From NCBI RefSeq assembly GCF_050874245.1, contig NZ_JBNMKH010000001.1, positions 9,140-73,139 of the forward strand: a DNA stretch of 64,000 nucleotides, written 5' to 3'. How positions within the stretch are numbered: position 1 is the first letter of the stretch; the number at the start of each line of letters is the position of its first letter. Source of the stretch: Bifidobacterium sp. (lineage in GTDB: Bacteria; Actinomycetota; Actinomycetes; Actinomycetales; Bifidobacteriaceae). Made by a program: the position numbers and the translations under genes. This document shows positions 1 through 64,000 of the stretch, piece after piece. The notes under the pieces are model-generated. The model did no database searches and was not told where the DNA came from. It was given only the letters and a program-made list of their open reading frames with translations.

Positions 1-383
1 TGCTCGTCCGAGTTTCCATCGATGACGGCGGAATCAAGGAAAGCACGCATGTCGGCGACGGCGAGCACGCCTTGCGCATCGGAACTCATACGTCGCATGA
101 CATCGTGCGTCACCTTATGTACATAGGCGCCGGCCTGCATGGCCTTCCCTGCCATCTGCGCCGCGATCGGGGTGATGAAGGTCGCATCCGGCTCTGCGGA
201 GACGACCTCCACATACAGGTCCTCGACTAGGTCGGGATGCCAGGCAAGCAATTCGCGCACCGACTGCGGTCCTTCCACCATGAACCGTCCGGAACGTTTG
301 CGTCCTTTGCGGTCGGCGAGTTCAGCGACCCTGCGGATACGTTCCGCCTTCGGGTTTGCAATGACTTCGGATTTAATTGGCAT
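1..383 (-). CDS. TrmH/TsnR-family RNA methyltransferase, N-terminal part (runs off the window)
   Basis: My translation of the minus strand gives MPIKSEVIANPKAERIRRVAELADRKGRKRSGRFMVEGPQSVRELL, typical of the SpoU N-terminal domain (FxVEG). An alternative start is at 389. Not in the supplied ORF track. Confidence 0.8.
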   Translation of the reverse strand, partial: MPIKSEVIANPKAERIRRVAELADRKGRKRSGRFMVEGPQSVRELLAWHPDLVEDLYVEVVSAEPDATFITPIAAQMAGKAMQAGAYVHKVTHDVMRRMSSDAQGVLAVADMRAFLDSAVIDGNSDE

Positions 384-582
384 GCGCATTAGCCTAACAC
401 CTTCGAAGCGGTTTGAGGCGCAGACATGTCATGTTTTGAGGCATTCAGCAAACACCCAGTCACGTTCCAGCGTCGGCAAAGCATCTTTCTGCCGTACGCC
501 AAGATACGGTTTTTACCATCGGCTTAAACGCCGATCGCGAGCGGCGCGAACCATCAACCAATAAGACATAAGGAAAACCACC

Positions 583-2304
583 ATGTTCGTCCTCAGGAAC
601 GCGTGGAAAAGCGTCACCCGCAACAAGGGCCGCAACATTCTCATCATCGTCATCGTTACCATCATCGCGGCCGCCGTCACAATCGGTCTCTCCATCCGTC
701 AAGCCGCAACCACCGCCAGAACGAACGGTCTGGCAGACACCACCGTCACCGCTCAGATCAGCCTCGACAGAAGCAAGCTCATCAACGAATCGAGACAGCA
801 GACCACAACGGATTCCGACTCGTCCGATTCATCCGAAACCGACGGCAAGCCCGACTTCGATGCGATGCGGTCCGCCTTGGCCGACAAACAGCTTTCACTC
901 GCCGACTACCAGAAATACGCGAAGGCGTCCTCAGCCGTTAAATCCACGTATTACACGGAGACCACAGGGCTTTCCGCCACCGACGATTTCCAGCCGGTCA
1001 GCGATTCGGACAATTCGTCCGAATCAAGCGGCTCCGACAATGCCAAGAAGTCCGGCGACGGCTCCGACGACACGGATGCTTCCGGCAAGCAGAATGGCCA
1101 ATCCACTCCACCCGACGGCAAGATGAGCGACAGTGGCGGCATGTCCGGTCAAGACGGAGAAACCATAGTATCCGGCGATTTCTCATTGGTCGGCTTCTCG
1201 TCCGATGAGGCCGTGTCCAACGCGTCCAACGGCAGCTTCACCATGGTGGATGGCAAAGTGTTCGGATACGGCGCAAGCAGCGACGGCGATGTCATCATCT
1301 CCAAATCACTCGCCGATTTCAACAACCTCTCCGTCGGCGACACCATCACCGTCTCCGATACCAACGATTCGGACACCACCTACAAGCTCACCATCGTCGG
1401 CATCTACAAAAACTCCACCGACTCGTCCCAGCAGATGGGAGGGCCGATGCGCTCCACAGCCTCCGACCCGGCCAACGCCATCTACACGTCCGTGTCCACG
1501 CTGAAATCACTGGGACTTGATGCCGACGCCGATTCCGATTCCGCCGCCCAGCTCAGCTACACCTACGTATGCTCCAGCAAATCCGATTACGAGACATTCG
1601 CCAAAGACGCCAAAAAGGCGGGCCTGAGCAGTGACTACACCGTTTCCTCCGCGGATGTGGAAAACTACGAATCCAGCCTGGTGCCATTGAACAACCTCTC
1701 GAAGTTCGCCCTGACGCTGCTGATCGTGGTGCTGGCCGTCGGCGCGGTCGTGCTGGTGGTCATAACCCTGCTTAACGTACGCGAGCGCAAATACGAAATC
1801 GGCGTGCTCACCGCCATCGGCGTGAACAAGGTGAAGGTGGCGGCGCAGTTCACATTGGAACTGCTCATCGTCACCATGATCGGTCTTGCCATAGGAGCGG
1901 GAGCGGGCGCGGCCGTGTCCGTGCCGGTGTCCAACCAGCTGCTTGCCAGCCAGATCGAGCAACAGCAGTCGCAGCAGATCGGCCAGCGCGAACAATTCGG
2001 TAGGGATATGACGAAGTCCGGCGATTCCACCGATTCCAAGGACGGTTCCGATTCCAGTGCCGGTTCCGCAACGGCTGACGAAAGCAATGGCGATGGCGGA
2101 AAGTCCCAGCGGCGGACGCAGGGCGGACCGGGCATGATGGGCCGCGCCGTGGACTATGTCTCCTCCGTCAACGCGACCGTCAATCTCAAGGTGGTCGGGC
2201 AACTGCTGCTCGTCGGACTGGGCCTGACGCTGGTCGCGGCGCTGGTCGCGGTGGTGTTCGTGCTGCGTTACGAGCCGCTGCAGATCCTCGCCGACCGTTC
2301 CTGA
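583..2304 (+). CDS. MacB/FtsX-family ABC transporter permease
   Basis: N-terminal AWKSVTRNKGRNILI plus a TM helix; large extracellular domain with S/D/G-rich linkers; RERKYEIGVLTAIG motif; three C-terminal TM helices; AAGGAAA RBS. Confidence 0.9.
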   Translation: MFVLRNAWKSVTRNKGRNILIIVIVTIIAAAVTIGLSIRQAATTARTNGLADTTVTAQISLDRSKLINESRQQTTTDSDSSDSSETDGKPDFDAMRSALADKQLSLADYQKYAKASSAVKSTYYTETTGLSATDDFQPVSDSDNSSESSGSDNAKKSGDGSDDTDASGKQNGQSTPPDGKMSDSGGMSGQDGETIVSGDFSLVGFSSDEAVSNASNGSFTMVDGKVFGYGASSDGDVIISKSLADFNNLSVGDTITVSDTNDSDTTYKLTIVGIYKNSTDSSQQMGGPMRSTASDPANAIYTSVSTLKSLGLDADADSDSAAQLSYTYVCSSKSDYETFAKDAKKAGLSSDYTVSSADVENYESSLVPLNNLSKFALTLLIVVLAVGAVVLVVITLLNVRERKYEIGVLTAIGVNKVKVAAQFTLELLIVTMIGLAIGAGAGAAVSVPVSNQLLASQIEQQQSQQIGQREQFGRDMTKSGDSTDSKDGSDSSAGSATADESNGDGGKSQRRTQGGPGMMGRAVDYVSSVNATVNLKVVGQLLLVGLGLTLVAALVAVVFVLRYEPLQILADRS

Positions 2305-2340
2305 TCGCACGACCACACATCACTTTTGAAAGGATTTCCC

Positions 2341-3093
2341 ATGATCACGAAAAACATGAATGCCGCAATCGACGGCGGAACGGGAAAGGGCACGGAACGG
2401 CAAGCACGCCAAACGGATGCGCCGACGCTTCGTCTCGACGATGTCAGCTATGCTTACACCAAAGGCGGCAAACGCGTGCTGAGGAACATCAGTCATGATT
2501 TTCATGCCGGCAAAGTGCATGCCATCACCGGACCATCGGGAGCGGGCAAGACCACGCTGCTCTCACTTATCTCGGGACTCGCCGTTCCCACGGAGGGCAA
2601 GGTACTAATAGACGGGGAGGATCTGGCCAAGCGGGACCGTTATCGTTTTCGCAGCCACGACATCGGCGTGATATTCCAAAGTTTCAACCTGCTGCCCAAC
2701 CTCACCGTTGCGGAGAACATCATCCTGTCGATGGACGCATCCGGCAAATCCTTCGACAGGCTTAAGAAAGACATCGTCTACGGGCTGCTCGAACAAGTGC
2801 ATCTGCCCAAGGAATACGCCAACGAACGCATCCTGCACCTGTCCGGTGGCGAGCAGCAGCGCGTTGCGATAGCCCGGGCGCTCAGCTACGATCCGGCCAT
2901 CATCGTGGCGGACGAGCCAACCGGCAATCTCGACCTCGCCACCCAGGACGACATCATGGGCATCTTCCAGGCGCTTGCGCATGATGGGAATCGCTGCGTC
3001 ATCATTGTGACGCACAGTCCGGAAGTGGCCAAGGCGTCGGATGAGGTGTTCGAGCTGGCGCCGATCAGAAGGCGCGGACGGCAAGGAAACTAG
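2341..3093 (+). CDS. LolD/MacB-type ABC transporter ATP-binding protein
   Basis: Walker A GPSGAGKT, signature LSGGEQQR, Walker B IIVADEPT, H-loop VTHS; 36 nt downstream of the permease. Confidence 0.95.
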   Translation: MITKNMNAAIDGGTGKGTERQARQTDAPTLRLDDVSYAYTKGGKRVLRNISHDFHAGKVHAITGPSGAGKTTLLSLISGLAVPTEGKVLIDGEDLAKRDRYRFRSHDIGVIFQSFNLLPNLTVAENIILSMDASGKSFDRLKKDIVYGLLEQVHLPKEYANERILHLSGGEQQRVAIARALSYDPAIIVADEPTGNLDLATQDDIMGIFQALAHDGNRCVIIVTHSPEVAKASDEVFELAPIRRRGRQGN

Positions 3094-3185
3094 GATACGC
3101 TCCAGGCAGACGGAAAAGCGACTGGACGGCAAGGCGACGGACGGCATTCCCATCATCGGCATCACGTGGAAAGCCTCCCGTCGTC

Positions 3186-3213
3186 TTGTCTTGTTGGACG
3201 GTGCCGCTATCAT
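3186..3213 (+). promoter_or_regulatory. Putative sigma70-type promoter of the riboswitch operon
   Basis: TTGTCT (3186-3191), 16-nt spacer, TATCAT (3208-3213). This would put the transcription start just before riboswitch P1 at about 3224. Confidence 0.5.
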
Positions 3214-3223
3214 TGGATTTTCG

Positions 3224-3308
3224 AGTACAGGGGCGCCGAATGCGGCTGAGACGGGCAAGGCCCGAACCCTTCAACCTGATCAGGATAATGCCTGCGTAGG
3301 GATGGTAC
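3224..3308 (+). ncRNA. TPP riboswitch (THI-box) aptamer
   Basis: P1 GUAC/GUAC; P2 GGG/CCC; P3 GCCG-aaug-CGGC; conserved GCUGAGA; P3a CGGGC-aag-GCCCG; then ACCUGAUCAGGAUAAUGCCUGCGUAGGGA, matching the canonical TPP P4/P5 core. Confidence 0.95.
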
Positions 3309-3403
3309 CGGTCACATGCATGGCCATGCTCCGTGCAAGCGCGCCTTCTGTGTCTCGATGAATCATCGCAGCATACGGAAAAGCGGCAAACGGAAATCGG
3401 AGG

Positions 3404-4810
3404 ATGCCCATGGCCAGTACAATGTCATCGCCGACGGCGGAGCAATCACAATCCACGAAGCGGTCACAGGACGGGACCGCATCCGTGACAGCCGGAGATG
3501 GAGGCGCTTCCGGCAAGCTCACACCTAAAAACGCCTTGCTTGGCCTGCAGCACGTGCTTGTGTCCAACGTATGGCTCGACCCGGTGTTCGTGGCCGGAGC
3601 CATCGGTCTTCCTCTGGCGTTGTCGTCGAATATGGTGAACGCCATTTTCATCGTGTCCGGTTTGGTCACGCTCATCCAGACCACCAAACTGGTGCGCCTT
3701 CCCATCGTGCAGGGTCCTTCGGCAGCGTTCGACGCGCTGATGATCGCGGCGGGCACAGCCGGCTCTCTTGCCGCGGCGGGCACGTCGATCTTCATCAGCT
3801 CGCTGATTTTCCTCGTGCTATGCCTGACACGCGTGATAGAGAAGCTACGGTTTCTGTTCGCTCCGATCGTATCGGGCGTGGTCATCTTCCTCGTCGGTGT
3901 GTCGCTGTCGAGCTTCACGTTAAGCGAATTCCTCGGCGGGGCGCCTGGCGACAAGGGTTTCGCCGACCCGAAGACCTTGGCTGTTTCCATAGTCACCTGT
4001 GTTCTGGTGGTGGCGCTCTCCCAATTTGGCAAGGGCATGGCGAAAGCGTTGTCGTATCTGATCGCGCTGGTTGTGGGAACGGCGATGTCGCTGGCGTTCG
4101 GCATGGCGGATTTCTCCGAAGTTTCGTCCAAGCCGTGGCTTGGTCTACCGAAATTCATGCCATATGGCGGCTTCGATTTCAATGCGGCGATTTTTGTGCC
4201 TTTCCTCATCGCATACCTGGTGGCCATCATGGAGGCGCTCGGCGTATATCAGGCCGCCACGGAGATTCAGGGAACAGAGCTTGAGAATCGCCAGGTGCGC
4301 TATGGGCTTGCCGGCGAGGCCGCGGGCTCGGCGATCTCCTCGCTGATCGGCGGCTTCACCACCACCGCATATCCGCAGAACGTCGCGTTGCTCAAAGTCA
4401 CCGATGAAGGCAAGACACGCACCCGTGTGCCGGTGATCATCGCAGGCGTGGTATTCGTGGTCCTTGGATTCATTCCGAAGGCCGGCGCGGTGCTTTCCCT
4501 TATCCCATCCCCGGTGATCGGCGGCATCTTCCTGCCGGCCGCGGCCAGTCTCATCAGCACCGGCTTCAACACGCTGCGCAAAGTGGAAGGCAACGACCGC
4601 AACCAAGTGGTGATCGGTCTTTCCCTGCTGCTCGGCATCGCCTTGCCGAACGCGCTCAGCGGCCTCGAAGGCGGAGCACATGTGTTCTTCTCGAACTCGA
4701 TTCTGGTAGGAGCGTTCAGCGTGGTGATTCTCAAGGCGCTCGTCATCGATCTGCCGGATATGATTGCGCGGCGCGCAGGGAAAACGGAACGTACGAAGCA
4801 AGCGGAATAA
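3404..4810 (+). CDS. NCS2/NAT (uracil-xanthine permease) family transporter, TPP-regulated
   Basis: GGAGG RBS; TM1 LGLQH motif; many TM segments; degenerate NAT signature QNVALLKVTD. An alternative start is at 3410. Confidence 0.9.
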   Translation: MPMASTMSSPTAEQSQSTKRSQDGTASVTAGDGGASGKLTPKNALLGLQHVLVSNVWLDPVFVAGAIGLPLALSSNMVNAIFIVSGLVTLIQTTKLVRLPIVQGPSAAFDALMIAAGTAGSLAAAGTSIFISSLIFLVLCLTRVIEKLRFLFAPIVSGVVIFLVGVSLSSFTLSEFLGGAPGDKGFADPKTLAVSIVTCVLVVALSQFGKGMAKALSYLIALVVGTAMSLAFGMADFSEVSSKPWLGLPKFMPYGGFDFNAAIFVPFLIAYLVAIMEALGVYQAATEIQGTELENRQVRYGLAGEAAGSAISSLIGGFTTTAYPQNVALLKVTDEGKTRTRVPVIIAGVVFVVLGFIPKAGAVLSLIPSPVIGGIFLPAAASLISTGFNTLRKVEGNDRNQVVIGLSLLLGIALPNALSGLEGGAHVFFSNSILVGAFSVVILKALVIDLPDMIARRAGKTERTKQAE

Positions 4811-4867
4811 TCGACACCGTCACGGCATCGGACATCGCATATACGGACATACGGAAAGGAACATGGC

Positions 4868-6010
4868 ATGAACACGCGTCAATCGCAGGAATCGGCGACA
4901 CTTGACGAGCAGAAGGCGGACATCAAGCGGGAGGTGCTCGACTTCATATCACGATACGGTTGCGCCAAAGCGCCGGATGATGCGTTCGACAGGCTGGCCA
5001 GACGCATCTTCTCTTTCCAGTTCGAGCATAATCTCCCCTATCGCGCCTACTGCATGTCCAAACGCGTCACTCCGCAGACGCTCACCAATTGGATGCAGAT
5101 TCCACCGATGCCGGTCGATGGCTTCAAGATGCTGACGCTCACCTCCGTGCCGGAAAATGATTGCGAGGCGGTGTTCACCACCAGCGGCACCACGCATCCC
5201 GGACAACGTGGCCGCAATTTCCATCCCGATCTTGAGGTATGGGACGAATCGATGATCGTGCCGTTCAGGCATTTCATCATGCCCGACCGCGAGCGCATCC
5301 GCATCGCGGTGCTCTCCCCCGCATGGGATATGAACGAGCATTCGTCGCTGTCACGGTATTTGACCCGTGCCATTCAGGAATGTGGCGCCGACGGCAGTGG
5401 CTTCTTCTTCCATGAGGATGGTCTTGATTTCACCGGCGTCGAGCATTTCCTCGACAAGGCTTCGGCCGGTAATGAGCCGGTGATGCTGATGGGCGCGTCT
5501 TCGGCCTACTTGTATCTGCTGGATTATCTGGACAAGCAGGGCAAGACCTATCGTCTTGCAGCCGATTCGCGCATATTCGACACGGGCGGTTTCAAAAGCA
5601 CCCGTACCGATATGACCGTCGACGACCTGTATGCGGCGTTCGGACGCGTGTTCGGGGTGCGGCGCACGCATTGTGTGAACATGTACGGCATGACGGAGCT
5701 GAGTTCCCAGATCTATGACCAGAATATTCTATCCTATTACACGGACGGTTCGTCGAATTATTTGAAGGAGACGCCGTCTTGGGTGCGCTCGGTATTCCTT
5801 GATCCGGCCACGCTCACGCCGGTCGCCGACGGGGAACAGGGCGTGATCGCGCATTACGATCTGGCGAATTGGAATTCCTGTCTGGCGATTCTGACGGAGG
5901 ATCTGGGCGTGCGTACGGAACACGGCTACGAACTGAATGGCCGTGCGAAGGGTGCCGAGGCGCGCGGCTGCTCGATCACCGTCGACGAGGTGATGGCGGC
6001 CAACGCATGA
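4868..6010 (+). CDS. luxE-like: LuxE-family acyl-protein synthetase
   Basis: FTTSGTT adenylation P-loop, GGFK, NMYGMTELSSQ, ILTEDLG, and C-terminal GRAKGAEARGCS with the acyl-accepting Cys (codon 5969-5971, Cys368). Confidence 0.88.
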   Translation: MNTRQSQESATLDEQKADIKREVLDFISRYGCAKAPDDAFDRLARRIFSFQFEHNLPYRAYCMSKRVTPQTLTNWMQIPPMPVDGFKMLTLTSVPENDCEAVFTTSGTTHPGQRGRNFHPDLEVWDESMIVPFRHFIMPDRERIRIAVLSPAWDMNEHSSLSRYLTRAIQECGADGSGFFFHEDGLDFTGVEHFLDKASAGNEPVMLMGASSAYLYLLDYLDKQGKTYRLAADSRIFDTGGFKSTRTDMTVDDLYAAFGRVFGVRRTHCVNMYGMTELSSQIYDQNILSYYTDGSSNYLKETPSWVRSVFLDPATLTPVADGEQGVIAHYDLANWNSCLAILTEDLGVRTEHGYELNGRAKGAEARGCSITVDEVMAANA

Positions 6011-7524
6011 GCGTCGTCGATGTTTTCCACGCGCCTCGCGATTTCACGTTCTCCGATTTCGACACGCGCGACGTTTCGTTGCCTGACGGCGATACGGTGA
6101 CGTTGCGTTTTCCCCGGCTTGACGCTTCCGCGGTGCACGCGTTGGCTGATTCGGTCCGTCGGCATCGCGAGAGAACGCTGGCACGATATTCCACGGATGG
6201 AATCGTGGACATCATCGCACAGGCGGTTGAATTGTGGACCAATCCATCGTACTCGGAACGTAGGCTTGCGGAACGTCTCATTCCCGCGATCACCGGCTAT
6301 GACGCCTCCATGGTGCGTATCGAATTGAAACGGTACATGCGCATGTTTCGCAGACGCGAGCTGCTGCGTTTCGTGGATGACGAATTGGATTGCCCGCAGA
6401 TGCTCGACGAGTACCGTCCGAACCGATCGGGCGGATACACGCGCTTGTATGGTCCAGAACTGTCGTTCCATGTATTCTCCAGCAATGTGCCGGGCATTCC
6501 GGTGTGGAGCATGACGATGTCCTTGCTGACGAAAAGCTCGATTCTCGGCAAATCGTCGTTCGACGAGCCGCTGATGCCGGTGCTGTTCGCCCGTTCACTG
6601 GCAAGTGTCGATCCCGATATGGCGGATGCGATGGCGATCGTGCCATGGCGTGGAGGCACGGTGGATTTGGAGGATGCGGCGATTGACGAGGCGGACGCGG
6701 TGATCGCATACGGTTCCTCGCATGCCACCGAGGCGATTCGTCCCCGCGTGCGTTCCGGCAAGCCGTTCCTGAGTTACGGCGCGAAAATCGGCTTCTCCTT
6801 GATCGGTCATGAGGCTCTCCGCGCGGACCTGTATGCCGATACCGTTCACCGCATGGCCATCGATGTCGCCACATACGACCAGCAAAGCTGTCTGGCGCCG
6901 CAAACCATGTTCGTGGAACGCGACGGCGCCGTGCCTCCCGCCCATGTCGCGGAGCTGCTCGCCTGCGAACTGGAATCCCAACAGTGCAAATATCCCCGTT
7001 CCACACCTTCCGAGGAAGAATCCCTGGCCATCCAGCGGCTTCGTTCCACAGCGCAGATGAAAGCCCTGATGCTGGGCGCCGGTCCACTGGCCGGCGTCTG
7101 CGAATCCGATGACGATTCCACGGCAACGGACGACCCGTTCGTCGTCCAATCACGTTCGGGCACCGATTGGACGGTACTGTATTATCCGTCGGTCGGCATG
7201 GCCGACTCCCTCTCCACGCCGTTGAACCGCACCATCAACGTCGTGGCGGTGGACCATGTGGAGGACGCGCTGCCGGTTTTGCGTCCCTACGCGCAGTGGC
7301 TGCAGACTTGTGGTGTGGCATTGGGGCCGGATAGGCTGTTTGCGGTGGCGCAGCGCGTCGGCGCCATGGGCATTGACCGCATATGTCCCCTTGGCGAGAT
7401 GAATCGCGCGAAATCCGGATGGCATCATGATGGCGGCTTCAATCTGCTTGATTTGGTGCATGCGGTCGACATCGAACGCAACACCGACGTGTATTGCGAC
7501 GGCTTCGACATGGATGTCGAATGA
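6007..7524 (+). CDS. luxC-like: LuxC-family acyl-CoA/acyl-protein reductase
   Basis: ATGA overlap with the luxE stop. Motifs SNVPGIP, ILGKSS, VIAYGS, YDQQSCLAPQ (catalytic Cys295, codon 6889-6891), RICPLGEM, WHHDG. Confidence 0.88.
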   Translation: MSVVDVFHAPRDFTFSDFDTRDVSLPDGDTVTLRFPRLDASAVHALADSVRRHRERTLARYSTDGIVDIIAQAVELWTNPSYSERRLAERLIPAITGYDASMVRIELKRYMRMFRRRELLRFVDDELDCPQMLDEYRPNRSGGYTRLYGPELSFHVFSSNVPGIPVWSMTMSLLTKSSILGKSSFDEPLMPVLFARSLASVDPDMADAMAIVPWRGGTVDLEDAAIDEADAVIAYGSSHATEAIRPRVRSGKPFLSYGAKIGFSLIGHEALRADLYADTVHRMAIDVATYDQQSCLAPQTMFVERDGAVPPAHVAELLACELESQQCKYPRSTPSEEESLAIQRLRSTAQMKALMLGAGPLAGVCESDDDSTATDDPFVVQSRSGTDWTVLYYPSVGMADSLSTPLNRTINVVAVDHVEDALPVLRPYAQWLQTCGVALGPDRLFAVAQRVGAMGIDRICPLGEMNRAKSGWHHDGGFNLLDLVHAVDIERNTDVYCDGFDMDVE

Positions 7525-7577
7525 TTCCATCCACGTCATCCCGTAAAAACTTTTTCTCCGAATCGAAAGGAACTTTC

Positions 7578-8369
7578 ATGCAGTCTGATCTTCTGCCATT
7601 GAACGGACGTGTGGCTGTGGTGACGGGCGCGAGCCGCGGCATCGGCGCTGCCATCGCGCGGCGTCTGGTCCGGGCCGGGGCATGTGTGGTCATCGACTAT
7701 GTCAGCGATGACGAGCGAGCCCAACAGTGCGCGCGGCATATCATGGACGACTGCGATGCGGCCGGACGCGTGATCACCTGCAAAGCCGACATCACCGACG
7801 CCGGACAGGTACGGAACATGGTCTCCACCGCAATCACCACGTTCGGCGGATTGGACATTCTCGTCAACAACGCGTTCGCGCATTACTCGTTCGATCCACG
7901 CAACCGCAGGACCTTCGACGTGATCGGATGGAACGATTACGCGGCACAGCTGGAGGGCTGTCTCAAAGGCGCGTACAACACATGCGAGGCGGTGCTACCG
8001 CAGATGAGACGTCAAGCGGGCGGACGCATCATCAACATCTCCAGCAACCTCGTGGACTCCCCCATCGTCCCATACCACGACTATACCGCGGCAAAAGGCG
8101 CGCTTGTCGGATTCACCCGCTCTCTGGCGCAGGAGGCGGGCGCGTGGGGCGTGACCGTGAACGCCATCGCAGCAGGTCTCACCGTGGGCACCGATTCGAG
8201 CCGAGCCACCACCGAGGATGTACGGGAACGCATCATCAGATCCACTCCGATGGGCAGACTCGCCACCGCCGATGACATCGCCGGAGCCGTGGCCATGCTC
8301 GCCGGCGATGACGCGGCGTTCATCACCGGTCAGACCCTGCATGTCGATGGCGGCCTTGTGATGCGCTGA
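7578..8369 (+). CDS. Classical short-chain dehydrogenase/reductase (FabG-like)
   Basis: TGASRGIG, NNA, IINISSN, PYHDYTAAK (YxxxK), GQTLHVDGG; AAGGA RBS. Confidence 0.92.
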   Translation: MQSDLLPLNGRVAVVTGASRGIGAAIARRLVRAGACVVIDYVSDDERAQQCARHIMDDCDAAGRVITCKADITDAGQVRNMVSTAITTFGGLDILVNNAFAHYSFDPRNRRTFDVIGWNDYAAQLEGCLKGAYNTCEAVLPQMRRQAGGRIINISSNLVDSPIVPYHDYTAAKGALVGFTRSLAQEAGAWGVTVNAIAAGLTVGTDSSRATTEDVRERIIRSTPMGRLATADDIAGAVAMLAGDDAAFITGQTLHVDGGLVMR

Positions 8370-8489
8370 CCGAACGGAGGGCCGCAGAAGCACGGGAGCA
8401 TGCGGGTATAGTGGTGCGTTGGCCCGGACGCCGGCATCACACGGCACAGGACTTCACAGTCACGGCACGTCCACCGGTAAGGAGGAAAC

Positions 8490-9032
8490 ATGAACATCAC
8501 CGTGTATCTCGGCGCGCATAAAGGCAACGATCCGTCCTATAAGGAAGCCGTTGAGGAATTGGGCGCATGGATCGCTGACAGCGGCAATCGTCTGGTGTAC
8601 GGCGGATCCGATGAGGGATTGATGGCGGATATCGCCGATTCCGTACTATCCCACGGCGGCGAAGTGACCGGCATCGAGGCACAGATGTTCGCGGACCGAG
8701 GTGTCGCGCATACAGGATTGACCGAATTGGTCATCGTGCCGGACATCACCGAACGTCGTACGCGCATGATCGAGCTTGGCGATGTGTTCATCGCCTTCCC
8801 CGGCGGCACGGGCACTTTGGAGGAAATCAGCGAGGTCGTGTCGAAAATCTGCCTCAGCCAGCTGTCCCAACCGTGCATTTTCTATAATCTCAACGGTTTC
8901 TACGACGATATGAAGGCTTTCCTGCAGCGGATGGTCGATGAGGGTTTCTCCACCGCGGACCGGCAACGAGGCATCTATTTCGCGTCCAACCTAGCGGAAA
9001 TCGAACGAATCATCGCCGGTTCCCGCCCATAG
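8490..9032 (+). CDS. LOG-family (TIGR00730) Rossmann-fold nucleotide phosphoribohydrolase
   Basis: LVYGG, GLM, R..RMIELGD, FPGGTGTLEE motif; AAGGAGG RBS. Confidence 0.9.
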   Translation: MNITVYLGAHKGNDPSYKEAVEELGAWIADSGNRLVYGGSDEGLMADIADSVLSHGGEVTGIEAQMFADRGVAHTGLTELVIVPDITERRTRMIELGDVFIAFPGGTGTLEEISEVVSKICLSQLSQPCIFYNLNGFYDDMKAFLQRMVDEGFSTADRQRGIYFASNLAEIERIIAGSRP

Positions 9033-9088
9033 GCCACCCCTGCGGCACCTCCACATGCTTGTCCGTTCCGGGATTCGAATGGTTGGAA

Positions 9089-10018
9089 TCATGCCACCGG
9101 CAACACCGCGTGCAGAACCGTCATGATCGCCAATCCGATGACCGCGGTGACGGTCAGTGAGAAGCCGGCAAGCTTGGCGTTGCCGGTCAACGAATCTGTG
9201 AATTTCGTGGAGAAGATCGTCACCGGAGCGAATGCGGCCAACACCACGATTTCGCGGACACGCTCGTCGAGCGGCAGCAGAAACCAAGCGGCCAATGCGA
9301 TGATGATGCTGAACAGGAACCGCCATGCTATGACCTTGCCGAGTTCCGAACGGTCCTTATGGTTGTCGGGAATCTCCATCATGAGGCCGATCATGGCCAT
9401 CGCGGCGAACGCGTTGGCGTTGGCGAATGGCGTGATGAGCGTGACTATCCATTGCGGCACGCTCCATCCGGCAAACATGAACACCAGCATGAGCACGTAG
9501 CAGTCGAATGAGATCGACGAATAGAAGTCATGGGCGATGTTCTTGATTTTCAGACTCAATGGCAGATTTTTGGTCGGGCTTCCCAGATGCAGCAACGAGC
9601 GGGTAATGGTCAGGGATGCGGCGGTGGCGATGATGGCGTTGCCGATATCAAGCATGATGACCGGCAGACCGGCGCTTGGTCCCATGAAGGTCTGCACCAC
9701 CGGCAAGCAGAACGCGCCGATGTTCAGTCCGGACGCGTTAAGCATCTGGTAGGCGCGATACCGCGGCTCGTCACCTCGTGATCCGAAGTACACGACGAAC
9801 AGCGGAATCATGCAGGCGAACAATCCGAAAACCACCAGCCACAGCAGATTCATCGGATGCTTGTTCGTGGCGAAGCTCATTACGATGGCACAAGGCAGAG
9901 TGAGGTTGAACACCAGGCCCTGCACCACTTTGTATGATTTGTCCGAAAAAATATGGATGCGCTTGAGCAGATAAACGCTGATGATGACGAGTAGCAATGA
10001 TCCGGCTTGGAACAACAT
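9089..10018 (-). CDS. AEC (auxin efflux carrier/malate permease) family transporter
   Basis: About 10 TM helices, LTLPC, NIGAFCLP; start trimmed to MLFQAG. Confidence 0.8.
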   Translation of the reverse strand: MLFQAGSLLLVIISVYLLKRIHIFSDKSYKVVQGLVFNLTLPCAIVMSFATNKHPMNLLWLVVFGLFACMIPLFVVYFGSRGDEPRYRAYQMLNASGLNIGAFCLPVVQTFMGPSAGLPVIMLDIGNAIIATAASLTITRSLLHLGSPTKNLPLSLKIKNIAHDFYSSISFDCYVLMLVFMFAGWSVPQWIVTLITPFANANAFAAMAMIGLMMEIPDNHKDRSELGKVIAWRFLFSIIIALAAWFLLPLDERVREIVVLAAFAPVTIFSTKFTDSLTGNAKLAGFSLTVTAVIGLAIMTVLHAVLPVA

Positions 10019-10255
10019 ACGGCCGAGTATAGGAGCGTCATCCGCGCATTGCGGGACCACCCGACACAATGTGACCGTGCGGCGCGGATTTGCATGCCGT
10101 CCAGTCATGACATTCAGGGTAGCGCTCGAAAACATTCATTCAATATTCGGATACGTGGGAAACCTGAGAATCGCCGCAAACCACTGAAGAACTCCGACAT
10201 CCATCTGAAAAACAACGTGTGTCCCATCTTCCCCGATCGGAAACCGTGGATGGTC

Positions 10256-10261
10256 TATAAT
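10256..10261 (+). promoter_or_regulatory. -10 box (TATAAT) upstream of the tandem-RHH gene
   Basis: Perfect TATAAT about 130 nt before the TTG start; no clear -35. Confidence 0.45.
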
Positions 10262-10389
10262 ATGTTCCGAGCATCGGAGGGTGGGGCAAGTGCCACCCCA
10301 AGAAGCCGCAAAGAAAGGCCATGGGACCGGTTTTCACCGGCTCGGCCGGAACATACGGAATCCGTATACGCTTGGAGAGGTGATTCGAT

Positions 10390-10803
10390 TTGGATCAAAG
10401 CGAAGTCCAACCTCAATTCGACGACGTCGACGGATTCGCGCACGTCTTCGATTCGACGCTTCCCGAAGATGAGTGGAAGATTCGTCTACCTCGAGAGCTC
10501 GGACTGCGGGCACGGGAACGGGCCAAGCATGATGGCATCACACTCACCGAGCTGACCCGCAGGGCGCTCGAACGTGACGATTCCGACGGAAGCTTCGACG
10601 CGGTAGGCCTTGGACGCATGCCCAAGCAAGGCAACGGACGCGAACAGCTCGGCGACGAATGGAAAATCAGACTGCCCTACGAAGTGGGGCGAAAAGCCCG
10701 CAGACAAGCCAAAAAAGACGGGATTTCTCTGAGCTCGCTCGCCCGTAGGGCGGTCACCGGATTTCTTGAGGCACGTGACTCGGAGGAACGGCCGCTGTTC
10801 TGA
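10390..10803 (+). CDS. Small protein with two tandem ribbon-helix-helix-like repeats (CopG/HicB-RHH-like)
   Basis: GGAGAGG RBS then TTG. Repeats DEWKIRLPRELGLRARERAKHDGITLTELTRRAL and DEWKIRLPYEVGRKARRQAKKDGISLSSLARRAV. Confidence 0.7.
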   Translation: MDQSEVQPQFDDVDGFAHVFDSTLPEDEWKIRLPRELGLRARERAKHDGITLTELTRRALERDDSDGSFDAVGLGRMPKQGNGREQLGDEWKIRLPYEVGRKARRQAKKDGISLSSLARRAVTGFLEARDSEERPLF

Positions 10804-10854
10804 CAAAAAAGATGGGGTGCATGCCCGGTAGGAAACCGTGGTACGCACCCCATT
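10804..10854 (-). terminator. Intrinsic terminator between convergent der and RHH genes
   Basis: ATGGGGTGC...GCACCCCAT stem with an adjacent A6 tract on the plus strand (U-tract on minus). Confidence 0.7.
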
Positions 10855-10870
10855 ATCGAAATCGCTGATG

Positions 10871-13000
10871 CTACTTGCGCTTCTTCTTCTCACGCACGTT
10901 CACCGAAATCTGAATCGGCGAGCCTTCAAAACCGAATTCCTCACGCAGACAACGCTCGATATAACGACGGTAGCCATGCTCAAGGAAGCCCGTGGCAAAG
11001 ATCACAAAACGCGGCGGACGCGTGGAAGCCTGCGTGGCGAACAGGATTCGAGGCTGCTTGCCACCACGCAACGGATGCGGATGAGCCGCCTGAATCTTGC
11101 CGAGGAACGCGTTGAGCTTGCCGGTCGGAATACGCTTGTCCCACGATTCCAGAGCTCCGCGCATGGCGTTGGCCAGACGGTTGGTATGCCACCCGGTCTT
11201 CGCCGACAGGTTCACACGCTGCGCCCAGGTCACACGGTTGAACTCGGTCTTCCACAGACGTTCCATACGCTGGCGGTCGAAATCGTCCATCAGATCCCAC
11301 TTGTTGAACACGAGCACGATGCATCGGCCCGCGTCCACGGCCTGGCTCATGACCTTCAGGTCCTGATCGGAAATCGGCTGGGACGCATCGAACAGCACCA
11401 AAGCGAGCTCGGAACGCTCGATGGCGGCCTGTGTACGCAGCGAGGAGAAATACTCCGCACCGGACAGCTTGTGCAGGCGACGTTTGATGCCGGCGGTATC
11501 GATGAACAGCCAGTCCTCGCCATCGACGGTGACGACCTCATCGACCGGATCGCGCGTGGTGCCGGCCAGATCATTGACGACGCTACGCTCCTCATGGGCA
11601 AGTTGGTTCAGCAGGGACGATTTGCCGACGTTCGGACGACCGACCAACGCCACTCGACGCAGATGAGACGGCGTGAGGAAACCGGAGGTCTTTTCGGCCT
11701 TTTTCAACGAATCGAGCGCGGCATCCAGCAATTCACCGATGCCCCTGCCATGCATGGCGGAGATGCCGTACGGCTCGCCCAGACCCATCTTCCAGAATTC
11801 TGCGGTCAGATATTCGCTCTCGCGATCATCGACCTTGTTCACGGCAAGCGTCACCGGTTTGCCGGCGGCACGCAGCATTCTGACGATGCGTTCGTCGGTG
11901 TCGGTGAGACCGACAAGACCGTCCACCACGAGAATAACGGCGTCAGCCAGCTGGACCGCGATCTGCGCTTGGGATGCGATGGCGGATTCGATGCCTTCCA
12001 CGTCGGCTTCCCAACCGCCCGTATCAACCAGTTTGAAATCGGTTCCGCACCATTCCGCGTCGTAACTCACACGGTCACGGGTCACTCCCGGCGTGTCCTC
12101 CACGACGGCGGCGCGACGGCCAAGAATACGGTTCACCAGCGTGGATTTGCCTACATTCGGACGCCCCACCACGGCGAGCACTCCGACCGGCTTCGGCCCA
12201 TTCTGACGTTCGCCGCCGGAGAACGCGGATCCATCGATCAGAGCCTCATCGCCTTCATCAAGGTCGTATCCCTCGAGATTGGAAACATACTGACGGTATT
12301 CCTGCTCCTCGATGGCGTCGTCGACGATGCGGATCAGCACGTCGAGCGTCTCGCCGAAATCAAGGTCGGAATTATCGACGGTCAGCACGCCTTCCGCGGC
12401 GGAAGTGAAATTCGTGACCTTCGAATCGGCCTTGTCGCGGGCCGCGACGTTCTCCGCACCCACGCCGGAGGCGGCCTGTCCGCTGCGGCGGGCCTGACGC
12501 ACTTCCTCACGGGCGGTGAGCAGGATGCGAACCTCGGCATCAGGGGCGACGACCGTGGTGATGTCGCGGCCTTCCGCGACCACGCCGGAGCCTTCGGAGA
12601 AGGAGTCGGAGGATGCCTCGCGTGCGATGTAGGCACGCTGCGCGGCGATCAGGACGTGGCGTACCGGAATGATGTTCGATACCTTGGACACATGCGAGGA
12701 GACCTCGGAAGAACGTATGGCTTCGCTGATGTCCTCGTCGTCGGCATACACTTTCGGATCGTCCGGATCGACGCTGATATCGAAATGGCCGTCGGTGAAG
12801 AACTCCCCTACCGTCTCGGTGATGAGCTGTTCGTCAACCGTCTCGGCATCCAAATCGATGCCCTTGTGCATGCACCACCAGGCACATGCGCGGTACATGG
12901 CACCCGTGTCGAGGTATGCGAAACCGTAATACTTGGCCAACGCCTTGGACGTGGAGGATTTGCCGACGCCGGCGGGCCCATCGATGGCTACACGGATCAC
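10871..13000 (-). CDS. cmk-der: Bifunctional cytidylate kinase / ribosome biogenesis GTPase Der
   Basis: N-terminal [11 protein letters not shown] (Cmk); two G-domains (GRPNVGKS twice, DTGG/DTAG, NKVD/NKWD); C-terminal KH-like domain. Confidence 0.97.
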
Positions 13001-13770
13001 AGGCCCACCGCCTTGGACAGGGAGCGGACCTCGGTCTGCGACAGCACACGGTACGTGCCGCTCTTCAGATCACCGAGCTTGATCGGACCGATCTGGGTGC
13101 GCACCAAACGTCTCACCGGGAAGCCGATCGAGCCGAAGATACGACGTACAATACGATTTTTTCCGGAATGCAGCACGACCTTGACAAGGGTGCTCTCTCG
13201 ATTGGCATCGAGAATCGCGCAACGGTCGAGCTTGATCCAGCCATCGTCGAGCTTCACGCCGGTCGTGACGAGACGACGGCACACCTGGCCGCTGATACGG
13301 CCTTCCAGTGTGGCGATGTAGGTTTTCTCCACCTCGTACTTGGGGTGCATGACGTGCTGGCTCAACTCGCCATCGTTCGTCATGAGAATCAGGCCTTCCG
13401 AATCATAGTCCAGACGGCCCATATGGAAGATACGCTCGTACTTGTCGCCCACGATGTCGCGTAGGGTGTAACGTCCCTTCGGATCCTCCATGGCGCTCAA
13501 CACGCGCTTCGGCTTGTTCAATGCAAGCGTGACATGGTTCGGATTCACGCGGACGCGGGAACCGTCGACACGCACCTCCTGATGCTTTGGATCGACGCGG
13601 GTGCCAAGCTCGGTGACCAACTCGCCATCGATCTCGACACGACCATCGGTTATGATCTCCTCGCATTTACGGCGGGAACCAAAACCCGCCTGGGCAAGAA
13701 GCTTCTGCAGGCGAATGCCTTCATTATCATGATTGTGCGCCTTGGCGGCGCGGGAATATGCGTTTGGCAT
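12997..13770 (-). CDS. rluB: RsuA/RluB-family pseudouridine synthase
   Basis: S4 domain [13 protein letters not shown]; catalytic [10 protein letters not shown]; GTGA overlap with cmk-der. Confidence 0.93.
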
Positions 13771-13880
13771 CGTTCTCCCAACGTGGCCGGATAATACTTA
13801 TAGGGACTGCTGGTAGTATGGCAGTCGTTCGGCGATTTTCAGAAACCGCAACTTATCTACTATATGACAGAGGAAAGACT

Positions 13881-14819
13881 ATGACTGCTGTTGAAGCAAC
13901 GTCCGTAACAGAGGAAGAACAAAGCAAGCCACTGGCCCTGCGCGTCGGCGCGGAACTGGTCGGTAGCTTCATCGTCTGCTTCGCCATCTACTCGATCTGC
14001 ACGTTCGGTTCCGCGATCTACGGCGTGAACATGGCGTTCATCGCGCCACTGACCGGATTGGCGTATGCCGCCGTCACCATGATGCTCGGCGCGGTCTCCG
14101 GAGCCCAGTTCAACCCCGCGATCTCCATCGCGTCGATGCTTGTCGGCAAGACCCACGTGCTCGATGGGATTCTCTACATCATCGCGCAGGTTCTAGGTGG
14201 CATCGGCGCTGGCGCCGTGACCCGTTTTCTGTTGCCGACCTCCGAACAGGTGACGTTGAAAATCTGGAAGACGCCGGTGATCAACGGCGTCGACAAGAAC
14301 TCCGTCTCCTACGCCACACTCGGTAGCTATGGTGTGTCCTTCAGCATTACCCTCGCCATTGTCGTCGAGCTCATCGCCGGCATCATCATCGTCGCGACCG
14401 CGCTGAACACTGCCGGCGCCAACGGGAAGTCGAACACCCAGCGCGCCATCGCCATGGGATTCGCCTATGGCGTCGGCGCCGCAATCACCTATCCGGTCAC
14501 CGGAGCCGCGTTGAATCCGGCGCGTGCCACCGGCATCGCCATCTTCGCCCAGAATCAGGGTCTTTCCCAGGAGCCGCTCCAGCAGCTGTGGGTTTTCTGG
14601 ATCTGCCCGATTCTCGCAGCCGCCATCGTCGCTCTGGCCGCCATCGTCGTATCCATCATCGGTGCAAAGAAAAGCGCTTCGAAATCCGAGCAGGATTCCG
14701 AAGCGCTTGAAAACGTCTTGGACGGCGACGCATCAGTCGATGCCGACAGGCACGAGGGCGAGCAGGATGAACAGTCCAACGCCCAGACCGATGCCGATGA
14801 AAGCGTCGAAGCCGACTGA
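13881..14819 (+). CDS. MIP/aquaporin family channel
   Basis: Two NPA motifs (FNPA, LNPARA), six TM helices, acidic C-tail; start trimmed to the ATG after GAGGAAAG. Confidence 0.92.
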   Translation: MTAVEATSVTEEEQSKPLALRVGAELVGSFIVCFAIYSICTFGSAIYGVNMAFIAPLTGLAYAAVTMMLGAVSGAQFNPAISIASMLVGKTHVLDGILYIIAQVLGGIGAGAVTRFLLPTSEQVTLKIWKTPVINGVDKNSVSYATLGSYGVSFSITLAIVVELIAGIIIVATALNTAGANGKSNTQRAIAMGFAYGVGAAITYPVTGAALNPARATGIAIFAQNQGLSQEPLQQLWVFWICPILAAAIVALAAIVVSIIGAKKSASKSEQDSEALENVLDGDASVDADRHEGEQDEQSNAQTDADESVEAD

Positions 14820-15017
14820 GCGCACTTTCCAGGGACTCCGCTCGCGCAACACGAGCCGAACCAGTCCCGTAACGATGGCCGTCACCGCGATCACCACGGT
14901 GGCGGCCTTCGTATATCCGATGACCGCCAGTACCGCGGCCACGACCACCATCGACGCGACGATCCATTCGAACCAAGGCTTGCCCTCATGGTCTTCGGAA
15001 ACGTAGGGATGACTCAT
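14733..15017 (-). CDS. DUF3017-like small membrane protein
   Basis: Three hydrophobic helices, LVRLVLRERSPWKVRSVGFD; overlaps the aquaporin 3' end. Confidence 0.7.
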   Translation of the reverse strand: MSHPYVSEDHEGKPWFEWIVASMVVVAAVLAVIGYTKAATVVIAVTAIVTGLVRLVLRERSPWKVRSVGFDAFIGIGLGVGLFILLALVPVGID

Positions 15018-15092
15018 ATCGCAGGCCTTTCGCTGTATATCGGCGTGTGGACGTGTGCCCAGACGCAAAAACAAAGGTAATCATAATATTAA

Positions 15093-15136
15093 GACGTGGC
15101 GTCCAAAAGCCAACACATGGTTTCGGACGCCACGTC
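15093..15136 (-). terminator. Hairpin downstream of purH
   Basis: 12-bp inverted repeat GACGTGGCGTCC/GGACGCCACGTC with an AT-rich tail on the minus strand. Confidence 0.55.
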
Positions 15137-15186
15137 ATTTGCAATGTCGCCGCATGTCCACGGACATCAGGCGACAGACATGGGAC

Positions 15187-16815
15187 TCAGTGGAAGAAAT
15201 GGCGGGTGCCGGTCACGTACATGGTGACGCCGGCCTTACGGGCCGCTTCGAACACTTCCTCGTCGCGGATGGATCCGCCAGGCTGCACGATGGCCTTGAC
15301 GCCGGCGTTGATCAGGATCTCGGCGCCATCGGCGAATGGGAAGAAGGCATCAGACGCCGCCACCGCGCCCTTGGTGCGGTTGGCGCCGTCAGCCAGCGTG
15401 TTGGCACGTTCGACGGACAGGTTCGCGGAATCCACCCGGTTGACCTGTCCCATGCCGATGCCGACTGTCGCCTGGTCATGTGCAATGAGAATGGCATTGG
15501 ATTTGACGCAACGGATGGCTCGCCATGCGAATACCAGATCCCTGACGGTTTCGGCGTCGGCAGGTTCGCCGGACACCAACTTCCACGCGTTCGGATCGTC
15601 GCCCGGAGCGTCGATCAGGTCCGTGGACTGTACCAGCAGGCCGCCGTCGATTTGACGGAACTGGGTCTTGGTCTTCGGCGGCTCGGACACCTTCAGGATA
15701 CGCAGGTTCTTCTTCTTGGTCTTCAGCAGCTCAAGCGCGTCCGCATCGTAGTCGGGAGCGACGATGACTTCGGTGAAGATCGGACGGACGCTTTCGGCCA
15801 TCTCCATGGTGACCTTGCTGTTGGCGGCGATCACGCCGCCGTATGCGCTCATCGGATCGCAGGCATGCGCTTTTTTATGCGCCTCGGCGACGGTCGCTCC
15901 GATGGCCAGACCGCAAGGATTGTTGTGCTTGACCACGGCGACCGCGATCTGCGGAGCGAAATCCCATACCGCACGCCATGCGGCGTCAGCATCAACATAG
16001 TTGTTGTAGCTCATCGGCTTGCCGCCGAGCTGCTCGGCATGAGCGAAACCGTTCTGGTCGAGCGGATCCAGATACAGCGAAGCCTGCTGATGGGGATTCT
16101 CGCCGTAGCGCAGCACATGCGCGCGATCCCAAGTGCGGGTGAACGTGGCTGGGAATTTGGATTCGTTCACCTCGGTCTCATCTTCAGCGTCCGTTTCCTG
16201 GATGGAGGCCGGCTTCGTCCAGTGCTTCGAGGTCCATTCGTTAATGGTGGCGTCGTACGCCGCGGTGTGGGCGAATGCCTTTCCGGCAAGCCAGCGACGC
16301 TCCTCAAGGGAGAAGCCCTCGCCGTTCTCGATGCGGGAGGCGACGAGTGCATAATCGTTCGGATCGGTGATGATGGCGACGGTGGCGCTGTTCTTGGCTG
16401 CGCCACGCACCATGGACGGACCGCCGATATCGATCTTTTCGATGGTGGCGGCCTCGTCGGCGCCGGATCGAACCGTGTCCGCGAACGGATACAGGTTGAC
16501 GACCACCAGGTCGAACGGCTTGATGCCGAACTTCTCGAGCTGCGCGGCATGATCGGGATTGGTCATGTCGGCAAGGATGCCCGCGTGGATATGCGGGTCG
16601 AGAGTCTTGACGCGGCCATCAAGGCATTCCGGGAAACCGGTGACCTCGGAGACCTCGGTCACCTTGACCCCCAACTCAGCCAGACGCTTCGCGGTGGAGC
16701 CGGTGGAAACCACCTCAGTGCCCGCCTTGATGAACGCCTTGGCGAGAACCTCAATGCCTTCCTTATGGAAGACTGACACCAGAGCCCGTCGTATCGGTCG
16801 ATTCGTTGTTGTCAC
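15187..16815 (-). CDS. purH: Bifunctional AICAR transformylase/IMP cyclohydrolase
   Basis: [38 protein letters not shown]; GTG start after GGAGG. Confidence 0.97.
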
Positions 16816-18151
16816 CCTGATCCTCCTTGTTGTTGTTTTTCGAGGCAACCGTACGTGACGCACGTGTTTCCTCACGGCTGGTTTTCGTGGAATCGGAAAC
16901 TACGCTTCCCTTTCCACGCTCGCGGATACGCCTTATCATCCAGCGTACGGCGAAAAATATGGATACGGCCACCAAAGTCAGGAGCCATGCGGAAAACAGA
17001 CCAATAGCGGTCGGTTGCCCCACTTTGCGTGTCGATGCGATCACATCGACGCCCACGTGCGCGAGATGCTTCGTTCCCAGTCCTCCGTCGCTCAGGGAGA
17101 ACAACAGGCTGGAAACCACAGACACCACGGCGCTTGCTATTGAGAAGGCCGCGATGGGATACGCGAAACTCATCACGACGTGTCTGACATCGATGTCCTG
17201 TTCGGGAGCACCCACCCTGATACGGAAACCCTTATTGAACAGCATGACGACCATGCCCATCACGAACGCGGCCGCCACGGGTGTGCACATCAGCGCGATC
17301 CTCACCCAATTCGTCTCAACCGCCTGCGGGAACAAACCGAATATCGGCAACGCGGGAAGACCTGCCCCCTGGCCGCTCCATAATGTGAACTCCGCCAGGT
17401 CACCGATGGAGAAACCCGCGCCGAAAGCCCAGGACACAGCCCAGATCATCAGATTGGGGAGCCACGCAAGCATGCTGATGGTGGTAAGGATACGCGATCC
17501 GTTCTGCATGCCGGACAGCTCATAGAGCCTCGCCACGGCCGACTGATTGCTGACCGCCCAAAAGATGACCGCGATCAATCCAACAACCAGATACACGGCG
17601 ACAAGCAGCAAGCCCAATGCGGAACCTATGATCACCGTCCTGCGAACAGGCGATGAGACGTGCCGGGTGAGCCATGCCATGCAGTCCTTAGTTCGTTCAG
17701 CTTGCGGAATCGCCGCGATGGCATAGCCAATGGCGAAAATGATGGCGGTTTTGACGATGATCGTCATCATCGAATCGACGAGTCCGACCTCGACGCTTCT
17801 CATGAAAAAGACGTTCATCAGCTCCCAAAGCGTCAATCCGGCGACGAAGCCTCGCCAGCTCGTACCGAAACGCCCTGCCACTTGCCTGATGAGTGCGATG
17901 AGCAGCAACGTGAGCAGCAATGGAATGATCGTCAGTGTGACGGCGCCGGACTTGAAACCGGTTCCCTGACTGAGCAGTATCAACGCCTCAGTCAGGGAAA
18001 TGGAGAGGGCGGAAAGGTTATCTCCACCCTCTTCCATGGAAATGACCAGAAGCATCAGTGCCATATAGCAACCGAGGGCAACGGCATAGATGATCATGGA
18101 CGTTGCCGCTACGGCAAGCCCCTTCAGCCAATACTTCAGGTTCGTTATCAT
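16763..18151 (-). CDS. DUF6350 / PerM-like multi-pass membrane protein
   Basis: Many TM helices, WLPNLMIWA motif; position after sucD as in actinobacterial perM loci; ATGA overlap with sucD. Confidence 0.8.
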
Positions 18152-19071
18152 AGCGAATGGGAAGCGAGCACCTCTCGCATGATCTCGGCGGTCTGGCCTG
18201 GCGTGCGTCCGACACGGATGCCGACGGCCTCAAGAGCCTCCTTCTTGTCCTGCGCGGTGCCCTTGCCTCCGGAGACGATGGCACCCGCATGGCCCATCTG
18301 CTTGCCTTCCGGCGCGGTGAAGCCCGCGATGTACGCCACGATCGGCTTAGTCATATGTTCGGAGGCCCATTTTGCGGCATCCTGCTCCGCATTTCCTCCG
18401 ATTTCGCCAATCATGACGACGGCCTTGGTCGCTTCGTCGTTTTCAAAGGCTTCCAGAGCCTCCTGCAACGTCGTTCCGACGATGGGATCGCCACCGGCGC
18501 CCAGGCATGCGGTGAATCCGATGTCTGACAATTCCCCCATCAGCTGATAGGTCAACGTGCCGGACTTGGACACCAGCCCCAGCGGACCACGGGAAACAAT
18601 GCCGTCCGGAATGATGCCGAGGTTGCATCCGCGTGTTTCCGGGGAGGACGGTAAGGTCAGCAGACCCGGGCAGTTCGGCCCGACGATGCGCACTCCCCTG
18701 CGCAGCGCGAGTTCGACGAAATACGCGCTGTCCGCGACCGGAATGCCTTCGGTGATGACCACAATCAGTTCGATGCCCGCCTCGATGGCCTCGACGACGG
18801 CGTCTTTGGCGAAACGCGGCGGCACGAACACGACGCTTGCCTTGGCGCCGGTGGCGGCGATGGCTTCCGAGCAGTCGGCGAACACATGGATGGTAGCATC
18901 CTCGCCATCCTTGGCCTTGGGGAATGTGACGTCCAATCCCGCCTTGCGGGCGTTGACACCGCCAACGATATTCGTTCCTGCCTTGAGCATGCGCGCGGTA
19001 TGGGTCATACCCTGATGCCCGGTCATGCCCTGGACGATGACGGGAGCGCCGTCTTCAATGAAAAGTGCCAT
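18148..19071 (-). CDS. sucD: Succinyl-CoA synthetase alpha subunit
   Basis: [20 protein letters not shown], phospho-His motif MGHAGA. Confidence 0.96.
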
Positions 19072-19073
19072 GT

Positions 19074-20267
19074 TCAGCGGACCTCCTTGCCGTTGGCCGC
19101 GAAACGTGCGGCCTGTTGCGCAGCTTCTTCCATGGTTTGCGCGACATGCAGATTGCCACGGTCGGCCTGGGCCAGAATGCGCAGGCCCTCCGCCGCCGCG
19201 TTGCCGTCGAACCGCACGACGATCGGCTTGCTGCTGCCGAGCGCGTCAAGCGCCTCGAGGATACCCTTCGCCACCTGCTCGCAGGAGGTGATGCCTCCAT
19301 ACACGTTGATGAACACGGATTCGACCTGCGGATCGGACAGCACGATCTCAAGGCTGTTCGACATGACCTCCGCGGAGGCGCCGCCTCCGATGTCAAGGAA
19401 GTTGGCCGGCTTGACATTCGTGCCTTGGTCCTCACCTGCACCCGAGACAGCGTCAAGCGAGCTCATGACGAGACCTGCCCCATTGCCGATCACGCCTACG
19501 GAGCCGTTGAGATGCACGTAATGCAGACCGTGTTCGCGTGCCTTCTGCTCAAACGGATCGGTGTGGACCGGATCCGCGAAGCGTTTCCAACCGTCATGGC
19601 GGAACGCCGCATTGTCGTCGAGGGAGATCTTGGCGTCCAGCGCGCACAGCGACTTGGAGGATTCGTCATCCGGGTCGCCGATCTTGGCAAGCGGGTTGAT
19701 CTCCACCAAGGTGGCGTCGTTCTCCTTGAAGCATCGCCACATCTTCAACAGAATCTGCGCGGCCTGATCGACGTCGGCATGGTAGAAGCCGATGCTTGCG
19801 GCCATCTTGGTGGCGGCTTCGAGATCGAAATCCTCAAGCGCGCTGATATGGAGACGCTTGACGGATTCCGGATGCTCTCTGGCGATCTCCTCGACCTCCG
19901 TGCCGCCATTCGCGGTGGCTAGCACATCGAAATCCCGAGAAGACCGATCCACGGAAATGGAGACATAGTATTCGTGGAAAATGTTCTTGGCTTCGGCCAC
20001 CAGCACACCACTGACTTTGTGCTTGTGGATGGTCATCGGCAGAATGTCCTCGGACGCGAGGATGGATTCGTCACGGTTCTTGGCGAGTTTGACGCCACCG
20101 GCCTGACCACGATGTCCGATCTTCACCTGCGCCTTGATCACATTGGGGTAGCCAATCTGGTCGGCCGCCTCGGCCACCTCGTGGGAGTTCTGGGCGAATA
20201 TTGCCTTCGGCGTCGGAATGCCCTGCTCCTCGAGCAGCTCCCTGGCTTGGTATTCATAGAGATCCAT
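19074..20267 (-). CDS. sucC: Succinyl-CoA synthetase beta subunit
   Basis: [38 protein letters not shown]. Confidence 0.96.
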
Positions 20268-20316
20268 GGATCATTATTCCCTTTGTTTGTGTGTTTGTTA
20301 TTGAGGAAGCCATCGG

Positions 20317-20898
20317 TCAGGCCGGCATGCGAACCAGTGAGCTCGACGGATAGGAGCCCAGTGATTCCATACCGTTGATGCCGACAAGCTCCATGACGAA
20401 GCTGAAGCCCGCAACCGTGCCCCCGCATTTCTCAATCAGGCTGCGAGCGGCATTGGCGGTTCCACCGGTGGCGATCAGATCATCGACGATCAGTACCCGC
20501 ACGCCCTCATGAATCGCGTTGGTCTCGATTTCCACAGACGCCTGTCCGTATTCAAGGTCGTAGCTCTGGGACACGGTTTCCGGCGGCAACTTGCCCGCTT
20601 TGCGGACCGCGATGAATCCTTTGCCAAGACGCGCGGCCAGCGCAGGACCGAACAGGAATCCTCGTGCCTCCAAGCCCGCCACCACATCGAAATCACCGGC
20701 AGAGACGGGCAGTGCGGCCTCGAGCGCATCCATCAGAATGCCGAACGCCCGCGCATCAGCCAACGCCGGCATAAAATCGCGGAACAGTATGCCTCCCTTC
20801 GGAAAACCCGGAATAGTGCGTATTTTCGATATAAGATATGCTGCGTCTTCGGCTCCGACCTTACTCAAACCCGAGACAGTGATATCCGATGATGCCAT
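20317..20898 (-). CDS. apt: Adenine phosphoribosyltransferase
   Basis: GLEARGFLFG, RKAGKLP, PRPP motif VDDLIATGGT. Confidence 0.96.
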   Translation of the reverse strand: MASSDITVSGLSKVGAEDAAYLISKIRTIPGFPKGGILFRDFMPALADARAFGILMDALEAALPVSAGDFDVVAGLEARGFLFGPALAARLGKGFIAVRKAGKLPPETVSQSYDLEYGQASVEIETNAIHEGVRVLIVDDLIATGGTANAARSLIEKCGGTVAGFSFVMELVGINGMESLGSYPSSSLVRMPA

Positions 20899-20956
20899 GA
20901 CAGTGGTTTCCTTCTACCTTGGTTTACGGCACTTCGAATTATAGGTTTCCTCCTCG

Positions 20957-20998
20957 AAAAAGAACGGCGAAAATCCCGAAAATGAGATTTTCGCCGTC
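20957..20998 (-). terminator. Intrinsic terminator after yajC
   Basis: ACGGCGAAAATC/GATTTTCGCCGT stem followed by TTCTTTTT on the minus strand. Confidence 0.75.
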
Positions 20999-21012
20999 CA
21001 GATATCCAGCAA

Positions 21013-21420
21013 TCAGTTGTTTTCTCCATTGACAGGTGCCTGCTGCGCGGATTCATCACGCACGGGCTCGCCGTCAACCGGTTCCTGCGCCGGCTGGTCA
21101 TCCTTGGGGAGAGGATTGCCATTCTCATCAACCTCGTCATCATGGACGTAGGCCGGACGGACATACTCGCGGCTGATGGCGTTGAAGCCGAAACGCAACT
21201 GGGAGCCTTCGGAGTCGATGACGATCTCCTCGTACTCGGTGTCCACGGAAACGACTTTGCCGATGATGCCGCCGATGGTGATGATCTCCGTACCCGGCTG
21301 CAGATTGGAACGGAAATCTTTACGCTCAGCCTGCTGCTGCTTGGCCTTCTTGGACTGCCAGAACATCAGGCCGATCATCACGACTAGAATGACGACAAAA
21401 AACAGGGAGTTGGGATCCAC
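21013..21420 (-). CDS. yajC: Preprotein translocase subunit YajC
   Basis: N-terminal TM helix, LQPGTEIITIGGIIGKV; GTG start after AAGGAG. Confidence 0.92.
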   Translation of the reverse strand: MDPNSLFFVVILVVMIGLMFWQSKKAKQQQAERKDFRSNLQPGTEIITIGGIIGKVVSVDTEYEEIVIDSEGSQLRFGFNAISREYVRPAYVHDDEVDENGNPLPKDDQPAQEPVDGEPVRDESAQQAPVNGENN

Positions 21421-21483
21421 AGCACACTCCTTATATCGAAGGGTTATCACGAGGGGGACGTAAAATCCGACCGGTCAACGAGT

Positions 21484-22557
21484 CTATGCCGTCTTGTTGA
21501 CATCAAACCGCGAATCGTCAGGCGTGAGGCCAAGATGCTTCCATGCCTTGCGCGTGGCCACACGCCCTTTGGGGGTACGCATCAGGAAACCTTCACGCAC
21601 CAGATACGGCTCGCATACCGTTTCCACGGTCTCCGACTCCTCACCCACCATCGCCGCCAGATTGTTCAGGCCGACTGGGCCGCCGTTGAAATTGGTGACA
21701 ATGGCTTTGAGTACTGCGATGTCCAAACGGTCCAGGCCTTCGGTATCAATCTGGTAGAGGGCCAGCGCTTCCTTGACGTCATCAGGACGCACCGATTCGA
21801 GATCATGCACGATGGCCCAATCCCTGACACGCCGTAGCAGACGATTGGCTATTCGAGGCGTGCCCCGTGAACGCATGGCCAGCTGTCGGGCGGCGCCATC
21901 CTCCAATTGAATTCCCAGCACCGCGGCGGAACGCTCAATCAGTTTCTCGAGCTCCTCATGAGGGTAGAAGTCGAGATGCGCGGTGAAACCGAAACGCGCG
22001 CGTAACGGGGATGGCAACATGCCTTCCCTGGTGGTGGCGCCGACAACGGTGAATCTTGGCAAGGTCAGTGGAATGGAGGACGCTCCAGGCCCCTTGCCGA
22101 CCATCACATCGACACGGAAATCCTCCATGGCGATATACAGCAGCTCCTCGGCGGCACGCGGCAGACGATGGATCTCATCGATGAAAAGCACCTCGCCCGC
22201 ATCCAGCGAGCTCAGAATCGAGGCGAGGTCTCCGGCATGCTGGATGGCGGGTCCCGAGGTGATACGAATCGGAACGCCCAATTCGTTGGCCACAATCATG
22301 GCCAACGTGGTTTTACCAAGCCCAGGAGGGCCGGCGAGCAGTATGTGGTCCGGGGGCACATCGCGTTTGCGGGCCGCGTCTAGGAACAATTGCAGCTGCG
22401 CCTTGAGCCTGGGCTGGCCGATGAATCCGTCAAGGACATGCGGACGCAATTCCTCGTCGCTGACCGGTTCGTTGCCAACCGGCGAGGCGGAAACCATGCG
22501 GAGCGATTCCTCGTTCGCACCGGTATTCGGCTGTTCGAATGCGTCAGTGTTCTCCAT
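21484..22557 (-). CDS. ruvB: Holliday junction helicase RuvB
   Basis: [36 protein letters not shown]. Confidence 0.98.
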
Positions 22558-22568
22558 ATCGGCTTTCC

Positions 22569-23186
22569 TCACCTACCCCTGTCCAGAGATGCCAACGCCA
22601 GTTTCAGCACGCGGGGCACGTCCTCCGCATCCAATGGCGTCTCGATCTGATTGTCGGCGCATGCCATCCGCACCGCTCCAGTGGCATCCTGCTGATGCCA
22701 TCCCAGCGACATCAGCCCCTCGACCACCTGTTCCGTCCCAGTATCCTCGGAAGCGACCCCGGCATTGGAGGATCCCTCAATCTGGCTGAGGTCAATCGAC
22801 CCCTTCAACTCGAGGATGATCTTCTGTGCGCCCTTCTTGCCCAATCCCGGAGCCTTGGCCAACGCCGCGGCGTCGCCGTCGGCCACCGCACGCGCCAACC
22901 TGTCGGGCGGCAGTGTGGACAGCAACGACAACGCAACCTTGGGACCGATGCCACTGACCTTCTGCAGCTGCAGGAACATCCGCTTCGAAGCCATAGTGTC
23001 AAAACCGAACAACGTGATGGCATCCTGGGACACGTTCAACGAAGTATAGACCTTGACGTCCTGTCCGGCATGGATGGAGGCCAGATCCGCCGACGGCATC
23101 CTGACCTCATATCCAACTCCTCCGACCTCGATGAGGGCCGAAACGGCGTCGACCGAATCCACACGGCCGTGAAGCATGCCAATCAT
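22569..23186 (-). CDS. ruvA: Holliday junction branch migration protein RuvA
   Basis: [35 protein letters not shown]; AAGGAG RBS. Confidence 0.96.
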
Positions 23187-23210
23187 CGCGGATACTCCTT
23201 CGAACAAATC

Positions 23211-23226
23211 TAGAACATCTGTTCGA
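23211..23226 (-). promoter_or_regulatory. LexA (SOS) box upstream of ruvA
   Basis: TCGAAC-agat-GTTCTA on the minus strand; one mismatch to the actinobacterial TCGAAC-N4-GTTCGA consensus. Confidence 0.75.
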
Positions 23227-23230
23227 TAGC

Positions 23231-23812
23231 CTACATGCCTCCACGGACGCCCTGTCTGCGCGCGGCCCTCTGCGAAGCCTGGGCCCACTGTCGCTGCGCC
23301 GCCGTGAGATGCTGCTCTCGTTCACCGCCCTGCAACGCGCCGGCCGGACGCAGCGCATGGCATATCGCAATCGCAAGCGCATCCGCCGCGTCCGCGGGCT
23401 TCGGCAACGCGTTCAACCCAAGTATGCGCGCCACCATGCGCTCCATCTGGATTTTCTCGGCCTTGCCGTTGCCGGTAATCGCGAGCTTCGATTCAGTAGG
23501 CGTGTGCAATGCCACGGGAATGCCGCGCTGCGCCGCGGCCAGCATGGCCAATCCTGCCGCCTGCGCGGTGCCCAGCACAGTATTGCGGTTCTCCTGAGCG
23601 AAAACACGCTCGATGGATACCACGTCCGGCACGAATCGTTCTATTTTCTCCACCAGTCCGTTGTAGATGGCCAGAAGTCGAAGATCCTGCGACGTCTTGG
23701 GATCGGATCGCACCACATCCACATGAATAAAAGAAAGCCGGCGGTATGCGCCGGCTTCGATCACGCCGACCCCGCAGCGTGTCAGCCCGGGATCGACGCC
23801 AAGGATAATCAC
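23231..23812 (-). CDS. ruvC: Holliday junction resolvase RuvC
   Basis: [23 protein letters not shown]. Confidence 0.97.
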
Positions 23813-23818
23813 GATGGA

Positions 23819-24574
23819 TTACTCCTCGTCCAACTGGGCCATGACCTCGTCGGAGGCGGTCCAATTGGAGTAAATGTTCTGGACATCGTCCAGATCGTCA
23901 AGATTGTCGATGAGCTTCGAGACCTTCTGAGCGTCCTCGAGGCTCAGCTCCACCTCGGTCTTCGGCATCATGACCAGATCTGCGGAATCATAATCGAATC
24001 CGGCATCCTGCAAGGCCTTGCGCACGTCAATCATGTCGGAGGGATCGGTGATGACGGTGAACACCTCACCATCATCGGTCACATCCTCGGCGCCAGCCTC
24101 GGCAGCCTTCTCGAACAGACTGTCGAAATCAACGCCTTCAGCCGGGACGACGATCTGGCCCTTACGCTCGAAGTTGAAGCTCACGGAGCCGGTGGTCGCC
24201 AAGGAGCCGTTGCCCTTAGTCAGCGTGGAACGCACATCGGCGGCCGCGCGGTTGCGGTTGTCGGTAAGGCATTCGATGATCAGGCCGACGCCTGCCGGGG
24301 CGTAGCCCTCGTACACGATATCCTCATAGTTGGCGCCGCCCGCTTCCTCGCCGGAACCACGCTTGACGGCACGCTTGATGTTGTCGGCCGGCATGGAGGC
24401 CTTCTTAGCCTTGTAGATGGCGTCGTACAGGGACGGATTGCCGTCAGGATCGCCACCACCCATACGTGCTGCGATCTCGATGTTCTTGATCAGCTTGGCG
24501 AACAGCTTGCCGCGCTTCGCGTCGATGGCGGCCTTCTTGTGCTTGGTGGTCGCCCACTTGGAATGACCTGACAT
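23819..24574 (-). CDS. yebC: YebC/PmpR family protein
   Basis: [38 protein letters not shown]. Confidence 0.97.
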
Positions 24575-24704
24575 AATGCTCCTAGGCAGGTTGCGGATAT
24601 TTCAAACGAAATGATTCTAAAGCGGTTCACAGACAAAGTTCGGATTCGGACCTTCGGCATTTCACTTGATGGAACCATTGCCGGCGTTTCCCGGGTCACG
24701 GCAT

Positions 24705-25367
24705 TCAACGCCGGTATGTTTTCTCACCGATGGACATCTGTCGCCGGGCTTCAAGGATCCGCTGAAACACAGTGACCAATCCAAGCACGGCCAGCAATAC
24801 CATGGCGACGGTCAACCATAACCCCTGCCGGGTCAAGCCGGTGATGGCCATGCCCACCAGAATGATCACCAAACGATCCGCGCGCGTGGCCACACCGTTC
24901 TTCACCTCATAGCCGACGGATTCGGCTCTGGCACGGGCGTAGGAAGTGACGAACGACGTCATCACTGCCACCGTCGCCGCCACGATGCCGATCGTGGCCA
25001 CATAATCCGGAATGCCATCGGTTCCCGCATACCACCAATCGTCGTGCAGCACGAAGAAAACAATCACCCCGACGAGCATCGCCCAATCGGCGATACGGTC
25101 GAGCGTGGAGTCGAGGAACGCACCGAATTCGGTGCCACCGGTGGTGAGCATCGCGATCGAGCCATCCAAGGAGTCGGCGAGCACAAGCAGGGTCAGTACC
25201 ACTGCTCCCCCGAAAAGCCAGCCGGTGACGCCGGTCGCTATGGCCACGACGATGGTCCCGGTAGATCCAATCACTGTCACTGCGTTGGCGCTCAGCCCTA
25301 TGGCTATCAGAGCCTTCGCGATTGGTTCGATGAGTCTTTTGAATGGGGCGCGGAGATGTTCAAGCAT
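24705..25367 (-). CDS. pgsA: CDP-alcohol phosphatidyltransferase (phosphatidylinositol-phosphate synthase type)
   Basis: DSLDGSIA..GAFLDSTLDRIAD motif, SYARARAE. Confidence 0.88.
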   Translation of the reverse strand: MLEHLRAPFKRLIEPIAKALIAIGLSANAVTVIGSTGTIVVAIATGVTGWLFGGAVVLTLLVLADSLDGSIAMLTTGGTEFGAFLDSTLDRIADWAMLVGVIVFFVLHDDWWYAGTDGIPDYVATIGIVAATVAVMTSFVTSYARARAESVGYEVKNGVATRADRLVIILVGMAITGLTRQGLWLTVAMVLLAVLGLVTVFQRILEARRQMSIGEKTYRR

Positions 25368-25487
25368 TACGTATACTTCTTTCGATGAAAACGCGGAACG
25401 GCGTGCAAACCCCGCAATCGAGGTTTGCACGCCGTTCCATCAGATCATGGTCGCATCACAGCGGACCGGTTGGTCGTCAATCCACGC

Positions 25488-27521
25488 TCAGTCGGCGAGG
25501 GCGGCCTTGAAATCGTCGACGTTGTTGACCTGGACACGCTTCTTGATGACGGTCAGGATATTCGTCTTCGCCTCGTCGACAGGCACGCCGTTGAGCTGGC
25601 TGCCGTCACGGAAGCGGAAGCTCACCGCATTGTTGTTCGTGTCCTCCTCACCAACGATGAGGATGAACGGAGCCTTGGACTTGGAGGCGTTGCGGATCTT
25701 CTTGCCGAAACGATCGTCGGACAGGTCAATCTCGCAGCGGACAGTCTCCTCTTCCAGGCTGGCGATGAACTTCTGCAGATGCGGGGCGAATTCGTCCGCG
25801 ACCGGCACGCCAAGCACCTGGACGGGGGCGAGCCATGCCGGGAAAGCGCCTGCGTAGTGTTCAAGCAGCACGGCGAAGAAACGTTCGATGGAGCCGAACA
25901 GCGCGCGATGAATCATCACCGGGCGCTGGTGGGTGCCATCGGCGGCGATGTACTCAAGCTTGAAGCGTTCAGGCAGATTGAAGTCGAGCTGGATGGTGGA
26001 AACCTGCCAAGTACGGCCAATCGCGTCACGAGCCTGCACGGAGATCTTCGGACCGTAGAACGCGGCGCCGCACGGGTCGTCGACCAGTTCCAGACCGGAT
26101 TCCTTGGCGACCTCGGCCAGCGTGTTGGTGGCCTCCTCCCAGATCTCATCGGAACCGACGTACTTGTGCGGATCCTTGGTGGACAGCTCCAGATAGAAGT
26201 CGTCCAGACCGAAGTCCTTCAACAGGCCGAGCACGAAGTTGAGCAGGCTCTTGAGCTCATCCTTCATCTGCTCGCGGGTGCAGTAGATGTGGGAGTCATC
26301 CTGAGTCAAGCCGCGCACGCGGGTCAGACCGTGCACTTCACCGGACTTCTCGTAACGGTACACGGTACCGAATTCGAACAGTCGCAACGGCAGTTCACGA
26401 TAGGAACGCTGACGCGACTTGAAGATCAGGTTGTGCATCGGGCAGTTCATCGGCTTCAGGTAATAGTCGAAGCCCTGCTTGATCACATTGCCGTTCTCGT
26501 CCTTCTCCTCATCCAGACGCATCGGCGGATACATGCTGTCCTTGTACCACTGCAGATGGCCGGAGGTCTCATACAGGCCGCCCTTGGTGATGTGCGGGGT
26601 CTGCACGAAGCTGTAGTGGTGCTTGCGGTGCATCTCGCGCGAGTAATCCTCCATGGCGTTGATGACGGCGGCGCCCTTCGGATGGAACACGGCAAGGCCC
26701 GGACCGATCTCGTCCGGGAAGGAGAACAGATCCATTTCGGCGCCGAGCTTGCGGTGGTCGCGCTTGGCGGCCTCCTCCAGACGGGTCTGATAGGCCTTGA
26801 GGTCCTCCTTGGTTGCGAAGGCGGCGCCGTAGATGCGCTGTAGCATGGGGTTCGCTTCGCTGCCACGCCAGTATGCGGCGGCGGAACGCTCGATCTTAAA
26901 GGCCTTGATGTAGCGGGTATTCGGCAGATGCGGTCCGCGGCACAGGTCCTTCCAGACCACATTGCCGTCGCGGTCGACATTGTCGTAGAAGCTCAGTTCC
27001 TTGCCGCCGATTTCAGTGGCGGCTTCCGGATCGAGGTGGGCTTCCTTATCCTTGATGAGTTCGAGCTTGTAAGGCTGATCGGCCTCTTCGGCGAGGGCTT
27101 CCTCCTCGGTCACGACGCGACGGCGGAAGGACTGGGAGGATTTGATGATGCGCTGCATGCGCTTTTCGATTTCCTTGAGGTCCTCCGGGGTGAACGGGGT
27201 GTCCACATCGAAATCGTAGTAGAAGCCGTCCTTGATGACCGGTCCGACGCCGAGCTTGGCGTCAGGACGGATTTCCTGTACGGCCTGGGCCATGACGTGG
27301 GTCGCGGAGTGGCGCATGATGGCCACGCCATCCTCGCTATCGAGGGCGATGGGCTCCACGACATCGCCGTCGTGCAGTTCGGTGTAGAGGTCGCGGGGTT
27401 CGCCGTTCAGACGAACCGCGATGATGTTCTTGTCATCTGAGAAGAGCTGGACGCCGGTCTGGTCTGCCGCCACCTCCTTCGTTTCGCCGTTGAGTGTGAT
27501 GGAGATGGTCTGTTCAGCCAT
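25488..27521 (-). CDS. thrS: Threonine--tRNA ligase
   Basis: TGS domain, [40 protein letters not shown]. Confidence 0.98.
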
Positions 27522-27685
27522 AAGTTGTCCTTTGCTATCGGGGTCCGCGTTACCAATGTGCAGGCCTGGACTAAATATCAACGATGAACAAGATAAAGGC
27601 GAGTACAGACAATGGCGCGTTCCCCCTGTGGATGAAGTCTCGAGGCCGGTCAAACCGTTGTCGGAAGATCAGTCGGCATCGGCTT

Positions 27686-28516
27686 TCACTGACCGACGAC
27701 ATGCGCGTATGTATATTGCGGAGCCTGACGTGTCGACTTGATCGTCACCCTGTCCGAAGGGTCGACGGACACTGTGGCGCCATATTTCACTTTGAGCCTC
27801 GAACCTACGCCGCCGGCAAGATTGACCGCGTTCTGCAGATTGTCGACATCGCCAATCGCGCGAATGGTGTATGGCGCCTTGAGCTTGGTGCCGTCGCAGA
27901 CGAGTCCGTTCGAGGCATCGCTGATGTAGGTGCTGGTGACCACACGCACGTTGTTGATCTCGATGACTTCGGCGCCGCTGTTGCGCAATTCCTCAAGCAG
28001 AGTGAACAGGACAGCGGCATCGATCTTCTGTTTGTCGCCTTGCGAGATACGGATGACCACACCTTCGCCGGTGGCCGCGAGACGCCCGGAGAGAATACCG
28101 TTCGTCTGCGCGTTCTGGCGTGCGATTTCCGCGGCTTTCTCGTTCTTGTCGGCAGTATCCTTCAACGCGTTCAGCTGACTGGAAAGCTCGTTCTTGCGCT
28201 GCTCGAGCTTCTGGACCTGGGTGCTTGTCTCGCTGATGAGTTTGGTCAGCTCGTCCTCACTCATCGTCTCGTATGTGGATGTGGTGTTGTTCACTTGGAT
28301 GGCGTAGCTGAAGCCCAGCAATGCGCACAGCACCGTGACGAGAATGCTGGAATATAGTCTGGCACGGGTGGTCTTCGCGTCAAGAGAGATTCGTTTCGTC
28401 CTGGACTTGACCATGGGAAACGCGCCGGTCTGTGTGCTGTCGTTGTTCTGGTCCTTGACGATCTGCTCATGGATCTTGGACAGCACATCCTTGTTGTTCT
28501 CGTTATGCGCGGACAT
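27686..28516 (-). CDS. DUF881 family membrane-anchored coiled-coil protein
   Basis: TM helix, coiled coil, ELRNSGAEVIEINNVRV, PYTIRAIG. Confidence 0.88.
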   Translation of the reverse strand: MSAHNENNKDVLSKIHEQIVKDQNNDSTQTGAFPMVKSRTKRISLDAKTTRARLYSSILVTVLCALLGFSYAIQVNNTTSTYETMSEDELTKLISETSTQVQKLEQRKNELSSQLNALKDTADKNEKAAEIARQNAQTNGILSGRLAATGEGVVIRISQGDKQKIDAAVLFTLLEELRNSGAEVIEINNVRVVTSTYISDASNGLVCDGTKLKAPYTIRAIGDVDNLQNAVNLAGGVGSRLKVKYGATVSVDPSDRVTIKSTRQAPQYTYAHVVGQ

Positions 28517-28522
28517 ACCACA

Positions 28523-28855
28523 TCAGCCCTTGAAGATGAAGCGACGGATGGAGGACACGTTGGTGAAGATTCGTATGCCGAGCACCACAATCACGGCAGT
28601 CTGCAACTGGGATCCGACACCCAGCTGGTTGCCAAGGAACACCAGCAGCGTGGCGGTGATGACGTTCGAGAAGAAGGAGATGACGAATACCTTGTCGGAA
28701 AAACTGCGTTGGAAATACGCACGTGCCGCGCCCAGCAGCGCGTCCAACGCGGCCAGCACCATGATCGGCAGGTATGGCTGCAGCTCGATGGGGATGTCCG
28801 GACGGACGAACACGCCGATCACCACGCCGATGATGAGTCCCAAGACCGCTGCCAT
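28523..28855 (-). CDS. Small basic protein (DUF1290)
   Basis: YLPIMVLAALDALLGA, LGVGSQL, RIFTN; lies between two DUF881 genes. Confidence 0.9.
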   Translation of the reverse strand: MAAVLGLIIGVVIGVFVRPDIPIELQPYLPIMVLAALDALLGAARAYFQRSFSDKVFVISFFSNVITATLLVFLGNQLGVGSQLQTAVIVVLGIRIFTNVSSIRRFIFKG

Positions 28856-29826
28856 TACTCGTCCTTCCTCACATGAGTCGTATCGCCTGCGACCGCAGCT
28901 TCCAGTGTAATGGATTTGCTTCTGCTCACCTGCGGATAGATGCCGGCCTTCTTGAAATCGTCATACAGCTTTTTCTGCGTCGTTTTGTCCACCGCCTTCG
29001 ACAAGGCGACCGGATTGCCGATCGCCTCAATCCTGTAAGGGCTTTGCACCGAATTCACACCGATGAGAATCGTTGTGCCGGCCGTTCGAATCGAGGTCTG
29101 CACGCCGAGTCTGTTGCCGTTGATGGCGATCGCCTCCGCGCCCGACTGCCATAGCAGGGAGACCAGCAGCTGCAGGTCGGAATCGGTGACGACGCGGATT
29201 TGGTTGCCGTTCTCCCTGGGCAATGAGGAATCCGCATTGTCGCCGCTGACCGCAAGCGGGTTAGCCACCGTCAGGGTGATGCCTTCACCTTGCACCGGAA
29301 GAGTGCCGTTGACCATCTCGTCATCCCGCAACGTCTGGTTCAACGACCAGTTCGCCACGGATTTCGATTCGGTCTCAACTTGGGATCGCAGGTCGTTGAC
29401 CTCCTTGGTGAGATCACCGGCCTGCTTCGTCTGATCTGTCAATTGGCTTGCCAGCTGTTTACGCACCTCCTTGCGCGGATCGGTGCTGAGCTGGCGCACG
29501 AAGACGCTCCCTGCCGCTCCGACTGCGATGCAGATGAGAAACACCAGGATTCTGGTGGCCCAAATCGATACGGTAGAACGCTTCTTGGTCGCCAATCTGG
29601 AATCGGAATACAGCACATCCATCGGACGGTTGGTCAAATCGTCTATGAGACGAAGCGAATCCTCCTCGGTGTGTCTGCGTCGTTGGGAAACCGCAGGCAT
29701 GGAGACCTGCTGCACATGATGCGACGCGAGTCCCGCGAAAGACGCCGAAAAAACAGCACGATGCTTCGTCGGCATGTTCTCCATCGAGACGGGGAACGAC
29801 ATGTAACGCGGAGCATCGGCATTCAT
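28855..29826 (-). CDS. DUF881 family protein
   Basis: DSDLQLLVSLLWQSGAEAIAINGNRL, PYRIEAIG. Confidence 0.88.
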   Translation of the reverse strand: MNADAPRYMSFPVSMENMPTKHRAVFSASFAGLASHHVQQVSMPAVSQRRRHTEEDSLRLIDDLTNRPMDVLYSDSRLATKKRSTVSIWATRILVFLICIAVGAAGSVFVRQLSTDPRKEVRKQLASQLTDQTKQAGDLTKEVNDLRSQVETESKSVANWSLNQTLRDDEMVNGTLPVQGEGITLTVANPLAVSGDNADSSLPRENGNQIRVVTDSDLQLLVSLLWQSGAEAIAINGNRLGVQTSIRTAGTTILIGVNSVQSPYRIEAIGNPVALSKAVDKTTQKKLYDDFKKAGIYPQVSRSKSITLEAAVAGDTTHVRKDE

Positions 29827-29831
29827 GTGAT

Positions 29832-30443
29832 TCAATCCTTATGGTTTCCGTCGTTCTTCAGCAACTGAAAGCCCTGACGCATGTAGATGTATCCCGCGAG
29901 CCAGTACAATCCAACGCCCCAGATGCCAATGGCAAGGCCGCATAGATGCAACGAGTCGGTGGCGGAATTCGACCAGATGTCGGCGAAAATCAACACGACG
30001 ATGGCTATCAGCAGCATCGCGGTACCGGCTTTGCCTACGAAATGGACGGGCAACGGGCCATAATCATGTTGCGCGAGAACCAATATGAGGATAGCCATGA
30101 TCAGATCCCGAAGGCCGACGACGATCAGCATCCACCATGGAATGATGTTCGCCACACCCAAGGCGAGAATGCTGCAGAAAATCAGCAGACGATCGGCGAT
30201 GGGATCGAGAATCTGACCGATTTTGCTCACCTGGTTGAACGATCTGGCGATCAGCCCGTCCAATCCGTCGGATACCGCGGACAAAGCCAGCACGACCAAG
30301 GCGGGAACCATCTTGTGGTGGGAGACCAGCACTGAAATGAAGGGAATCGAAATGATCCGCAACAGGCTGATGAAATTCGGAACCGTGAAATAGATGTCCC
30401 GCGGTTCCGGACTGTACTGCTTCTTGATAATCAGTTTGCCCAT
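29832..30443 (-). CDS. CDP-alcohol phosphatidyltransferase (PgsA2/cardiolipin synthase type)
   Basis: TVPNFISLLR, SDGLDG, GQILDPIADR, GKAGT. Confidence 0.92.
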   Translation of the reverse strand: MGKLIIKKQYSPEPRDIYFTVPNFISLLRIISIPFISVLVSHHKMVPALVVLALSAVSDGLDGLIARSFNQVSKIGQILDPIADRLLIFCSILALGVANIIPWWMLIVVGLRDLIMAILILVLAQHDYGPLPVHFVGKAGTAMLLIAIVVLIFADIWSNSATDSLHLCGLAIGIWGVGLYWLAGYIYMRQGFQLLKNDGNHKD

Positions 30444-30456
30444 GCTGTGAGAGACA

Positions 30457-31308
30457 CTACATTCTCGAAGCCTGCAATGCGGTGACGATTATGCCGCGGG
30501 CACCGACCTCATACAGCTGGTCCATGAGCAGATTCACCTTTGCCTTCGGCACCACCACGCGCACGGCTGCCCACTGCTTGTCATGCAGTGGCGAGATCGT
30601 GGGGCTTTCGAAGCCCGGGGTGATATTCACAGCTGCCGACACCTTCTCAACCGGGATGTCATAGTCCATAAGCACATATCGTTGAGCTGTGAGCACGCCC
30701 TGCAGACGGCGGCTCAGAATCGTCAGCCGATCGTCGTCCTCGGCAAGTCGGGGGGAACGGATCAGCACTGCCTCGGAATGCATCAACGGCTCGGCGAAGA
30801 CACGCAGACCGGCGTTGCGCAACGTTGTTCCGGTGGATACCACATCGGCGATCAGATCGGCCACTCCTAGTTGGACGGACGATTCGACGGCGCCATCCAG
30901 ATGCACGGTTTCCGCATTGATGCCATGCTCGACCAGATAGTCATGCACGAGTTTGTCGAATGTAGTGGCGACACGCTTGCCTTCGATATCCTCAAGCTTG
31001 GTGATCGGCGAATCGTTCGGAGCCGCGAAACGGAATGTGGAGGCGCCGAATCCCAGTTGCATATGCTCCTTGGCATCGGTTCCGGAATTCACCAGCAAAT
31101 CATGACCGGTGATGCCTACGTCAATGGTGCCACGACCGACATACACGGCGATATCCAGCGGACGCAGATAGAACAACTCCACATCATTGTCGGGATCTTC
31201 CACGACCAGCTGGCGAGGGTTGCTTCTCAAACGGTAGCCGGCTTCGGACAGCATGTTCCAAGCGGGTTCGGACAGCATGCCCTTATTGGGCACAGCGATT
31301 CTCAGCAT
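30457..31308 (-). CDS. hisG: ATP phosphoribosyltransferase
   Basis: [28 protein letters not shown]-like C-terminal domain. Confidence 0.97.
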
Positions 31309-31360
31309 GGTTCTCCTTTAGAAAAGGCCACACCGTCAAGTGGCATGGCCTCGGGTTTCC

Positions 31361-31624
31361 TCACAGGTTCTTGTAAATATCCTCGAGCGTGATGCCGCGG
31401 TCGATCATCATGACCTGCAGATGGTAGATGAGCTGGCTCATCTCCTCTGCCGTGCGGTCAGCTCCCTCGTATTCGGCGGCAATCCAGGTCTCCCCCGCCT
31501 CCTCGACGATCTTCTTGCCGATGAAATGCGTGCCCTTGGCCAGCTCATCGACGGTCAGGGAACCCGCTTGCTTGGTAGCGGCCTTCTCGCTCAGTTCTGC
31601 GAACAGCGATTCAAAAGTCTTCAT
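31361..31624 (-). CDS. hisE: Phosphoribosyl-ATP pyrophosphatase
   Basis: [18 protein letters not shown]. Confidence 0.95.
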
Positions 31625-31653
31625 AGTCGTATGCTTCCTTGTGTGGTGATCGT

Positions 31654-32319
31654 TCACGCCTTGAAGGCCGCTTCGGCCTTCTCGCGGATGGAATCGATGG
31701 CTTCGGCCGGATTCTCGGCGCCGTACACTGCGGAGCCTGCGACCAGCACATCCGCGCCGGCTTCCGCCACGATATGCGCGGTCTTGGGGCTCACTCCGCC
31801 ATCGACCTGAATCTTGGTGTCCAAGCCTCGGCGAGTGATCTCGTCACGCAGACGACGTACCTTGGCCATCTGGTTGTCCAGGAACTTCTGGCCTCCGAAG
31901 CCAGGTTCGACGGTCATGATCAGCACCATATCGAATTCGTCAAGAATGTCGAAGATCGGCTCTACCGGTTCAGCCGGGCGCACGGCGAAGCAAGCCTTGC
32001 AGCCCATGTCGCGCAACTGACGGGCGAGACGCACCGGAGCATGGGTGGCCCCCATATGGAAGCTGACGGAAGCCGCACCAAGCTTGGCGTATTCCGGAGC
32101 CCAACGATCCGGATCCTCAATCATCAGATGCACATCGACAGGTAGGTCGGTGACCTGGCAGATGCGGGCCACAATCGGCTCGCCCAGCGTCAGATTCGGA
32201 ACGAAATGATGGTCCATCACGTCCACATGGACGAGATCAGCGTTGGAAATGGCCTTGAGGTCGCGTTCCAGATTGCAGAAATCGGCGGACAGGATGCTAG
32301 GTGCGATTTGAATAGTCAT
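31654..32319 (-). CDS. rpe: Ribulose-phosphate 3-epimerase
   Basis: [35 protein letters not shown]. Confidence 0.97.
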
Positions 32320-32353
32320 GTCTCTCATTCTATGGAAGGTAATCGACTTGATA

Positions 32354-33361
32354 TCACTGGTTGTCGGAATGCTCATCGACATGTGAGACGGAAGAGTCGT
32401 CGTTCGGCATGATTTCACCCACGGTTTTCACGGAATTGGTTTCGGCCGTCGAATCAGAGCCAAGGCCATCGGCGAGACGGGTCTCGATTTCGGTGACGGT
32501 ACGCAGCTTCTCCGCAAGCAACGCCGTGGGTTTGCCCATCTGCTGGACGACGATGAAGGCCACCACGCCAAGTACGAACACCGCCAAGGAAACCCACACA
32601 TTGATACGCACGCCCAGGAACTCATGGGCGAAATCGATGCGCAAAGCCTCGATCCAAGTGCGTCCAGCCGTATACCACATGATGTACAGGGTGAACAGCG
32701 ACCCCGCCTTGAGCCTTTTCATGATCCTGGCCCCGAGGAACACGATGAGCGCCGCACCGACGAGATTCCAGATCATCTCATATAGGAAAGTGGGGTGGAA
32801 CAGTGTGCCCGTCGGACAGGTGGCACCGTCATAGCATTGTTCGCTGTGGCCTATGGCGCTTCCCTCCATGTTGAGCTTCAAACCCCACGGCAGCGTGGTC
32901 GGCGCGCCGTAGAGCTCCTGGTTGAACCAGTTCCCCAAGCGTCCCACAGCCTGCGCAACAAGCAGTCCCGGGGCGACGGCGTCACCGAGCAGCGCCATCG
33001 GATAATGCTTGTGCCGGCACCATGCCCATGCGGCAAGCGCTCCAAGCAACACACCGCCCCAGATGCCCAATCCACCATTCCAGATTCGGAACATCTCGGT
33101 CCAATCGCCATTCGGTCCGAAGAAACGTTCCGGAGTGGTGATGATGTGGTAGATGCGCGCGCCGATGATACCGCTTGGCACCGCGACCAATGTGATGTCG
33201 AGAATCTGGTCGAAGGTGCCGCCGTATCGCTTCCAGCGAACGGTTGTCATCCATACGGCCAGCACGATGCCAAGCAGAATGCACAACGCGTAGAAATGTA
33301 TGGTCACCGGACCGATGGAAAACTGTGAGATCGTCGGCGACGGAATATAAGCAAGTGTCAT
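32354..33361 (-). CDS. lgt: Prolipoprotein diacylglyceryl transferase
   Basis: [32 protein letters not shown]. Confidence 0.96.
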
Positions 33362-33429
33362 GGTTCCCCGATGGTAGTCCACGTATCCGATATGATGCGT
33401 GGACCACCAATGAGCCGTTTCCGGCTGTT

Positions 33430-34305
33430 TCAGTTACGGGCGTTATGGATGCCGTCGGCGAGCTCCTCGGTCTTCGCGGCCAAAGCCCTGAGACCGGCGG
33501 CCTCGTCGACGGCGTGTTTGCCGGATTCGTCGAGCATGGTATGCACCAAGGCCGAGCCCACGATGACACCATCCGCATATGCTCCCACACGGGCGCCCTG
33601 CTCCGCGGTGGACACGCCGATGCCGACGCACACGTTTTTCGCCCCGGCCTTACGGGTGCGGGATACCAGCCCCTCCGGTGAGGCGTCGATGGTGGAACGT
33701 TCGCCGGTGACGCCCATGCGTGCCGCCGCGTAAACGAAGCCACGCGCATTGTCGGCGACGATCTTCAGACGGTCCTCGGTGGAATCCGGGGATACCAGGA
33801 AGATACGGTCAAGCCCATGGCGGTCGGACGCCTCGATCCATTCGCCGGCCTCGTCCGGAATAAGGTCCGGAGTAATCAGACCGGCGCCGCCCGCGTTCTC
33901 GAAGTCACGTGCGAAACGCTCGACGCCGTAATGGAAGATGAGGTTCCAGTAGCTCATGACCAGCGGCACTCCCCCGGCATTCGCCACGGTCTCCACGGCT
34001 TTGAACACATTGGCTATTTTCTCGCCGTTGTCGATGGCAATCTGGGAGGCCGCTTGGATGACGGGGCCGTCCATAACGGGATCGGAATACGGCAATCCGA
34101 TCTCGACCGCGTTCACACCATGTTCGACCATGGTGCGGAACGCTTTGAGCGAGTATTCCGGATCAGGGAATCCATATGGCAGGTATCCGATGAAAGCCGG
34201 CCTGTTGGCAGCTTTGAATCCCTCGAACATGGATTCCGTCGGGCTGGGCTTGTGACTGATGCCGAGCGGCTGTCCGGACGGCGTGGATGCTGTTGCGTTC
34301 ATCAT
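33430..34305 (-). CDS. trpA: Tryptophan synthase alpha chain
   Basis: EIGLPYSDPVMDGPVIQ, GVTG, GIGVS, ADGVIVGSA. Confidence 0.97.
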   Translation of the reverse strand: MMNATASTPSGQPLGISHKPSPTESMFEGFKAANRPAFIGYLPYGFPDPEYSLKAFRTMVEHGVNAVEIGLPYSDPVMDGPVIQAASQIAIDNGEKIANVFKAVETVANAGGVPLVMSYWNLIFHYGVERFARDFENAGGAGLITPDLIPDEAGEWIEASDRHGLDRIFLVSPDSTEDRLKIVADNARGFVYAAARMGVTGERSTIDASPEGLVSRTRKAGAKNVCVGIGVSTAEQGARVGAYADGVIVGSALVHTMLDESGKHAVDEAAGLRALAAKTEELADGIHNARN

Positions 34306-34322
34306 GATGATTGCTCCTTCTC

Positions 34323-36416
34323 TCACTCGCCGTCCACGTTGTTGCCCTGGGCGCCATTGGCTTCCAGTGCCTTGGCCTGTTCATCGGTCAGATATCCGAA
34401 CCACTTGCCGGCGGTGTTCATATCCTTGTCTCCACGACCGGAAATGTTGATGATCATGACCGGATGCTCATAGCCCTTGGCCTTGAGGTCCGCGGCTGCC
34501 TTATAGGCACCGGCGACGGCATGGGAGCTTTCGATGGCCGGAATGATGCCCTCGGTCTCGCACAGGTCCTTGAAGGCGCTCATGGCCTCCTGATCGGTCG
34601 CCCAGGAATAGTTGACGCGACCGATGTCCTTGAGCCATGCGTGTTCGGGGCCTACGGAAGCGTAGTCCAATCCGGCGGAGATGGAATAAGTGTCGAGGGT
34701 CTGCCCTTCGGAGTTCTCCAGCAGATAGCTCTTGGCTCCCTGGAACATGCCGAGTTCGCCGGTACCCGGCGCGAATCTGATGGCATGCCGCCCGGATTCG
34801 GGGCCATTCCCGCCAGCCTCGTAGCCGTACAGGTTCACACGTTCGTCATCAAGGAAGGCGTTCATGATGCCGATGGCGTTGGAACCGCCGCCGACGCATG
34901 CGCAAATCGCATCCGGATGGTCGATGCCGTACCAATCCTGCAACTGCTGCTTGGCCTCCTCGCCGATGATCTTCTGGAAGTCGCGCACCATGGATGGGAA
35001 CGGATGAGGACCCGCGACCGTACCGAGCAGGTAATGGGTGTCCTTGACGTTGGTGACCCAATCACGCAACGCCTCATTGATGGCGTCCTTGAGAATGCGG
35101 TCACCCAAGGTGACCTCCACGACTTCAGCTCCCAGCATGCGCATGCGCGCCACGTTCAACGCCTGGCGACGAGCATCGATCTGACCCATGTAGATGCGGC
35201 ACTTGAGACCCAGCATGGCGCAGACCGTCGCGGTGGCCACACCATGCTGTCCGGCGCCGGTTTCGGCGATCACGCGGGTCTTGCCCATGCGCTTGACCAG
35301 AAGGGCCTGCCCGAGCGCGTTGTTGATCTTGTGGGCACCGGTGTGGTTCAGGTCCTCACGCTTGAGGAACACACGAGCGTCAAGCCCGGTCTTCTCTTTG
35401 AGACGCTCGGCGAAACGGGGAGCCTCGGTCAACGGGGACGGACGGCCGACATACTGCTTGTTCAATCGAGCCAATTCCTTATGGAATTCCGGATCGGCCT
35501 TGGCTTCCGTATACACGCGCTCAAGCTCGTCCAACGCCGTGATCAACGCTTCCGGCACATATCGTCCGCCGAATTGCCCGAAATACGGTCCTTCATGGCT
35601 TGCCAATGGGGTCTGTTCGGATGCTTTCACTCTTGCACCTGCCTTTACTAGTCGGTTCACCGCCTGTTCGTGGTCGGCTGCGGTGGCGACGCCTTCGCCA
35701 ACCAGCACCGCATCGGCGCCGGCACGGGCATAGTCCTCAAGCTCGACCGCGCCGAACACACCCGATTCCGCCACACGAATCACATCATTCGGCAAATCGG
35801 CCGCCAATTCGTTGTATTTGTTCACGTCCACCTTGAGATCTTTGAGATTACGGGCATTGATGCCGATGACCTTGGCCCCCGCCTTGATGGCACGCTGAAT
35901 CTCCTCACGCGTGTGGGTCTCCACAAGAACCGTCATGTTAAGACTGTGAGCAAGATCGAGCAGGGACTTGAGCCTGTCATCATCCAACGCGGCGACGATG
36001 AGCAGCACCAAATCCGCCCCATGCGCACGCGCCTCCCAAATCTGGTATTCGGTGACGATGAAATCCTTGCGCAGCACGGGAATCCTCACCGCGGCGCGCA
36101 CCTTGTCGAAATCGTCAAGCGAGCCGAGAAACCGGCGTCCCTCGGTAAGCACGGAAATCGCGCTTGCCCCTCCCCGTTCGTATTCACGGGCCAAAGCGGC
36201 CGGATCGGGGATATCGCTCAAATGACCTTTGGAGGGGGAAGCCCTTTTGATTTCGGCGATGACCGGGACGCCATCCGACTTCTTCAGCCATTGACGCGCG
36301 TCAATCGGCGACGGCGCGTCGAACGCCATACGCTTGACCTCGTCAAGCGGCACATCCTTCTCCCTCGATTTCTGATCTTCGACGGCTCCCGCCACCAATT
36401 CATCGAGCACGGACAT
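34323..36416 (-). CDS. trpCB: Fused indole-3-glycerol-phosphate synthase / tryptophan synthase beta
   Basis: TrpC: [24 protein letters not shown]. TrpB: [31 protein letters not shown]. One uninterrupted ORF. Confidence 0.97.
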
Positions 36417-36457
36417 TGATATTCCTTTCACAACACAATCGAATGGTCACGCATGAC

Positions 36458-38014
36458 TCACAACTGGCGAAGCTGCGCGGCGATCTGCACCGCCTCGACG
36501 CTGGCTTCGGCCTTGTTGCGAGTCTCTTGCCACTCACTGGCCGGCACGGAATCAAGTACGATTCCGGCTCCGGCCTGCACGCTCGCTTCATGGTCGCGGA
36601 TGAATGCAGTTCGAATGGCGATGGCCATATCGAGGTTGCCTGAAAAATCAAAGTAGCCGACGGTACCGCCGTAGATGCCGCGATCGGCCGGCTCAAGCTC
36701 ATCGATGATGTCGATGGCGCGCGGTTTCGGCGCTCCGGACAACGTTCCCGCGGGGAAGGCGGATGTGAATACATCGAACGGAGTCATACCATCGGCGACC
36801 TGTCCTGTAACGGTCGAGCAGATGTGCATGATATGGCTGAATCGCTTGATATCCATCAGGGAAACGACTTCGACGCTTTCCGGTTTGCACACTCGGCTCA
36901 GATCGTTGCGCGCCAGATCGACCAACATGATATGTTCGCTGCGTTCCTTCGGATCCGCCAGCAGCTCCTTGGCCAGTCTCTCGTCCTCTTCGGGAGTGGC
37001 GCCGCGCGGCCGGGATCCGGCGATCGGGAAGGACATGGCATGGCCATTGTCCACCTTGATCAGGGTTTCCGGACTGGAGCCGATGACGTTGAAATCGCGT
37101 CCCTGGGCATCAGTGAGCGCCATGAAGTACATGTACGGGCTTGGATTGAGCGTGCGCAGCACACGGTACACGTCGAACGGATCCGCAGGTGAATCGATGT
37201 CAAGTCGCTGCGAGATGACCACTTGGAACACATCGCCGTCGACGATGTGCCGCTTGGCCGTTTCGACGGCACGCTCGTAGTCCTCTTTTTCGGTACGGAA
37301 CCGCAACTGGGGCTGTTCGACCGATTCGTCGAGCACATTGACCCTTGCCTCGTTCTCAACCGGTGTGGCGGCCTTGCGCTGCATGTCATCCAAACGTTCC
37401 AGAGCCTCGTCATAGGCGGCATCGGCGCGTGTCGGTCGGTCGTCGACATTCACGGCATTGGCGATCAGCCATACGGAACCGGATACATGGTCCACCACGG
37501 CGATATCCGTGGCAAGGGCCAGCACGGTTTCCGGCTGCCCGGTCTCGTTCGGCGCCTCGGCGTGTAGCGTCGGTTCCCAATGACGAATCGAATCCCAACC
37601 CACCGTGCCGACAAGACCGCTGGTCAGATTCGGCAGTCCATCGACATGTGGGGCCTTCAATGTCTTCAACGCCGCATGGGCCACTTCGACGACATCACCC
37701 TCAGCAGGAACGCCAACGGGCACCCGTCCAAGCCAATCGGCCTTGCCTGCGTTTGAACGCAACTGCGCCATGGAATTCACACCGATGAAGCTATAGCGGC
37801 TCCAAGCCCCGCCGAATTCAGCGGATTCGAGAATAAATGTGCCGGAACGTCCTCCTGCCAGACGCTCATAGAAGCCCACGGGCGTCAGTGAATCGGCGAG
37901 CAGCCGCCGCACGATAGGGATGACGCGGTACCCTTGGTCCGCCAATTCATGGAACTGCTCACGGCTTGGCCAGGTCGAGCCCCACTTCAGTGTACGCACG
38001 CTGCATTCGCTCAC
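36458..38014 (-). CDS. trpE: Anthranilate synthase component I
   Basis: [42 protein letters not shown]; GTG start overlaps the hisI stop. Confidence 0.95.
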
Positions 38015-38421
38015 CGTTGGCCCTCCTGTTCCTTGGTCCGATAGCCTACGACCACGGGCAGCTGTCCGCCTTCCTCGAAGCAGGAGCGCTTGCCCGTATG
38101 ACACGCCGCTCCCACTTGGTCGACTTCCACCAGAATGGCATCCCCATCGCAATCCAGTGCGAAGGACTTCACATATTGGGCATGACCCGACGTATCGCCC
38201 TTGCGCCAGTACTCCTGCCTAGATCTCGACCAGAACGTGACACGACCGGTGGTGAGGGTCCGTCTGACGGCTTCGTCGTTCATATAGCCGACCATCAGCA
38301 CTTCCTTGGTGTCGAACTGCTGGATGACGGCGGCGACCAGACCCTTGTCGTCACGCTTGAGCCGTTGCGCGATGCGGGGATCGAGAGTGATGGAGTTGTC
38401 GTATGCTTTTTCGTTGGTCAT
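38011..38421 (-). CDS. hisI: Phosphoribosyl-AMP cyclohydrolase
   Basis: FWSRSR, KGDTSG, DCDGD, ACHTG. Confidence 0.97.
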
Positions 38422-38507
38422 GATGATGCTTCTTACGATTCGTTCAGTGGAAATGTTCTACGTGCGGCGGTTCCGGTCAATATCAGACCGTGGATGCGTC
38501 ATTCCGT

Positions 38508-39278
38508 TCAGCGCACGGTGTAGCCAGCGGCCTTGATGGCCTCCTTGACCTCACCGATGGTGACCTTTCCATAATGGAAAATCGATGCGGCAAGCACCGC
38601 GTCCGCGCCGGCCGCAATCGCCGGTGGAAAATCCGCCGCCTTTCCGGCGCCACCCGAAGCGATGATAGGAATCTTGACTTCCTTGCGCACGGCCTTGATC
38701 ATTTCCAAATCGAATCCCTGCTGGGTGCCGTCGGCGTCCATCGAATTGAGGAGGATCTCTCCTGCGCCGAGCTCCTGGGCGCGTTTGACCCACCAGATGG
38801 CGTCAATGCCAGTGGATTTGCGTCCTCCCATGGTGGTCACTTCAAAACCGGACTGCGTATGGCGCTCTCCACGCTCACGTCGCGCATCGACGGAAAGGAC
38901 AAGCACTTGGTTGCCAAACCGTTCGGAAACTCGGCTAATCAGCGTGGGATCGTTGATAGCCGCGGTGTTGACACCGACTTTGTCCGCACCGCAGCGAAGT
39001 AGCGAATCGACGTCCTCGGGAGTGCGCACGCCGCCACCGACGGTCAGCGGGATGAAAATCTGCTCAGCGGTCCGGCTCACCACATCCACCATGGTATGCC
39101 TATGGGAGCTCGAGGCCGTCACATCAAGAAACGTCAGCTCGTCAGCGCCCTGCCGGTAGTATTCCGCAGCAAGTTCCACAGGATCGCCAGCGTCGCGAAG
39201 ATTCTCGAAATGCACGCCTTTGACCACTCGTCCCGCATCTACATCAAGACATGGAATGACTCGGACCGCCAGTGACAT
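38508..39278 (-). CDS. hisF: Imidazole glycerol phosphate synthase cyclase subunit
   Basis: [33 protein letters not shown]. Confidence 0.97.
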
Positions 39279-39383
39279 GGTGCTCTACTCCTTCGCGCAT
39301 AAAGTTTGCAACGATTGCAAGAGTAACCGCAAAATGTCACGTCGACGCGCATGGAGTCCGAGTATCGGACAGAAACATTGGAA

Positions 39384-40568
39384 TCAGTCGCGTTCCTTGG
39401 CGGCCAGCTGTCCGCAGGCCCCATCTATGTCCTGCCCGCGGGTGTCCCGCAATGTGGCAGTGATGCCCGCGTTGCGAAGGATCTGCAGGAATCTGCGTTC
39501 GTCCTCGGGTTTGGACGCGGTCCATTTCGATCCCTCGATGGGATTGAGCGGAATCGGATTGACATGCGCCCAGTCATCCCCGTAATGGTTCAGGCGCTTG
39601 GCCAGCAGTCTGGCATGCTCGGCCTGGTCGTTGATTCCGCGCATCAAAGCGTATTCGATGCTGACCCGTCGTTTGGTGGCCAGATAGTAATCGTGCGCGG
39701 CGTCCAGCACCTGCGTGGTGTTGAAGCGCTTGTTCATCGGCACCAATTCATCGCGCAGCTCGTCGCTCGGAGCATGCAGCGATACCGCGAGCCTCACAGG
39801 AATGCCCTCCGCGGCAAGCTTCCTGATGCCCGGCACCACGCCAACCGTGGAGACAGTGACATTGCGGGCGGAAATGCCGAAACCTTCAGGAGGCATGGCG
39901 CTGATCTGCCGGACGGCGCTCAATACCGACCTATAGTTGCCCATCGGCTCGCCCATGCCCATGAACACGATATTGCTCAAGCGGCCCGGACCACCGGCCA
40001 CGTCGCCGTCGCGCATGGCTTTGGCGGCCACCCGTACCTGTTCCACGATCTCACCCGCGGACATGTTCCTGGTCAGTCCCAACTGGCCGGTGGCGCAGAA
40101 CGGGCAGCCCATGCCGCAGCCGACTTGGCTGGATATGCACAGCGTGGTTCTTGTCGGATAACGCATCAGCACGGATTCAATCAATGATCCGTCGAACAGC
40201 CGCCACAATGTTTTGATGGTCGCACCCTCGTCGGCCACCTGACGGGTCACTTCGTGGATGAGTTCCGGGAAGAAGGTTTCGGCCGCGTCGGCACGTCTGG
40301 CCGCGGGGAAGTCGGAGAACTCCTCCGCGTCGATGTCGAAATGGCCATAATAATGGTTGGCCAATTGCTTGACCCTGAATTTCGGCAACCCGATTTCCTT
40401 GGCCTTGGCGATTCGCTCATCGTCGGACATGTCGGCGAAATGCAGCGGCGGCTTGCCACGCCGGGCGTGATCCTTCGATAGCACATCCCTGAATGCGCCC
40501 GATGTTCCTCCGGGCGTGATACCGGTTTCCGGTTGTTCGTTCGTGGAATTATTCACGTTTGCAGCCAT
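39384..40568 (-). CDS. rlmN: 23S rRNA/tRNA m2A methyltransferase RlmN
   Basis: CISSQVGCGMGCPFC, MGMGEP, SLHA, DIDGACGQL. Confidence 0.97.
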   Translation of the reverse strand: MAANVNNSTNEQPETGITPGGTSGAFRDVLSKDHARRGKPPLHFADMSDDERIAKAKEIGLPKFRVKQLANHYYGHFDIDAEEFSDFPAARRADAAETFFPELIHEVTRQVADEGATIKTLWRLFDGSLIESVLMRYPTRTTLCISSQVGCGMGCPFCATGQLGLTRNMSAGEIVEQVRVAAKAMRDGDVAGGPGRLSNIVFMGMGEPMGNYRSVLSAVRQISAMPPEGFGISARNVTVSTVGVVPGIRKLAAEGIPVRLAVSLHAPSDELRDELVPMNKRFNTTQVLDAAHDYYLATKRRVSIEYALMRGINDQAEHARLLAKRLNHYGDDWAHVNPIPLNPIEGSKWTASKPEDERRFLQILRNAGITATLRDTRGQDIDGACGQLAAKERD

Positions 40569-40575
40569 CTCTTTC

Positions 40576-41562
40576 TCACATTCCGGTGGCCCACAGCAGC
40601 ACGCACACGAAGGGCGCGCACAGCAGGATGGAATCGACGCGGTCCATCACGCCACCATGGCCTTTGAGCAGGTGCCCCATGTCCTTGATGCCGATGTCAC
40701 GCTTCAGCATGGATGCGCACAGATCGCCGAACGTTCCCGCCACGCCGATCATGACGCCCGCGATGACGGGCACCCACCAGCGGGACGCGCATACGGAAGG
40801 CTCATACGTGCAGAACATCGAGACGAAGAAACCGGCCATGGCGAACAGGATGGAACCGGCGAGGCCCTCCCAGGACTTCTTCGGGGAGATACGCGGGCTG
40901 AGCTTGTGCTTGCCGAGCCAGGCTCCGGCGAACAGTCCACCGGTATCGCTCAAAGCCGGCATGAACACCAGCATGATGGCATGCGCCACAGGATGGTCGT
41001 TGAAGGTCAACGGCATGATCAGGCAGGAGGCCAGCAATGGGATGTACAGCACCGTGAACATGGAGACGGCCACATGGCTCAGGCGGCTGTGGCTGATCTC
41101 CCCCTGCTCGTGGTTGAATGACGATTCAAGACGAGCACCGGCATCGGTATGCGACAGCTTGTCCGCCACCGCAAGGGAGAGACGGCTGCCGAATGTCACC
41201 TTGGCGCTGGCCGCGATGGCGACCAGCAGCAGCGATACCAATACGCAGACCGTCATCGCCACAATATGATGGGTGCTGTAATACGTGGCCAGCAGTGTCG
41301 CGGCCGAACACACCCACAGCGTCACCACGGGAATATGCAATCCCACAGTGGCGAAATCGACGCGCAGCTCCCACAGGGCGAGCATCATGAACAACACGAC
41401 CAGATAGACGAACAGGTCGACGCTGATCAGCAGACACGCCAGAATGATGGCGATGAGGACGACAGCCGTGCCAATGGCCTGTGGCATGTTTCGCCCTGTC
41501 TTCTTGTTGATGGCGTCGATGGCCTCGGCTTCCTTTTCGTGTTGCTCCTGATGCCCCGTCAT
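40576..41562 (-). CDS. cdsA: Phosphatidate cytidylyltransferase
   Basis: SPKKSWEG, GDLCASMLKR..IKD.G..L.GHGGVMDRVDS. Confidence 0.95.
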   Translation of the reverse strand: MTGHQEQHEKEAEAIDAINKKTGRNMPQAIGTAVVLIAIILACLLISVDLFVYLVVLFMMLALWELRVDFATVGLHIPVVTLWVCSAATLLATYYSTHHIVAMTVCVLVSLLLVAIAASAKVTFGSRLSLAVADKLSHTDAGARLESSFNHEQGEISHSRLSHVAVSMFTVLYIPLLASCLIMPLTFNDHPVAHAIMLVFMPALSDTGGLFAGAWLGKHKLSPRISPKKSWEGLAGSILFAMAGFFVSMFCTYEPSVCASRWWVPVIAGVMIGVAGTFGDLCASMLKRDIGIKDMGHLLKGHGGVMDRVDSILLCAPFVCVLLWATGM

Positions 41563-41614
41563 GTTCTCCCCTGTGGTTACCGTGCGTCGATTGTTGATAT
41601 GGAGGTATGGAGAC

Positions 41615-42169
41615 TCAAACCTCCATGATCTCCTTCTGCTTGGTTTCCAGCAGAGCGTCAAGTTCGTCGGTGGTCTGCTTGGTGACCTTGTCCAGCTCCT
41701 TGAGCAGACGATCGCCCTCGTCCTCGCCCATGTCGCCGTCCTTGATCGCCTTGTCAAGCGATTCCTTGGCCTTGCGACGGATGTTGCGCACCGCGACCTT
41801 TCCGTCCTCCGCCTTGCCCTTGGCGATCTTGACGTATTCCTTGCGGCGCTCCTCGGTCAGCTCCGGCATGGTCAGACGGATGACGTTGCCGTCACGACGC
41901 GGGCTGGCGCCAAGATCGGAGTCTCGCAACGCCTTCTCCACGGCATTGGCCTGGGATGCGTCGAACGGGGTGACTGCCAGCGTGCGCGGTTCCGGGACGC
42001 CGATGGTGGCGACGGCCTTCAACGGAGTCGGAGCACCGTAATAATCGACGGTGATGCCGTTAAGCAACGCCGGATTCGCACGGCCGGTGCGGATGCCTGA
42101 GAAGTTCTCCTTGGTGGATTCCACGGACTTTGCCATCTGGGCCTTGGCCTGATCAACGATAGTTGCCAT
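41615..42169 (-). CDS. frr: Ribosome recycling factor
   Basis: IRTGRANP, PELTEERRKE, RNIRR. Confidence 0.98.
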   Translation of the reverse strand: MATIVDQAKAQMAKSVESTKENFSGIRTGRANPALLNGITVDYYGAPTPLKAVATIGVPEPRTLAVTPFDASQANAVEKALRDSDLGASPRRDGNVIRLTMPELTEERRKEYVKIAKGKAEDGKVAVRNIRRKAKESLDKAIKDGDMGEDEGDRLLKELDKVTKQTTDELDALLETKQKEIMEV

Positions 42170-42220
42170 TGTTTTGCTCCTTATTTTGTTTTTTCAATCG
42201 ATATTCGACGTTGAATGTCG

Positions 42221-42970
42221 TCACTCGGCAAGCTTGGATTCAGCGGTGGAAACCATGGTGCCGATTTCGTCACCAAGCAGCGCGCGGGTCACGTTTCCGG
42301 CGCCTTCCAGACCGAAGACGCGGATGCGCTGGCGATTGTCCCTCGCCATGGAGAGCGCCGAGGCATCCATGACGGCAAGATTGTCCACCAGCGCGCGGTT
42401 GTAGCTCAACGTGGCGAAACGCTTGGCGCTTTCGTCCTTGCGCGGATCAGCGGTGTATACGCCGTCCACGCCGTTCTTGCCCATCAGCACCTCGTCGCAG
42501 TGGATCTCCAGGGAACGCTGGATGGATACCGTGTCGGTGGAGAAGTACGGCATGCCGGCACCGGCGCCGAAAATCACGACACGGCCCTTTTCCAAATGGC
42601 GAATGGCCTTGAGCGGAATGTAAGGCTCGGCCACTTGACCCATGGTGATGGCGGTCTGCACGCGGGTCGCTTGCCCCTCCTGCTCAAGGAAATCCTGCAA
42701 CGCGAGGCAGTTCATCACAGTGCCGAGCATGCCCATGTAATCGCCGCGGGAACGGTCAATGCCGGCCTGCTGCAATTCGGCGCCACGGAAGAAGTTGCCG
42801 CCGCCCACGACGATGGCGACCTGTACGCCCTGTTTGACAGCGGGGACGATCTCCCCCGCGATACGGCGGATGACGGCGGTGTCGATACCGACTTTTCCGC
42901 CTCCAAACGCTTCGCCGGAAAGCTTGAGCAACACCCTGCGGGGATTGTCACCAGTGTTTTCGCCAGTCAT
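42221..42970 (-). CDS. pyrH: UMP kinase
   Basis: [31 protein letters not shown]. Confidence 0.98.
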
Positions 42971-43060
42971 GAAATGCCTTTCTTACCCGAAAACCCATGA
43001 AATTACCGCTCTTAAGACTATCGGCAAACGCAGACACCGAAAACACGATGGCCCGGAGGG

Positions 43061-43100
43061 AAAAGAAAAACGGCCACAACCCGATTGGATTGCGGCCGTT
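43061..43100 (-). terminator. Intrinsic terminator after tsf
   Basis: AACGGCCGCAA...TTGTGGCCGTT stem followed by TTTCTTTT on the minus strand. Confidence 0.75.
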
Positions 43101-43149
43101 GAGGATATGCCGGCCCGCATGGGGAATGCGGGCCCGTCTCATATCAGAT

Positions 43150-44025
43150 TCACTCGGCGTCGCCCTTGCCGACCTCCACGCGAGCGAAGGCCAACGCGGA
43201 GCCACCGACTTCCTTGAACAGGTCGCCGACGGTCTTGGACGGATCCTTGACGTAGGCCTGCTCGAGCAGCACGGTCTCCTTGTAGAAAGCTCCAAGACGG
43301 CCTTCCACGATCTTCGGGGCGATCTTCTCGATCACGGCTTCCGGCTTGCCCTTGCTCTTAAGCTCCTCGGTGGTCTTCTCGGTGGCCACGCGACGCTCGG
43401 ACTCCAGCACATCGGCCGGGACATCCTCGCGGGTCAGCCACTGGGCACCCATCGCGGAAATCTGGAGAGCTGCCTCATGGGCCACGGCGGCGCCGGCCTC
43501 ATCAGTGGCGATCATAGCCACGATGCTCGGCGGCATCTCAGCGGACTTCTTGTGGGCGTAGACCTCGACATGCGGGCCTTCGACCTTGGCGAACTGGCCG
43601 ACCTTGACGTGTTCGCCGAACAGAGCCGCGGCTTCCTCGACGGCTTCCTTCACGGTGGAGTCGCCGGAGGCCGCTGCCAGAACGTCATCCACGGAGGATG
43701 CCCCGGCCTTGACGGCGTCATCGAGCACGCTGTCGGCGAATTCCACGAACTTCGGGGTCTTGGCCACGAAGTCGGTTTCGGAGTTCAGCTCGACCGCGTA
43801 GCCGGTCTGGCCGTTGGCGGACTCAACGACGGTGGAAGCGATGGTGCCTTCCTGGGCCTTGCGGCCTTCGCGCTTGCCAGCGGCCTGAATGCCCTTGGCA
43901 CGGATGATCTCCTTGGCGCGGGCCACGTCGCCTTCGGCTTCGGTCAGTGCCTTCTTGACGTCCATCATGCCGGCGCCGGTTTCCTCGCGCACCTGCTTGA
44001 TCAGAGCTGCAGTGATTGCTGCCAT
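43150..44025 (-). CDS. tsf: Elongation factor Ts
   Basis: REETGAGMMDVKKAL, ELNSETDFVAK. Confidence 0.98.
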   Translation of the reverse strand: MAAITAALIKQVREETGAGMMDVKKALTEAEGDVARAKEIIRAKGIQAAGKREGRKAQEGTIASTVVESANGQTGYAVELNSETDFVAKTPKFVEFADSVLDDAVKAGASSVDDVLAAASGDSTVKEAVEEAAALFGEHVKVGQFAKVEGPHVEVYAHKKSAEMPPSIVAMIATDEAGAAVAHEAALQISAMGAQWLTREDVPADVLESERRVATEKTTEELKSKGKPEAVIEKIAPKIVEGRLGAFYKETVLLEQAYVKDPSKTVGDLFKEVGGSALAFARVEVGKGDAE

Positions 44026-44052
44026 TGATTTGTCTCCTCTGAAAATTTGGTG

Positions 44053-44096
44053 ATGCCTCTATGACGGGAGGTACAACGCCTCCCATCATAGAGCAT
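44053..44096 (-). other. Hairpin between rpsB and tsf (possible partial terminator)
   Basis: CTCTATGACGGGAGG...CCTCCCATCATAGAG imperfect inverted repeat. Confidence 0.5.
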
Positions 44097-44100
44097 GGTT

Positions 44101-44919
44101 TCACTCGGCCTTGGCTTCGCCTTCAGCCGCAGCCGGAGCTTCGGCGGCCGGAGCGCCCTCGGTGAGGAGCTCCTTCTCCCAAGCGGCCATCGGCTGCTCG
44201 GATTCGCCTTCAGCCTTGGCGGCCTTGCCGGAACGCTCCAGCAGGCCTTCCGCCACTGCGTCGGCCATGAGGCTGGTCAGCAACTCGATGCCACGGATGG
44301 CGTCATCATTAGCGGCGATCGGATACTCAACGGATTCCGGATCGGCGTTGGTGTCGACGATGGCGACGACCGGGATGCCCAGCTTGTGGGCTTCCTCGAC
44401 GGCCAGGGCCTCCTTGTTCACATCGACCACGAACATGGCGGACGGGGTACGGTTCATGTTGCGGATACCGCCCAGCTGCTTGGCCAGCTTGTCCTTCTCA
44501 CGCTCGAGGAGCAGCAGCTCCTTCTTGGTCAGGCCGGAACCATGCACGTCGGTGAAGTCCATCTCCTCAAGTTCCTTGAGACGGGAGACGCGCTTGGACA
44601 CGGTCTGGAAGTTGGTCAGCATGCCGCCGAGCCAGCGCTCGGAAACGTACGGCATGTTCACGCGGGTGGCCTGGGTGGAGACGGCTTCCTGGGCCTGCTT
44701 CTTGGTGCCGACGAACAGCACGGTGCCGTTGTGGGCAACAGTGGCCTTGATGAAGTCATAGGCCTTGTCGATCATGTCGAGCGACTTGAACAGGTTGATG
44801 ATGTGGATGCCGTTGCGCTGGGTGAGGATGAACTGCTTCATCTTCGGGTTCCAACGACGGGTCTGGTGGCCGAAGTGCAGACCTGCCTTCAGCATGTCGC
44901 TCATAGTGATCTGAGCCAT
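44101..44919 (-). CDS. rpsB: 30S ribosomal protein S2
   Basis: [31 protein letters not shown]. Confidence 0.98.
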
Positions 44920-45050
44920 GGTATCGCTACCTCTTTCTTGTCGGTTCTTGCCTGGCCATGCGTTCCTGCGTGCAGCCGACGTCCTGAGGACATCAGCCGA
45001 CCGACACAGGCCGTCACGAGCATGACGCGAATTGGTTGTGCGCCGGTTGA
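44920..45050 (-). promoter_or_regulatory. rpsB 5' leader, possible S2 autoregulatory element
   Basis: Position and length fit the known rpsB leader element, but I could not confirm the consensus by eye. Confidence 0.3.
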
Positions 45051-45105
45051 CAATATTGGGTGGCTGGGGACGCTCGCGACAACGTCTCCCGCCGGAATGG
45101 CACAC

Positions 45106-45155
45106 AAAAATAAAAATATCACGGGGCCACGTCTTTCATGGACGTGACCCCGTGA
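45106..45155 (-). terminator. Intrinsic terminator after def
   Basis: TCACGGGGTCACGTC/GACGTGGCCCCGTGA stem followed by TATTTTTATTTTT on the minus strand. Confidence 0.75.
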
Positions 45156-45172
45156 CACCATCGGTTTCCTAG

Positions 45173-45658
45173 TTACTTGCGATGATTACGCATGTAACGC
45201 ATCGCCTCGCGTCGCTCCTCTTTTTCCAGACGATCGAGATAGACATGGCCGTCCAGATGATCGGTTTCATGCTGCAGCATGCGTCCCATGATGCCATGGC
45301 CTTCCAGAACGACGGTGTTGCCATCCAAATCGATGCCACGCACCCGTGCGTAATCCGCACGGCGTGTCTTGTACCACAATCCCGGAACGGACAAACAGCC
45401 TTCATCGCCATACTGCTCTCCGCTGGTCTCCTCCAGCACGGGATTGAGCACATAGCCGATTTTGCCGTCGATGTTGTAGGAGAACGCGCGCAGACTCACA
45501 CCGATTTGGTTGGCGGACAGACCAGCACGTCCCGGATCGTCGACGGTGTCCAACAGGTCCTGCACCAGATGACGCACGGCGGGCGTGATCTCCCTAATGG
45601 GGTCGCATGGGGTGCGCAGCACCGGATCAGGTACGACTCGAATCTCACGGATTGCCAA
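45173..45658 (-). CDS. def: Peptide deformylase
   Basis: [22 protein letters not shown]. Confidence 0.97.
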
Positions 45659-45660
45659 AA

Positions 45661-47709
45661 TTAACGCTCCTCGCTATTATCCGAATCCTCGGTTTCGGAA
45701 GGTTCGGCGGATGATTTCGCCTTGTCATCCGATTCATCGGACTGTTTCTTGATTCTCTCCTGCATGGTATCAAATGCCTGCCGAACCTTCGGACTGACCG
45801 ATTCGGAAGCCTGTCGCACGCTTTCCGATGCCTGCTTGACCGTTTCCGTGGTGCGATCGAGAATCTGGACCGTCTTCGGCAATGGCCTGCCGGATTGTTT
45901 CGGAGCGTAGATGACGTTCTCGATGATGTCCTCGTAACGCTGCAGCACCTTGGGACGAACGACCTTCAGGCTCGCGGTCAGAGTACCGTCCTGCTGGTTG
46001 AATTCCTCACTGAGGATTTCGAATTTGCGCACGGATTCCGCACGGGAGACGTTCGCGTTCGCTTTTTCGACATATTGCTGCACGAATGCACGGACCGCGT
46101 CGTTCTCTGCAATCTGTTCCATGGACATATCGCGGTCCAGTCCCTGCTGGGAAAGCCACGAACGGACCATATCAGGGTCCAGCTCGATCAGCGCGCTGAT
46201 GAATGGCTTTCCATCTCCGATGACCACCGCATGGGACACTATCGGGCAGGTGTCGATGATATCCTCCATCGGCGCCGGGCTGACGTTCTTGCCCCCGGCC
46301 GTGATGATGATGTCCTTCTTACGGCCGGTTATATATACGAATCCGTCGTCGTCGATGGCGCCCAAATCCCCTGTTCTGAGCCAACCGTCGGGCATTTTGA
46401 CCTCGGCGGTCTTCTCGGGGTTCTTGTAATAGCCGAGGAAGACGTTGGGGCCCATGACCTGCAGCTCTCCATCATCGTCGGTACGCACGCCCATACCAGG
46501 TCCGGGTTTGCCGACGGAACCGACACGGTTCGCGTTCTGCCAATTGACGATCATCGGAGCCGCCGTCTCCGTCATACCATATCCTTGGATGAACGTGATA
46601 CCGTCCATGCCATTGAAGAAGTGGGCAAGGTCAACATTCAACGGAGCCCCTCCACATGCCAGATATTTCAGATTCGGTCCAAGCGCGGAACGGATGGACT
46701 TGCCGACAGTGGACATGAAGAACGAATGCTCGGTGCGGGCGATCAGGGAATGTCCGGCCCCATTCTGCTCATCCTTGGACCACTGGACGAAATGCTCGAA
46801 CGCCTTGGCGAAGATTCTGCCACGGATGCCGGCACCGGCCTTCTGCGATGCGGCGTTGTACACCTTCTCGAACACACGGGGCACGCCAAGCAGATATGTC
46901 GGTTTGAAGCTGCGCAGATCGGCGAGCAGGTGCTTGGCGCCGGGAAGATAGCCGACCACGCCTTGACCGCCGATGGCCACGTACTGGATGTAACGGGCGA
47001 AGCAGTGCGCCAACGGCAGAAATAGCATCAACCGATTCGGTTGGTAAAGCATGTCGTCGAGGATGATATAGCCGTTGAGCACTATATGGGTGAAATTACG
47101 ATGGGACAGCATCGCGCCTTTCGGGCGTCCTGTGGAGCCCGACGTGTAGACGATGGTGAGCATGTCGTCCGCCTTGACCCGGGAAATGGCCCGATCGAGC
47201 GCGTCGTCGTCGATGCCCTCCCCGAAATCCACGACTGCATCGAGTCCATCGGCTTTGAAGTTGAACACATAACGCAATCCCTCATATTCGTCGCGAATCT
47301 GTTCAAGGGTCTGCGTGTGCGAGGAATCCCCGGCGAAGGCGATGATCGGCTCAACCTCCTCGACAATGGAGGCTGCCTGCTTGGCCGAATCCGTCTCATA
47401 TATCGGGACGCTCACCGCACCGATCGCGGCGCAGGCAAAATCCACTACACCCCATTCATAACAGGTCGGGGAATAGATGACCACCATGTTTCCCGGCTTG
47501 ACGCCAAGACCGATAAGTCCTTTCGCCACAGCGCGCACGCGGGCGAGCATCTGGGCCGCCGTCACATCATGCCATTGCCTGGTATCGTCATCCTGCCATT
47601 GCGCAATAAGGTCATCCGGGGTCTTCCCCGCACGACGTGCCAGCAATGCGTAGACCGTGTCCTCATCCGTGGTGCTGTAAGCCGGTTCCGGTACAAATTC
47701 TCTCAACAT
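45661..47709 (-). CDS. fadD: Long-chain fatty acid--CoA ligase (FadD15-like)
   Basis: [33 protein letters not shown]; charged C-terminal extension. Confidence 0.93.
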
Positions 47710-47748
47710 GATTTCTATAGTAGTTGCCGTTCTTCCAAGGCGCACTGG

Positions 47749-47790
47749 AAACCCTTGAAATCAGCTGTAAATAGCCAATCTCAAGGGTTT
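47749..47790. repeat. 10-bp inverted repeat between the hypothetical gene and fadD
   Basis: AAACCCTTGA (47749-47758) and TCAAGGGTTT (47781-47790) in an AT-rich spacer; terminator or operator. Confidence 0.5.
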
Positions 47791-47817
47791 TGCCTTAATA
47801 TTCCGCTTTAAAAAACG

Positions 47818-48456
47818 TCAGCCGAAATCAGCCACGGTGCATCTCCATACGGATCCCTTGAACACGAAGGTTGTATTGCAGCTCATCCGCAGGTCGCCGA
47901 TGCTGAGCAGCACGGTGCATTCGAACTTCGTCGGCGAAACCAGCCATCCGCTGACCATGAACACGTTGATGGGCAGCAGACCGAACCTGGCGTGAAGTCT
48001 GATGTCCTCCTTCATGTGATTGATCAAAAGACCTGACGCCGTCTTCAACCGACGCATGCAGTCCTCCGTTAGGATGCGTTCAACGTGCGCCGGCTTCCGG
48101 CGGCCACGGAAGATGTCGATGACATCACACGACAGGCGCGCCCCCAAAAGCGCCAGATAATGAGCCTGCCCGACGTCCCACGGCGTGTCGTCGATGCGGA
48201 CGATATGATACGGGATGCGTTTGTGAGACAATTCCGATTCCAGAAAACCATCGTATGAGGAAAGGGCTTTCTTCTCTCTTTTCAGCTGTTCTAACAGCCG
48301 GTTATCTTCTTCGTTGAAGTCCAATAACGTATCCAATCCTGATGACGGAATCCTGTCTGGTTCGTCGTCGCGTAAAACATCATCGTTATCCACCTCCTGC
48401 TCGGGATTGGATTGCGAACCCGGAGGTGGAACATCTTCTTTGAATAAATCGTCCAT
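47818..48456 (-). CDS. Hypothetical protein, C-terminus resembles the Rv3235/DUF6459 family
   Basis: AAGGAGG RBS; acidic N-terminus; DIFRGRRKPAHV and C-terminal WRCTVADFG recall Rv3235-like proteins (from memory). Confidence 0.55.
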   Translation of the reverse strand: MDDLFKEDVPPPGSQSNPEQEVDNDDVLRDDEPDRIPSSGLDTLLDFNEEDNRLLEQLKREKKALSSYDGFLESELSHKRIPYHIVRIDDTPWDVGQAHYLALLGARLSCDVIDIFRGRRKPAHVERILTEDCMRRLKTASGLLINHMKEDIRLHARFGLLPINVFMVSGWLVSPTKFECTVLLSIGDLRMSCNTTFVFKGSVWRCTVADFG

Positions 48457-48609
48457 ATAAAATGGCCTCCTTTATCGGATGTCATCCGACTCTGCTGAGA
48501 AGGACGTAATGACCATTTAGACATAAGAAATTCCCCCCGTCAAGTCGATGGAGGGAATTATCGAATATATGGACAGCCCACCCTTCAGGGGCGGGCTGCG
48601 ATCATTCGG

Positions 48610-49728
48610 TCACCGGTTCGGGGTGACGGTGACCGGACAACGCTGGAAGCTCTTCAGATCGACATAACCAGTGGTGGCCATGGCCCGGCGAAGAGCGCCG
48701 ACGAAATTGGTGGTGCCATCCGCGTTGTGGCTCGGGCCAAACATCACTTCCTCCAAAGTGCCCACGGTTCCCACGTTGGTACGGAAACCACGCGGCAATG
48801 TCTGGTGACGCGCCTCGGCACCCCAGTGCATACCCTGGCCGGGTGCTTCCTTGGCACGGGCCAACGGAGAGCCAAGCATCACCGCATCCGCGCCGAGAGC
48901 GAAGGCCTTGATAAAGCTTCCGGAATCACCCATGCCTCCATCGGCGATCACCTGCACGTAACGACCACCCGATTCATCCATGTAATCACGTCGCGCCTCG
49001 GCGACGTCGGCGATGGCCGTGGCCATCGGCGCATGCACTCCGATCGTGTTGCGGTTGGCAGAGACCGCTCCTCCGCCGAAGCCGACGAGGACGCCGGCCG
49101 CGCCGGTACGCATCAGATGCAAAGCCGCCGTGTAGTTGGCCGCACCCCCGACGATGACCGGAACGTCCAGGTCATAGATGAACTTCTTGAGGTTGAGGGG
49201 CTCGTGGTCCTTGGAGACATGCTCCGCGGACACAACGGTGCCACGGATGACGAACAGGTCGACGCCCGCCTCAAGCACCGTCGAATAATAATCCTGCGTG
49301 CGCTGGGGCGACAACGCTCCGGCGACGGTGACGCCGGCGTCGCGAATCTCATGCAGGCGCTCGACGATGAGCTCCGGCTTGATTGGCTCGGCATAGATCT
49401 CCTGGATGCGCTCAGTGGCCTTGTCCGCCGGCAACTGCGCGATTTCGTCAAGCAGCGGCTGAGGATCAGCGTAACGAGTCCACAACCCTTCAAGATCAAG
49501 CACGCCGAGCGCGCCCATTTTGCCCATGGCGATGGCCGTGGCCGGGCTGGTCACGGAATCCATTGGAGCGCCGATGACCGGCACGTCGAATTCATAGGCA
49601 TCGACCTGCCAGGAAGTGGATACGTCCTGAGGGTCACGGGTACGACGGGAGGGGACGATGGAGACATCGTCCAGCGAGTAGGCCAGACGGCCTTTCTTGC
49701 CCAAACCGATTTCAATTTCCTGAGACAT
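48610..49728 (-). CDS. guaB3: GuaB3-family IMP dehydrogenase-related protein
   Basis: LDDVSIVPSRRTRDP, APMDSV, IADGG, VMLGS; no CBS pair; catalytic-loop Cys not seen. Confidence 0.9.
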   Translation of the reverse strand: MSQEIEIGLGKKGRLAYSLDDVSIVPSRRTRDPQDVSTSWQVDAYEFDVPVIGAPMDSVTSPATAIAMGKMGALGVLDLEGLWTRYADPQPLLDEIAQLPADKATERIQEIYAEPIKPELIVERLHEIRDAGVTVAGALSPQRTQDYYSTVLEAGVDLFVIRGTVVSAEHVSKDHEPLNLKKFIYDLDVPVIVGGAANYTAALHLMRTGAAGVLVGFGGGAVSANRNTIGVHAPMATAIADVAEARRDYMDESGGRYVQVIADGGMGDSGSFIKAFALGADAVMLGSPLARAKEAPGQGMHWGAEARHQTLPRGFRTNVGTVGTLEEVMFGPSHNADGTTNFVGALRRAMATTGYVDLKSFQRCPVTVTPNR

Positions 49729-49863
49729 GGTTTCAAGGCTAATGCTCAGCTATGACAGTGGCTTCAAGCGTGTCCTTCCATGGTTTTGGACATTTCCGCA
49801 CGTAATTAACACATATGTATTAAGACGGGATTCATCACCTCAATCCTGACAGGAGGACAAACC

Positions 49864-51084
49864 ATGGCCAAAATCAAGGTCGAAGGCAAAGTCGTCGAAC
49901 TCGACGGCGACGAAATGACCCGCGTCATCTGGAAGGACATCAAGAACCGTCTGATCCTGCCATATCTCGACGTGGACCTGGATTACTACGATCTGGGCAT
50001 TGAGAATCGAGACGCCACCGACGACCAGGTGACCGTGGACGCGGCGAAGGCCATCCAGCGGGAGCATGTCGGTGTCAAGTGCGCCACCATCACCCCGGAC
50101 GAGGCTCGCGTCAAAGAATTCGGCCTTAAGAAGATGTGGAAGTCCCCCAACGGCACCATTCGCAACATCCTCGGCGGAACCATCTTCCGCGAGCCGATCG
50201 TCATGAGCAATGTGCCGCGTCTGGTGCCGGGATGGACCAAGCCGATCGTCGTGGCCCGTCATGCATTCGGCGACCAGTACAAGGCTACGGACTTCAAGGT
50301 TCCGGGAGCCGGACAGCTCACCGTCACGTTCACGCCGGAAGACGGCGGCGAACCCATCCAGCACGTCGTGTACAACTACGGCCCCGATGGCGGCGTCGCC
50401 CAGGTGCAGTACAACGTCAACGACTCCATCCGCGGATTCGCCCGAGCCTGCTTCAATTACGGACTGATGCGCGGCTATCCGGTGTATCTGTCCACCAAGA
50501 ACACGATTCTCAAGGCATACGACGGGCAGTTCAAGGATATATTCGCCGAAGTGTTCGAAACCGAATACAAGGACAAGTTCGAGGCGGCCGGACTGACCTA
50601 TGAGCACCGACTGATCGACGATATGGTGGCCAGCTCCTTGAAGTGGCATGGCGGATACATCTGGGCCTGCAAGAACTACGACGGCGACGTGCAGTCCGAT
50701 TCCGTGGCACAGGGCTTCGGATCACTTGGCCTGATGACCTCCGTCCTGATGACCCCCGATGGGCAGACCGTCGAGGCCGAGGCGGCACATGGCACGGTGA
50801 CCCGCCATTATCGCCGTTGGCAGAAGGGCGAGAAGACCTCGACCAACCCGATTGCCTCTATCTTCGCATGGACGGGCGGCTTGAAGCACCGTGCCGACCT
50901 TGATGGCACTCCGGAGGTCAGGCATTTCGCCGAGACTTTGGAAAAGGTCATTATCTCGACCGTCGAAGGCGGCCAGATGACCAAAGACCTCGCCATGCTC
51001 ATTGGTCCCGACCAGCCATGGCTTGATACCGAGGGCTTCATGGACGCGCTCGATGAGAATCTGGCGAAGGCATTGGCGGAATAA
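49864..51084 (+). CDS. icd: NADP-dependent isocitrate dehydrogenase (subfamily II)
   Basis: [44 protein letters not shown]. Confidence 0.98.
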
Positions 51085-51102
51085 TCGTCGGCTCTCAAAG
51101 GG

Positions 51103-51138
51103 AAACCCGTATGCGTCTACACGCGTATACGGGTTTTT
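51103..51138 (+). terminator. Intrinsic terminator after icd
   Basis: AAACCCGTATGCGT/ACGCGTATACGGGTTT imperfect stem followed by T tract. Confidence 0.7.
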
Positions 51139-51208
51139 CAATGCTCGGATATTACAATCGATGGTCAGTATGAGAAATCCGCCCACCGTATTTCGCAAAG
51201 GACATGGC

Positions 51209-52717
51209 ATGACACTGCATCGCACGACCACGACGAAACGGCTGCTCGCCCTGCTGGCATCGGCCTGCATGGTGGCTGTCATGGGCGCGTGCTCGTCCAA
51301 TGACGGCGCACAGTCGCAGGACAAGGCCACACAGTCCAGCACGGTGAATCCGACCGGCAGCGTGGCGATCTTCACGCCGGCCGACGGCATCACCATCTCC
51401 CAGCAGACGCCATTGAGCAAATGGGAGAAGATCGTTCCCGAAATCGTGTCGTCATTGAAGCAAGAGGGCGTCAAGAGTGGCGACATCACCGTCAAGACCT
51501 CTTCGAATCTCGCCAAGCAGAGTCAAAGCGTGCAGGACTATGTGGTGGACCACATCAACGGCTCCGAACATTCATCCTCGAAGGGCGGAACCACTTTGGT
51601 GGTGGCACCGGTCGCGGATCTGTCGGAATCCGATAGGCAGTACGGCGACTATGCGGGACATGGCATCACTTGGGATTCCGATGCGTCGGACGAGGATGCG
51701 AAAGATCATGCGCAATCGGCGCAACGTCTGGTATCGGCACTGCGCCTCGCCCAGAACGAGGGCATGAAGGTGGTTCTGGTTTCCAACACTCTCCAGGGAT
51801 ACGCTCCGGACGTGTACGTTCCAATGGTCACCGCCGAGCAGATCGGAAAGCTGCAGGCACGGGAACTTGTCAGCAAGCTCGAACTCGACAAAGCGTCTTC
51901 CAATGCCCCCAAGCAGATCGAGGTGTTGCTCCCCTACGATGAGACGGACGAGCACGGCAATAAGGAGGACACGTCCTTCGCACAGCATGTGTTCAAGGGA
52001 ATCTGGCAGATTCTCGGACCGTATTTCAAGGACGGCAAGGCCGTCTCCCCCTCCGGAACGCTCACCGCGTCAACCGATGAATCCGATTGGCAATCCGTGG
52101 CGTTCGAATCCGCGAAAGCCGAGCAGGTTAAATCCGCACTCGCCGAACGTCTCGGCATGGATGAGGACGACACTCACCCCACCCGCATCGACGGCATCAT
52201 CTCATGCAACGACTATGTGGCAAAGAACGTAGCCGATGAATTGGCAAAACTCGGTTATACCGGTTCCTCGGCGGACGTCAATCCGTCCATCACCATCTCC
52301 GGCATCGTGGATAGCATCACCGGGAAAAAAGATCTGGAGAGAAAGACGGTGCCCAGTCCTACGAGCGCCTCGACCGATGATGACGGCAACAAGGAATCGG
52401 ATGATGAGGAGAACGCGCAGTGGCCGATCATCACCGGATACGGAGCATATATCAGCTCCATGCCGAATATTGTCAACGGCAAACAATGGATGACCGCGAT
52501 GGAGAATCGCAAGACCCTGGCCAAGGACATCGCACGGACTTGCGTGCGTTTGAACGTCGCAGACAAGCTGTCCAAGTTCGACTTCATCATCTCAACGACG
52601 GTTGAAGGAAAGAAAACGCCGACCATCCATGAGGACGTTCTGGCGATAAGCGCGGGCAATCTCAAGAAAACCCTGATCGAACCCAACTATATATCCCTGG
52701 CGGACGCCGGTCTGTGA
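51209..52717 (+). CDS. Sugar-binding-type ABC substrate-binding lipoprotein (periplasmic binding protein I fold)
   Basis: Signal peptide with lipobox VMGA-C; IDGIISCND; WPIITG; QWMTA. Confidence 0.75.
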   Translation: MTLHRTTTTKRLLALLASACMVAVMGACSSNDGAQSQDKATQSSTVNPTGSVAIFTPADGITISQQTPLSKWEKIVPEIVSSLKQEGVKSGDITVKTSSNLAKQSQSVQDYVVDHINGSEHSSSKGGTTLVVAPVADLSESDRQYGDYAGHGITWDSDASDEDAKDHAQSAQRLVSALRLAQNEGMKVVLVSNTLQGYAPDVYVPMVTAEQIGKLQARELVSKLELDKASSNAPKQIEVLLPYDETDEHGNKEDTSFAQHVFKGIWQILGPYFKDGKAVSPSGTLTASTDESDWQSVAFESAKAEQVKSALAERLGMDEDDTHPTRIDGIISCNDYVAKNVADELAKLGYTGSSADVNPSITISGIVDSITGKKDLERKTVPSPTSASTDDDGNKESDDEENAQWPIITGYGAYISSMPNIVNGKQWMTAMENRKTLAKDIARTCVRLNVADKLSKFDFIISTTVEGKKTPTIHEDVLAISAGNLKKTLIEPNYISLADAGL

Positions 52718-52743
52718 CCGCCGCCTCAACTGTGATGGAATCC

Positions 52744-52789
52744 GGAAGAAGCCCGGGAGATGTGGAACAACGTCTCCCGGGCTTCTTTC
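52744..52789. terminator. Bidirectional terminator between the SBP gene and the second fadD
   Basis: GAAGAAGCCCGGGAGA/TCTCCCGGGCTTCTTT inverted repeat. Confidence 0.75.
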
Positions 52790-52805
52790 GGATAGCGCTC
52801 AAAGC

Positions 52806-54635
52806 TTATTCGGCGTGGGACGCCGGCTTCCTCGGCACATAGATGACCTTGTCTATCAAGGTGCGATAATGCTCGACCACAGCTTGCCGGCGCGCTTTCA
52901 TACTCGGCGTGACCAGACCGTTCTCCTCGGTGAACTCATCGGGGACGATTTCAAACTTGCGGATCGACTCGGCACGCGAAGCGAGCTCATTGGCCTTGTT
53001 GACCGCGCGTTCGACCTCGGCACGCACAATGGGGTTCTTCGAGGCTTCATCCAAATCGGCAACGCGTTCCGCACCCTTGGACTCCAACCACAGGTTCGTC
53101 TCGGTCAAATCAAGGGAGATGATGGCCGCAATGAAGGGCCTACGGTCGCCGATCATCACGCATTGGCTCACCACCGGCGAAGTCATGATGGAGGCCTCCA
53201 TCTCGCACGGGGAAACGTTTTTGCCGCCAGCGGTGATGATGAGATCCTTCTTACGACCGACGATGGAAACGAAACCGTCGTCGTCAATGGAACCAAGATC
53301 TCCGGTATGCAGCCATCCATCAACAATCTGTTGTCTGGTGACATCGGGATTGTTATGGTAACCCGCGCACACAGCAGGGCTTTTGATGCACAGCTCTCCA
53401 TCTTCGTCCACACCCATGGTCACTCCTTGCAAGGGCAGTCCAATGGTGCCTATCCTGTAGCCTTCGGTCGGGTTGACGCTTGAGGGAGCACAGGTTTCGG
53501 TCATGCCATAGCCTTCCAGCAACGGAAGGCCGACGCCGTTGAAGAAGTGCGCGATGGAGGAGTCCAGCGGCGCGCCACCGGAGACCGCGTATTCGACATG
53601 ACCGCCGAACACGTCCATGATCGATGAATACACCAGCTTGTCATACAAGGCATGCTTCGCGTTCAACGCGAAGGGAATCCCCTTGCCTGATTGCTGAGCA
53701 TGGGACCAGTCATATGCGGTACGGGTGGCGCCCGCGAACACACGTCCCTTGAAACCGGAACCGGCCTTCTGCGATGCCGCGTTGTAGATCTTTTCGAAAA
53801 TCCTTGGCACGGCGAGGATGAATGTCGGCTTGAACGCCTTGAAATCAGCGAGAATGGTCTTCAGATTGCTGGAAAGACCAAGCGAGACATTGCCGGCGAA
53901 GCAGAAGAACTGCATGTACCTTGCGAATACGTGGGCCAACGGCAGGAACAGCAACAGGCGACGATTCGGCTTCATGGCGATATCCGGCATGGAATTGACA
54001 CCGGAATAGGTGATGAACACGAAATTGGCGTGCGTCAATTCGACGCCTTTTGGTGTGCCGGTGGACCCGGATGTGTACACGATGGTGGCCAGATCGGAAC
54101 CCTTGACCGCCTGTTCACGTTCAAGAAACTCTGCATCCGATACCGCATGACCGTATTCGATGATGGTATCGAGAGCGCCAAGTCCAATGACATACACGTC
54201 ACCGAGATCGGAGCATTGCCCGCGCACGGATTCAATCTTGTCGCGCTGGGCGTCGTCCTCGGCGAAAGCCATTTTGACGTTGGCGTCGTTGAAGATCATC
54301 CTCACTTGGGCCGGCGAGTTCGTCTCATACACCGGAACGGTGAGCGCGCCGATGGACATGATGGCCACGTCGAGCGCCGTCCATTGCCAGCATGTGTGCG
54401 CGATGATGGACACGGAATCCCCGGGCATCACGCCGCGCGCGATAAGCCCTTTGGCGAGGGCCACCACCTTATCCCTGAATTGTGCGGCGGTGAACGCATC
54501 CCATTCTCCCTGGTCGTTCTTGTATTCAACCAGATTGTCGTTCGGAGTGCGTTCCGCACGCTTCTCGAGCACTGAGAAGATGTTCCTGTCCGCATCGATC
54601 GCATGTTCCAGAGGCCGCGTGTATTCCTTGATCAT
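52806..54635 (-). CDS. fadD: Long-chain fatty acid--CoA ligase (second FadD15-like paralog)
   Basis: YTSGSTGTPKG, FLPLAH, GYGMTE, TGDLG, GRKKD. Confidence 0.93.
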   Translation of the reverse strand: MIKEYTRPLEHAIDADRNIFSVLEKRAERTPNDNLVEYKNDQGEWDAFTAAQFRDKVVALAKGLIARGVMPGDSVSIIAHTCWQWTALDVAIMSIGALTVPVYETNSPAQVRMIFNDANVKMAFAEDDAQRDKIESVRGQCSDLGDVYVIGLGALDTIIEYGHAVSDAEFLEREQAVKGSDLATIVYTSGSTGTPKGVELTHANFVFITYSGVNSMPDIAMKPNRRLLLFLPLAHVFARYMQFFCFAGNVSLGLSSNLKTILADFKAFKPTFILAVPRIFEKIYNAASQKAGSGFKGRVFAGATRTAYDWSHAQQSGKGIPFALNAKHALYDKLVYSSIMDVFGGHVEYAVSGGAPLDSSIAHFFNGVGLPLLEGYGMTETCAPSSVNPTEGYRIGTIGLPLQGVTMGVDEDGELCIKSPAVCAGYHNNPDVTRQQIVDGWLHTGDLGSIDDDGFVSIVGRKKDLIITAGGKNVSPCEMEASIMTSPVVSQCVMIGDRRPFIAAIISLDLTETNLWLESKGAERVADLDEASKNPIVRAEVERAVNKANELASRAESIRKFEIVPDEFTEENGLVTPSMKARRQAVVEHYRTLIDKVIYVPRKPASHAE

Positions 54636-54744
54636 AAGCTTCCCGCTTCTCGAAATCCGTTGTACATACAGCATCATAACCGTCATGCCGCACTTTCCTC
54701 CGAAGCCGCGACTCCACGGCAACGAGATGCATGGGACAAGCCGA

Positions 54745-55365
54745 TCATGCTGCCTTAAGACCTACCCTCATCGCCTCCACTCTGCCTGATGGATCCGAAT
54801 AGTCACGTCCAATGCCTTTGAGACCCCAATGCAGACACTGATCGGAGCAGTGCTCCGAAGCACCTTCGACACGTGCGAAACGTTCCCCTTTGACGACGGA
54901 TGTCCCAACCGCGCGTGTCGTGGCGGCCGGTTCGAACGTCGATGTAAGGTTCCCCGCATTCGCGCCATGGCGAAGAGTCACTACGGATTTGCCAGCCACT
55001 TTGCCACTGAAGGCGATCGTCCCGTCTGCAGGCGCGAGAATGGCATCCTGCGCCCGGGCCTGCAAATCCACCCCACGATGGCCCGGCAACCATTGTTTGG
55101 CCGGCGCATCGTATGCGCCGACGATTCGCGTCTGTTCCAAAGGCCATCGCATCAACGCCCGGCATTCCACCTGCGCAGCATCACCCGCCGTGGCGGTCTC
55201 CGCATGCGCATATGCCGGCGGAACTCGCAGACCGCAAGCCACGAATGCGGCGCTCGCCGACACACATACGATCATCGCGGCCGCACATCGACGGCGATTG
55301 CGCTCCTCGGCATCATCGGACATTCTGCTGCGGCGAATTCGCCGACGGTATTCTCTGCTATCCAT
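54745..55365 (-). CDS. M23 family metallopeptidase (Rv2891-like)
   Basis: N-terminal TM/signal; HRGVD (HxxxD); CLHWG. Confidence 0.85.
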   Translation of the reverse strand: MDSREYRRRIRRSRMSDDAEERNRRRCAAAMIVCVSASAAFVACGLRVPPAYAHAETATAGDAAQVECRALMRWPLEQTRIVGAYDAPAKQWLPGHRGVDLQARAQDAILAPADGTIAFSGKVAGKSVVTLRHGANAGNLTSTFEPAATTRAVGTSVVKGERFARVEGASEHCSDQCLHWGLKGIGRDYSDPSGRVEAMRVGLKAA

Positions 55366-55539
55366 GGTGATTTCCTTTGCCTGCGTTGCGGTCGGGAATC
55401 GAAAGCATGCCATCGTTGCGAACCGGTTGTCCAATCAAAACGACCTTGTGGTCGGAGAACCGCACTTATCCACATGCTTCGGGCGTGTCGCGCCCGAAGC
55501 TGCCACAGACGTCTCCTCGTGTGGCATACGATGTAACGC

Positions 55540-55917
55540 ATGAGCGACAACACCACGCAACGCAAGGCGTTGCAACAGCTGCAGGACGAACCAGACCAGG
55601 AGCGCATCGCTTACTATCGCAAGCCATTCATGGTGCTATGGGCGGCCGTGCAGGAAGCGTCAAGCGAACTGCAGGACGATTACGCCCTTTCCCCCGAGCT
55701 CGCCCAGCTATGGGTCGCGGAACAGCTGCGGCAGGTGTCGGATTCCTTGGTGGACAGGCTTGCCGAAATCGCCGTGGCGCGTGGCGAATCGAAATCGAAT
55801 GTGGCACGTGCTGCGGGCGCGAGTCCGGACAACGTGTTGCGCCGTTTTCCCCGACTCAAGACGAATGCATCGCATGGGCGCACGCTTGTCGACAATGTGC
55901 TCGACACTTTGGAGTAA
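55540..55917 (+). CDS. Conserved hypothetical protein with a possible C-terminal HTH
   Basis: ARGESKSNVARAAGASPDNVLRRFP resembles an HTH recognition segment. Confidence 0.65.
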   Translation: MSDNTTQRKALQQLQDEPDQERIAYYRKPFMVLWAAVQEASSELQDDYALSPELAQLWVAEQLRQVSDSLVDRLAEIAVARGESKSNVARAAGASPDNVLRRFPRLKTNASHGRTLVDNVLDTLE

Positions 55918-56067
55918 TTCTATTCAGGGAGAGACTAAGTTGAAACAATTTCATGCACTCGACACGAGTTTTGTCTGAGAATGTCAGAGAACTACGGTCT
56001 GGAACATTCCCGTAATTCTCACTTGAATCATGCCGGAACCCTACTCCCATAAAGGCTTCCATCTAAG

Positions 56068-56140
<73 letters not shown>

Positions 56141-56235
56141 ATGTTCCCGCCCGGAAGACAAGCTTCCGTGCACAAGTCACATATATTACACGAATCATCC
56201 AATCATGCAAATCGGAAGCACCACAGCGTGTCGTA

Positions 56236-56937
56236 TCACCATTCGAGCTCTTCGATGTCCATCGGATGCGAATTGGTTTCGATCGATGAGACACGCCCGT
56301 CATGCATACGTATCACTCGATCAGCGATTGGGGCAATTGCTGAATTGTGCGTCACAATCACCACTGTCGCGCCCTTTTTACGACTCATGTCCTGAAGAAT
56401 ACGCAGCACCTGCTTGCCCGTGTTGTAATCAAGCGCACCTGTAGGCTCATCGCAAAGAAGAATCTTCGGATTCTTCGCCACCGCGCGTGCGATCGCCACT
56501 CGCTGCTGCTCGCCGCCGGACAGCTGCGCGGGAAAATTATCGGCCCGATCGGACAATCCCACGTCGGCGAGCGCGCTGTCGGCATCCTGCGCGTCGGAGA
56601 CGATCTGGGAGGCGAGCTCCACGTTCTCACGTGCCGTGAGGTTCGCCACAAGGTTGTAGAACTGGAATACGAATCCGATGTCAGTCCGACGGTATGCGGT
56701 CAGCTGTTTGGGTGTGTAGCCGGAGATGTCCTTGCCGTCGATGATCACCTGTCCCGAGGTGTTGGTGTCCATGCCGCCCAGAATGTTGAGCACTGTCGAT
56801 TTTCCAGCGCCGGATGCACCGAGAATGATGGCGAGTTCTCCTCTGTCGATGGTGAAGGACACATTGTCGTTGGCTGTGATGGTGGTGGATCCCATATGGT
56901 AGCGCTTGGTGCTGTTTCTCATTTCGATGTATGCCAT
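56236..56937 (-). CDS. LolD/MacB-type ABC ATP-binding protein (no adjacent permease)
   Basis: [28 protein letters not shown]. Confidence 0.94.
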
Positions 56938-57047
56938 GTCGCACTCCGTTCCCCTGTCCGACGTCCATGTCCGGGCCAATAGGCCTTTTCTTTGACTATA
57001 CGACTAAAGTAGGGTTTGTGGTTCCATGCAGAGGAAAGGATTTTTCC

Positions 57048-58823
57048 ATGGATGTCTCCAATGATGCCGACCGTTTGCAAACGCTGCTGTACAGCTCCTA
57101 TTCAGCGGATACCGTACGGCAGTTGGAACGTCCTCTGCTGGACGATGGCGTGCCGCTGATGCGCATGGCGGCTTCCGCCGCCGCTCAAGTGACGATGGCG
57201 CTACTCGATGACGAGGACCTTCCGATTGAGGATGCGCGTGTCACCGTGTTGGCTGGTGCCGGGAATAATGGTGGCGATGGACTGTACGCGGGCGCCAAAT
57301 TGGCGAATGAGGGGGCACAGGTGACCGCGATTGCGGTCGGACGTTCTTTGCATGAGGAGGCATTCAGGGCATTCGTGCATGCCGGCGGGCGCGTACTGGT
57401 GCTTGATTCAGCGGCCGATATTCCGGGATGCACATCCGGATTTTCCGCAGGCGAGGCCGGTGAGAGGCTTCAGGCGGCGATTGAATATGCGAGGAGCTCG
57501 CATGTAGTGCTTGACGCGATGACCGGCATCGGGTCGGTCGGCGCATTGCGGGGCATCGCAGGTACGTTGGCCGCGTCCATTGGATCGGATGGCGAGCTGC
57601 CGGACAAACCCGCATTGCCGGATAATGAGCCGTCCGCCGATCTGCCGTTGGTAGTGGCCATCGATGTGCCGTCCGGGGTGGGGGTTGATGACGGTTCGCT
57701 GCCGGGACCGTACATTCCCGCGGATGCAACGGTGATGTTTGGCGCGATGAAGCCATGCGCGATGGTGCCTCCCGCCTCGTACGCGTGCGGCCGGGTCACG
57801 TTGGTGGACTTTGGCTTCGACATTGATGACGCCGTTCCGCTCGCCGAGATGACGGATGGCAATTTTGTCTCGGATTCGATTCGTCTGCCTCGGCTTGCGG
57901 ATGGCAAGTATTCGCGTGGCGTGGTTGGATTGGTGACTGGCTCGACACGCTATCCCGGTGCCGCCGTATTGTCGGCGAGGGCCGCGGCCCGGACGAATAC
58001 CGGCATGGTGCGGTATCTGGGACCTCAACGCGCGCAGGATATGGTACTCTCCGTATTGCCGGAGGCTGTGCTCGGCAAGGGAAGGGTCGAGTCGTGGGTG
58101 GTTGGTTCCGGAGTGCCGGCCGCAGGCGCTGAAATGGGTGAGGATGACACGCAGCGCGTCACAACCGCGGCTTTGCTGGAGCATTACGCTTTGCATGAGA
58201 CCGATGACGAGATGAACGCGCGGGCCTTGGCCATGCCTCCCATCGTGGTGGATGCAGGCGCATTGGATCTGCTGCCGGATCGCGTCGCGCCGCAGGTAGT
58301 GGCCACGCCGCATGCCGGAGAATTGGCCGCTTTGCTGAACCGTTTGGACGGCGATGCTGCCGAGCCCGTTTCCAGGCAACAGGTGGAGGCCAATCCCCTA
58401 CGTTCGACGTTGCGGGCGCATAAGCTGACCGGCGCAACGGTGCTTCTCAAAGGTGCCGTCACCATTGTGGTTGGTTCCGACGGCGACGGAGGCGACCGAA
58501 TCATCCTGTCGGGACGAGCACCCGCATGGATGGCCACCGCAGGTTCGGGAGACGTACTGGCCGGCATGTTGGGAGCGTTGATGGCGCAACAGGATGATCT
58601 GCTCAACGACGATCCCGCTTTGGTGCCGGAAGTGGCGGCGGCCGCCGCATACATGCATGGGCTTGCTGGTGCGATCGCCAGCGGATCGAAGCAACGCGGC
58701 TGGTGCCGTCCGCGTCTGTACGGTCACGCCACTAGGAGTTCCGCGAATGCGGTAGGCCATCCGATCGTCGCCACGGATGTCATCGCCGCCATCCCCCAGG
58801 CCTTCGACGAGCTGATCCGCTAG
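57048..58823 (+). CDS. nnrED: Bifunctional NAD(P)HX epimerase/dehydratase
   Basis: YjeF-N GAGNNGGDG and IDVPSG; kinase-like C-domain VDAGAL, TPHAGE, LLKGA, GSGDVLAG. Confidence 0.93.
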   Translation: MDVSNDADRLQTLLYSSYSADTVRQLERPLLDDGVPLMRMAASAAAQVTMALLDDEDLPIEDARVTVLAGAGNNGGDGLYAGAKLANEGAQVTAIAVGRSLHEEAFRAFVHAGGRVLVLDSAADIPGCTSGFSAGEAGERLQAAIEYARSSHVVLDAMTGIGSVGALRGIAGTLAASIGSDGELPDKPALPDNEPSADLPLVVAIDVPSGVGVDDGSLPGPYIPADATVMFGAMKPCAMVPPASYACGRVTLVDFGFDIDDAVPLAEMTDGNFVSDSIRLPRLADGKYSRGVVGLVTGSTRYPGAAVLSARAAARTNTGMVRYLGPQRAQDMVLSVLPEAVLGKGRVESWVVGSGVPAAGAEMGEDDTQRVTTAALLEHYALHETDDEMNARALAMPPIVVDAGALDLLPDRVAPQVVATPHAGELAALLNRLDGDAAEPVSRQQVEANPLRSTLRAHKLTGATVLLKGAVTIVVGSDGDGGDRIILSGRAPAWMATAGSGDVLAGMLGALMAQQDDLLNDDPALVPEVAAAAAYMHGLAGAIASGSKQRGWCRPRLYGHATRSSANAVGHPIVATDVIAAIPQAFDELIR

Positions 58824-58909
58824 ATAATTACCACCCCGCTTACCACCCCGCGCGCGAATGGCTTCCGGCCCGCTTCTTATGTTGGTTGTCTGACAAGAGA
58901 GGTGGGTGC

Positions 58910-59887
58910 ATGCAACAGTTTTCCGTGGTCCTGAACCAGCTCATCGGCATGGGTGTCATGCTGGTCGTGGGCGTGGTATGCGTCAAGACGAAACTATTGA
59001 ACGAGGATTCCCTGCAGGGGGTATGTCGTCTGATCCTGAACGTGGGCATTCCGATGCTGGTGTTCTCCAATGCCGTTTCCGGAACCACGCGTGAGGACCT
59101 GTTCGGCTCCGCGGCGGTCATCGGCATCACAATCGCGTTGTACGCGCTGCTCATCCTATCAATGTGGCTGCTGGCGAAGCTGCTTCGTCTGCCGGGAGAG
59201 CGTGGACGCATGTTCCAAGGCGCGTTCATCTTCGGCAATGCCGGCTTCATCGGCCTTCCATTGATTCTGGCGTTGTTCCCCAAACAGGGCGCATTGTATT
59301 TCGCGCTGATGTCGCTGACCGACCAGTTCTTCTTCTGGACCTATGGCGTATGGATCACCAGGCCGAAGTCGAACCGGCAGACGTATATGGACGAGCATCC
59401 GGCTAAGACTCTGGGGTCGAGGCTTCTCGGCATGCTGAGCCCCGCGTTGGTGGCGGTGATTCTGGCGATTGCGATTGTGCTCATCGGCATTCCGGTGCCG
59501 CAGGTGGTGATTGCTCCCCTGCATTCGCTTGGCGCCATCTCCACGCCGTTGTCGATGATCTATCTCGGTGGGCTGTTCGTGCTGCGCGACTGGGCTGGCG
59601 TATTGAAACGATACGAGCTGTATGTGGGCATCGTGGTCAAGATGGTGCTCTTCCCCATCGCGTTCCATGTGCTGATCGTCACCGTGCCGCCGATGCTCGG
59701 GCTGGGGGCGATTCCCCGTAGCATGGCGGATATGATGACGATCATCGCGGGGCTGCCGACCATGAGCGCCATTGTCATGTTCTCGGAACGCGAGCATAAT
59801 ATGCCCGAATATGCTGTGGGACTGGTGCTGTCCACCACCGTGGCGAGCCTGTTCACACTGCCTGTCGTATCGTATCTGACGTTCTGA
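58910..59887 (+). CDS. AEC family transporter
   Basis: About 10 TM helices, FGNAGFIGLP, STPLSMIYLG. Confidence 0.88.
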   Translation: MQQFSVVLNQLIGMGVMLVVGVVCVKTKLLNEDSLQGVCRLILNVGIPMLVFSNAVSGTTREDLFGSAAVIGITIALYALLILSMWLLAKLLRLPGERGRMFQGAFIFGNAGFIGLPLILALFPKQGALYFALMSLTDQFFFWTYGVWITRPKSNRQTYMDEHPAKTLGSRLLGMLSPALVAVILAIAIVLIGIPVPQVVIAPLHSLGAISTPLSMIYLGGLFVLRDWAGVLKRYELYVGIVVKMVLFPIAFHVLIVTVPPMLGLGAIPRSMADMMTIIAGLPTMSAIVMFSEREHNMPEYAVGLVLSTTVASLFTLPVVSYLTF

Positions 59888-59992
59888 CGTTCTCGCGGAG
59901 GACTGAAATGCAGAACGAGATGAGGGACTTTCCCATGATTACGGATACGGTACACTGACGAGGACGGACACATGTCTATGGAAAGGATTCCG

Positions 59993-60628
59993 ATGGTTAC
60001 CGCAACATCATCGATCACTGACGTTGTCTTCGATTTCTGCGGAGTGCTGCTGGACTGGCAGACGCGCGCATGTCTTGAAGGCAAATTCGATGACGGGCTC
60101 GTGGACCGCATCTGCGAGGATGACGACCCGTGCGGTTTCTTCAGATATGAGGATCGCATGGACGCCGGCGAGGATTTCGATTCAATCTGGCCCGATGTGG
60201 TGCGGGAGCAGGGCAGACAGATCGCCGACATCTTCCGTTACTACATCACCCATTATGATGATGCGTTGCCGCGCATGCTGCCCGGAATGGAGCAACTGCT
60301 GCGTGACCTGAAGTCGGCCGGCTACGGCGTATGGGGATTGACGAATTGGTCGCATGAGACATTCCATTTCGCATTCGACAAGTTCCCGCAGCTTGCCGAG
60401 TTGTTGGACGGCACCGTCGTCTCCGGAGTGGAGAAGATGCACAAGCCCAACGCAGACATCTACGAACTGGCGATATCTCGTTTCGGCCTGCAGCCGGAAC
60501 ATAGTGTGTTCCTGGATGACACGGCGAAGAACGTCGCGGGCGCGCAGGCCGTCGGCATGCATTCCTTCCGCTTCATGGACGCGGAACAGGCACGTGAGAA
60601 TCTCGAATCCTTGGGCGTGCGCGTGTAG
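59993..60628 (+). CDS. HAD-superfamily phosphatase
   Basis: VVFDFCGV (motif I), LTN, KP, FLDD. Confidence 0.9.
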   Translation: MVTATSSITDVVFDFCGVLLDWQTRACLEGKFDDGLVDRICEDDDPCGFFRYEDRMDAGEDFDSIWPDVVREQGRQIADIFRYYITHYDDALPRMLPGMEQLLRDLKSAGYGVWGLTNWSHETFHFAFDKFPQLAELLDGTVVSGVEKMHKPNADIYELAISRFGLQPEHSVFLDDTAKNVAGAQAVGMHSFRFMDAEQARENLESLGVRV

Positions 60629-60703
60629 GACGGAATGACACGCAATCGCATGTCCATTATGCAAAAAAGGAATCCTATAAATCGCCGTTTCGTAAAGCGA
60701 CGC

Positions 60704-60712
60704 TGGTATAAG
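60704..60712 (+). promoter_or_regulatory. Extended -10 promoter (TG-n-TATAAG) 8 nt before the lysR ATG
   Basis: TGGTATAAG followed by TAGTAGTT-ATG; no SD sequence. Confidence 0.45.
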
Positions 60713-60720
60713 TAGTAGTT

Positions 60721-61644
60721 ATGACCCTCCTTCAGCTGAAATACATCGTCAAAATCGTCGAATGCGGCTCCATGAACGAAGCCTCGCACGAACTGTACGT
60801 CTCCCAGCCCGCGCTGAGTTCCTCGGTGAAGGAGCTTGAGAATGAGCTTGGCATCGAGATCTTCACCCGCTCCTCGCAAGGCATCGCCTTGACCGTGGAC
60901 GGTGCGGAGTTCCTCACCTATGCGCGTCAGGTCCTCGACCAGGCCTCGCTGCTCGAGGAACGTTACAAGAACGCGAAGCCACGCAAACAGCTGTGCTCCG
61001 TGTCGACTCAGCATTACATGTTCGCCGTGGAGGCTTTTGTGGAGATGATCAACTCCATCAAGTCCGACGAATACGAGTTCACCATCCGTGAGACCCGCAC
61101 CAAGGACATCATCAACCAGGTGGCGAACATGCTTTCGGAGATAGGCATCATCTATCTGTCCGATTTCAACAAGGATGTGATCGGCAAGATGCTGCGGGAG
61201 AAGCACCTTGAGTTCCATCCGCTGTTCCGGGCGCCGTTGCACGTGTTCATCTCGCGCAACAATCCGCTTGCCGGCAAGAAGAAGGTCACCATGGATGACC
61301 TGAAACCGTTCCCCTTCATCCAATACGAGCAGGGTGAGGAAGGGAGCTTCTTCTTCGCGGAGGAGGCCGTCTGGCCGGAGTATTCCCCCAAGCAGATCAA
61401 CGTGACCGACCGTGCCACCATTCTGAACTTCATCATCGGCTTGAACGGCTACACGGTTTGCACCGGTATCGATAACGGCGACCTTAATAACGAGAAAATC
61501 GTCACCGTGCCGCTTGATACCGATGAGACGATGCTGGTCGGTTGGATTGCCAACGAACGCGCCAAGCTTTCGAAGGCCGCGGAAACATATTTGGAAAAGC
61601 TGAAGTCGGTGGTTTCAAGCCACGGCTATAACCTCATCGATTAG
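60721..61644 (+). CDS. LysR-family transcriptional regulator (resembles MtaR/CpsY type)
   Basis: MTLLQLKYIV..GSMNEASHELYVSQPALS HTH; substrate-binding domain. Confidence 0.93.
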   Translation: MTLLQLKYIVKIVECGSMNEASHELYVSQPALSSSVKELENELGIEIFTRSSQGIALTVDGAEFLTYARQVLDQASLLEERYKNAKPRKQLCSVSTQHYMFAVEAFVEMINSIKSDEYEFTIRETRTKDIINQVANMLSEIGIIYLSDFNKDVIGKMLREKHLEFHPLFRAPLHVFISRNNPLAGKKKVTMDDLKPFPFIQYEQGEEGSFFFAEEAVWPEYSPKQINVTDRATILNFIIGLNGYTVCTGIDNGDLNNEKIVTVPLDTDETMLVGWIANERAKLSKAAETYLEKLKSVVSSHGYNLID

Positions 61645-61683
61645 ATTGACCGTTGGCAGGTCTGTCAGGCTCAGATCCTGAAG

Positions 61684-61736
61684 GTAACAAGAAAGTCCCG
61701 CACCAACTCACGGATGGTGCGGGACTTTCTTGTTAC
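61684..61736. terminator. Bidirectional terminator between lysR and pyrE
   Basis: Perfect 22-bp inverted repeat GTAACAAGAAAGTCCCGCACCA/TGGTGCGGGACTTTCTTGTTAC. Confidence 0.85.
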
Positions 61737-61767
61737 AGCTGTCTCTTACGACAACCTTGGACTGTTA

Positions 61768-62463
61768 TCAGGCGCCGTATCGTGCCAGATACGCGTCGGC
61801 GGCCGCCTTGATCTCAGGAGTGACGTATGGAGCGCCGTCCGCCGTCCGGATATGCTGACCTGCTTCGAAGATCTCCCTTACGTTGGCGATGGCGAACACA
61901 GGGAAACCGAATTCGGATTCGACGGCCTTCACCGCGGACGTATCGGAGTCCTTGGTCTTTTCCATACGATCCACGCTCAGCACCAGTCCGACGACTTCGA
62001 CGTCGGCCTCGGCCTTGAGTTTCGGAATGACCTCACGCACGGCGGTTCCGGCGGTCATCACATCGTCGACGAGCAGTACCTTCATGCCATCCCTGAGCTG
62101 GGTGCCGACCATCATGCCGCCGTCTCCATGGTCCTTCTTCTCCTTGCGGTCGAAGGTGTAGCCGACTTCCATGCCGTGGGCATTGGTCAATGCGATGGCT
62201 GTGGATACACCCAGAGGAATACCCTTGTAGGCCGGACCGAACACGGTGTCGATATCCTTCGGCAGGTTGCCGGCTTCGATTTCCGCGATGATCTTCTCGG
62301 CGTAGAACGAGCCAAGACGAGCAATCTTGCGTCCGTCGTTGAATGCGCCGGCGTTGATGAAATACGGCGATTGGCGGCCGGATTTCAAGGTGAATTCGCC
62401 GAATTTCAGCGCCTGCGCCTCCAGTAGGAATTCGGTGAAACGATGATCGAGCGAAGCGGTCAT
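61768..62463 (-). CDS. pyrE: Orotate phosphoribosyltransferase
   Basis: [30 protein letters not shown]. Confidence 0.97.
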
Positions 62464-62542
62464 TTGTTGGTTCTCCTTTTTTCGACGGTTGACTGCGACC
62501 TATGGCCGCGATGGATGATTATTCGCCGTGCCGGCGGCCGAA

Positions 62543-63496
62543 TCAGCGCCAGGTCTCCCCTTTTGCGAGCTTGTCGGCAAGCTCGGGACGCTCGTCGAGC
62601 AGGTCATCAAGCTCGCGGGCCACACGCAGCGGTGCGGTCGGTTCGAACAACGCCGCCGCACCGACTTCAATGGCATTGGCTCCGGCATACAGATATTCGA
62701 GGGCCGTCTCACCGGAGTCGATGCCGCCGATGCCGATGATCGGTATGGTCGGCAATGCGGCACGCACACGCCACACCGCGGCAAGGCCGACGGGCAGCAC
62801 GGCAGGGCCGGAAACACCACCGGTGACGTGCGTGATAATCGGCTCGCCAGTGCGGATATTGATGCGCATTCCAAGCAGCGTGTTGATCAGGCTCAACGCA
62901 TCGGCACCGCTTTCCACGGCGGCGCGCGCCGGCACGGTGATGTCGGTAACGTTCGGCGTGAGCTTGACGATCATCTTCTTATCGGTGATCTTGCGCAGCC
63001 GGGTGATGAGCCTGGACAATGCCACCGGATCAGTGCCGACGCTCATGCCACCGGCGGACACGTTCGGGCAGCTCACGTTGATTTCCAGCATATCGGCTGG
63101 CGAATCGTTGAGTTTGGCCACCACTTCGGCGTAGTCGTCGTCGCAATGGCCTGCGACGTTGGCTATGACCGTCGCGTTGATGGCTTTGAGCTTGGGCAGG
63201 TCGTCCTCCAAATAATGGTCGACGCCCGGATTCTGCAACCCGACGGCGTTGATGTTGCTGGACGGACCTTCCGCGGTACGCACGCCGGGGTTGCCTTCCC
63301 ACGGCACCGGAGAGACACCTTTGGTGGTGACAGCCCCCAACTGGCTCACATCGTAGAACCAGCGCACCGCCGCGTATTGGAATGTGCCGGAAGCCGTGGC
63401 CACCGGATTCTTCCATGGAACACCCGCCACCTGTGTGGGATGCTTCCATTCGTGCTGTTCGTACAGGTTCGCATGCTGCGGTTGCTCCACGTTCAT
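62543..63496 (-). CDS. pyrD: Dihydroorotate dehydrogenase, family 1B catalytic subunit
   Basis: NPVATASG, GNPGVR, EINVSCPN, KLTPN, GGVSG, IGIGGI. Confidence 0.95.
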   Translation of the reverse strand: MNVEQPQHANLYEQHEWKHPTQVAGVPWKNPVATASGTFQYAAVRWFYDVSQLGAVTTKGVSPVPWEGNPGVRTAEGPSSNINAVGLQNPGVDHYLEDDLPKLKAINATVIANVAGHCDDDYAEVVAKLNDSPADMLEINVSCPNVSAGGMSVGTDPVALSRLITRLRKITDKKMIVKLTPNVTDITVPARAAVESGADALSLINTLLGMRINIRTGEPIITHVTGGVSGPAVLPVGLAAVWRVRAALPTIPIIGIGGIDSGETALEYLYAGANAIEVGAAALFEPTAPLRVARELDDLLDERPELADKLAKGETWR

Positions 63497-63498
63497 GC

Positions 63499-64000
63499 TC
63501 ACTCCCCCCATCCCAGTTGTTCACGGGTGAATACCGGTCCGTCGGAGCAGACCTTCAGCCGCCCTTCGGCCGTGTCGACGGTGCAGAGCACGCAAGTGCC
63601 GTAACCACAGCCCATACGCTGTTCGAGGCTCAGCTGAGCCTCGATGCCGCGTTTCGCCGCCCATGCCGCAACGGCCTTCATCATCGGCAACGGACCACAT
63701 GAAAGGATGACTGGCTTCCTCTCCCCCGTCGTCAGTTCGTTTTCGATACGATTGAGCAACGTGATGACGTTGCCTTCGGATTCGTCGATGCTGTACACCT
63801 TGTCCGCGTATCGGCCGACATACTCATCGCCGAAACGCACATTGCGATAGCCGAATACCGCTGTGCTTGTGGCGTGTTCCAGACCCGCGATATGCTGCGC
63901 GGCACGCACCAACGGCGGCACGCCGAGGCCGCCGGCCACCAGTACGTAATTCGCCGTCCGCTTGGTGTCGAAACTGTTGCCAAGGGGCCCCATCACGCGG
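63499..64000 (-). CDS. pyrK: Dihydroorotate dehydrogenase electron transfer subunit, C-terminal part
   Basis: GPLGNSF, VAGGLGVPP, CGPLPMM, MGCGYGTCVLC..VCSDGPVF; the frame stays open to the window edge. Confidence 0.93.
   Translation of the reverse strand, partial: RVMGPLGNSFDTKRTANYVLVAGGLGVPPLVRAAQHIAGLEHATSTAVFGYRNVRFGDEYVGRYADKVYSIDESEGNVITLLNRIENELTTGERKPVILSCGPLPMMKAVAAWAAKRGIEAQLSLEQRMGCGYGTCVLCTVDTAEGRLKVCSDGPVFTREQLGWGE

What the first reader, a model, noticed from the sequence alone, without database searches (positions are those of the whole stretch)
4376..4405. NCS2 permease has a non-canonical NAT signature, suggesting a non-purine, non-uracil substrate
The family signature is [Q/E/P]-N-x-G-x4-T-[R/K/G]. 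Here it reads Q-N-V-A-L-L-K-V-T-D (G to A; final basic/Gly residue to D), followed by a short charged stretch, while the TM1 QH motif is kept. Changes in this motif are known to shift substrate specificity. With TPP control, this fits uptake of a thiazole or pyrimidine derivative (inference).
Basis: partly seen in the sequence, partly recalled or inferred. Interest (0 to 1): 0.55.

Follow-up and report, generated by a model that had tools for sequence, protein, structure and literature searches.

The report
Thiamine-riboswitch NCS2 permease, variant motif
The odd motif is real but is a private quirk of one Bifidobacterium lineage; what matters is that this permease belongs to a vitamin-B1-riboswitch-controlled transporter subfamily that probably feeds an oxidised B1 pyrimidine fragment to three enzymes that reduce it back to a usable precursor.

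Summary
Observation confirmed. Window 4376-4405 encodes QNVALLKVTD, which aligns column for column with the NAT signature of UraA, XanQ, UacT and SVCT1 (Gly to Ala; final Gly/Arg/Lys to Asp). The TM1 Gln-His is kept.

The A/D pair is a derived state fixed in one clade of nine Bifidobacterium species. All other orthologues keep a canonical QNVGLL[R/K]LTG. They sit behind the same TPP riboswitch (69 of 75 ingroup loci) and mostly in the same permease-LuxE-LuxC-SDR cassette (66 of 75). So the A/D change does not mark the unusual substrate.

Family-wide departures are better candidates:
- TM3: Ala in place of the substrate-site Phe.
- TM8: Val in place of Asp/His.

Evidence favours a pyrimidine cargo, either the thiamine pyrimidine carboxylic acid PCA or HMP itself:
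- In other Bacillota the permease is replaced by a ThiY/NMT1-type ABC importer.
- 13 of 50 host genomes lack ThiC but have ThiG; none shows the reverse.
- Two Paenibacillus genomes lack ThiM yet carry thiOGF-permease-luxEC-SDR-thiDE.

No transport data exist. I found no description in the searchable literature. Earlier notes of this scan flagged the same cassette, on this window and on other genomes.

The parts
3186..3213 (+). Promoter-like site (TTGTCT, 16 nt spacer, TATCAT) just upstream of the riboswitch
   Evidence: Consensus scan. It was the only hit in 3000-9400 and is not evidence of function on its own.
3219..3321 (+). TPP riboswitch aptamer
   Evidence: Rfam RF00059, 71.1 bits (gathering 54.3), E 1e-12, full length. 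Homologous aptamers lie upstream of the orthologous gene in 69 of 75 ingroup loci.
3322..3409 (+). Putative expression platform. A CUCCG-containing stretch 3' of the aptamer pairs with the GGAGG Shine-Dalgarno and start region in the MFE fold.
   Evidence: prediction only; the fold z-score is unremarkable. No intrinsic terminator was found in 3000-9400, which fits translational control.
3410..4810 (+). NCS2/NAT-family permease of the TPP-linked subfamily (ORF opens at 3404; 3410 is the likely start)
   Evidence: Pfam PF00860 2.1e-68. NCBIfam pbuX 325.5 bits, below its 414 cut-off. The predicted fold matches SVCT1, UapA and UraA. 96% identical to a B. ruminantium protein.
3548..3553 (+). TM1 Gln-His motif (Q49-H50 of P0001)
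   Evidence: Kept in all TPP-linked members; the riboswitch-less actinobacterial outgroup has Gln-Gln.
3710..3733 (+). TM3 block QGPSAAFD. Ala107 occupies the position of UraA F73, XanQ F94 and UapA F155.
   Evidence: Alignment. The Ala at the Phe position is invariant, and the block is identical or differs by one conservative change (EGPSAAFD, QGPSASFD, EGPSATFD), in all TPP-linked loci.
4232..4249 (+). TM8 block EALGVY. Glu277 is kept; Val281 replaces the Asp/His/Gly of the E-x-x-G-[D/H/G] motif (XanQ D276, UraA H245).
   Evidence: Motif definition from PMC5972032.
4376..4405 (+). NAT signature in TM10, QNVALLKVTD: the reported finding
   Evidence: The amino acids are invariant across nine Bifidobacterium species despite synonymous differences at all ten codons.
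4868..6010 (+). LuxE-like acyl-protein synthetase (adenylating enzyme)
   Evidence: Pfam LuxE 9.2e-22. NCBIfam LuxE equivalog 73.7 bits against a 550 cut-off. Conserved next to the permease.
6007..7524 (+). LuxC-like acyl reductase. ATGA overlap with the luxE-like stop codon.
   Evidence: Pfam LuxC 1e-115. Start read from the sequence. Conserved.
7578..8369 (+). FabG/OarX-like short-chain dehydrogenase/reductase
   Evidence: Pfam adh_short_C2 4.9e-53. NCBIfam NF006393 276 bits against a 292 cut-off. Among 14 control genomes that model rings only in C. glutamicum, the organism in which OarX was studied. Start and RBS read from the sequence.

Best explanation
The gene encodes an intact member of a divergent NCS2/NAT subfamily that is defined by TPP-riboswitch control. 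It is the uptake component of a conserved four-gene cassette: permease, LuxE-like adenylating enzyme, LuxC-like reductase, and SDR.

Proposed mechanism (inferred):
1. When TPP is low, the riboswitch frees the ribosome-binding site.
2. The permease imports an oxidised form of the thiamine pyrimidine, most likely 4-amino-2-methylpyrimidine-5-carboxylate (PCA), and probably HMP itself.
3. LuxE activates the carboxylate with ATP and LuxC reduces it to the aldehyde.
4. The SDR reduces the aldehyde to HMP.
5. ThiD and ThiE then use the HMP.

The Gly-to-Ala and Gly-to-Asp changes in the NAT motif are each a single-nucleotide, lineage-specific substitution. They became fixed under purifying selection in one Bifidobacterium clade after the cassette entered from Bacillota. 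They most likely tune transport kinetics or coupling rather than define the substrate class. The Ala in TM3 and Val in TM8, shared by the whole family, are the likelier specificity and coupling determinants.
For: Shown directly:
- Riboswitch at 3219-3321. Aptamers lie on the same strand upstream of the orthologue in 69 of 75 ingroup loci, often in tandem. Five of the six exceptions are cut by contig ends.
- LuxE, LuxC and SDR follow the permease in the same order from Bifidobacterium to Bacillaceae, Lactobacillaceae, Paenibacillaceae and Desulfosporosinus: 66 of 75 loci have LuxC.
- In Chloroflexota the order is LuxE-LuxC-permease, and a Zn-alcohol dehydrogenase is fused to LuxE where no SDR homologue was found. 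This swap supports an aldehyde-to-alcohol last step.
- Thiamine genes adjoin the permease in 23 of 80 loci.

Favouring a pyrimidine cargo:
- In sampled Bacillota the same riboswitch-LuxE-LuxC-SDR unit carries an ABC importer with an NMT1/THI5 (ThiY-type) binding protein instead of the NCS2 permease.
- Of 50 host genomes, 21 lack ThiC. Thirteen are ThiC-negative and ThiG-positive; none is the reverse.
- P. sepulcri and P. nasutitermitis have no true ThiM. Their operon reads thiO-thiG-thiF-permease-luxE-luxC-SDR-thiD-thiE. P. nasutitermitis also lacks ThiC.

On the motif:
- The A/D state occurs in only 9 rows, which are monophyletic (SH-aLRT 98) and nested within a Bifidobacterium clade that itself nests in Bacillota.
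- The motif's amino acids are invariant although all ten codons show synonymous differences.
- Specific G411 substitutions in UapA leave it active with a raised apparent V, and G411 and R417 lie on the exit trajectory (PMC3405029).
- The genome has separate canonical xanthine-type and uracil-type NCS2 paralogues.
Against: - There are no transport or enzyme data for any member.
- The window's own genome has ThiC (fused to ThiE), ThiG, ThiM, ThiD and a riboswitch-controlled YkoEDC importer. It is probably a prototroph, so its gene content does not discriminate between substrates.
- Clustering with thiazole-synthesis genes could instead point to a thiazole substrate. That is how Oliveira-Filho et al. 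read the OarX contexts (PMC11223231).
- PCA did not rescue a thiC-less C. glutamicum. However, the control searches found no LuxC-family match in that organism, so the cassette was not tested.
- Five Paenibacillus/Cohnella genomes have the permease in thiM-thiD-thiE-permease operons and no LuxC anywhere. The permease must therefore also carry something usable without reduction.
- ThiC/ThiG counts come from related genomes and lack a phylogenetically corrected baseline.
- The AlphaFold model is of low confidence exactly at TM1-3 and the NAT motif, so no pocket geometry could be derived.
Confidence: 0.55

Rival explanations
1. The cargo is the thiazole acid 4-methylthiazole-5-acetate (MTA). The cassette reduces it to HET, which ThiM then phosphorylates.
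For: - ThiM is present in 48 of 50 host genomes.
- The cassette is often next to thiM or to thiO/thiG/thiF.
- OarX contexts were read as thiazole-linked in PMC11223231.
- Acid to aldehyde to alcohol fits MTA to HET equally well.
Against: - Two hosts lack ThiM yet keep the cassette between thiazole-synthesis genes and thiD.
- No host is ThiC-positive and ThiG-negative, whereas 13 are the reverse.
- Both transporter types found in the cassette (NCS2 and ThiY/NMT1-type ABC) come from pyrimidine-binding families.
Confidence: 0.17
2. One reading: the A/D change itself re-targets this Bifidobacterium permease to a substrate different from that of its canonical-motif orthologues.
For: - The pair is fixed and under purifying selection in nine species.
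- UapA R417 modulates uric acid affinity.
- Lys331 and Asp334 are three residues apart in a predicted helical stretch, so they could pair. That would cancel the positive charge (Arg/Lys at motif position 7) that most orthologues carry (inference).
Against: - The riboswitch, the downstream LuxE/LuxC/SDR genes and their order are the same as in canonical-motif relatives.
- The binding-site Gln-Asn, the TM8 Glu and the TM3 block are unchanged.
- The altered positions are classed as kinetic or trajectory residues.
- A Gly-to-Ser variant exists in another lineage (L066, L071) without a change of riboswitch context.
Confidence: 0.12
3. The permease carries intact thiamine or thiamine acetic acid. 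In the latter case the cassette reduces thiamine acetic acid to thiamine.
For: TPP control fits any thiamine-related cargo. Thiamine acetic acid is a known oxidation product (PMC11223231).
Against: - The permease is embedded in thiM-thiD-thiE and thiD-thiE operons, which serve precursor assembly.
- NCS2 pockets take small planar bases.
- The genome already has a riboswitch-controlled YkoEDC importer.
Confidence: 0.08
4. It is an ordinary xanthine/uracil permease, and its link to the riboswitch has no thiamine-specific meaning.
For: The best NCBIfam match is the pbuX xanthine permease subfamily (325 bits). Sources name the relatives uracil or xanthine permease.
Against: - The score is below the pbuX cut-off of 414, and far below the UraA and RutG cut-offs.
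- The riboswitch link is conserved across four phyla (Actinomycetota, Bacillota, Chloroflexota, Thermomicrobiota).
- The family lacks the TM3 Phe and the TM8 Asp/His.
- Canonical paralogues exist in the same genome.
Confidence: 0.03

Closest known systems
XanQ / PbuX / UacT xanthine-urate permeases (NCS2/NAT, COG2233)
   Same: Same Pfam family and fold. TM1 Gln-His, TM8 Glu and TM10 Gln-Asn...Thr are kept. The closest NCBIfam model is pbuX.
   Different: - Below the pbuX cut-off.
- TM3 Phe to Ala and TM8 Asp to Val across the whole family.
- In this clade, also Gly to Ala and a final Asp in TM10.
- TPP riboswitch and LuxE/LuxC/SDR context instead of purine genes.
UraA / RutG pyrimidine permeases
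   Same: Same fold; both carry small pyrimidines. UraA aligns over residues 69-453.
   Different: Only 75-76 bits against cut-offs of 477 and 758. Gln instead of Glu at the first motif position. No TM8 His.
ThiXYZ-type ABC importer (ThiY/NMT1-THI5 binding protein)
   Same: Occupies the transporter slot of the same riboswitch-LuxE-LuxC-SDR cassette in other Bacillota. From general knowledge, it serves thiamine pyrimidine salvage.
   Different: Unrelated architecture: a primary ABC transporter with a binding protein, against a secondary elevator-type carrier.
CytX (NCS1-family predicted HMP transporter of the TPP regulon; Rodionov et al. 2002, recalled from memory)
   Same: A nucleobase-type secondary carrier recruited to thiamine pyrimidine uptake under a TPP riboswitch. 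This is a functional analogy.
   Different: Different superfamily (NCS1, LeuT fold). Not linked to a carboxylate-reducing module. Not tested here.
OarX, the orphan TPP-riboswitch-linked SDR (Oliveira-Filho, Rodionov, Hanson 2024, PMC11223231)
   Same: The cassette's SDR is FabG-like and riboswitch-linked. It scores 276 bits on NF006393, a model that rings only in C. glutamicum among 14 controls. The paper proposed reduction of carboxyl oxidation products of thiamine.
   Different: The paper's main text mentions no LuxE, LuxC or NCS2 partner. Orthology with C. glutamicum OarX was not shown directly. Their negative tests were done in an organism without LuxC.
LuxC-LuxE fatty acid reductase of luminous bacteria
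   Same: Same two Pfam families. The genes are translationally coupled by an ATGA overlap.
   Different: Far below the NCBIfam equivalog cut-offs (73.7 against 550; 88.2 against 750). No LuxD or luciferase was seen in the surveyed flank. Thiamine context.

Membership tests
NAT/NCS2 (Pfam PF00860) | Profile match above the curated threshold | tested here: met
   231.3 bits against a cut-off of 27; residues 43-415 cover profile positions 3-384 of 389.
NAT/NCS2, canonical sense of PMC5972032 | TM1 Gln-His | tested here: met
   Q49-H50, nt 3548-3553.
NAT/NCS2, canonical sense of PMC5972032 | [quoted passage not shown] | tested here: not met
   Reads E-A-L-G-V. Glu and Gly are kept and the last position is Val. 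The same holds in every TPP-linked orthologue. E. coli UacT also deviates here, with Met.
NAT/NCS2, canonical sense of PMC5972032 | [quoted passage not shown] | tested here: not met
   Reads Q-N-V-A-L-L-K-V-T-D. Two of the five fixed positions fail. Most other orthologues, in Bacillota, Chloroflexota and the second Bifidobacterium clade, meet the motif fully.
NAT/NCS2 | 7+7 inverted-repeat elevator fold | tested here: met
   The AlphaFold model has mean pLDDT 66 and is weak at TM1-3 and TM10. Its top Foldseek hits are SVCT1, UapA and UraA, with probability 1.00 and TM 0.57-0.68.
Xanthine permease PbuX subfamily (TIGR03173) | Score at or above the curated cut-off | tested here: not met
   325.5 bits against 414.15.
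Uracil permease UraA / RutG equivalogs | Score at or above the curated cut-off | tested here: not met
   76.3 against 477, and 75.4 against 758.65.
TPP-riboswitch regulon (thiamine synthesis, salvage or uptake genes) | TPP aptamer upstream on the same strand, conserved among orthologues | tested here: met
   RF00059 at 71.1 bits in the window. Found in 9 of 10 loci by Rfam and in 69 of 75 ingroup loci by my own covariance model.
TPP-riboswitch regulon | Chromosomal linkage to thi genes in some genomes | tested here: met
   thiM-thiD-thiE-permease; thiO-thiG-thiF-permease-lux-SDR-thiD-thiE; permease-lux-SDR-thiM-thiD-thiE.
Thiamine-precursor transporter | Demonstrated uptake of HMP, PCA, HET, MTA or thiamine | not testable with these tools
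   Needs uptake or complementation assays.
OarX-type SDR (downstream gene) | Orthology to C. glutamicum OarX | tested here: inconclusive
   NF006393 at 276 bits, under the 292 cut-off. The model rings only in C. glutamicum among the controls. No direct sequence comparison was possible.

The most novel reading that the evidence does not exclude
This NCS2 subfamily is the dedicated importer of the thiamine pyrimidine carboxylic acid (PCA). It would be the first nucleobase-type carrier shown to take up a vitamin breakdown product. It would also be the entry step of an undescribed ATP- and NADPH-driven reductive salvage route (PCA to aldehyde to HMP), which would at last give the orphan OarX-type reductase a function. 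Within this family, the Bifidobacterium-specific Asp334 would put a carboxylate back onto the cytoplasm-facing trajectory, which has lost the otherwise essential TM8 Asp. Together with Lys331, it would alter coupling or charge handling in gut bifidobacteria.
Probability: 0.4. Interest if true: 0.75.

Novelty: new variant of a known kind. Interest (0 to 1): 0.55.

Why it matters
Thiamine salvage is poorly mapped. The main oxidised catabolites excreted by mammals and formed by microbes (PCA, MTA, thiamine acetic acid) have no known fate. The OarX reductase has been an orphan since 2002, and the obvious substrates tested negative in 2024, but in a host that lacks the LuxE/LuxC partners.

A riboswitch-defined NCS2 subfamily tied to a carboxylate-to-alcohol module gives a concrete, cheap experiment: four genes, one auxotroph and one commercially available compound. 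It would also add a vitamin-precursor specificity to a transporter family known for nucleobases and ascorbate.

For gut bifidobacteria, it suggests scavenging of host- or community-derived B1 breakdown products.

For annotation, it shows that names such as 'uracil/xanthine permease' or 'SLC23 protein' are probably wrong for this clade. It also shows that deviation in the NAT signature alone is a poor predictor of substrate class.

Tried and rejected
- Literature searches for TPP riboswitch with LuxE, with NCS2, with acyl-protein synthetase or with uracil permease, and for LuxC with thiamin(e), gave nothing relevant. Only the OarX paper bears on the finding, and its supplementary tables are not held.\n- I used the own genome's thi gene content to discriminate pyrimidine from thiazole. 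It was uninformative, because ThiC, ThiG, ThiM and ThiD are all present.\n- A Thi4 search gave only weak Rossmann-type hits.\n- I looked for the cassette elsewhere in Actinomycetota. Only 1 of 300 sampled genomes had a LuxC, with no riboswitch nearby, so it is an unrelated system.\n- The structure model was meant to locate residues 328 and 334 relative to the pocket.
Full report
**1. The observation**

The ORF 3404-4810 (+) encodes a 468-aa protein. The likely true start is the ATG at 3410, 6-7 nt after GGAGG. That gives 466 aa, as in the 96% identical Bifidobacterium ruminantium protein.

The protein is a clear NCS2/NAT family member: Pfam Xan_ur_permease at 2.1e-68. Nucleotides 4376-4405 encode QNVALLKVTD.

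This decapeptide aligns as follows:
- In HMMER alignments with solved structures, on UraA ENIGVMAITR and SVCT1 PNIGVLGITK.
- In a MAFFT alignment with E. coli proteins taken from the annotated K-12 record, on XanQ QNNGVIQMTG and UacT QNVGLVSVTR.

The TM1 Gln-His is kept (nt 3548-3553). A charged EGKTRTR stretch follows the motif. The TPP riboswitch is real: RF00059 at 3219-3321, 71.1 bits.

**2. How widespread the deviation is**

Among 120 database homologues and 80 genomic loci, the A/D version occurs only in the window and eight other Bifidobacterium species-level genomes (B. ruminantium, catulorum, pluvialisilvae, primatium, hominis, saimiriisciurei and two MAGs).

Other lineages read differently:
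- A second Bifidobacterium clade (B. reuteri and a MAG) has QNVGLLNLTG.
- Most Bacillota and Chloroflexota orthologues have QNVGLL[R/K]LTG.
- Two Paenibacillus genomes have QNVSLLRLTR.

A maximum-likelihood tree (quick search; the careful search did not finish) makes the A/D rows monophyletic (SH-aLRT 98). They sit inside a Bifidobacterium clade (100) that is itself nested in Bacillota next to Lactobacillaceae (99). This suggests transfer of the cassette from Bacillota, with the two substitutions arising afterwards. In a sample of 300 Actinomycetota genomes, only one other had any LuxC, and that one is unrelated in context.

Each change needs one nucleotide (GGY to GCN; GGY to GAY). The ten amino acids are invariant across the nine species although all ten codons show synonymous differences. 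The state is therefore maintained by selection and is not decay.

**3. What the two positions do in characterised relatives**

- In UapA the main binding site is F155, E356, A407 and Q408. G411, T416 and R417, together with D360, lie on the cytoplasm-facing substrate trajectory.
- Specific G411 substitutions either immobilise UapA (G411V) or raise its apparent V about two-fold; the paper lists G411A among the latter.
- R417G lowers uric acid affinity but not xanthine affinity (PMC3405029).
- PMC5972032 classes Gly7 and Gly/Arg/Lys13 as residues that affect kinetics rather than specificity.

So Gly to Ala is compatible with function. The final Asp could modulate affinity or coupling. Neither touches the Gln-Asn that contacts substrate.

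One inference from the sequence: most orthologues carry Arg or Lys at motif position 7. In this clade, Lys331 and Asp334 are three residues apart in a predicted helical stretch and could pair.

**4. What distinguishes the whole family**

Every riboswitch-linked member shares the following:
- VSNVWLDP after the Gln-His in TM1.
- The TM3 block QGPSAAFD, or a variant differing by one conservative change. Ala stands where UraA F73, XanQ F94 and UapA F155 stand.
- TM8 E-A-x-G-V-Y. Val replaces XanQ D276 and UraA H245. The carboxyl group at this position is essential in XanQ, and the His is thought to serve proton coupling in UraA.

The family falls below the curated cut-offs for pbuX, UraA and RutG. 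The genome also has a xanthine-type paralogue (EVLGD, QNIGLVAMTK), a uracil-type paralogue (ENVGH, ENIGVMAATK) and an AzgA-like one. Ordinary nucleobase uptake is therefore covered elsewhere.

An AlphaFold model (mean pLDDT 66, poor at TM1-3 and TM10) matches SVCT1, UapA and UraA best. This confirms the fold but gives no pocket detail.

**5. Context**

The four genes run permease (3410-4810), luxE-like (4868-6010), luxC-like (6007-7524, ATGA overlap) and SDR (7578-8369). No terminator-like site lies between them. A promoter-like site sits at 3186-3213, and a predicted Shine-Dalgarno-sequestering helix follows the aptamer.

Conservation across the 80 loci fetched with the permease:
- The permease-LuxE-LuxC-SDR order is conserved in Bifidobacterium, Bacillaceae, Sporolactobacillaceae, Lactobacillaceae, Paenibacillaceae and Desulfosporosinus.
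- Chloroflexota have LuxE-LuxC-permease, with a Zn-alcohol dehydrogenase fused to LuxE and no SDR homologue found.
- LuxC is present in 66 of 75 ingroup loci.
- Rfam found TPP aptamers in 9 of 10 sampled loci. A covariance model built from them found 83 aptamers in 69 of the 75 ingroup loci, nearly all upstream on the gene's strand and often in tandem. Five of the six exceptions are truncated contigs.
- The riboswitch-less actinobacterial relatives (37-44% identity) have Gln-Gln in TM1 and no cassette.

LuxE plus LuxC is an ATP/NADPH carboxylate-to-aldehyde system (established for lux fatty acid reductase). An SDR or a Zn-ADH would take the aldehyde to the alcohol. That these two reductase types occupy the same slot supports this last step.

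**6. Which cargo**

Oliveira-Filho, Rodionov and Hanson (PMC11223231) proposed that the riboswitch-linked SDR OarX reduces carboxyl oxidation products of thiamine: PCA, MTA or thiamine acetic acid. They found no rescue in C. glutamicum. Their main text mentions no LuxE, LuxC or NCS2 partner. The control searches found no LuxC-family match in C. glutamicum. Their negative result therefore does not test this cassette.

The SDR here scores 276 bits on NF006393 (cut-off 292). Among 14 control genomes that model rings only in C. glutamicum. This is consistent with an OarX-type enzyme but does not prove it.

Evidence for a pyrimidine cargo:
- (a) In a sample of 400 Bacillota genomes, six others had a LuxC match. 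I fetched five of these loci, and three carry the riboswitch-LuxE-LuxC-SDR unit without an NCS2 gene in the locus. In two of them an ABC ATPase, a permease and an NMT1/THI5-type (ThiY-like) binding protein lie between LuxC and the SDR. The third continues into ThiL::ThiN and faces a divergent riboswitch-thiD-thiM-thiE operon.
- (b) Of 50 permease-bearing genomes, ThiC is absent from 21, ThiG from 8 and ThiM from 2. Thirteen are ThiC-negative and ThiG-positive; none is the reverse.
- (c) P. sepulcri and P. nasutitermitis have only 21-30-bit partial ThiM-like hits. Their operon is riboswitch-tenI/thiE-thiO-thiG-thiF-permease-luxE-luxC-SDR-thiD-thiE. P. nasutitermitis also lacks ThiC. In that genome the operon makes thiamine phosphate only if the cassette yields HMP.

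Against an exclusive acid cargo: five Paenibacillus/Cohnella genomes have riboswitch-thiM-thiD-thiE-permease and no LuxC anywhere. Peribacillus deserti keeps the permease with tandem riboswitches, while LuxE is a fragment or absent. The permease probably also carries a directly usable precursor, most simply HMP.

The window's own genome has ThiM, ThiE::ThiC and ThiD behind a second riboswitch, YkoEDC behind a third, and ThiG. For this organism the cassette would be an economy measure, not a necessity.

**7. Verdict**

The inferred substrate class is probably right. The logic that links the two is not.

The A/D signature is a lineage-specific variant inside a transporter subfamily that was already specialised. 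That subfamily is better defined by TPP-riboswitch control, the TM3 Ala and the TM8 Val. The best-supported function is uptake of the thiamine pyrimidine acid and/or HMP for a reductive salvage cassette. All steps after the gene assignments are inference.

I found no description of this permease subfamily or cassette in the searchable literature. Earlier notes of this scan flag the same cassette on this window and on other genomes. I treated them as leads and re-derived the points I use. The ABC-importer variant came to me as a lead from those notes, and I verified it here on independently sampled genomes.

Noticed in passing
L019, L020, L021, L022, L030, L036, L038, L039-L041, L044, L047, L062 (upstream of about 7001): Many Bacillota orthologues have two TPP aptamers in tandem ahead of the permease, which suggests a sharper or more cooperative off-switch. 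The Bifidobacterium loci have one.
   Followed up: no
L080:2378-5302 (Chloroflexota MAG): A 974-aa fusion of a Zn-dependent alcohol dehydrogenase (ADH_N plus ADH_zinc_N) with a LuxE domain, followed by LuxC and the NCS2 permease. No SDR homologue was found in that locus.
   Followed up: partly
Own genome contig C5:28053-30674 (L089:1254-3875): ThiE (TMP synthase) and ThiC are fused in one 873-aa ORF, between thiM and thiD and behind a second TPP riboswitch. ThiC ORFs of about 890-925 aa in the other Bifidobacterium genomes suggest the same fusion.
   Followed up: partly
Own genome contig C90:554-653 (-) (L091): A sub-threshold TPP-like hit (42.9 bits against a gathering score of 54.3) with no convincing ORF downstream on its strand within the 553 nt left on the contig.
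   Followed up: partly
L021:8337-8705 and L036 (two Peribacillus deserti strains): One strain has only a LuxE fragment after the permease, and no LuxC or SDR. The other has none of the three. Both keep tandem riboswitches and an intact permease. This suggests recent loss of the reductive part.
   Followed up: no
window 8490-9032 (+): A LOG / 'possible lysine decarboxylase' family gene follows the SDR. It is found in only the two closest relatives (L009, L010), so it is probably not part of the cassette.
   Followed up: partly
window 583-3093 (+): An FtsX-type permease (573 aa) and an ABC ATPase (255 aa) end about 90 nt before the promoter-like site of the riboswitch operon. This is an unrelated MacB-like exporter pair.
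   Followed up: no
L097:10826-12379 (Bacillota genome G614): A ThiL-like (AIRS domains) and ThiN fusion lies directly after the LuxE-LuxC-SDR unit. A second, divergent TPP riboswitch there drives thiD-thiM-thiE.
   Followed up: no

What the first reader, a model, noticed from the sequence alone, without database searches (positions are those of the whole stretch)
4868..7524. Intact, translationally coupled LuxE/LuxC pair with no LuxD or luciferase
Both catalytic cysteines are retained (LuxE GCS Cys368; LuxC YDQQSC Cys295) and the genes overlap by ATGA, which argues for a functional complex. In luminous bacteria LuxD supplies the acid and LuxAB consumes the aldehyde; neither is in this window. 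Those two positions are instead occupied by an importer and an SDR. This points to a repurposed two-component carboxylic acid reductase for a non-fatty-acid substrate (inference).
Basis: partly seen in the sequence, partly recalled or inferred. Interest (0 to 1): 0.75.

Follow-up and report, generated by a model that had tools for sequence, protein, structure and literature searches.

The report
Thiamine-riboswitch-controlled LuxE/LuxC acid reductase operon
The LuxE/LuxC pair is real and intact, but it sits in a four-gene operon switched by a vitamin-B1 (TPP) riboswitch, conserved in hundreds of non-luminous bacteria inside thiamine gene clusters, so it most likely recycles an oxidised (carboxylic-acid) fragment of thiamine back into a usable precursor.

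Summary
A LuxE-like gene (4868-6010) and a LuxC-like gene (6007-7524) overlap by ATGA. Both acyl-carrying cysteines are kept: LuxE Cys368 and LuxC Cys295. No luciferase or LuxD gene was found in the window, which comes from a Bifidobacterium close to B. ruminantium.

It heads the operon NCS2 permease, LuxE, LuxC, SDR.

The module of riboswitch, transporter, LuxE, LuxC and SDR recurs widely. Of 80 related loci from Bifidobacterium, Bacillaceae, Paenibacillus, Lactobacillaceae, Clostridia and Proteobacteria, 74 carry a TPP element upstream. The module is often embedded among thiD, thiE, thiM, thiG, thiH, thiO, thiF or thiW.

Best explanation (confidence about 0.7): thiamine starvation induces uptake of a carboxylic-acid oxidation product of a thiamine moiety. 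LuxE activates it with ATP and LuxC reduces it to the aldehyde. The SDR reduces the aldehyde to the alcohol precursor, HMP or HET.

Which acid is used stays undecided: the pyrimidine acid PCA or the thiazole acid MTA. I lean slightly to PCA.

No searchable paper links LuxC/LuxE homologues to thiamine. The closest work, on OarX (2024), proposed this chemistry but did not have these enzymes. This is a new variant of a known kind, and it can be tested directly.

The parts
3186..3213 (+). Promoter-like site (TTGTCT, 16 nt spacer, TATCAT) ending 6 nt before the riboswitch
   Evidence: Consensus scan. It was the only site in 2900-9200, against 2.6 expected from shuffles, so on its own it is weak. 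Its position fits a transcript that starts at the riboswitch.
3219..3321 (+). TPP (thiamine pyrophosphate) riboswitch aptamer
   Evidence: Rfam RF00059, 71.1 bits (gathering score 54.3), full length 1-105 of the model, with canonical CUGAGA and ACCUGAUCnGGnUAAUnCCnGCGnAGGGA cores. The same element occupies the same position in B. ruminantium and a Bifidobacterium MAG (L001, L002).
3319..3415 (+). Probable expression platform. The segment just 3' of the aptamer (3319-3333) is complementary to the ribosome-binding site GGAGG (3399-3403) and the start codons (3404 and 3410)
   Evidence: ViennaRNA folds pair 3319-3333 with 3398-3415. This is a thermodynamic prediction only (z-score not significant), so it is inference.
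3404..4810 (+). NCS2-family (nucleobase/ascorbate transporter family) permease, the presumed importer of the substrate. The start may be the ATG at 3410
   Evidence: Pfam Xan_ur_permease, 231 bits. NCBIfam pbuX gives 325 bits, below its cut-off of 414, while NCS2_1 passes. The closest solved relatives are SVCT1, UraA and UapA. An orthologous permease directly precedes LuxE in 47 of 80 related loci.
4868..6010 (+). LuxE-like acyl-protein synthetase, an ATP-dependent, adenylate-forming carboxylate activator
   Evidence: Pfam PF04443 and solved structure 7XC6_E. Conserved motifs include SGT (106-109), YGMTE (273-277), TED (343-345), GR (358-359) and G-C368-S.
6007..7524 (+). LuxC-like acyl-thioester reductase (aldehyde-forming, ALDH-type), translationally coupled to LuxE by ATGA
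   Evidence: Pfam PF05893, 388 bits. Alignment to 7XC6_A. Invariant D291, Q292, Q293 and C295. Overlap shown.
7578..8369 (+). FabG-like short-chain dehydrogenase/reductase of the NF006393 (PRK08642) subfamily, the presumed aldehyde-to-alcohol reductase
   Evidence: Pfam adh_short. NF006393 is the top model at 276 bits, about 80 bits above the next SDR model, and SDRs from other cassettes score 276-303 bits. TGASRGIG, NNAF and YxxxK motifs are visible. All close homologues whose context was examined sit next to LuxE/LuxC. An SDR of this cluster is present in 69 of 80 loci.

Best explanation
The element is a thiamine-starvation-induced salvage operon. When TPP is low, the riboswitch at 3219-3321 allows expression of four proteins.

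1. The NCS2 permease imports a carboxylic-acid oxidation product of a thiamine moiety.
2. LuxE adenylates the acid with ATP and loads it as a thioester on its C-terminal Cys368.
3. The acyl group passes to LuxC Cys295 and is reduced with NAD(P)H to the aldehyde.
4. The SDR reduces the aldehyde to the primary alcohol.

The alcohol is a normal thiamine precursor that ThiD or ThiM can phosphorylate and ThiE can couple.

The acid is most likely 4-amino-2-methylpyrimidine-5-carboxylic acid (PCA), giving HMP. Nearly as likely is 4-methylthiazole-5-acetic acid (MTA), giving HET.

Shown here: the gene identities, the catalytic residues, the riboswitch, and the cross-phylum conservation and embedding in thi operons. 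Inferred: the direction of flux, the acyl relay (by analogy with the solved LuxC-LuxE complex), the role of the SDR, and the identity of the substrate.
For: (1) A TPP riboswitch lies directly upstream on the same strand.

(2) My own nhmmer TPP model finds an upstream same-strand element in 74 of 80 related loci. Rfam confirmed it at gathering score in 13 loci, including Limosilactobacillus, Niallia (tandem), Tumebacillus, Halalkalibacter, Ureibacillus, Azospirillum, Roseomonas and a Chloroflexota MAG. Most loci without a hit are cut at the flank or contig edge.

(3) The invariant core is LuxE, LuxC and an NF006393-type SDR, plus a transporter. The transporter is NCS2 in 47 loci and a THI5/ThiY-like ABC system in 25, with ThiW as an extra in 9.

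(4) The module sits inside thiamine operons:
- Paenibacillus: thiO-thiG-thiF-NCS2-luxE-luxC-sdr-thiD-thiE.
- Ramlibacter: thiD-luxE-luxC-ABC-sdr-thiS-thiG-thiE.
- Bacillaceae: TPP-thiG-thiH-luxE-luxC-ABC-sdr-TMP_TENI.
- P. naphthalenovorans: ABC-luxE-luxC-sdr-thiM.
- Neobacillus: sdr-thiM-thiD-thiE.

(5) Both relay cysteines and the adenylation motifs are conserved.

(6) PCA, MTA and thiamine acetic acid are documented 'orphan' thiamine oxidation products. Hanson and Rodionov proposed activation, then reduction via the aldehyde to the alcohol, as their logical salvage route (PMC11223231).

(7) The lean to the pyrimidine acid rests on three points. Both main transporter families are of nucleobase or HMP/FAMP-binding type. 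The module is co-operonic with de novo thiazole genes plus thiD and thiE but without thiM or thiC, in the way tenA is in the B. subtilis operon (the B. subtilis operon is from my own knowledge and is partly quoted). ThiW, the predicted thiazole importer, is added alongside the module's own transporter rather than replacing it.
Against: There is no biochemical or genetic test of any member.

The substrate is unresolved. ThiM as the only thi gene in one operon, the ThiW linkage, and the incomplete thiazole branch but present ThiC in many Bifidobacterium strains (PMC6593275) all favour the thiazole acid instead.

C. glutamicum, which carries the TPP-regulated SDR OarX, could not use PCA, MTA or thiamine acetic acid. 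That strain is not reported to have LuxE/LuxC, so the result does not bear directly on this module.

The window holds no thiD, thiM or thiE, so I could not check whether this genome can use the product.

The expression platform is only a thermodynamic prediction.

The cassette is absent from the hit list for major human bifidobacteria, so it is an accessory trait.
Confidence: 0.7

Rival explanations
1. The mechanism is the same but acts on the thiazole branch. The imported acid is 4-methylthiazole-5-acetic acid (MTA), which is reduced via thiazole-5-acetaldehyde to HET and then phosphorylated by ThiM.
For: - In Paenibacillus naphthalenovorans thiM is the only thi gene in the operon: ABC-luxE-luxC-sdr-thiM.
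- ThiW, the predicted thiazole-precursor ECF component (equivalog-level hit), is co-operonic in 9 loci. In Niallia sp. NCCP-28 it is the only transporter in the operon.
- A ThiW-ThiM unit lies next to the module in Leuconostoc.
- 62 Bifidobacterium strains have ThiC but lack ThiO/ThiH, so their thiazole supply is the weak point.
- The OarX paper links the TPP-regulated SDR mainly to thiazole genes.
- MTA is an arylacetic acid. From my own knowledge, LuxE's nearest ANL relatives are phenylacetate-CoA ligases.
Against: - The two dominant transporter types are a nucleobase-family permease and a THI5/ThiY-like binding protein, which point to a pyrimidine-like ligand.
- In four lineages the module is co-transcribed with de novo thiazole genes and thiD/thiE but without thiM. 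That would be redundant for a thiazole salvage route and would leave HET unphosphorylated.
Confidence: 0.3
2. The substrate is intact thiamine acetic acid, the oxidised vitamin, which is reduced directly back to thiamine.
For: Thiamine acetic acid is a known bacterial and mammalian oxidation product of thiamine. TPP control would fit equally well.
Against: The module is embedded with the precursor kinases and coupling enzyme (thiD, thiM, thiE) and with thiazole synthesis genes. It is not found with thiamine kinases or thiamine transporters such as ThiT or ThiBPQ. A small nucleobase-type permease is an unlikely carrier for a bulky cationic vitamin (inference).
Confidence: 0.05
3. The operon is a TPP-sparing metabolic bypass. 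Under thiamine shortage the reductase would make an aldehyde or alcohol normally supplied by a TPP-dependent enzyme, or detoxify an acid that accumulates, and would not feed thiamine synthesis.
For: Riboswitch control only shows induction at low TPP. Bifidobacterial central metabolism depends on TPP enzymes (from my own knowledge).
Against: A dedicated importer is always part of the module. The module is inserted between thiF and thiD, or between thiD and thiS, within biosynthetic operons in unrelated phyla. That is hard to explain for a bypass of central metabolism.
Confidence: 0.05
4. It is an ordinary fatty-acid reductase, making fatty aldehyde or alcohol for lipids, or it is a remnant of a lux operon whose luxAB and luxD lie elsewhere.
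For: Pfam family membership and the conserved catalytic cysteines. Two FadD-like acyl-CoA ligases lie elsewhere in the window at 45661-47745 and 52806-54722.
Against: - The scores are far below the true LuxE and LuxC equivalog cut-offs.
- No luciferase or LuxD family hit appears in the window.
- The hosts are anaerobic or non-luminous genera.
- The TPP riboswitch and thi-gene embedding have no rationale for lipid metabolism.
- The neighbour is a nucleobase-family importer rather than an acyltransferase.
Confidence: 0.03

Closest known systems
LuxC-LuxE fatty acid reductase of luminous bacteria (Photobacterium/Vibrio; cryo-EM structure 7XC6)
   Same: It has the same two-protein architecture and the same Pfam families. 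The ANL-type adenylating LuxE carries the C-terminal GCS acyl-accepting cysteine. The ALDH-type LuxC carries the YDQQxC catalytic cysteine. The genes are adjacent and translationally coupled.
   Different: - Sequence similarity is only remote: 53-61 bits to the solved chains, and 74 against 550 and 89 against 750 bits on NCBI's equivalog models.
- The gene order is E then C.
- There is no LuxD or LuxAB.
- The partners are an importer and an SDR.
- The operon is controlled by a TPP riboswitch and sits within thiamine operons.
- The hosts are non-luminous and many are anaerobes.
OarX, the FabG-like SDR downstream of TPP riboswitches (Rodionov 2002; Oliveira-Filho, Rodionov and Hanson 2024, PMC11223231)
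   Same: Both are FabG-like SDRs distinct from the housekeeping FabG. Both lie behind a TPP riboswitch and cluster with thi synthesis, salvage and transport genes. The authors proposed reduction of activated carboxyl derivatives (PCA, MTA, thiamine acetic acid) through the aldehyde to the alcohol.
   Different: The paper never mentions LuxC or LuxE. Its model organism has oarX-fmnO, and the only activating enzyme noted is an occasional acyl-CoA synthetase. Here the SDR is always paired with LuxE and LuxC.
TenA/YlmB/ThiXYZ pyrimidine salvage and ThiM/ThiW thiazole salvage
   Same: These are riboswitch-controlled modules of a transporter plus an enzyme that return degraded thiamine fragments to HMP or HET. 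They are often inserted in the thiazole-biosynthesis operon.
   Different: The chemistry differs: those routes use hydrolysis or deformylation and phosphorylation, whereas this one would use ATP- and NAD(P)H-dependent reduction of a carboxylate. The ABC binding protein here is only distantly related to ThiY (36.5 bits).
Type I carboxylic acid reductases (CAR: A-T-R multidomain, phosphopantetheine-dependent)
   Same: The overall reaction is the same: acid plus ATP plus NADPH gives an aldehyde. CARs readily accept aromatic and heteroaromatic acids (from my own knowledge).
   Different: There is no carrier-protein or phosphopantetheine domain and no SDR-type R domain. The system consists of two separate proteins with a Cys-to-Cys acyl relay.

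Membership tests
LuxE acyl-protein synthetase family (Pfam PF04443) | Profile match above the curated threshold over the full length | tested here: met
   77.9 bits against a cut-off of 24.9, covering residues 48-375. A family profile hits solved LuxE 7XC6_E at E = 7e-35.
LuxE acyl-protein synthetase family (Pfam PF04443) | C-terminal acyl-accepting cysteine (GCS) and ANL adenylation motifs | tested here: met
   G367-C368-S369 is 98% conserved and aligns to KGCSL of 7XC6_E. The SGT, YGMTE, TED and GR motifs are conserved at 95% or more.
True (luminous) LuxE and LuxC, NCBIfam equivalogs NF052244 and NF052251 | Score at or above the equivalog cut-off, meaning the same function: long-chain fatty acid activation and reduction | tested here: not met
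   73.7 against 550 bits and 88.7 against 750 bits. Another cassette member gives the same result.
LuxC acyl-CoA/acyl-protein reductase family (Pfam PF05893) | Profile match and catalytic cysteine in YDQQxC | tested here: met
   387.8 bits. C295 is invariant and aligns to YDQQAC of 7XC6_A.
lux bioluminescence operon | luxA/luxB luciferase and luxD acyltransferase adjacent to luxC/luxE | tested here: not met
   No PF00296 or LuxD-family hit in the 56 window ORFs scanned, nor in the neighbourhoods of relatives. The rest of the genome could not be searched.
TPP-riboswitch regulon (Rfam RF00059) | Aptamer match above the gathering score, upstream of the genes on the same strand | tested here: met
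   71.1 bits against 54.3, at 3219-3321, 83 nt before the permease start.
TPP-riboswitch regulon (Rfam RF00059) | Association conserved across distant taxa | tested here: met
   74 of 80 loci by nhmmer. Rfam confirmed 13 loci in four phyla.
TPP-riboswitch regulon (Rfam RF00059) | Repression of the operon by thiamine/TPP | not testable with these tools
   Only one metatranscriptome run partly holds the sequence. A predicted helix that sequesters the ribosome-binding site is the only hint.
OarX (TPP-regulated SDR of unknown function) | FabG-like SDR, distinct from FabG, downstream of a TPP riboswitch in thi gene clusters | tested here: met
   NF006393 is the top model, about 80-100 bits above the FabG models. 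The riboswitch and thi-gene context are shown.
OarX (TPP-regulated SDR of unknown function) | Orthology (bidirectional best hit) to C. glutamicum OarX | not tested
   The paper's supplement is not held and no OarX sequence was available. All close homologues whose context I examined are linked to LuxE/LuxC.
Type I carboxylic acid reductase (CAR) | Single polypeptide with adenylation, phosphopantetheinyl carrier and reductase domains | tested here: not met
   The system is two separate proteins, and Pfam finds no PP-binding or NAD_binding_4 domain.

The most novel reading that the evidence does not exclude
LuxE, LuxC and the NF006393 SDR form a previously unrecognised, widespread vitamin-B1 salvage pathway (at least 513 species genomes). 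It reduces the 'orphan' carboxylic-acid catabolites of thiamine, PCA and/or MTA, which mammals excrete and microbes produce, back to HMP or HET. This would be the first physiological role for LuxCE-type reductases outside bioluminescence. It would add new vitamers to gut, rumen and soil B1 exchange. It would also suggest that the long-unexplained OarX-type SDRs are thiamine-precursor aldehyde reductases.
Probability: 0.6. Interest if true: 0.8.

Novelty: new variant of a known kind. Interest (0 to 1): 0.72.

Why it matters
Thiamine salvage is much less well charted than thiamine synthesis. The metabolic fates of the main oxidised catabolites, PCA, MTA and thiamine acetic acid, are unknown. The TPP-regulated SDR OarX has lacked a function since 2002, and a 2024 genetic study aimed at exactly this chemistry came back negative in an organism that is not reported to have LuxE/LuxC (PMC11223231).

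A conserved, riboswitch-controlled module of importer, activator, thioester reductase and aldehyde reductase supplies the missing enzymes. It turns the question into a simple complementation or in vitro experiment.

If confirmed, it would change predictions of B1 auxotrophy and cross-feeding for Bifidobacterium, Lactobacillaceae, Bacillaceae, Paenibacillus and some Proteobacteria. It would correct the standing annotations 'acyl-CoA reductase', 'acyl-protein synthetase' and '3-oxoacyl-ACP reductase'. It would also provide a compact, carrier-free carboxylic acid reductase for small heteroaromatic acids.

Tried and rejected
- **Literature.** Seven full-text searches found no paper linking LuxC/LuxE homologues to thiamine or riboswitches. 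The terms covered Bifidobacterium with LuxC/LuxE, TPP riboswitch with LuxE, thiamin with acyl-protein synthetase and acyl-CoA reductase, LuxC with riboswitch, pyrimidine carboxylic acid, thiazole or thiamine acetic acid, and oarX. Hits were lux reporter papers. Rodionov 2002 is not held and the OarX supplement is not held, so orthology to OarX stayed untested.
- **A strict regular expression for the TPP core** missed many elements. I replaced it with an nhmmer model and spot-checked that with Rfam.
- **My first tblastn with the window SDR** missed most downstream SDRs. All-against-all clustering recovered them.
- **An alternative source of iminoglycine.** I considered that the cassette replaces the ThiO/ThiH missing in Bifidobacterium, for example by reducing oxalate to glyoxylate. 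I rejected this because the cassette co-occurs with ThiH or ThiO in other operons. It also occurs in Lactobacillaceae, a family which, from my own knowledge, generally relies on precursor salvage rather than de novo thiazole synthesis.
- **Deciding pyrimidine against thiazole.** I compared the binding protein, the permease and the SDR with the PDB and NCBIfam. The results lean to pyrimidine-type carriers but do not settle it.
- **ThiC.** No ThiC motif was found in any of the 91 loci, so presence or absence of thiC in the host genomes could not be judged.
- **RNA evidence.** Only one bovine-gut metatranscriptome partly holds the sequence. I did not pursue it.
- **Structure prediction of the acyl pocket.** I did not attempt this because the tools return no coordinates from which to measure a pocket.
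- **Downstream LOG-family gene and upstream FtsX/ABC pair.** They are conserved only in the closest Bifidobacterium relatives, so I did not count them as part of the module.
Full report
**1. The observation**

The window is high-GC (about 59%) Bifidobacterium DNA. The LuxC-like protein is 94% identical to that of B. ruminantium DSM 6489.

- The ORF at 4868-6010 (380 aa) matches Pfam LuxE (PF04443, 77.9 bits).
- The ORF from the ATG at 6007 to 7524 (505 aa) matches Pfam LuxC (PF05893, 387.8 bits).
- The LuxC start overlaps the LuxE stop as ATGA at 6007-6010.
- LuxC Cys295 lies in YDQQSC. It aligns with YDQQAC of the solved Photobacterium LuxC (7XC6_A) and is invariant in an 18-sequence alignment.
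- LuxE Cys368 lies in G-C-S. It is 98% conserved in 64 sequences. A profile of the family aligns it with KGCSL at the C-terminus of solved LuxE (7XC6_E), the acyl-accepting site.
- The ANL-type adenylation motifs SGT, YGMTE, TED and GR are also conserved.
- Upstream lies an NCS2 permease (3404/3410-4810). Downstream lies a FabG-like SDR whose true start is the ATG at 7578.
- I scanned 56 of the 58 candidate ORFs of the window against Pfam. None is a luciferase-family or LuxD-family protein. The rest of the window is housekeeping: succinyl-CoA ligase, ruvAB, thrS, and his and trp genes.

**2.

An Rfam scan finds a full-length TPP riboswitch aptamer at 3219-3321 on the + strand (RF00059, 71.1 bits against a gathering score of 54.3). 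It lies 83 nt upstream of the permease start. A promoter-like site ends 6 nt before it.

Intergenic gaps within the unit are 57 nt, minus 4 nt and 53 nt. No terminator-like site was found between 2900 and 9200.

The segment immediately 3' of the aptamer (3319-3333) is complementary to the ribosome-binding site and start codons (3398-3415) in predicted folds. This suggests translational control, but it is only a thermodynamic prediction.

The unit is therefore TPP riboswitch, NCS2 permease, LuxE, LuxC, SDR.

**3. Conservation**

LuxC homologues at 35-70% identity occur in Bifidobacterium, Bacillaceae, Paenibacillaceae, Lactobacillaceae (Limosilactobacillus fermentum, Lentilactobacillus, Leuconostoc, Fructobacillus), Desulfosporosinus, Alpha- and Betaproteobacteria and a Chloroflexota MAG. 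At least 513 loci in the one-genome-per-species collection encode a relative, and I kept the best 80.

In the first four contexts I looked at, the same cassette appeared behind a TPP riboswitch. In Niallia the riboswitch is tandem, and a ThiW ECF component replaces the NCS2 permease.

An nhmmer model built from the elements found detects a same-strand TPP element upstream of LuxE/LuxC in 74 of 80 loci. Rfam at gathering score confirmed eight further distant cases, including Azospirillum, Roseomonas, Ureibacillus, Halalkalibacter and Chloroflexota.

Of the six loci without a hit, five are cut at a contig or flank edge or have an operon that begins at that edge. Only Tuberibacillus (L030) looks like a genuine absence.

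From my own knowledge, a bacterial genome carries only a handful of TPP riboswitches. Chance co-location within 4 kb on the right strand is therefore well under 1% per locus (inference).

**4. Anatomy of the module across taxa**

All-against-all clustering of ORFs, plus Pfam and NCBIfam on representatives, gives the following picture.

The invariant core is LuxE, LuxC and an SDR. The SDR always has NF006393 (PRK08642) as its best model, at 276-303 bits, about 80-100 bits above the FabG models. PGAP names these proteins '3-oxoacyl-ACP reductase'.

A transporter always accompanies the core:
- the NCS2 permease in 47 loci;
- an ABC system whose binding protein belongs to the NMT1/THI5 family in 25 loci;
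- ThiW as an additional component in 9 loci.

All SDR homologues whose context I examined sit next to LuxE/LuxC.

The module is repeatedly embedded in thiamine operons:
- Paenibacillus: thiO-(thiS)-thiG-thiF-NCS2-luxE-luxC-sdr-thiD-thiE.
- Ramlibacter: thiD-luxE-luxC-ABC-sdr-thiS-thiG-thiE.
- Robertmurraya-like Bacillaceae: TPP-thiG-thiH-luxE-luxC-ABC-sdr-TMP_TENI.
- Paenibacillus naphthalenovorans: ABC-luxE-luxC-sdr-thiM.
- Neobacillus: NCS2-luxE-luxC-sdr-thiM-thiD-thiE.

The LuxE/LuxC junction is a 4-nt overlap in 33 of 63 loci. In most of the rest it is a 1-nt overlap or a very short gap.

**5. Mechanism**

The riboswitch means the operon is expressed when TPP is scarce. This follows from the established behaviour of the class and was not tested here.

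The solved LuxC-LuxE complex works in three steps, which I state from knowledge of the Lux system (structure 7XC6). LuxE adenylates a carboxylate and takes the acyl group onto its C-terminal cysteine. The acyl group passes to the LuxC cysteine. NADPH then releases the aldehyde. Both cysteines and the adenylation motifs are conserved here, so the same relay is the simplest reading.

A dedicated FabG-like SDR then takes the aldehyde to the primary alcohol. A dedicated importer implies that the acid comes from outside the cell.

Within thiamine chemistry, the acid, aldehyde and alcohol series corresponds to PCA, the formyl-pyrimidine and HMP. It corresponds equally to MTA, thiazole-acetaldehyde and HET. 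A third, whole-vitamin series runs from thiamine acetic acid to thiamine.

These acids are documented thiamine catabolites with no known fate. Oliveira-Filho, Rodionov and Hanson (2024) proposed exactly this route of activation followed by reduction when searching for the function of OarX, the TPP-regulated SDR. They found that C. glutamicum could use none of them. That strain has oarX-fmnO, and no LuxE/LuxC is reported for it. Their negative result is what one would expect if LuxE and LuxC are the missing activating and reducing enzymes.

**6. Which acid?**

For the pyrimidine acid (PCA giving HMP):
- The two main carriers belong to the nucleobase (NCS2) family and the THI5/ThiY family. A profile of the binding protein hits THI5 at 1e-11 and the FAMP-binding ThiY at 2.5e-8, but TauA and SsuA only at above 1e-4.
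- In four lineages the module is co-transcribed with de novo thiazole genes plus thiD and thiE, without thiM or thiC. [quoted passage not shown]
- ThiW is added beside the module's own transporter rather than replacing it.

For the thiazole acid (MTA giving HET):
- thiM is the sole thi gene in one operon.
- There is a ThiW linkage, and ThiW is the only transporter in one Niallia operon.
- 62 Bifidobacterium strains have ThiC but lack ThiO/ThiH, so thiazole is their weak branch.
- The OarX paper reports a thiazole-biased association.

I put the general model at about 0.7. Within it, I estimate PCA at about 0.4, MTA at about 0.3 and thiamine acetic acid at about 0.05.

**7. Comparison with known systems, and novelty**

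The proteins are members of the LuxE and LuxC Pfam families with the defining catalytic features. They fail the equivalog test for luminous LuxE and LuxC (74 against 550 bits, 89 against 750 bits). They also lack the lux operon partners. So the pair works like a LuxCE reductase but is not a lux system. It is not a type I CAR either, as it has no carrier domain.

The SDR fits the description of OarX, but I could not test orthology.

No paper in the searchable library connects LuxC/LuxE homologues with thiamine or riboswitches.

I classify the element as a new variant of a known kind: a LuxCE-type two-protein carboxylate reductase recruited, with an importer and an aldehyde reductase, into the TPP regulon.

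**8. Limits**

- Nothing here is biochemical.
- The host genome beyond 64 kb could not be inspected for thiD, thiM, thiE, thiC or lux genes. tblastn with Firmicute queries found no thi genes inside the window.
- My ORF calling in high-GC loci is crude.
- The 80 loci are the best-scoring subset of at least 513.

Noticed in passing
window 8490-9032 (+): A LOG/TIGR00730-family gene ('lysine decarboxylase-like' nucleotide 5'-monophosphate nucleosidase) lies 120 nt after the SDR. It is conserved next to the cassette only in the two closest Bifidobacterium relatives (L007, L008), so it is probably a separate unit. Its proximity to a nucleobase-type salvage operon may still be worth a look.
   Followed up: partly
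L005 5640-5748 and 5903-6012; also L014, L016, L022, L038, L048-L050, L070: Tandem TPP riboswitches precede the ThiW/NCS2-LuxE-LuxC-SDR operon in Niallia, Bacillus infantis and Leuconostoc. This suggests a sharper, more digital response to TPP for this operon.
   Followed up: partly
window 10838-13321 (+) and 15055-16776 (+): Two long ORFs (827 aa and 573 aa) have no Pfam or NCBIfam hit. Each is shadowed by an almost equally long antisense ORF (10871-13000 and 15187-16875), so their coding status and function are unknown.
   Followed up: no
window 34323-36431 (-): A single 702-aa ORF carries both an indole-3-glycerol-phosphate synthase domain (TrpC) and a PALP domain (TrpB-like). It is an apparent trpC-trpB fusion next to trpA (33430-34326) and an anthranilate synthase (36458-38152).
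   Followed up: no
window 45661-47745 (-) and 52806-54722 (-): Two paralogous FadD-like long AMP-binding enzymes (694 aa and 638 aa) lie in the same window. They are unrelated to the LuxE/LuxC operon but relevant to the question of fatty-acid activation.
   Followed up: no
window 3410-4810, TM8 and TM10 motifs: The permease keeps the NAT-signature Q-N (..YPQNVALLKVT..) and the TM8 glutamate (IMEALGV). It has Val where SVCT1 has Asp in ESIGD. From my own knowledge, UapA and XanQ also carry Asp there and UraA carries His. The best solved match is the ascorbate (organic acid) transporter SVCT1, by a small margin. This could reflect an anionic substrate.
   Followed up: partly
L091 7926-11019: In one Proteobacteria-like genome the LuxE-LuxC-SDR trio has no adjacent transporter. 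It is followed by two UbiD-family (prenyl-FMN) decarboxylase genes and preceded by a xanthine-dehydrogenase-type molybdoenzyme on the opposite strand. This may be a different use of the same reductase module on heteroaromatic acids. I did not check for a TPP element there.
   Followed up: no
window 3150-8450: The only public RNA run indexed as holding this stretch is a bovine gut metatranscriptome (12% of the sampled words). This fits a rumen or bovine Bifidobacterium of the B. ruminantium group. The cassette was not among the hits for the common human species B. longum, B. breve, B. bifidum and B. adolescentis.
   Followed up: partly
window 27686-29835 (-): Two DUF881 paralogues flank a small ORF (28523-28855). 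This appears to be a conserved arrangement whose function is unknown.
   Followed up: no
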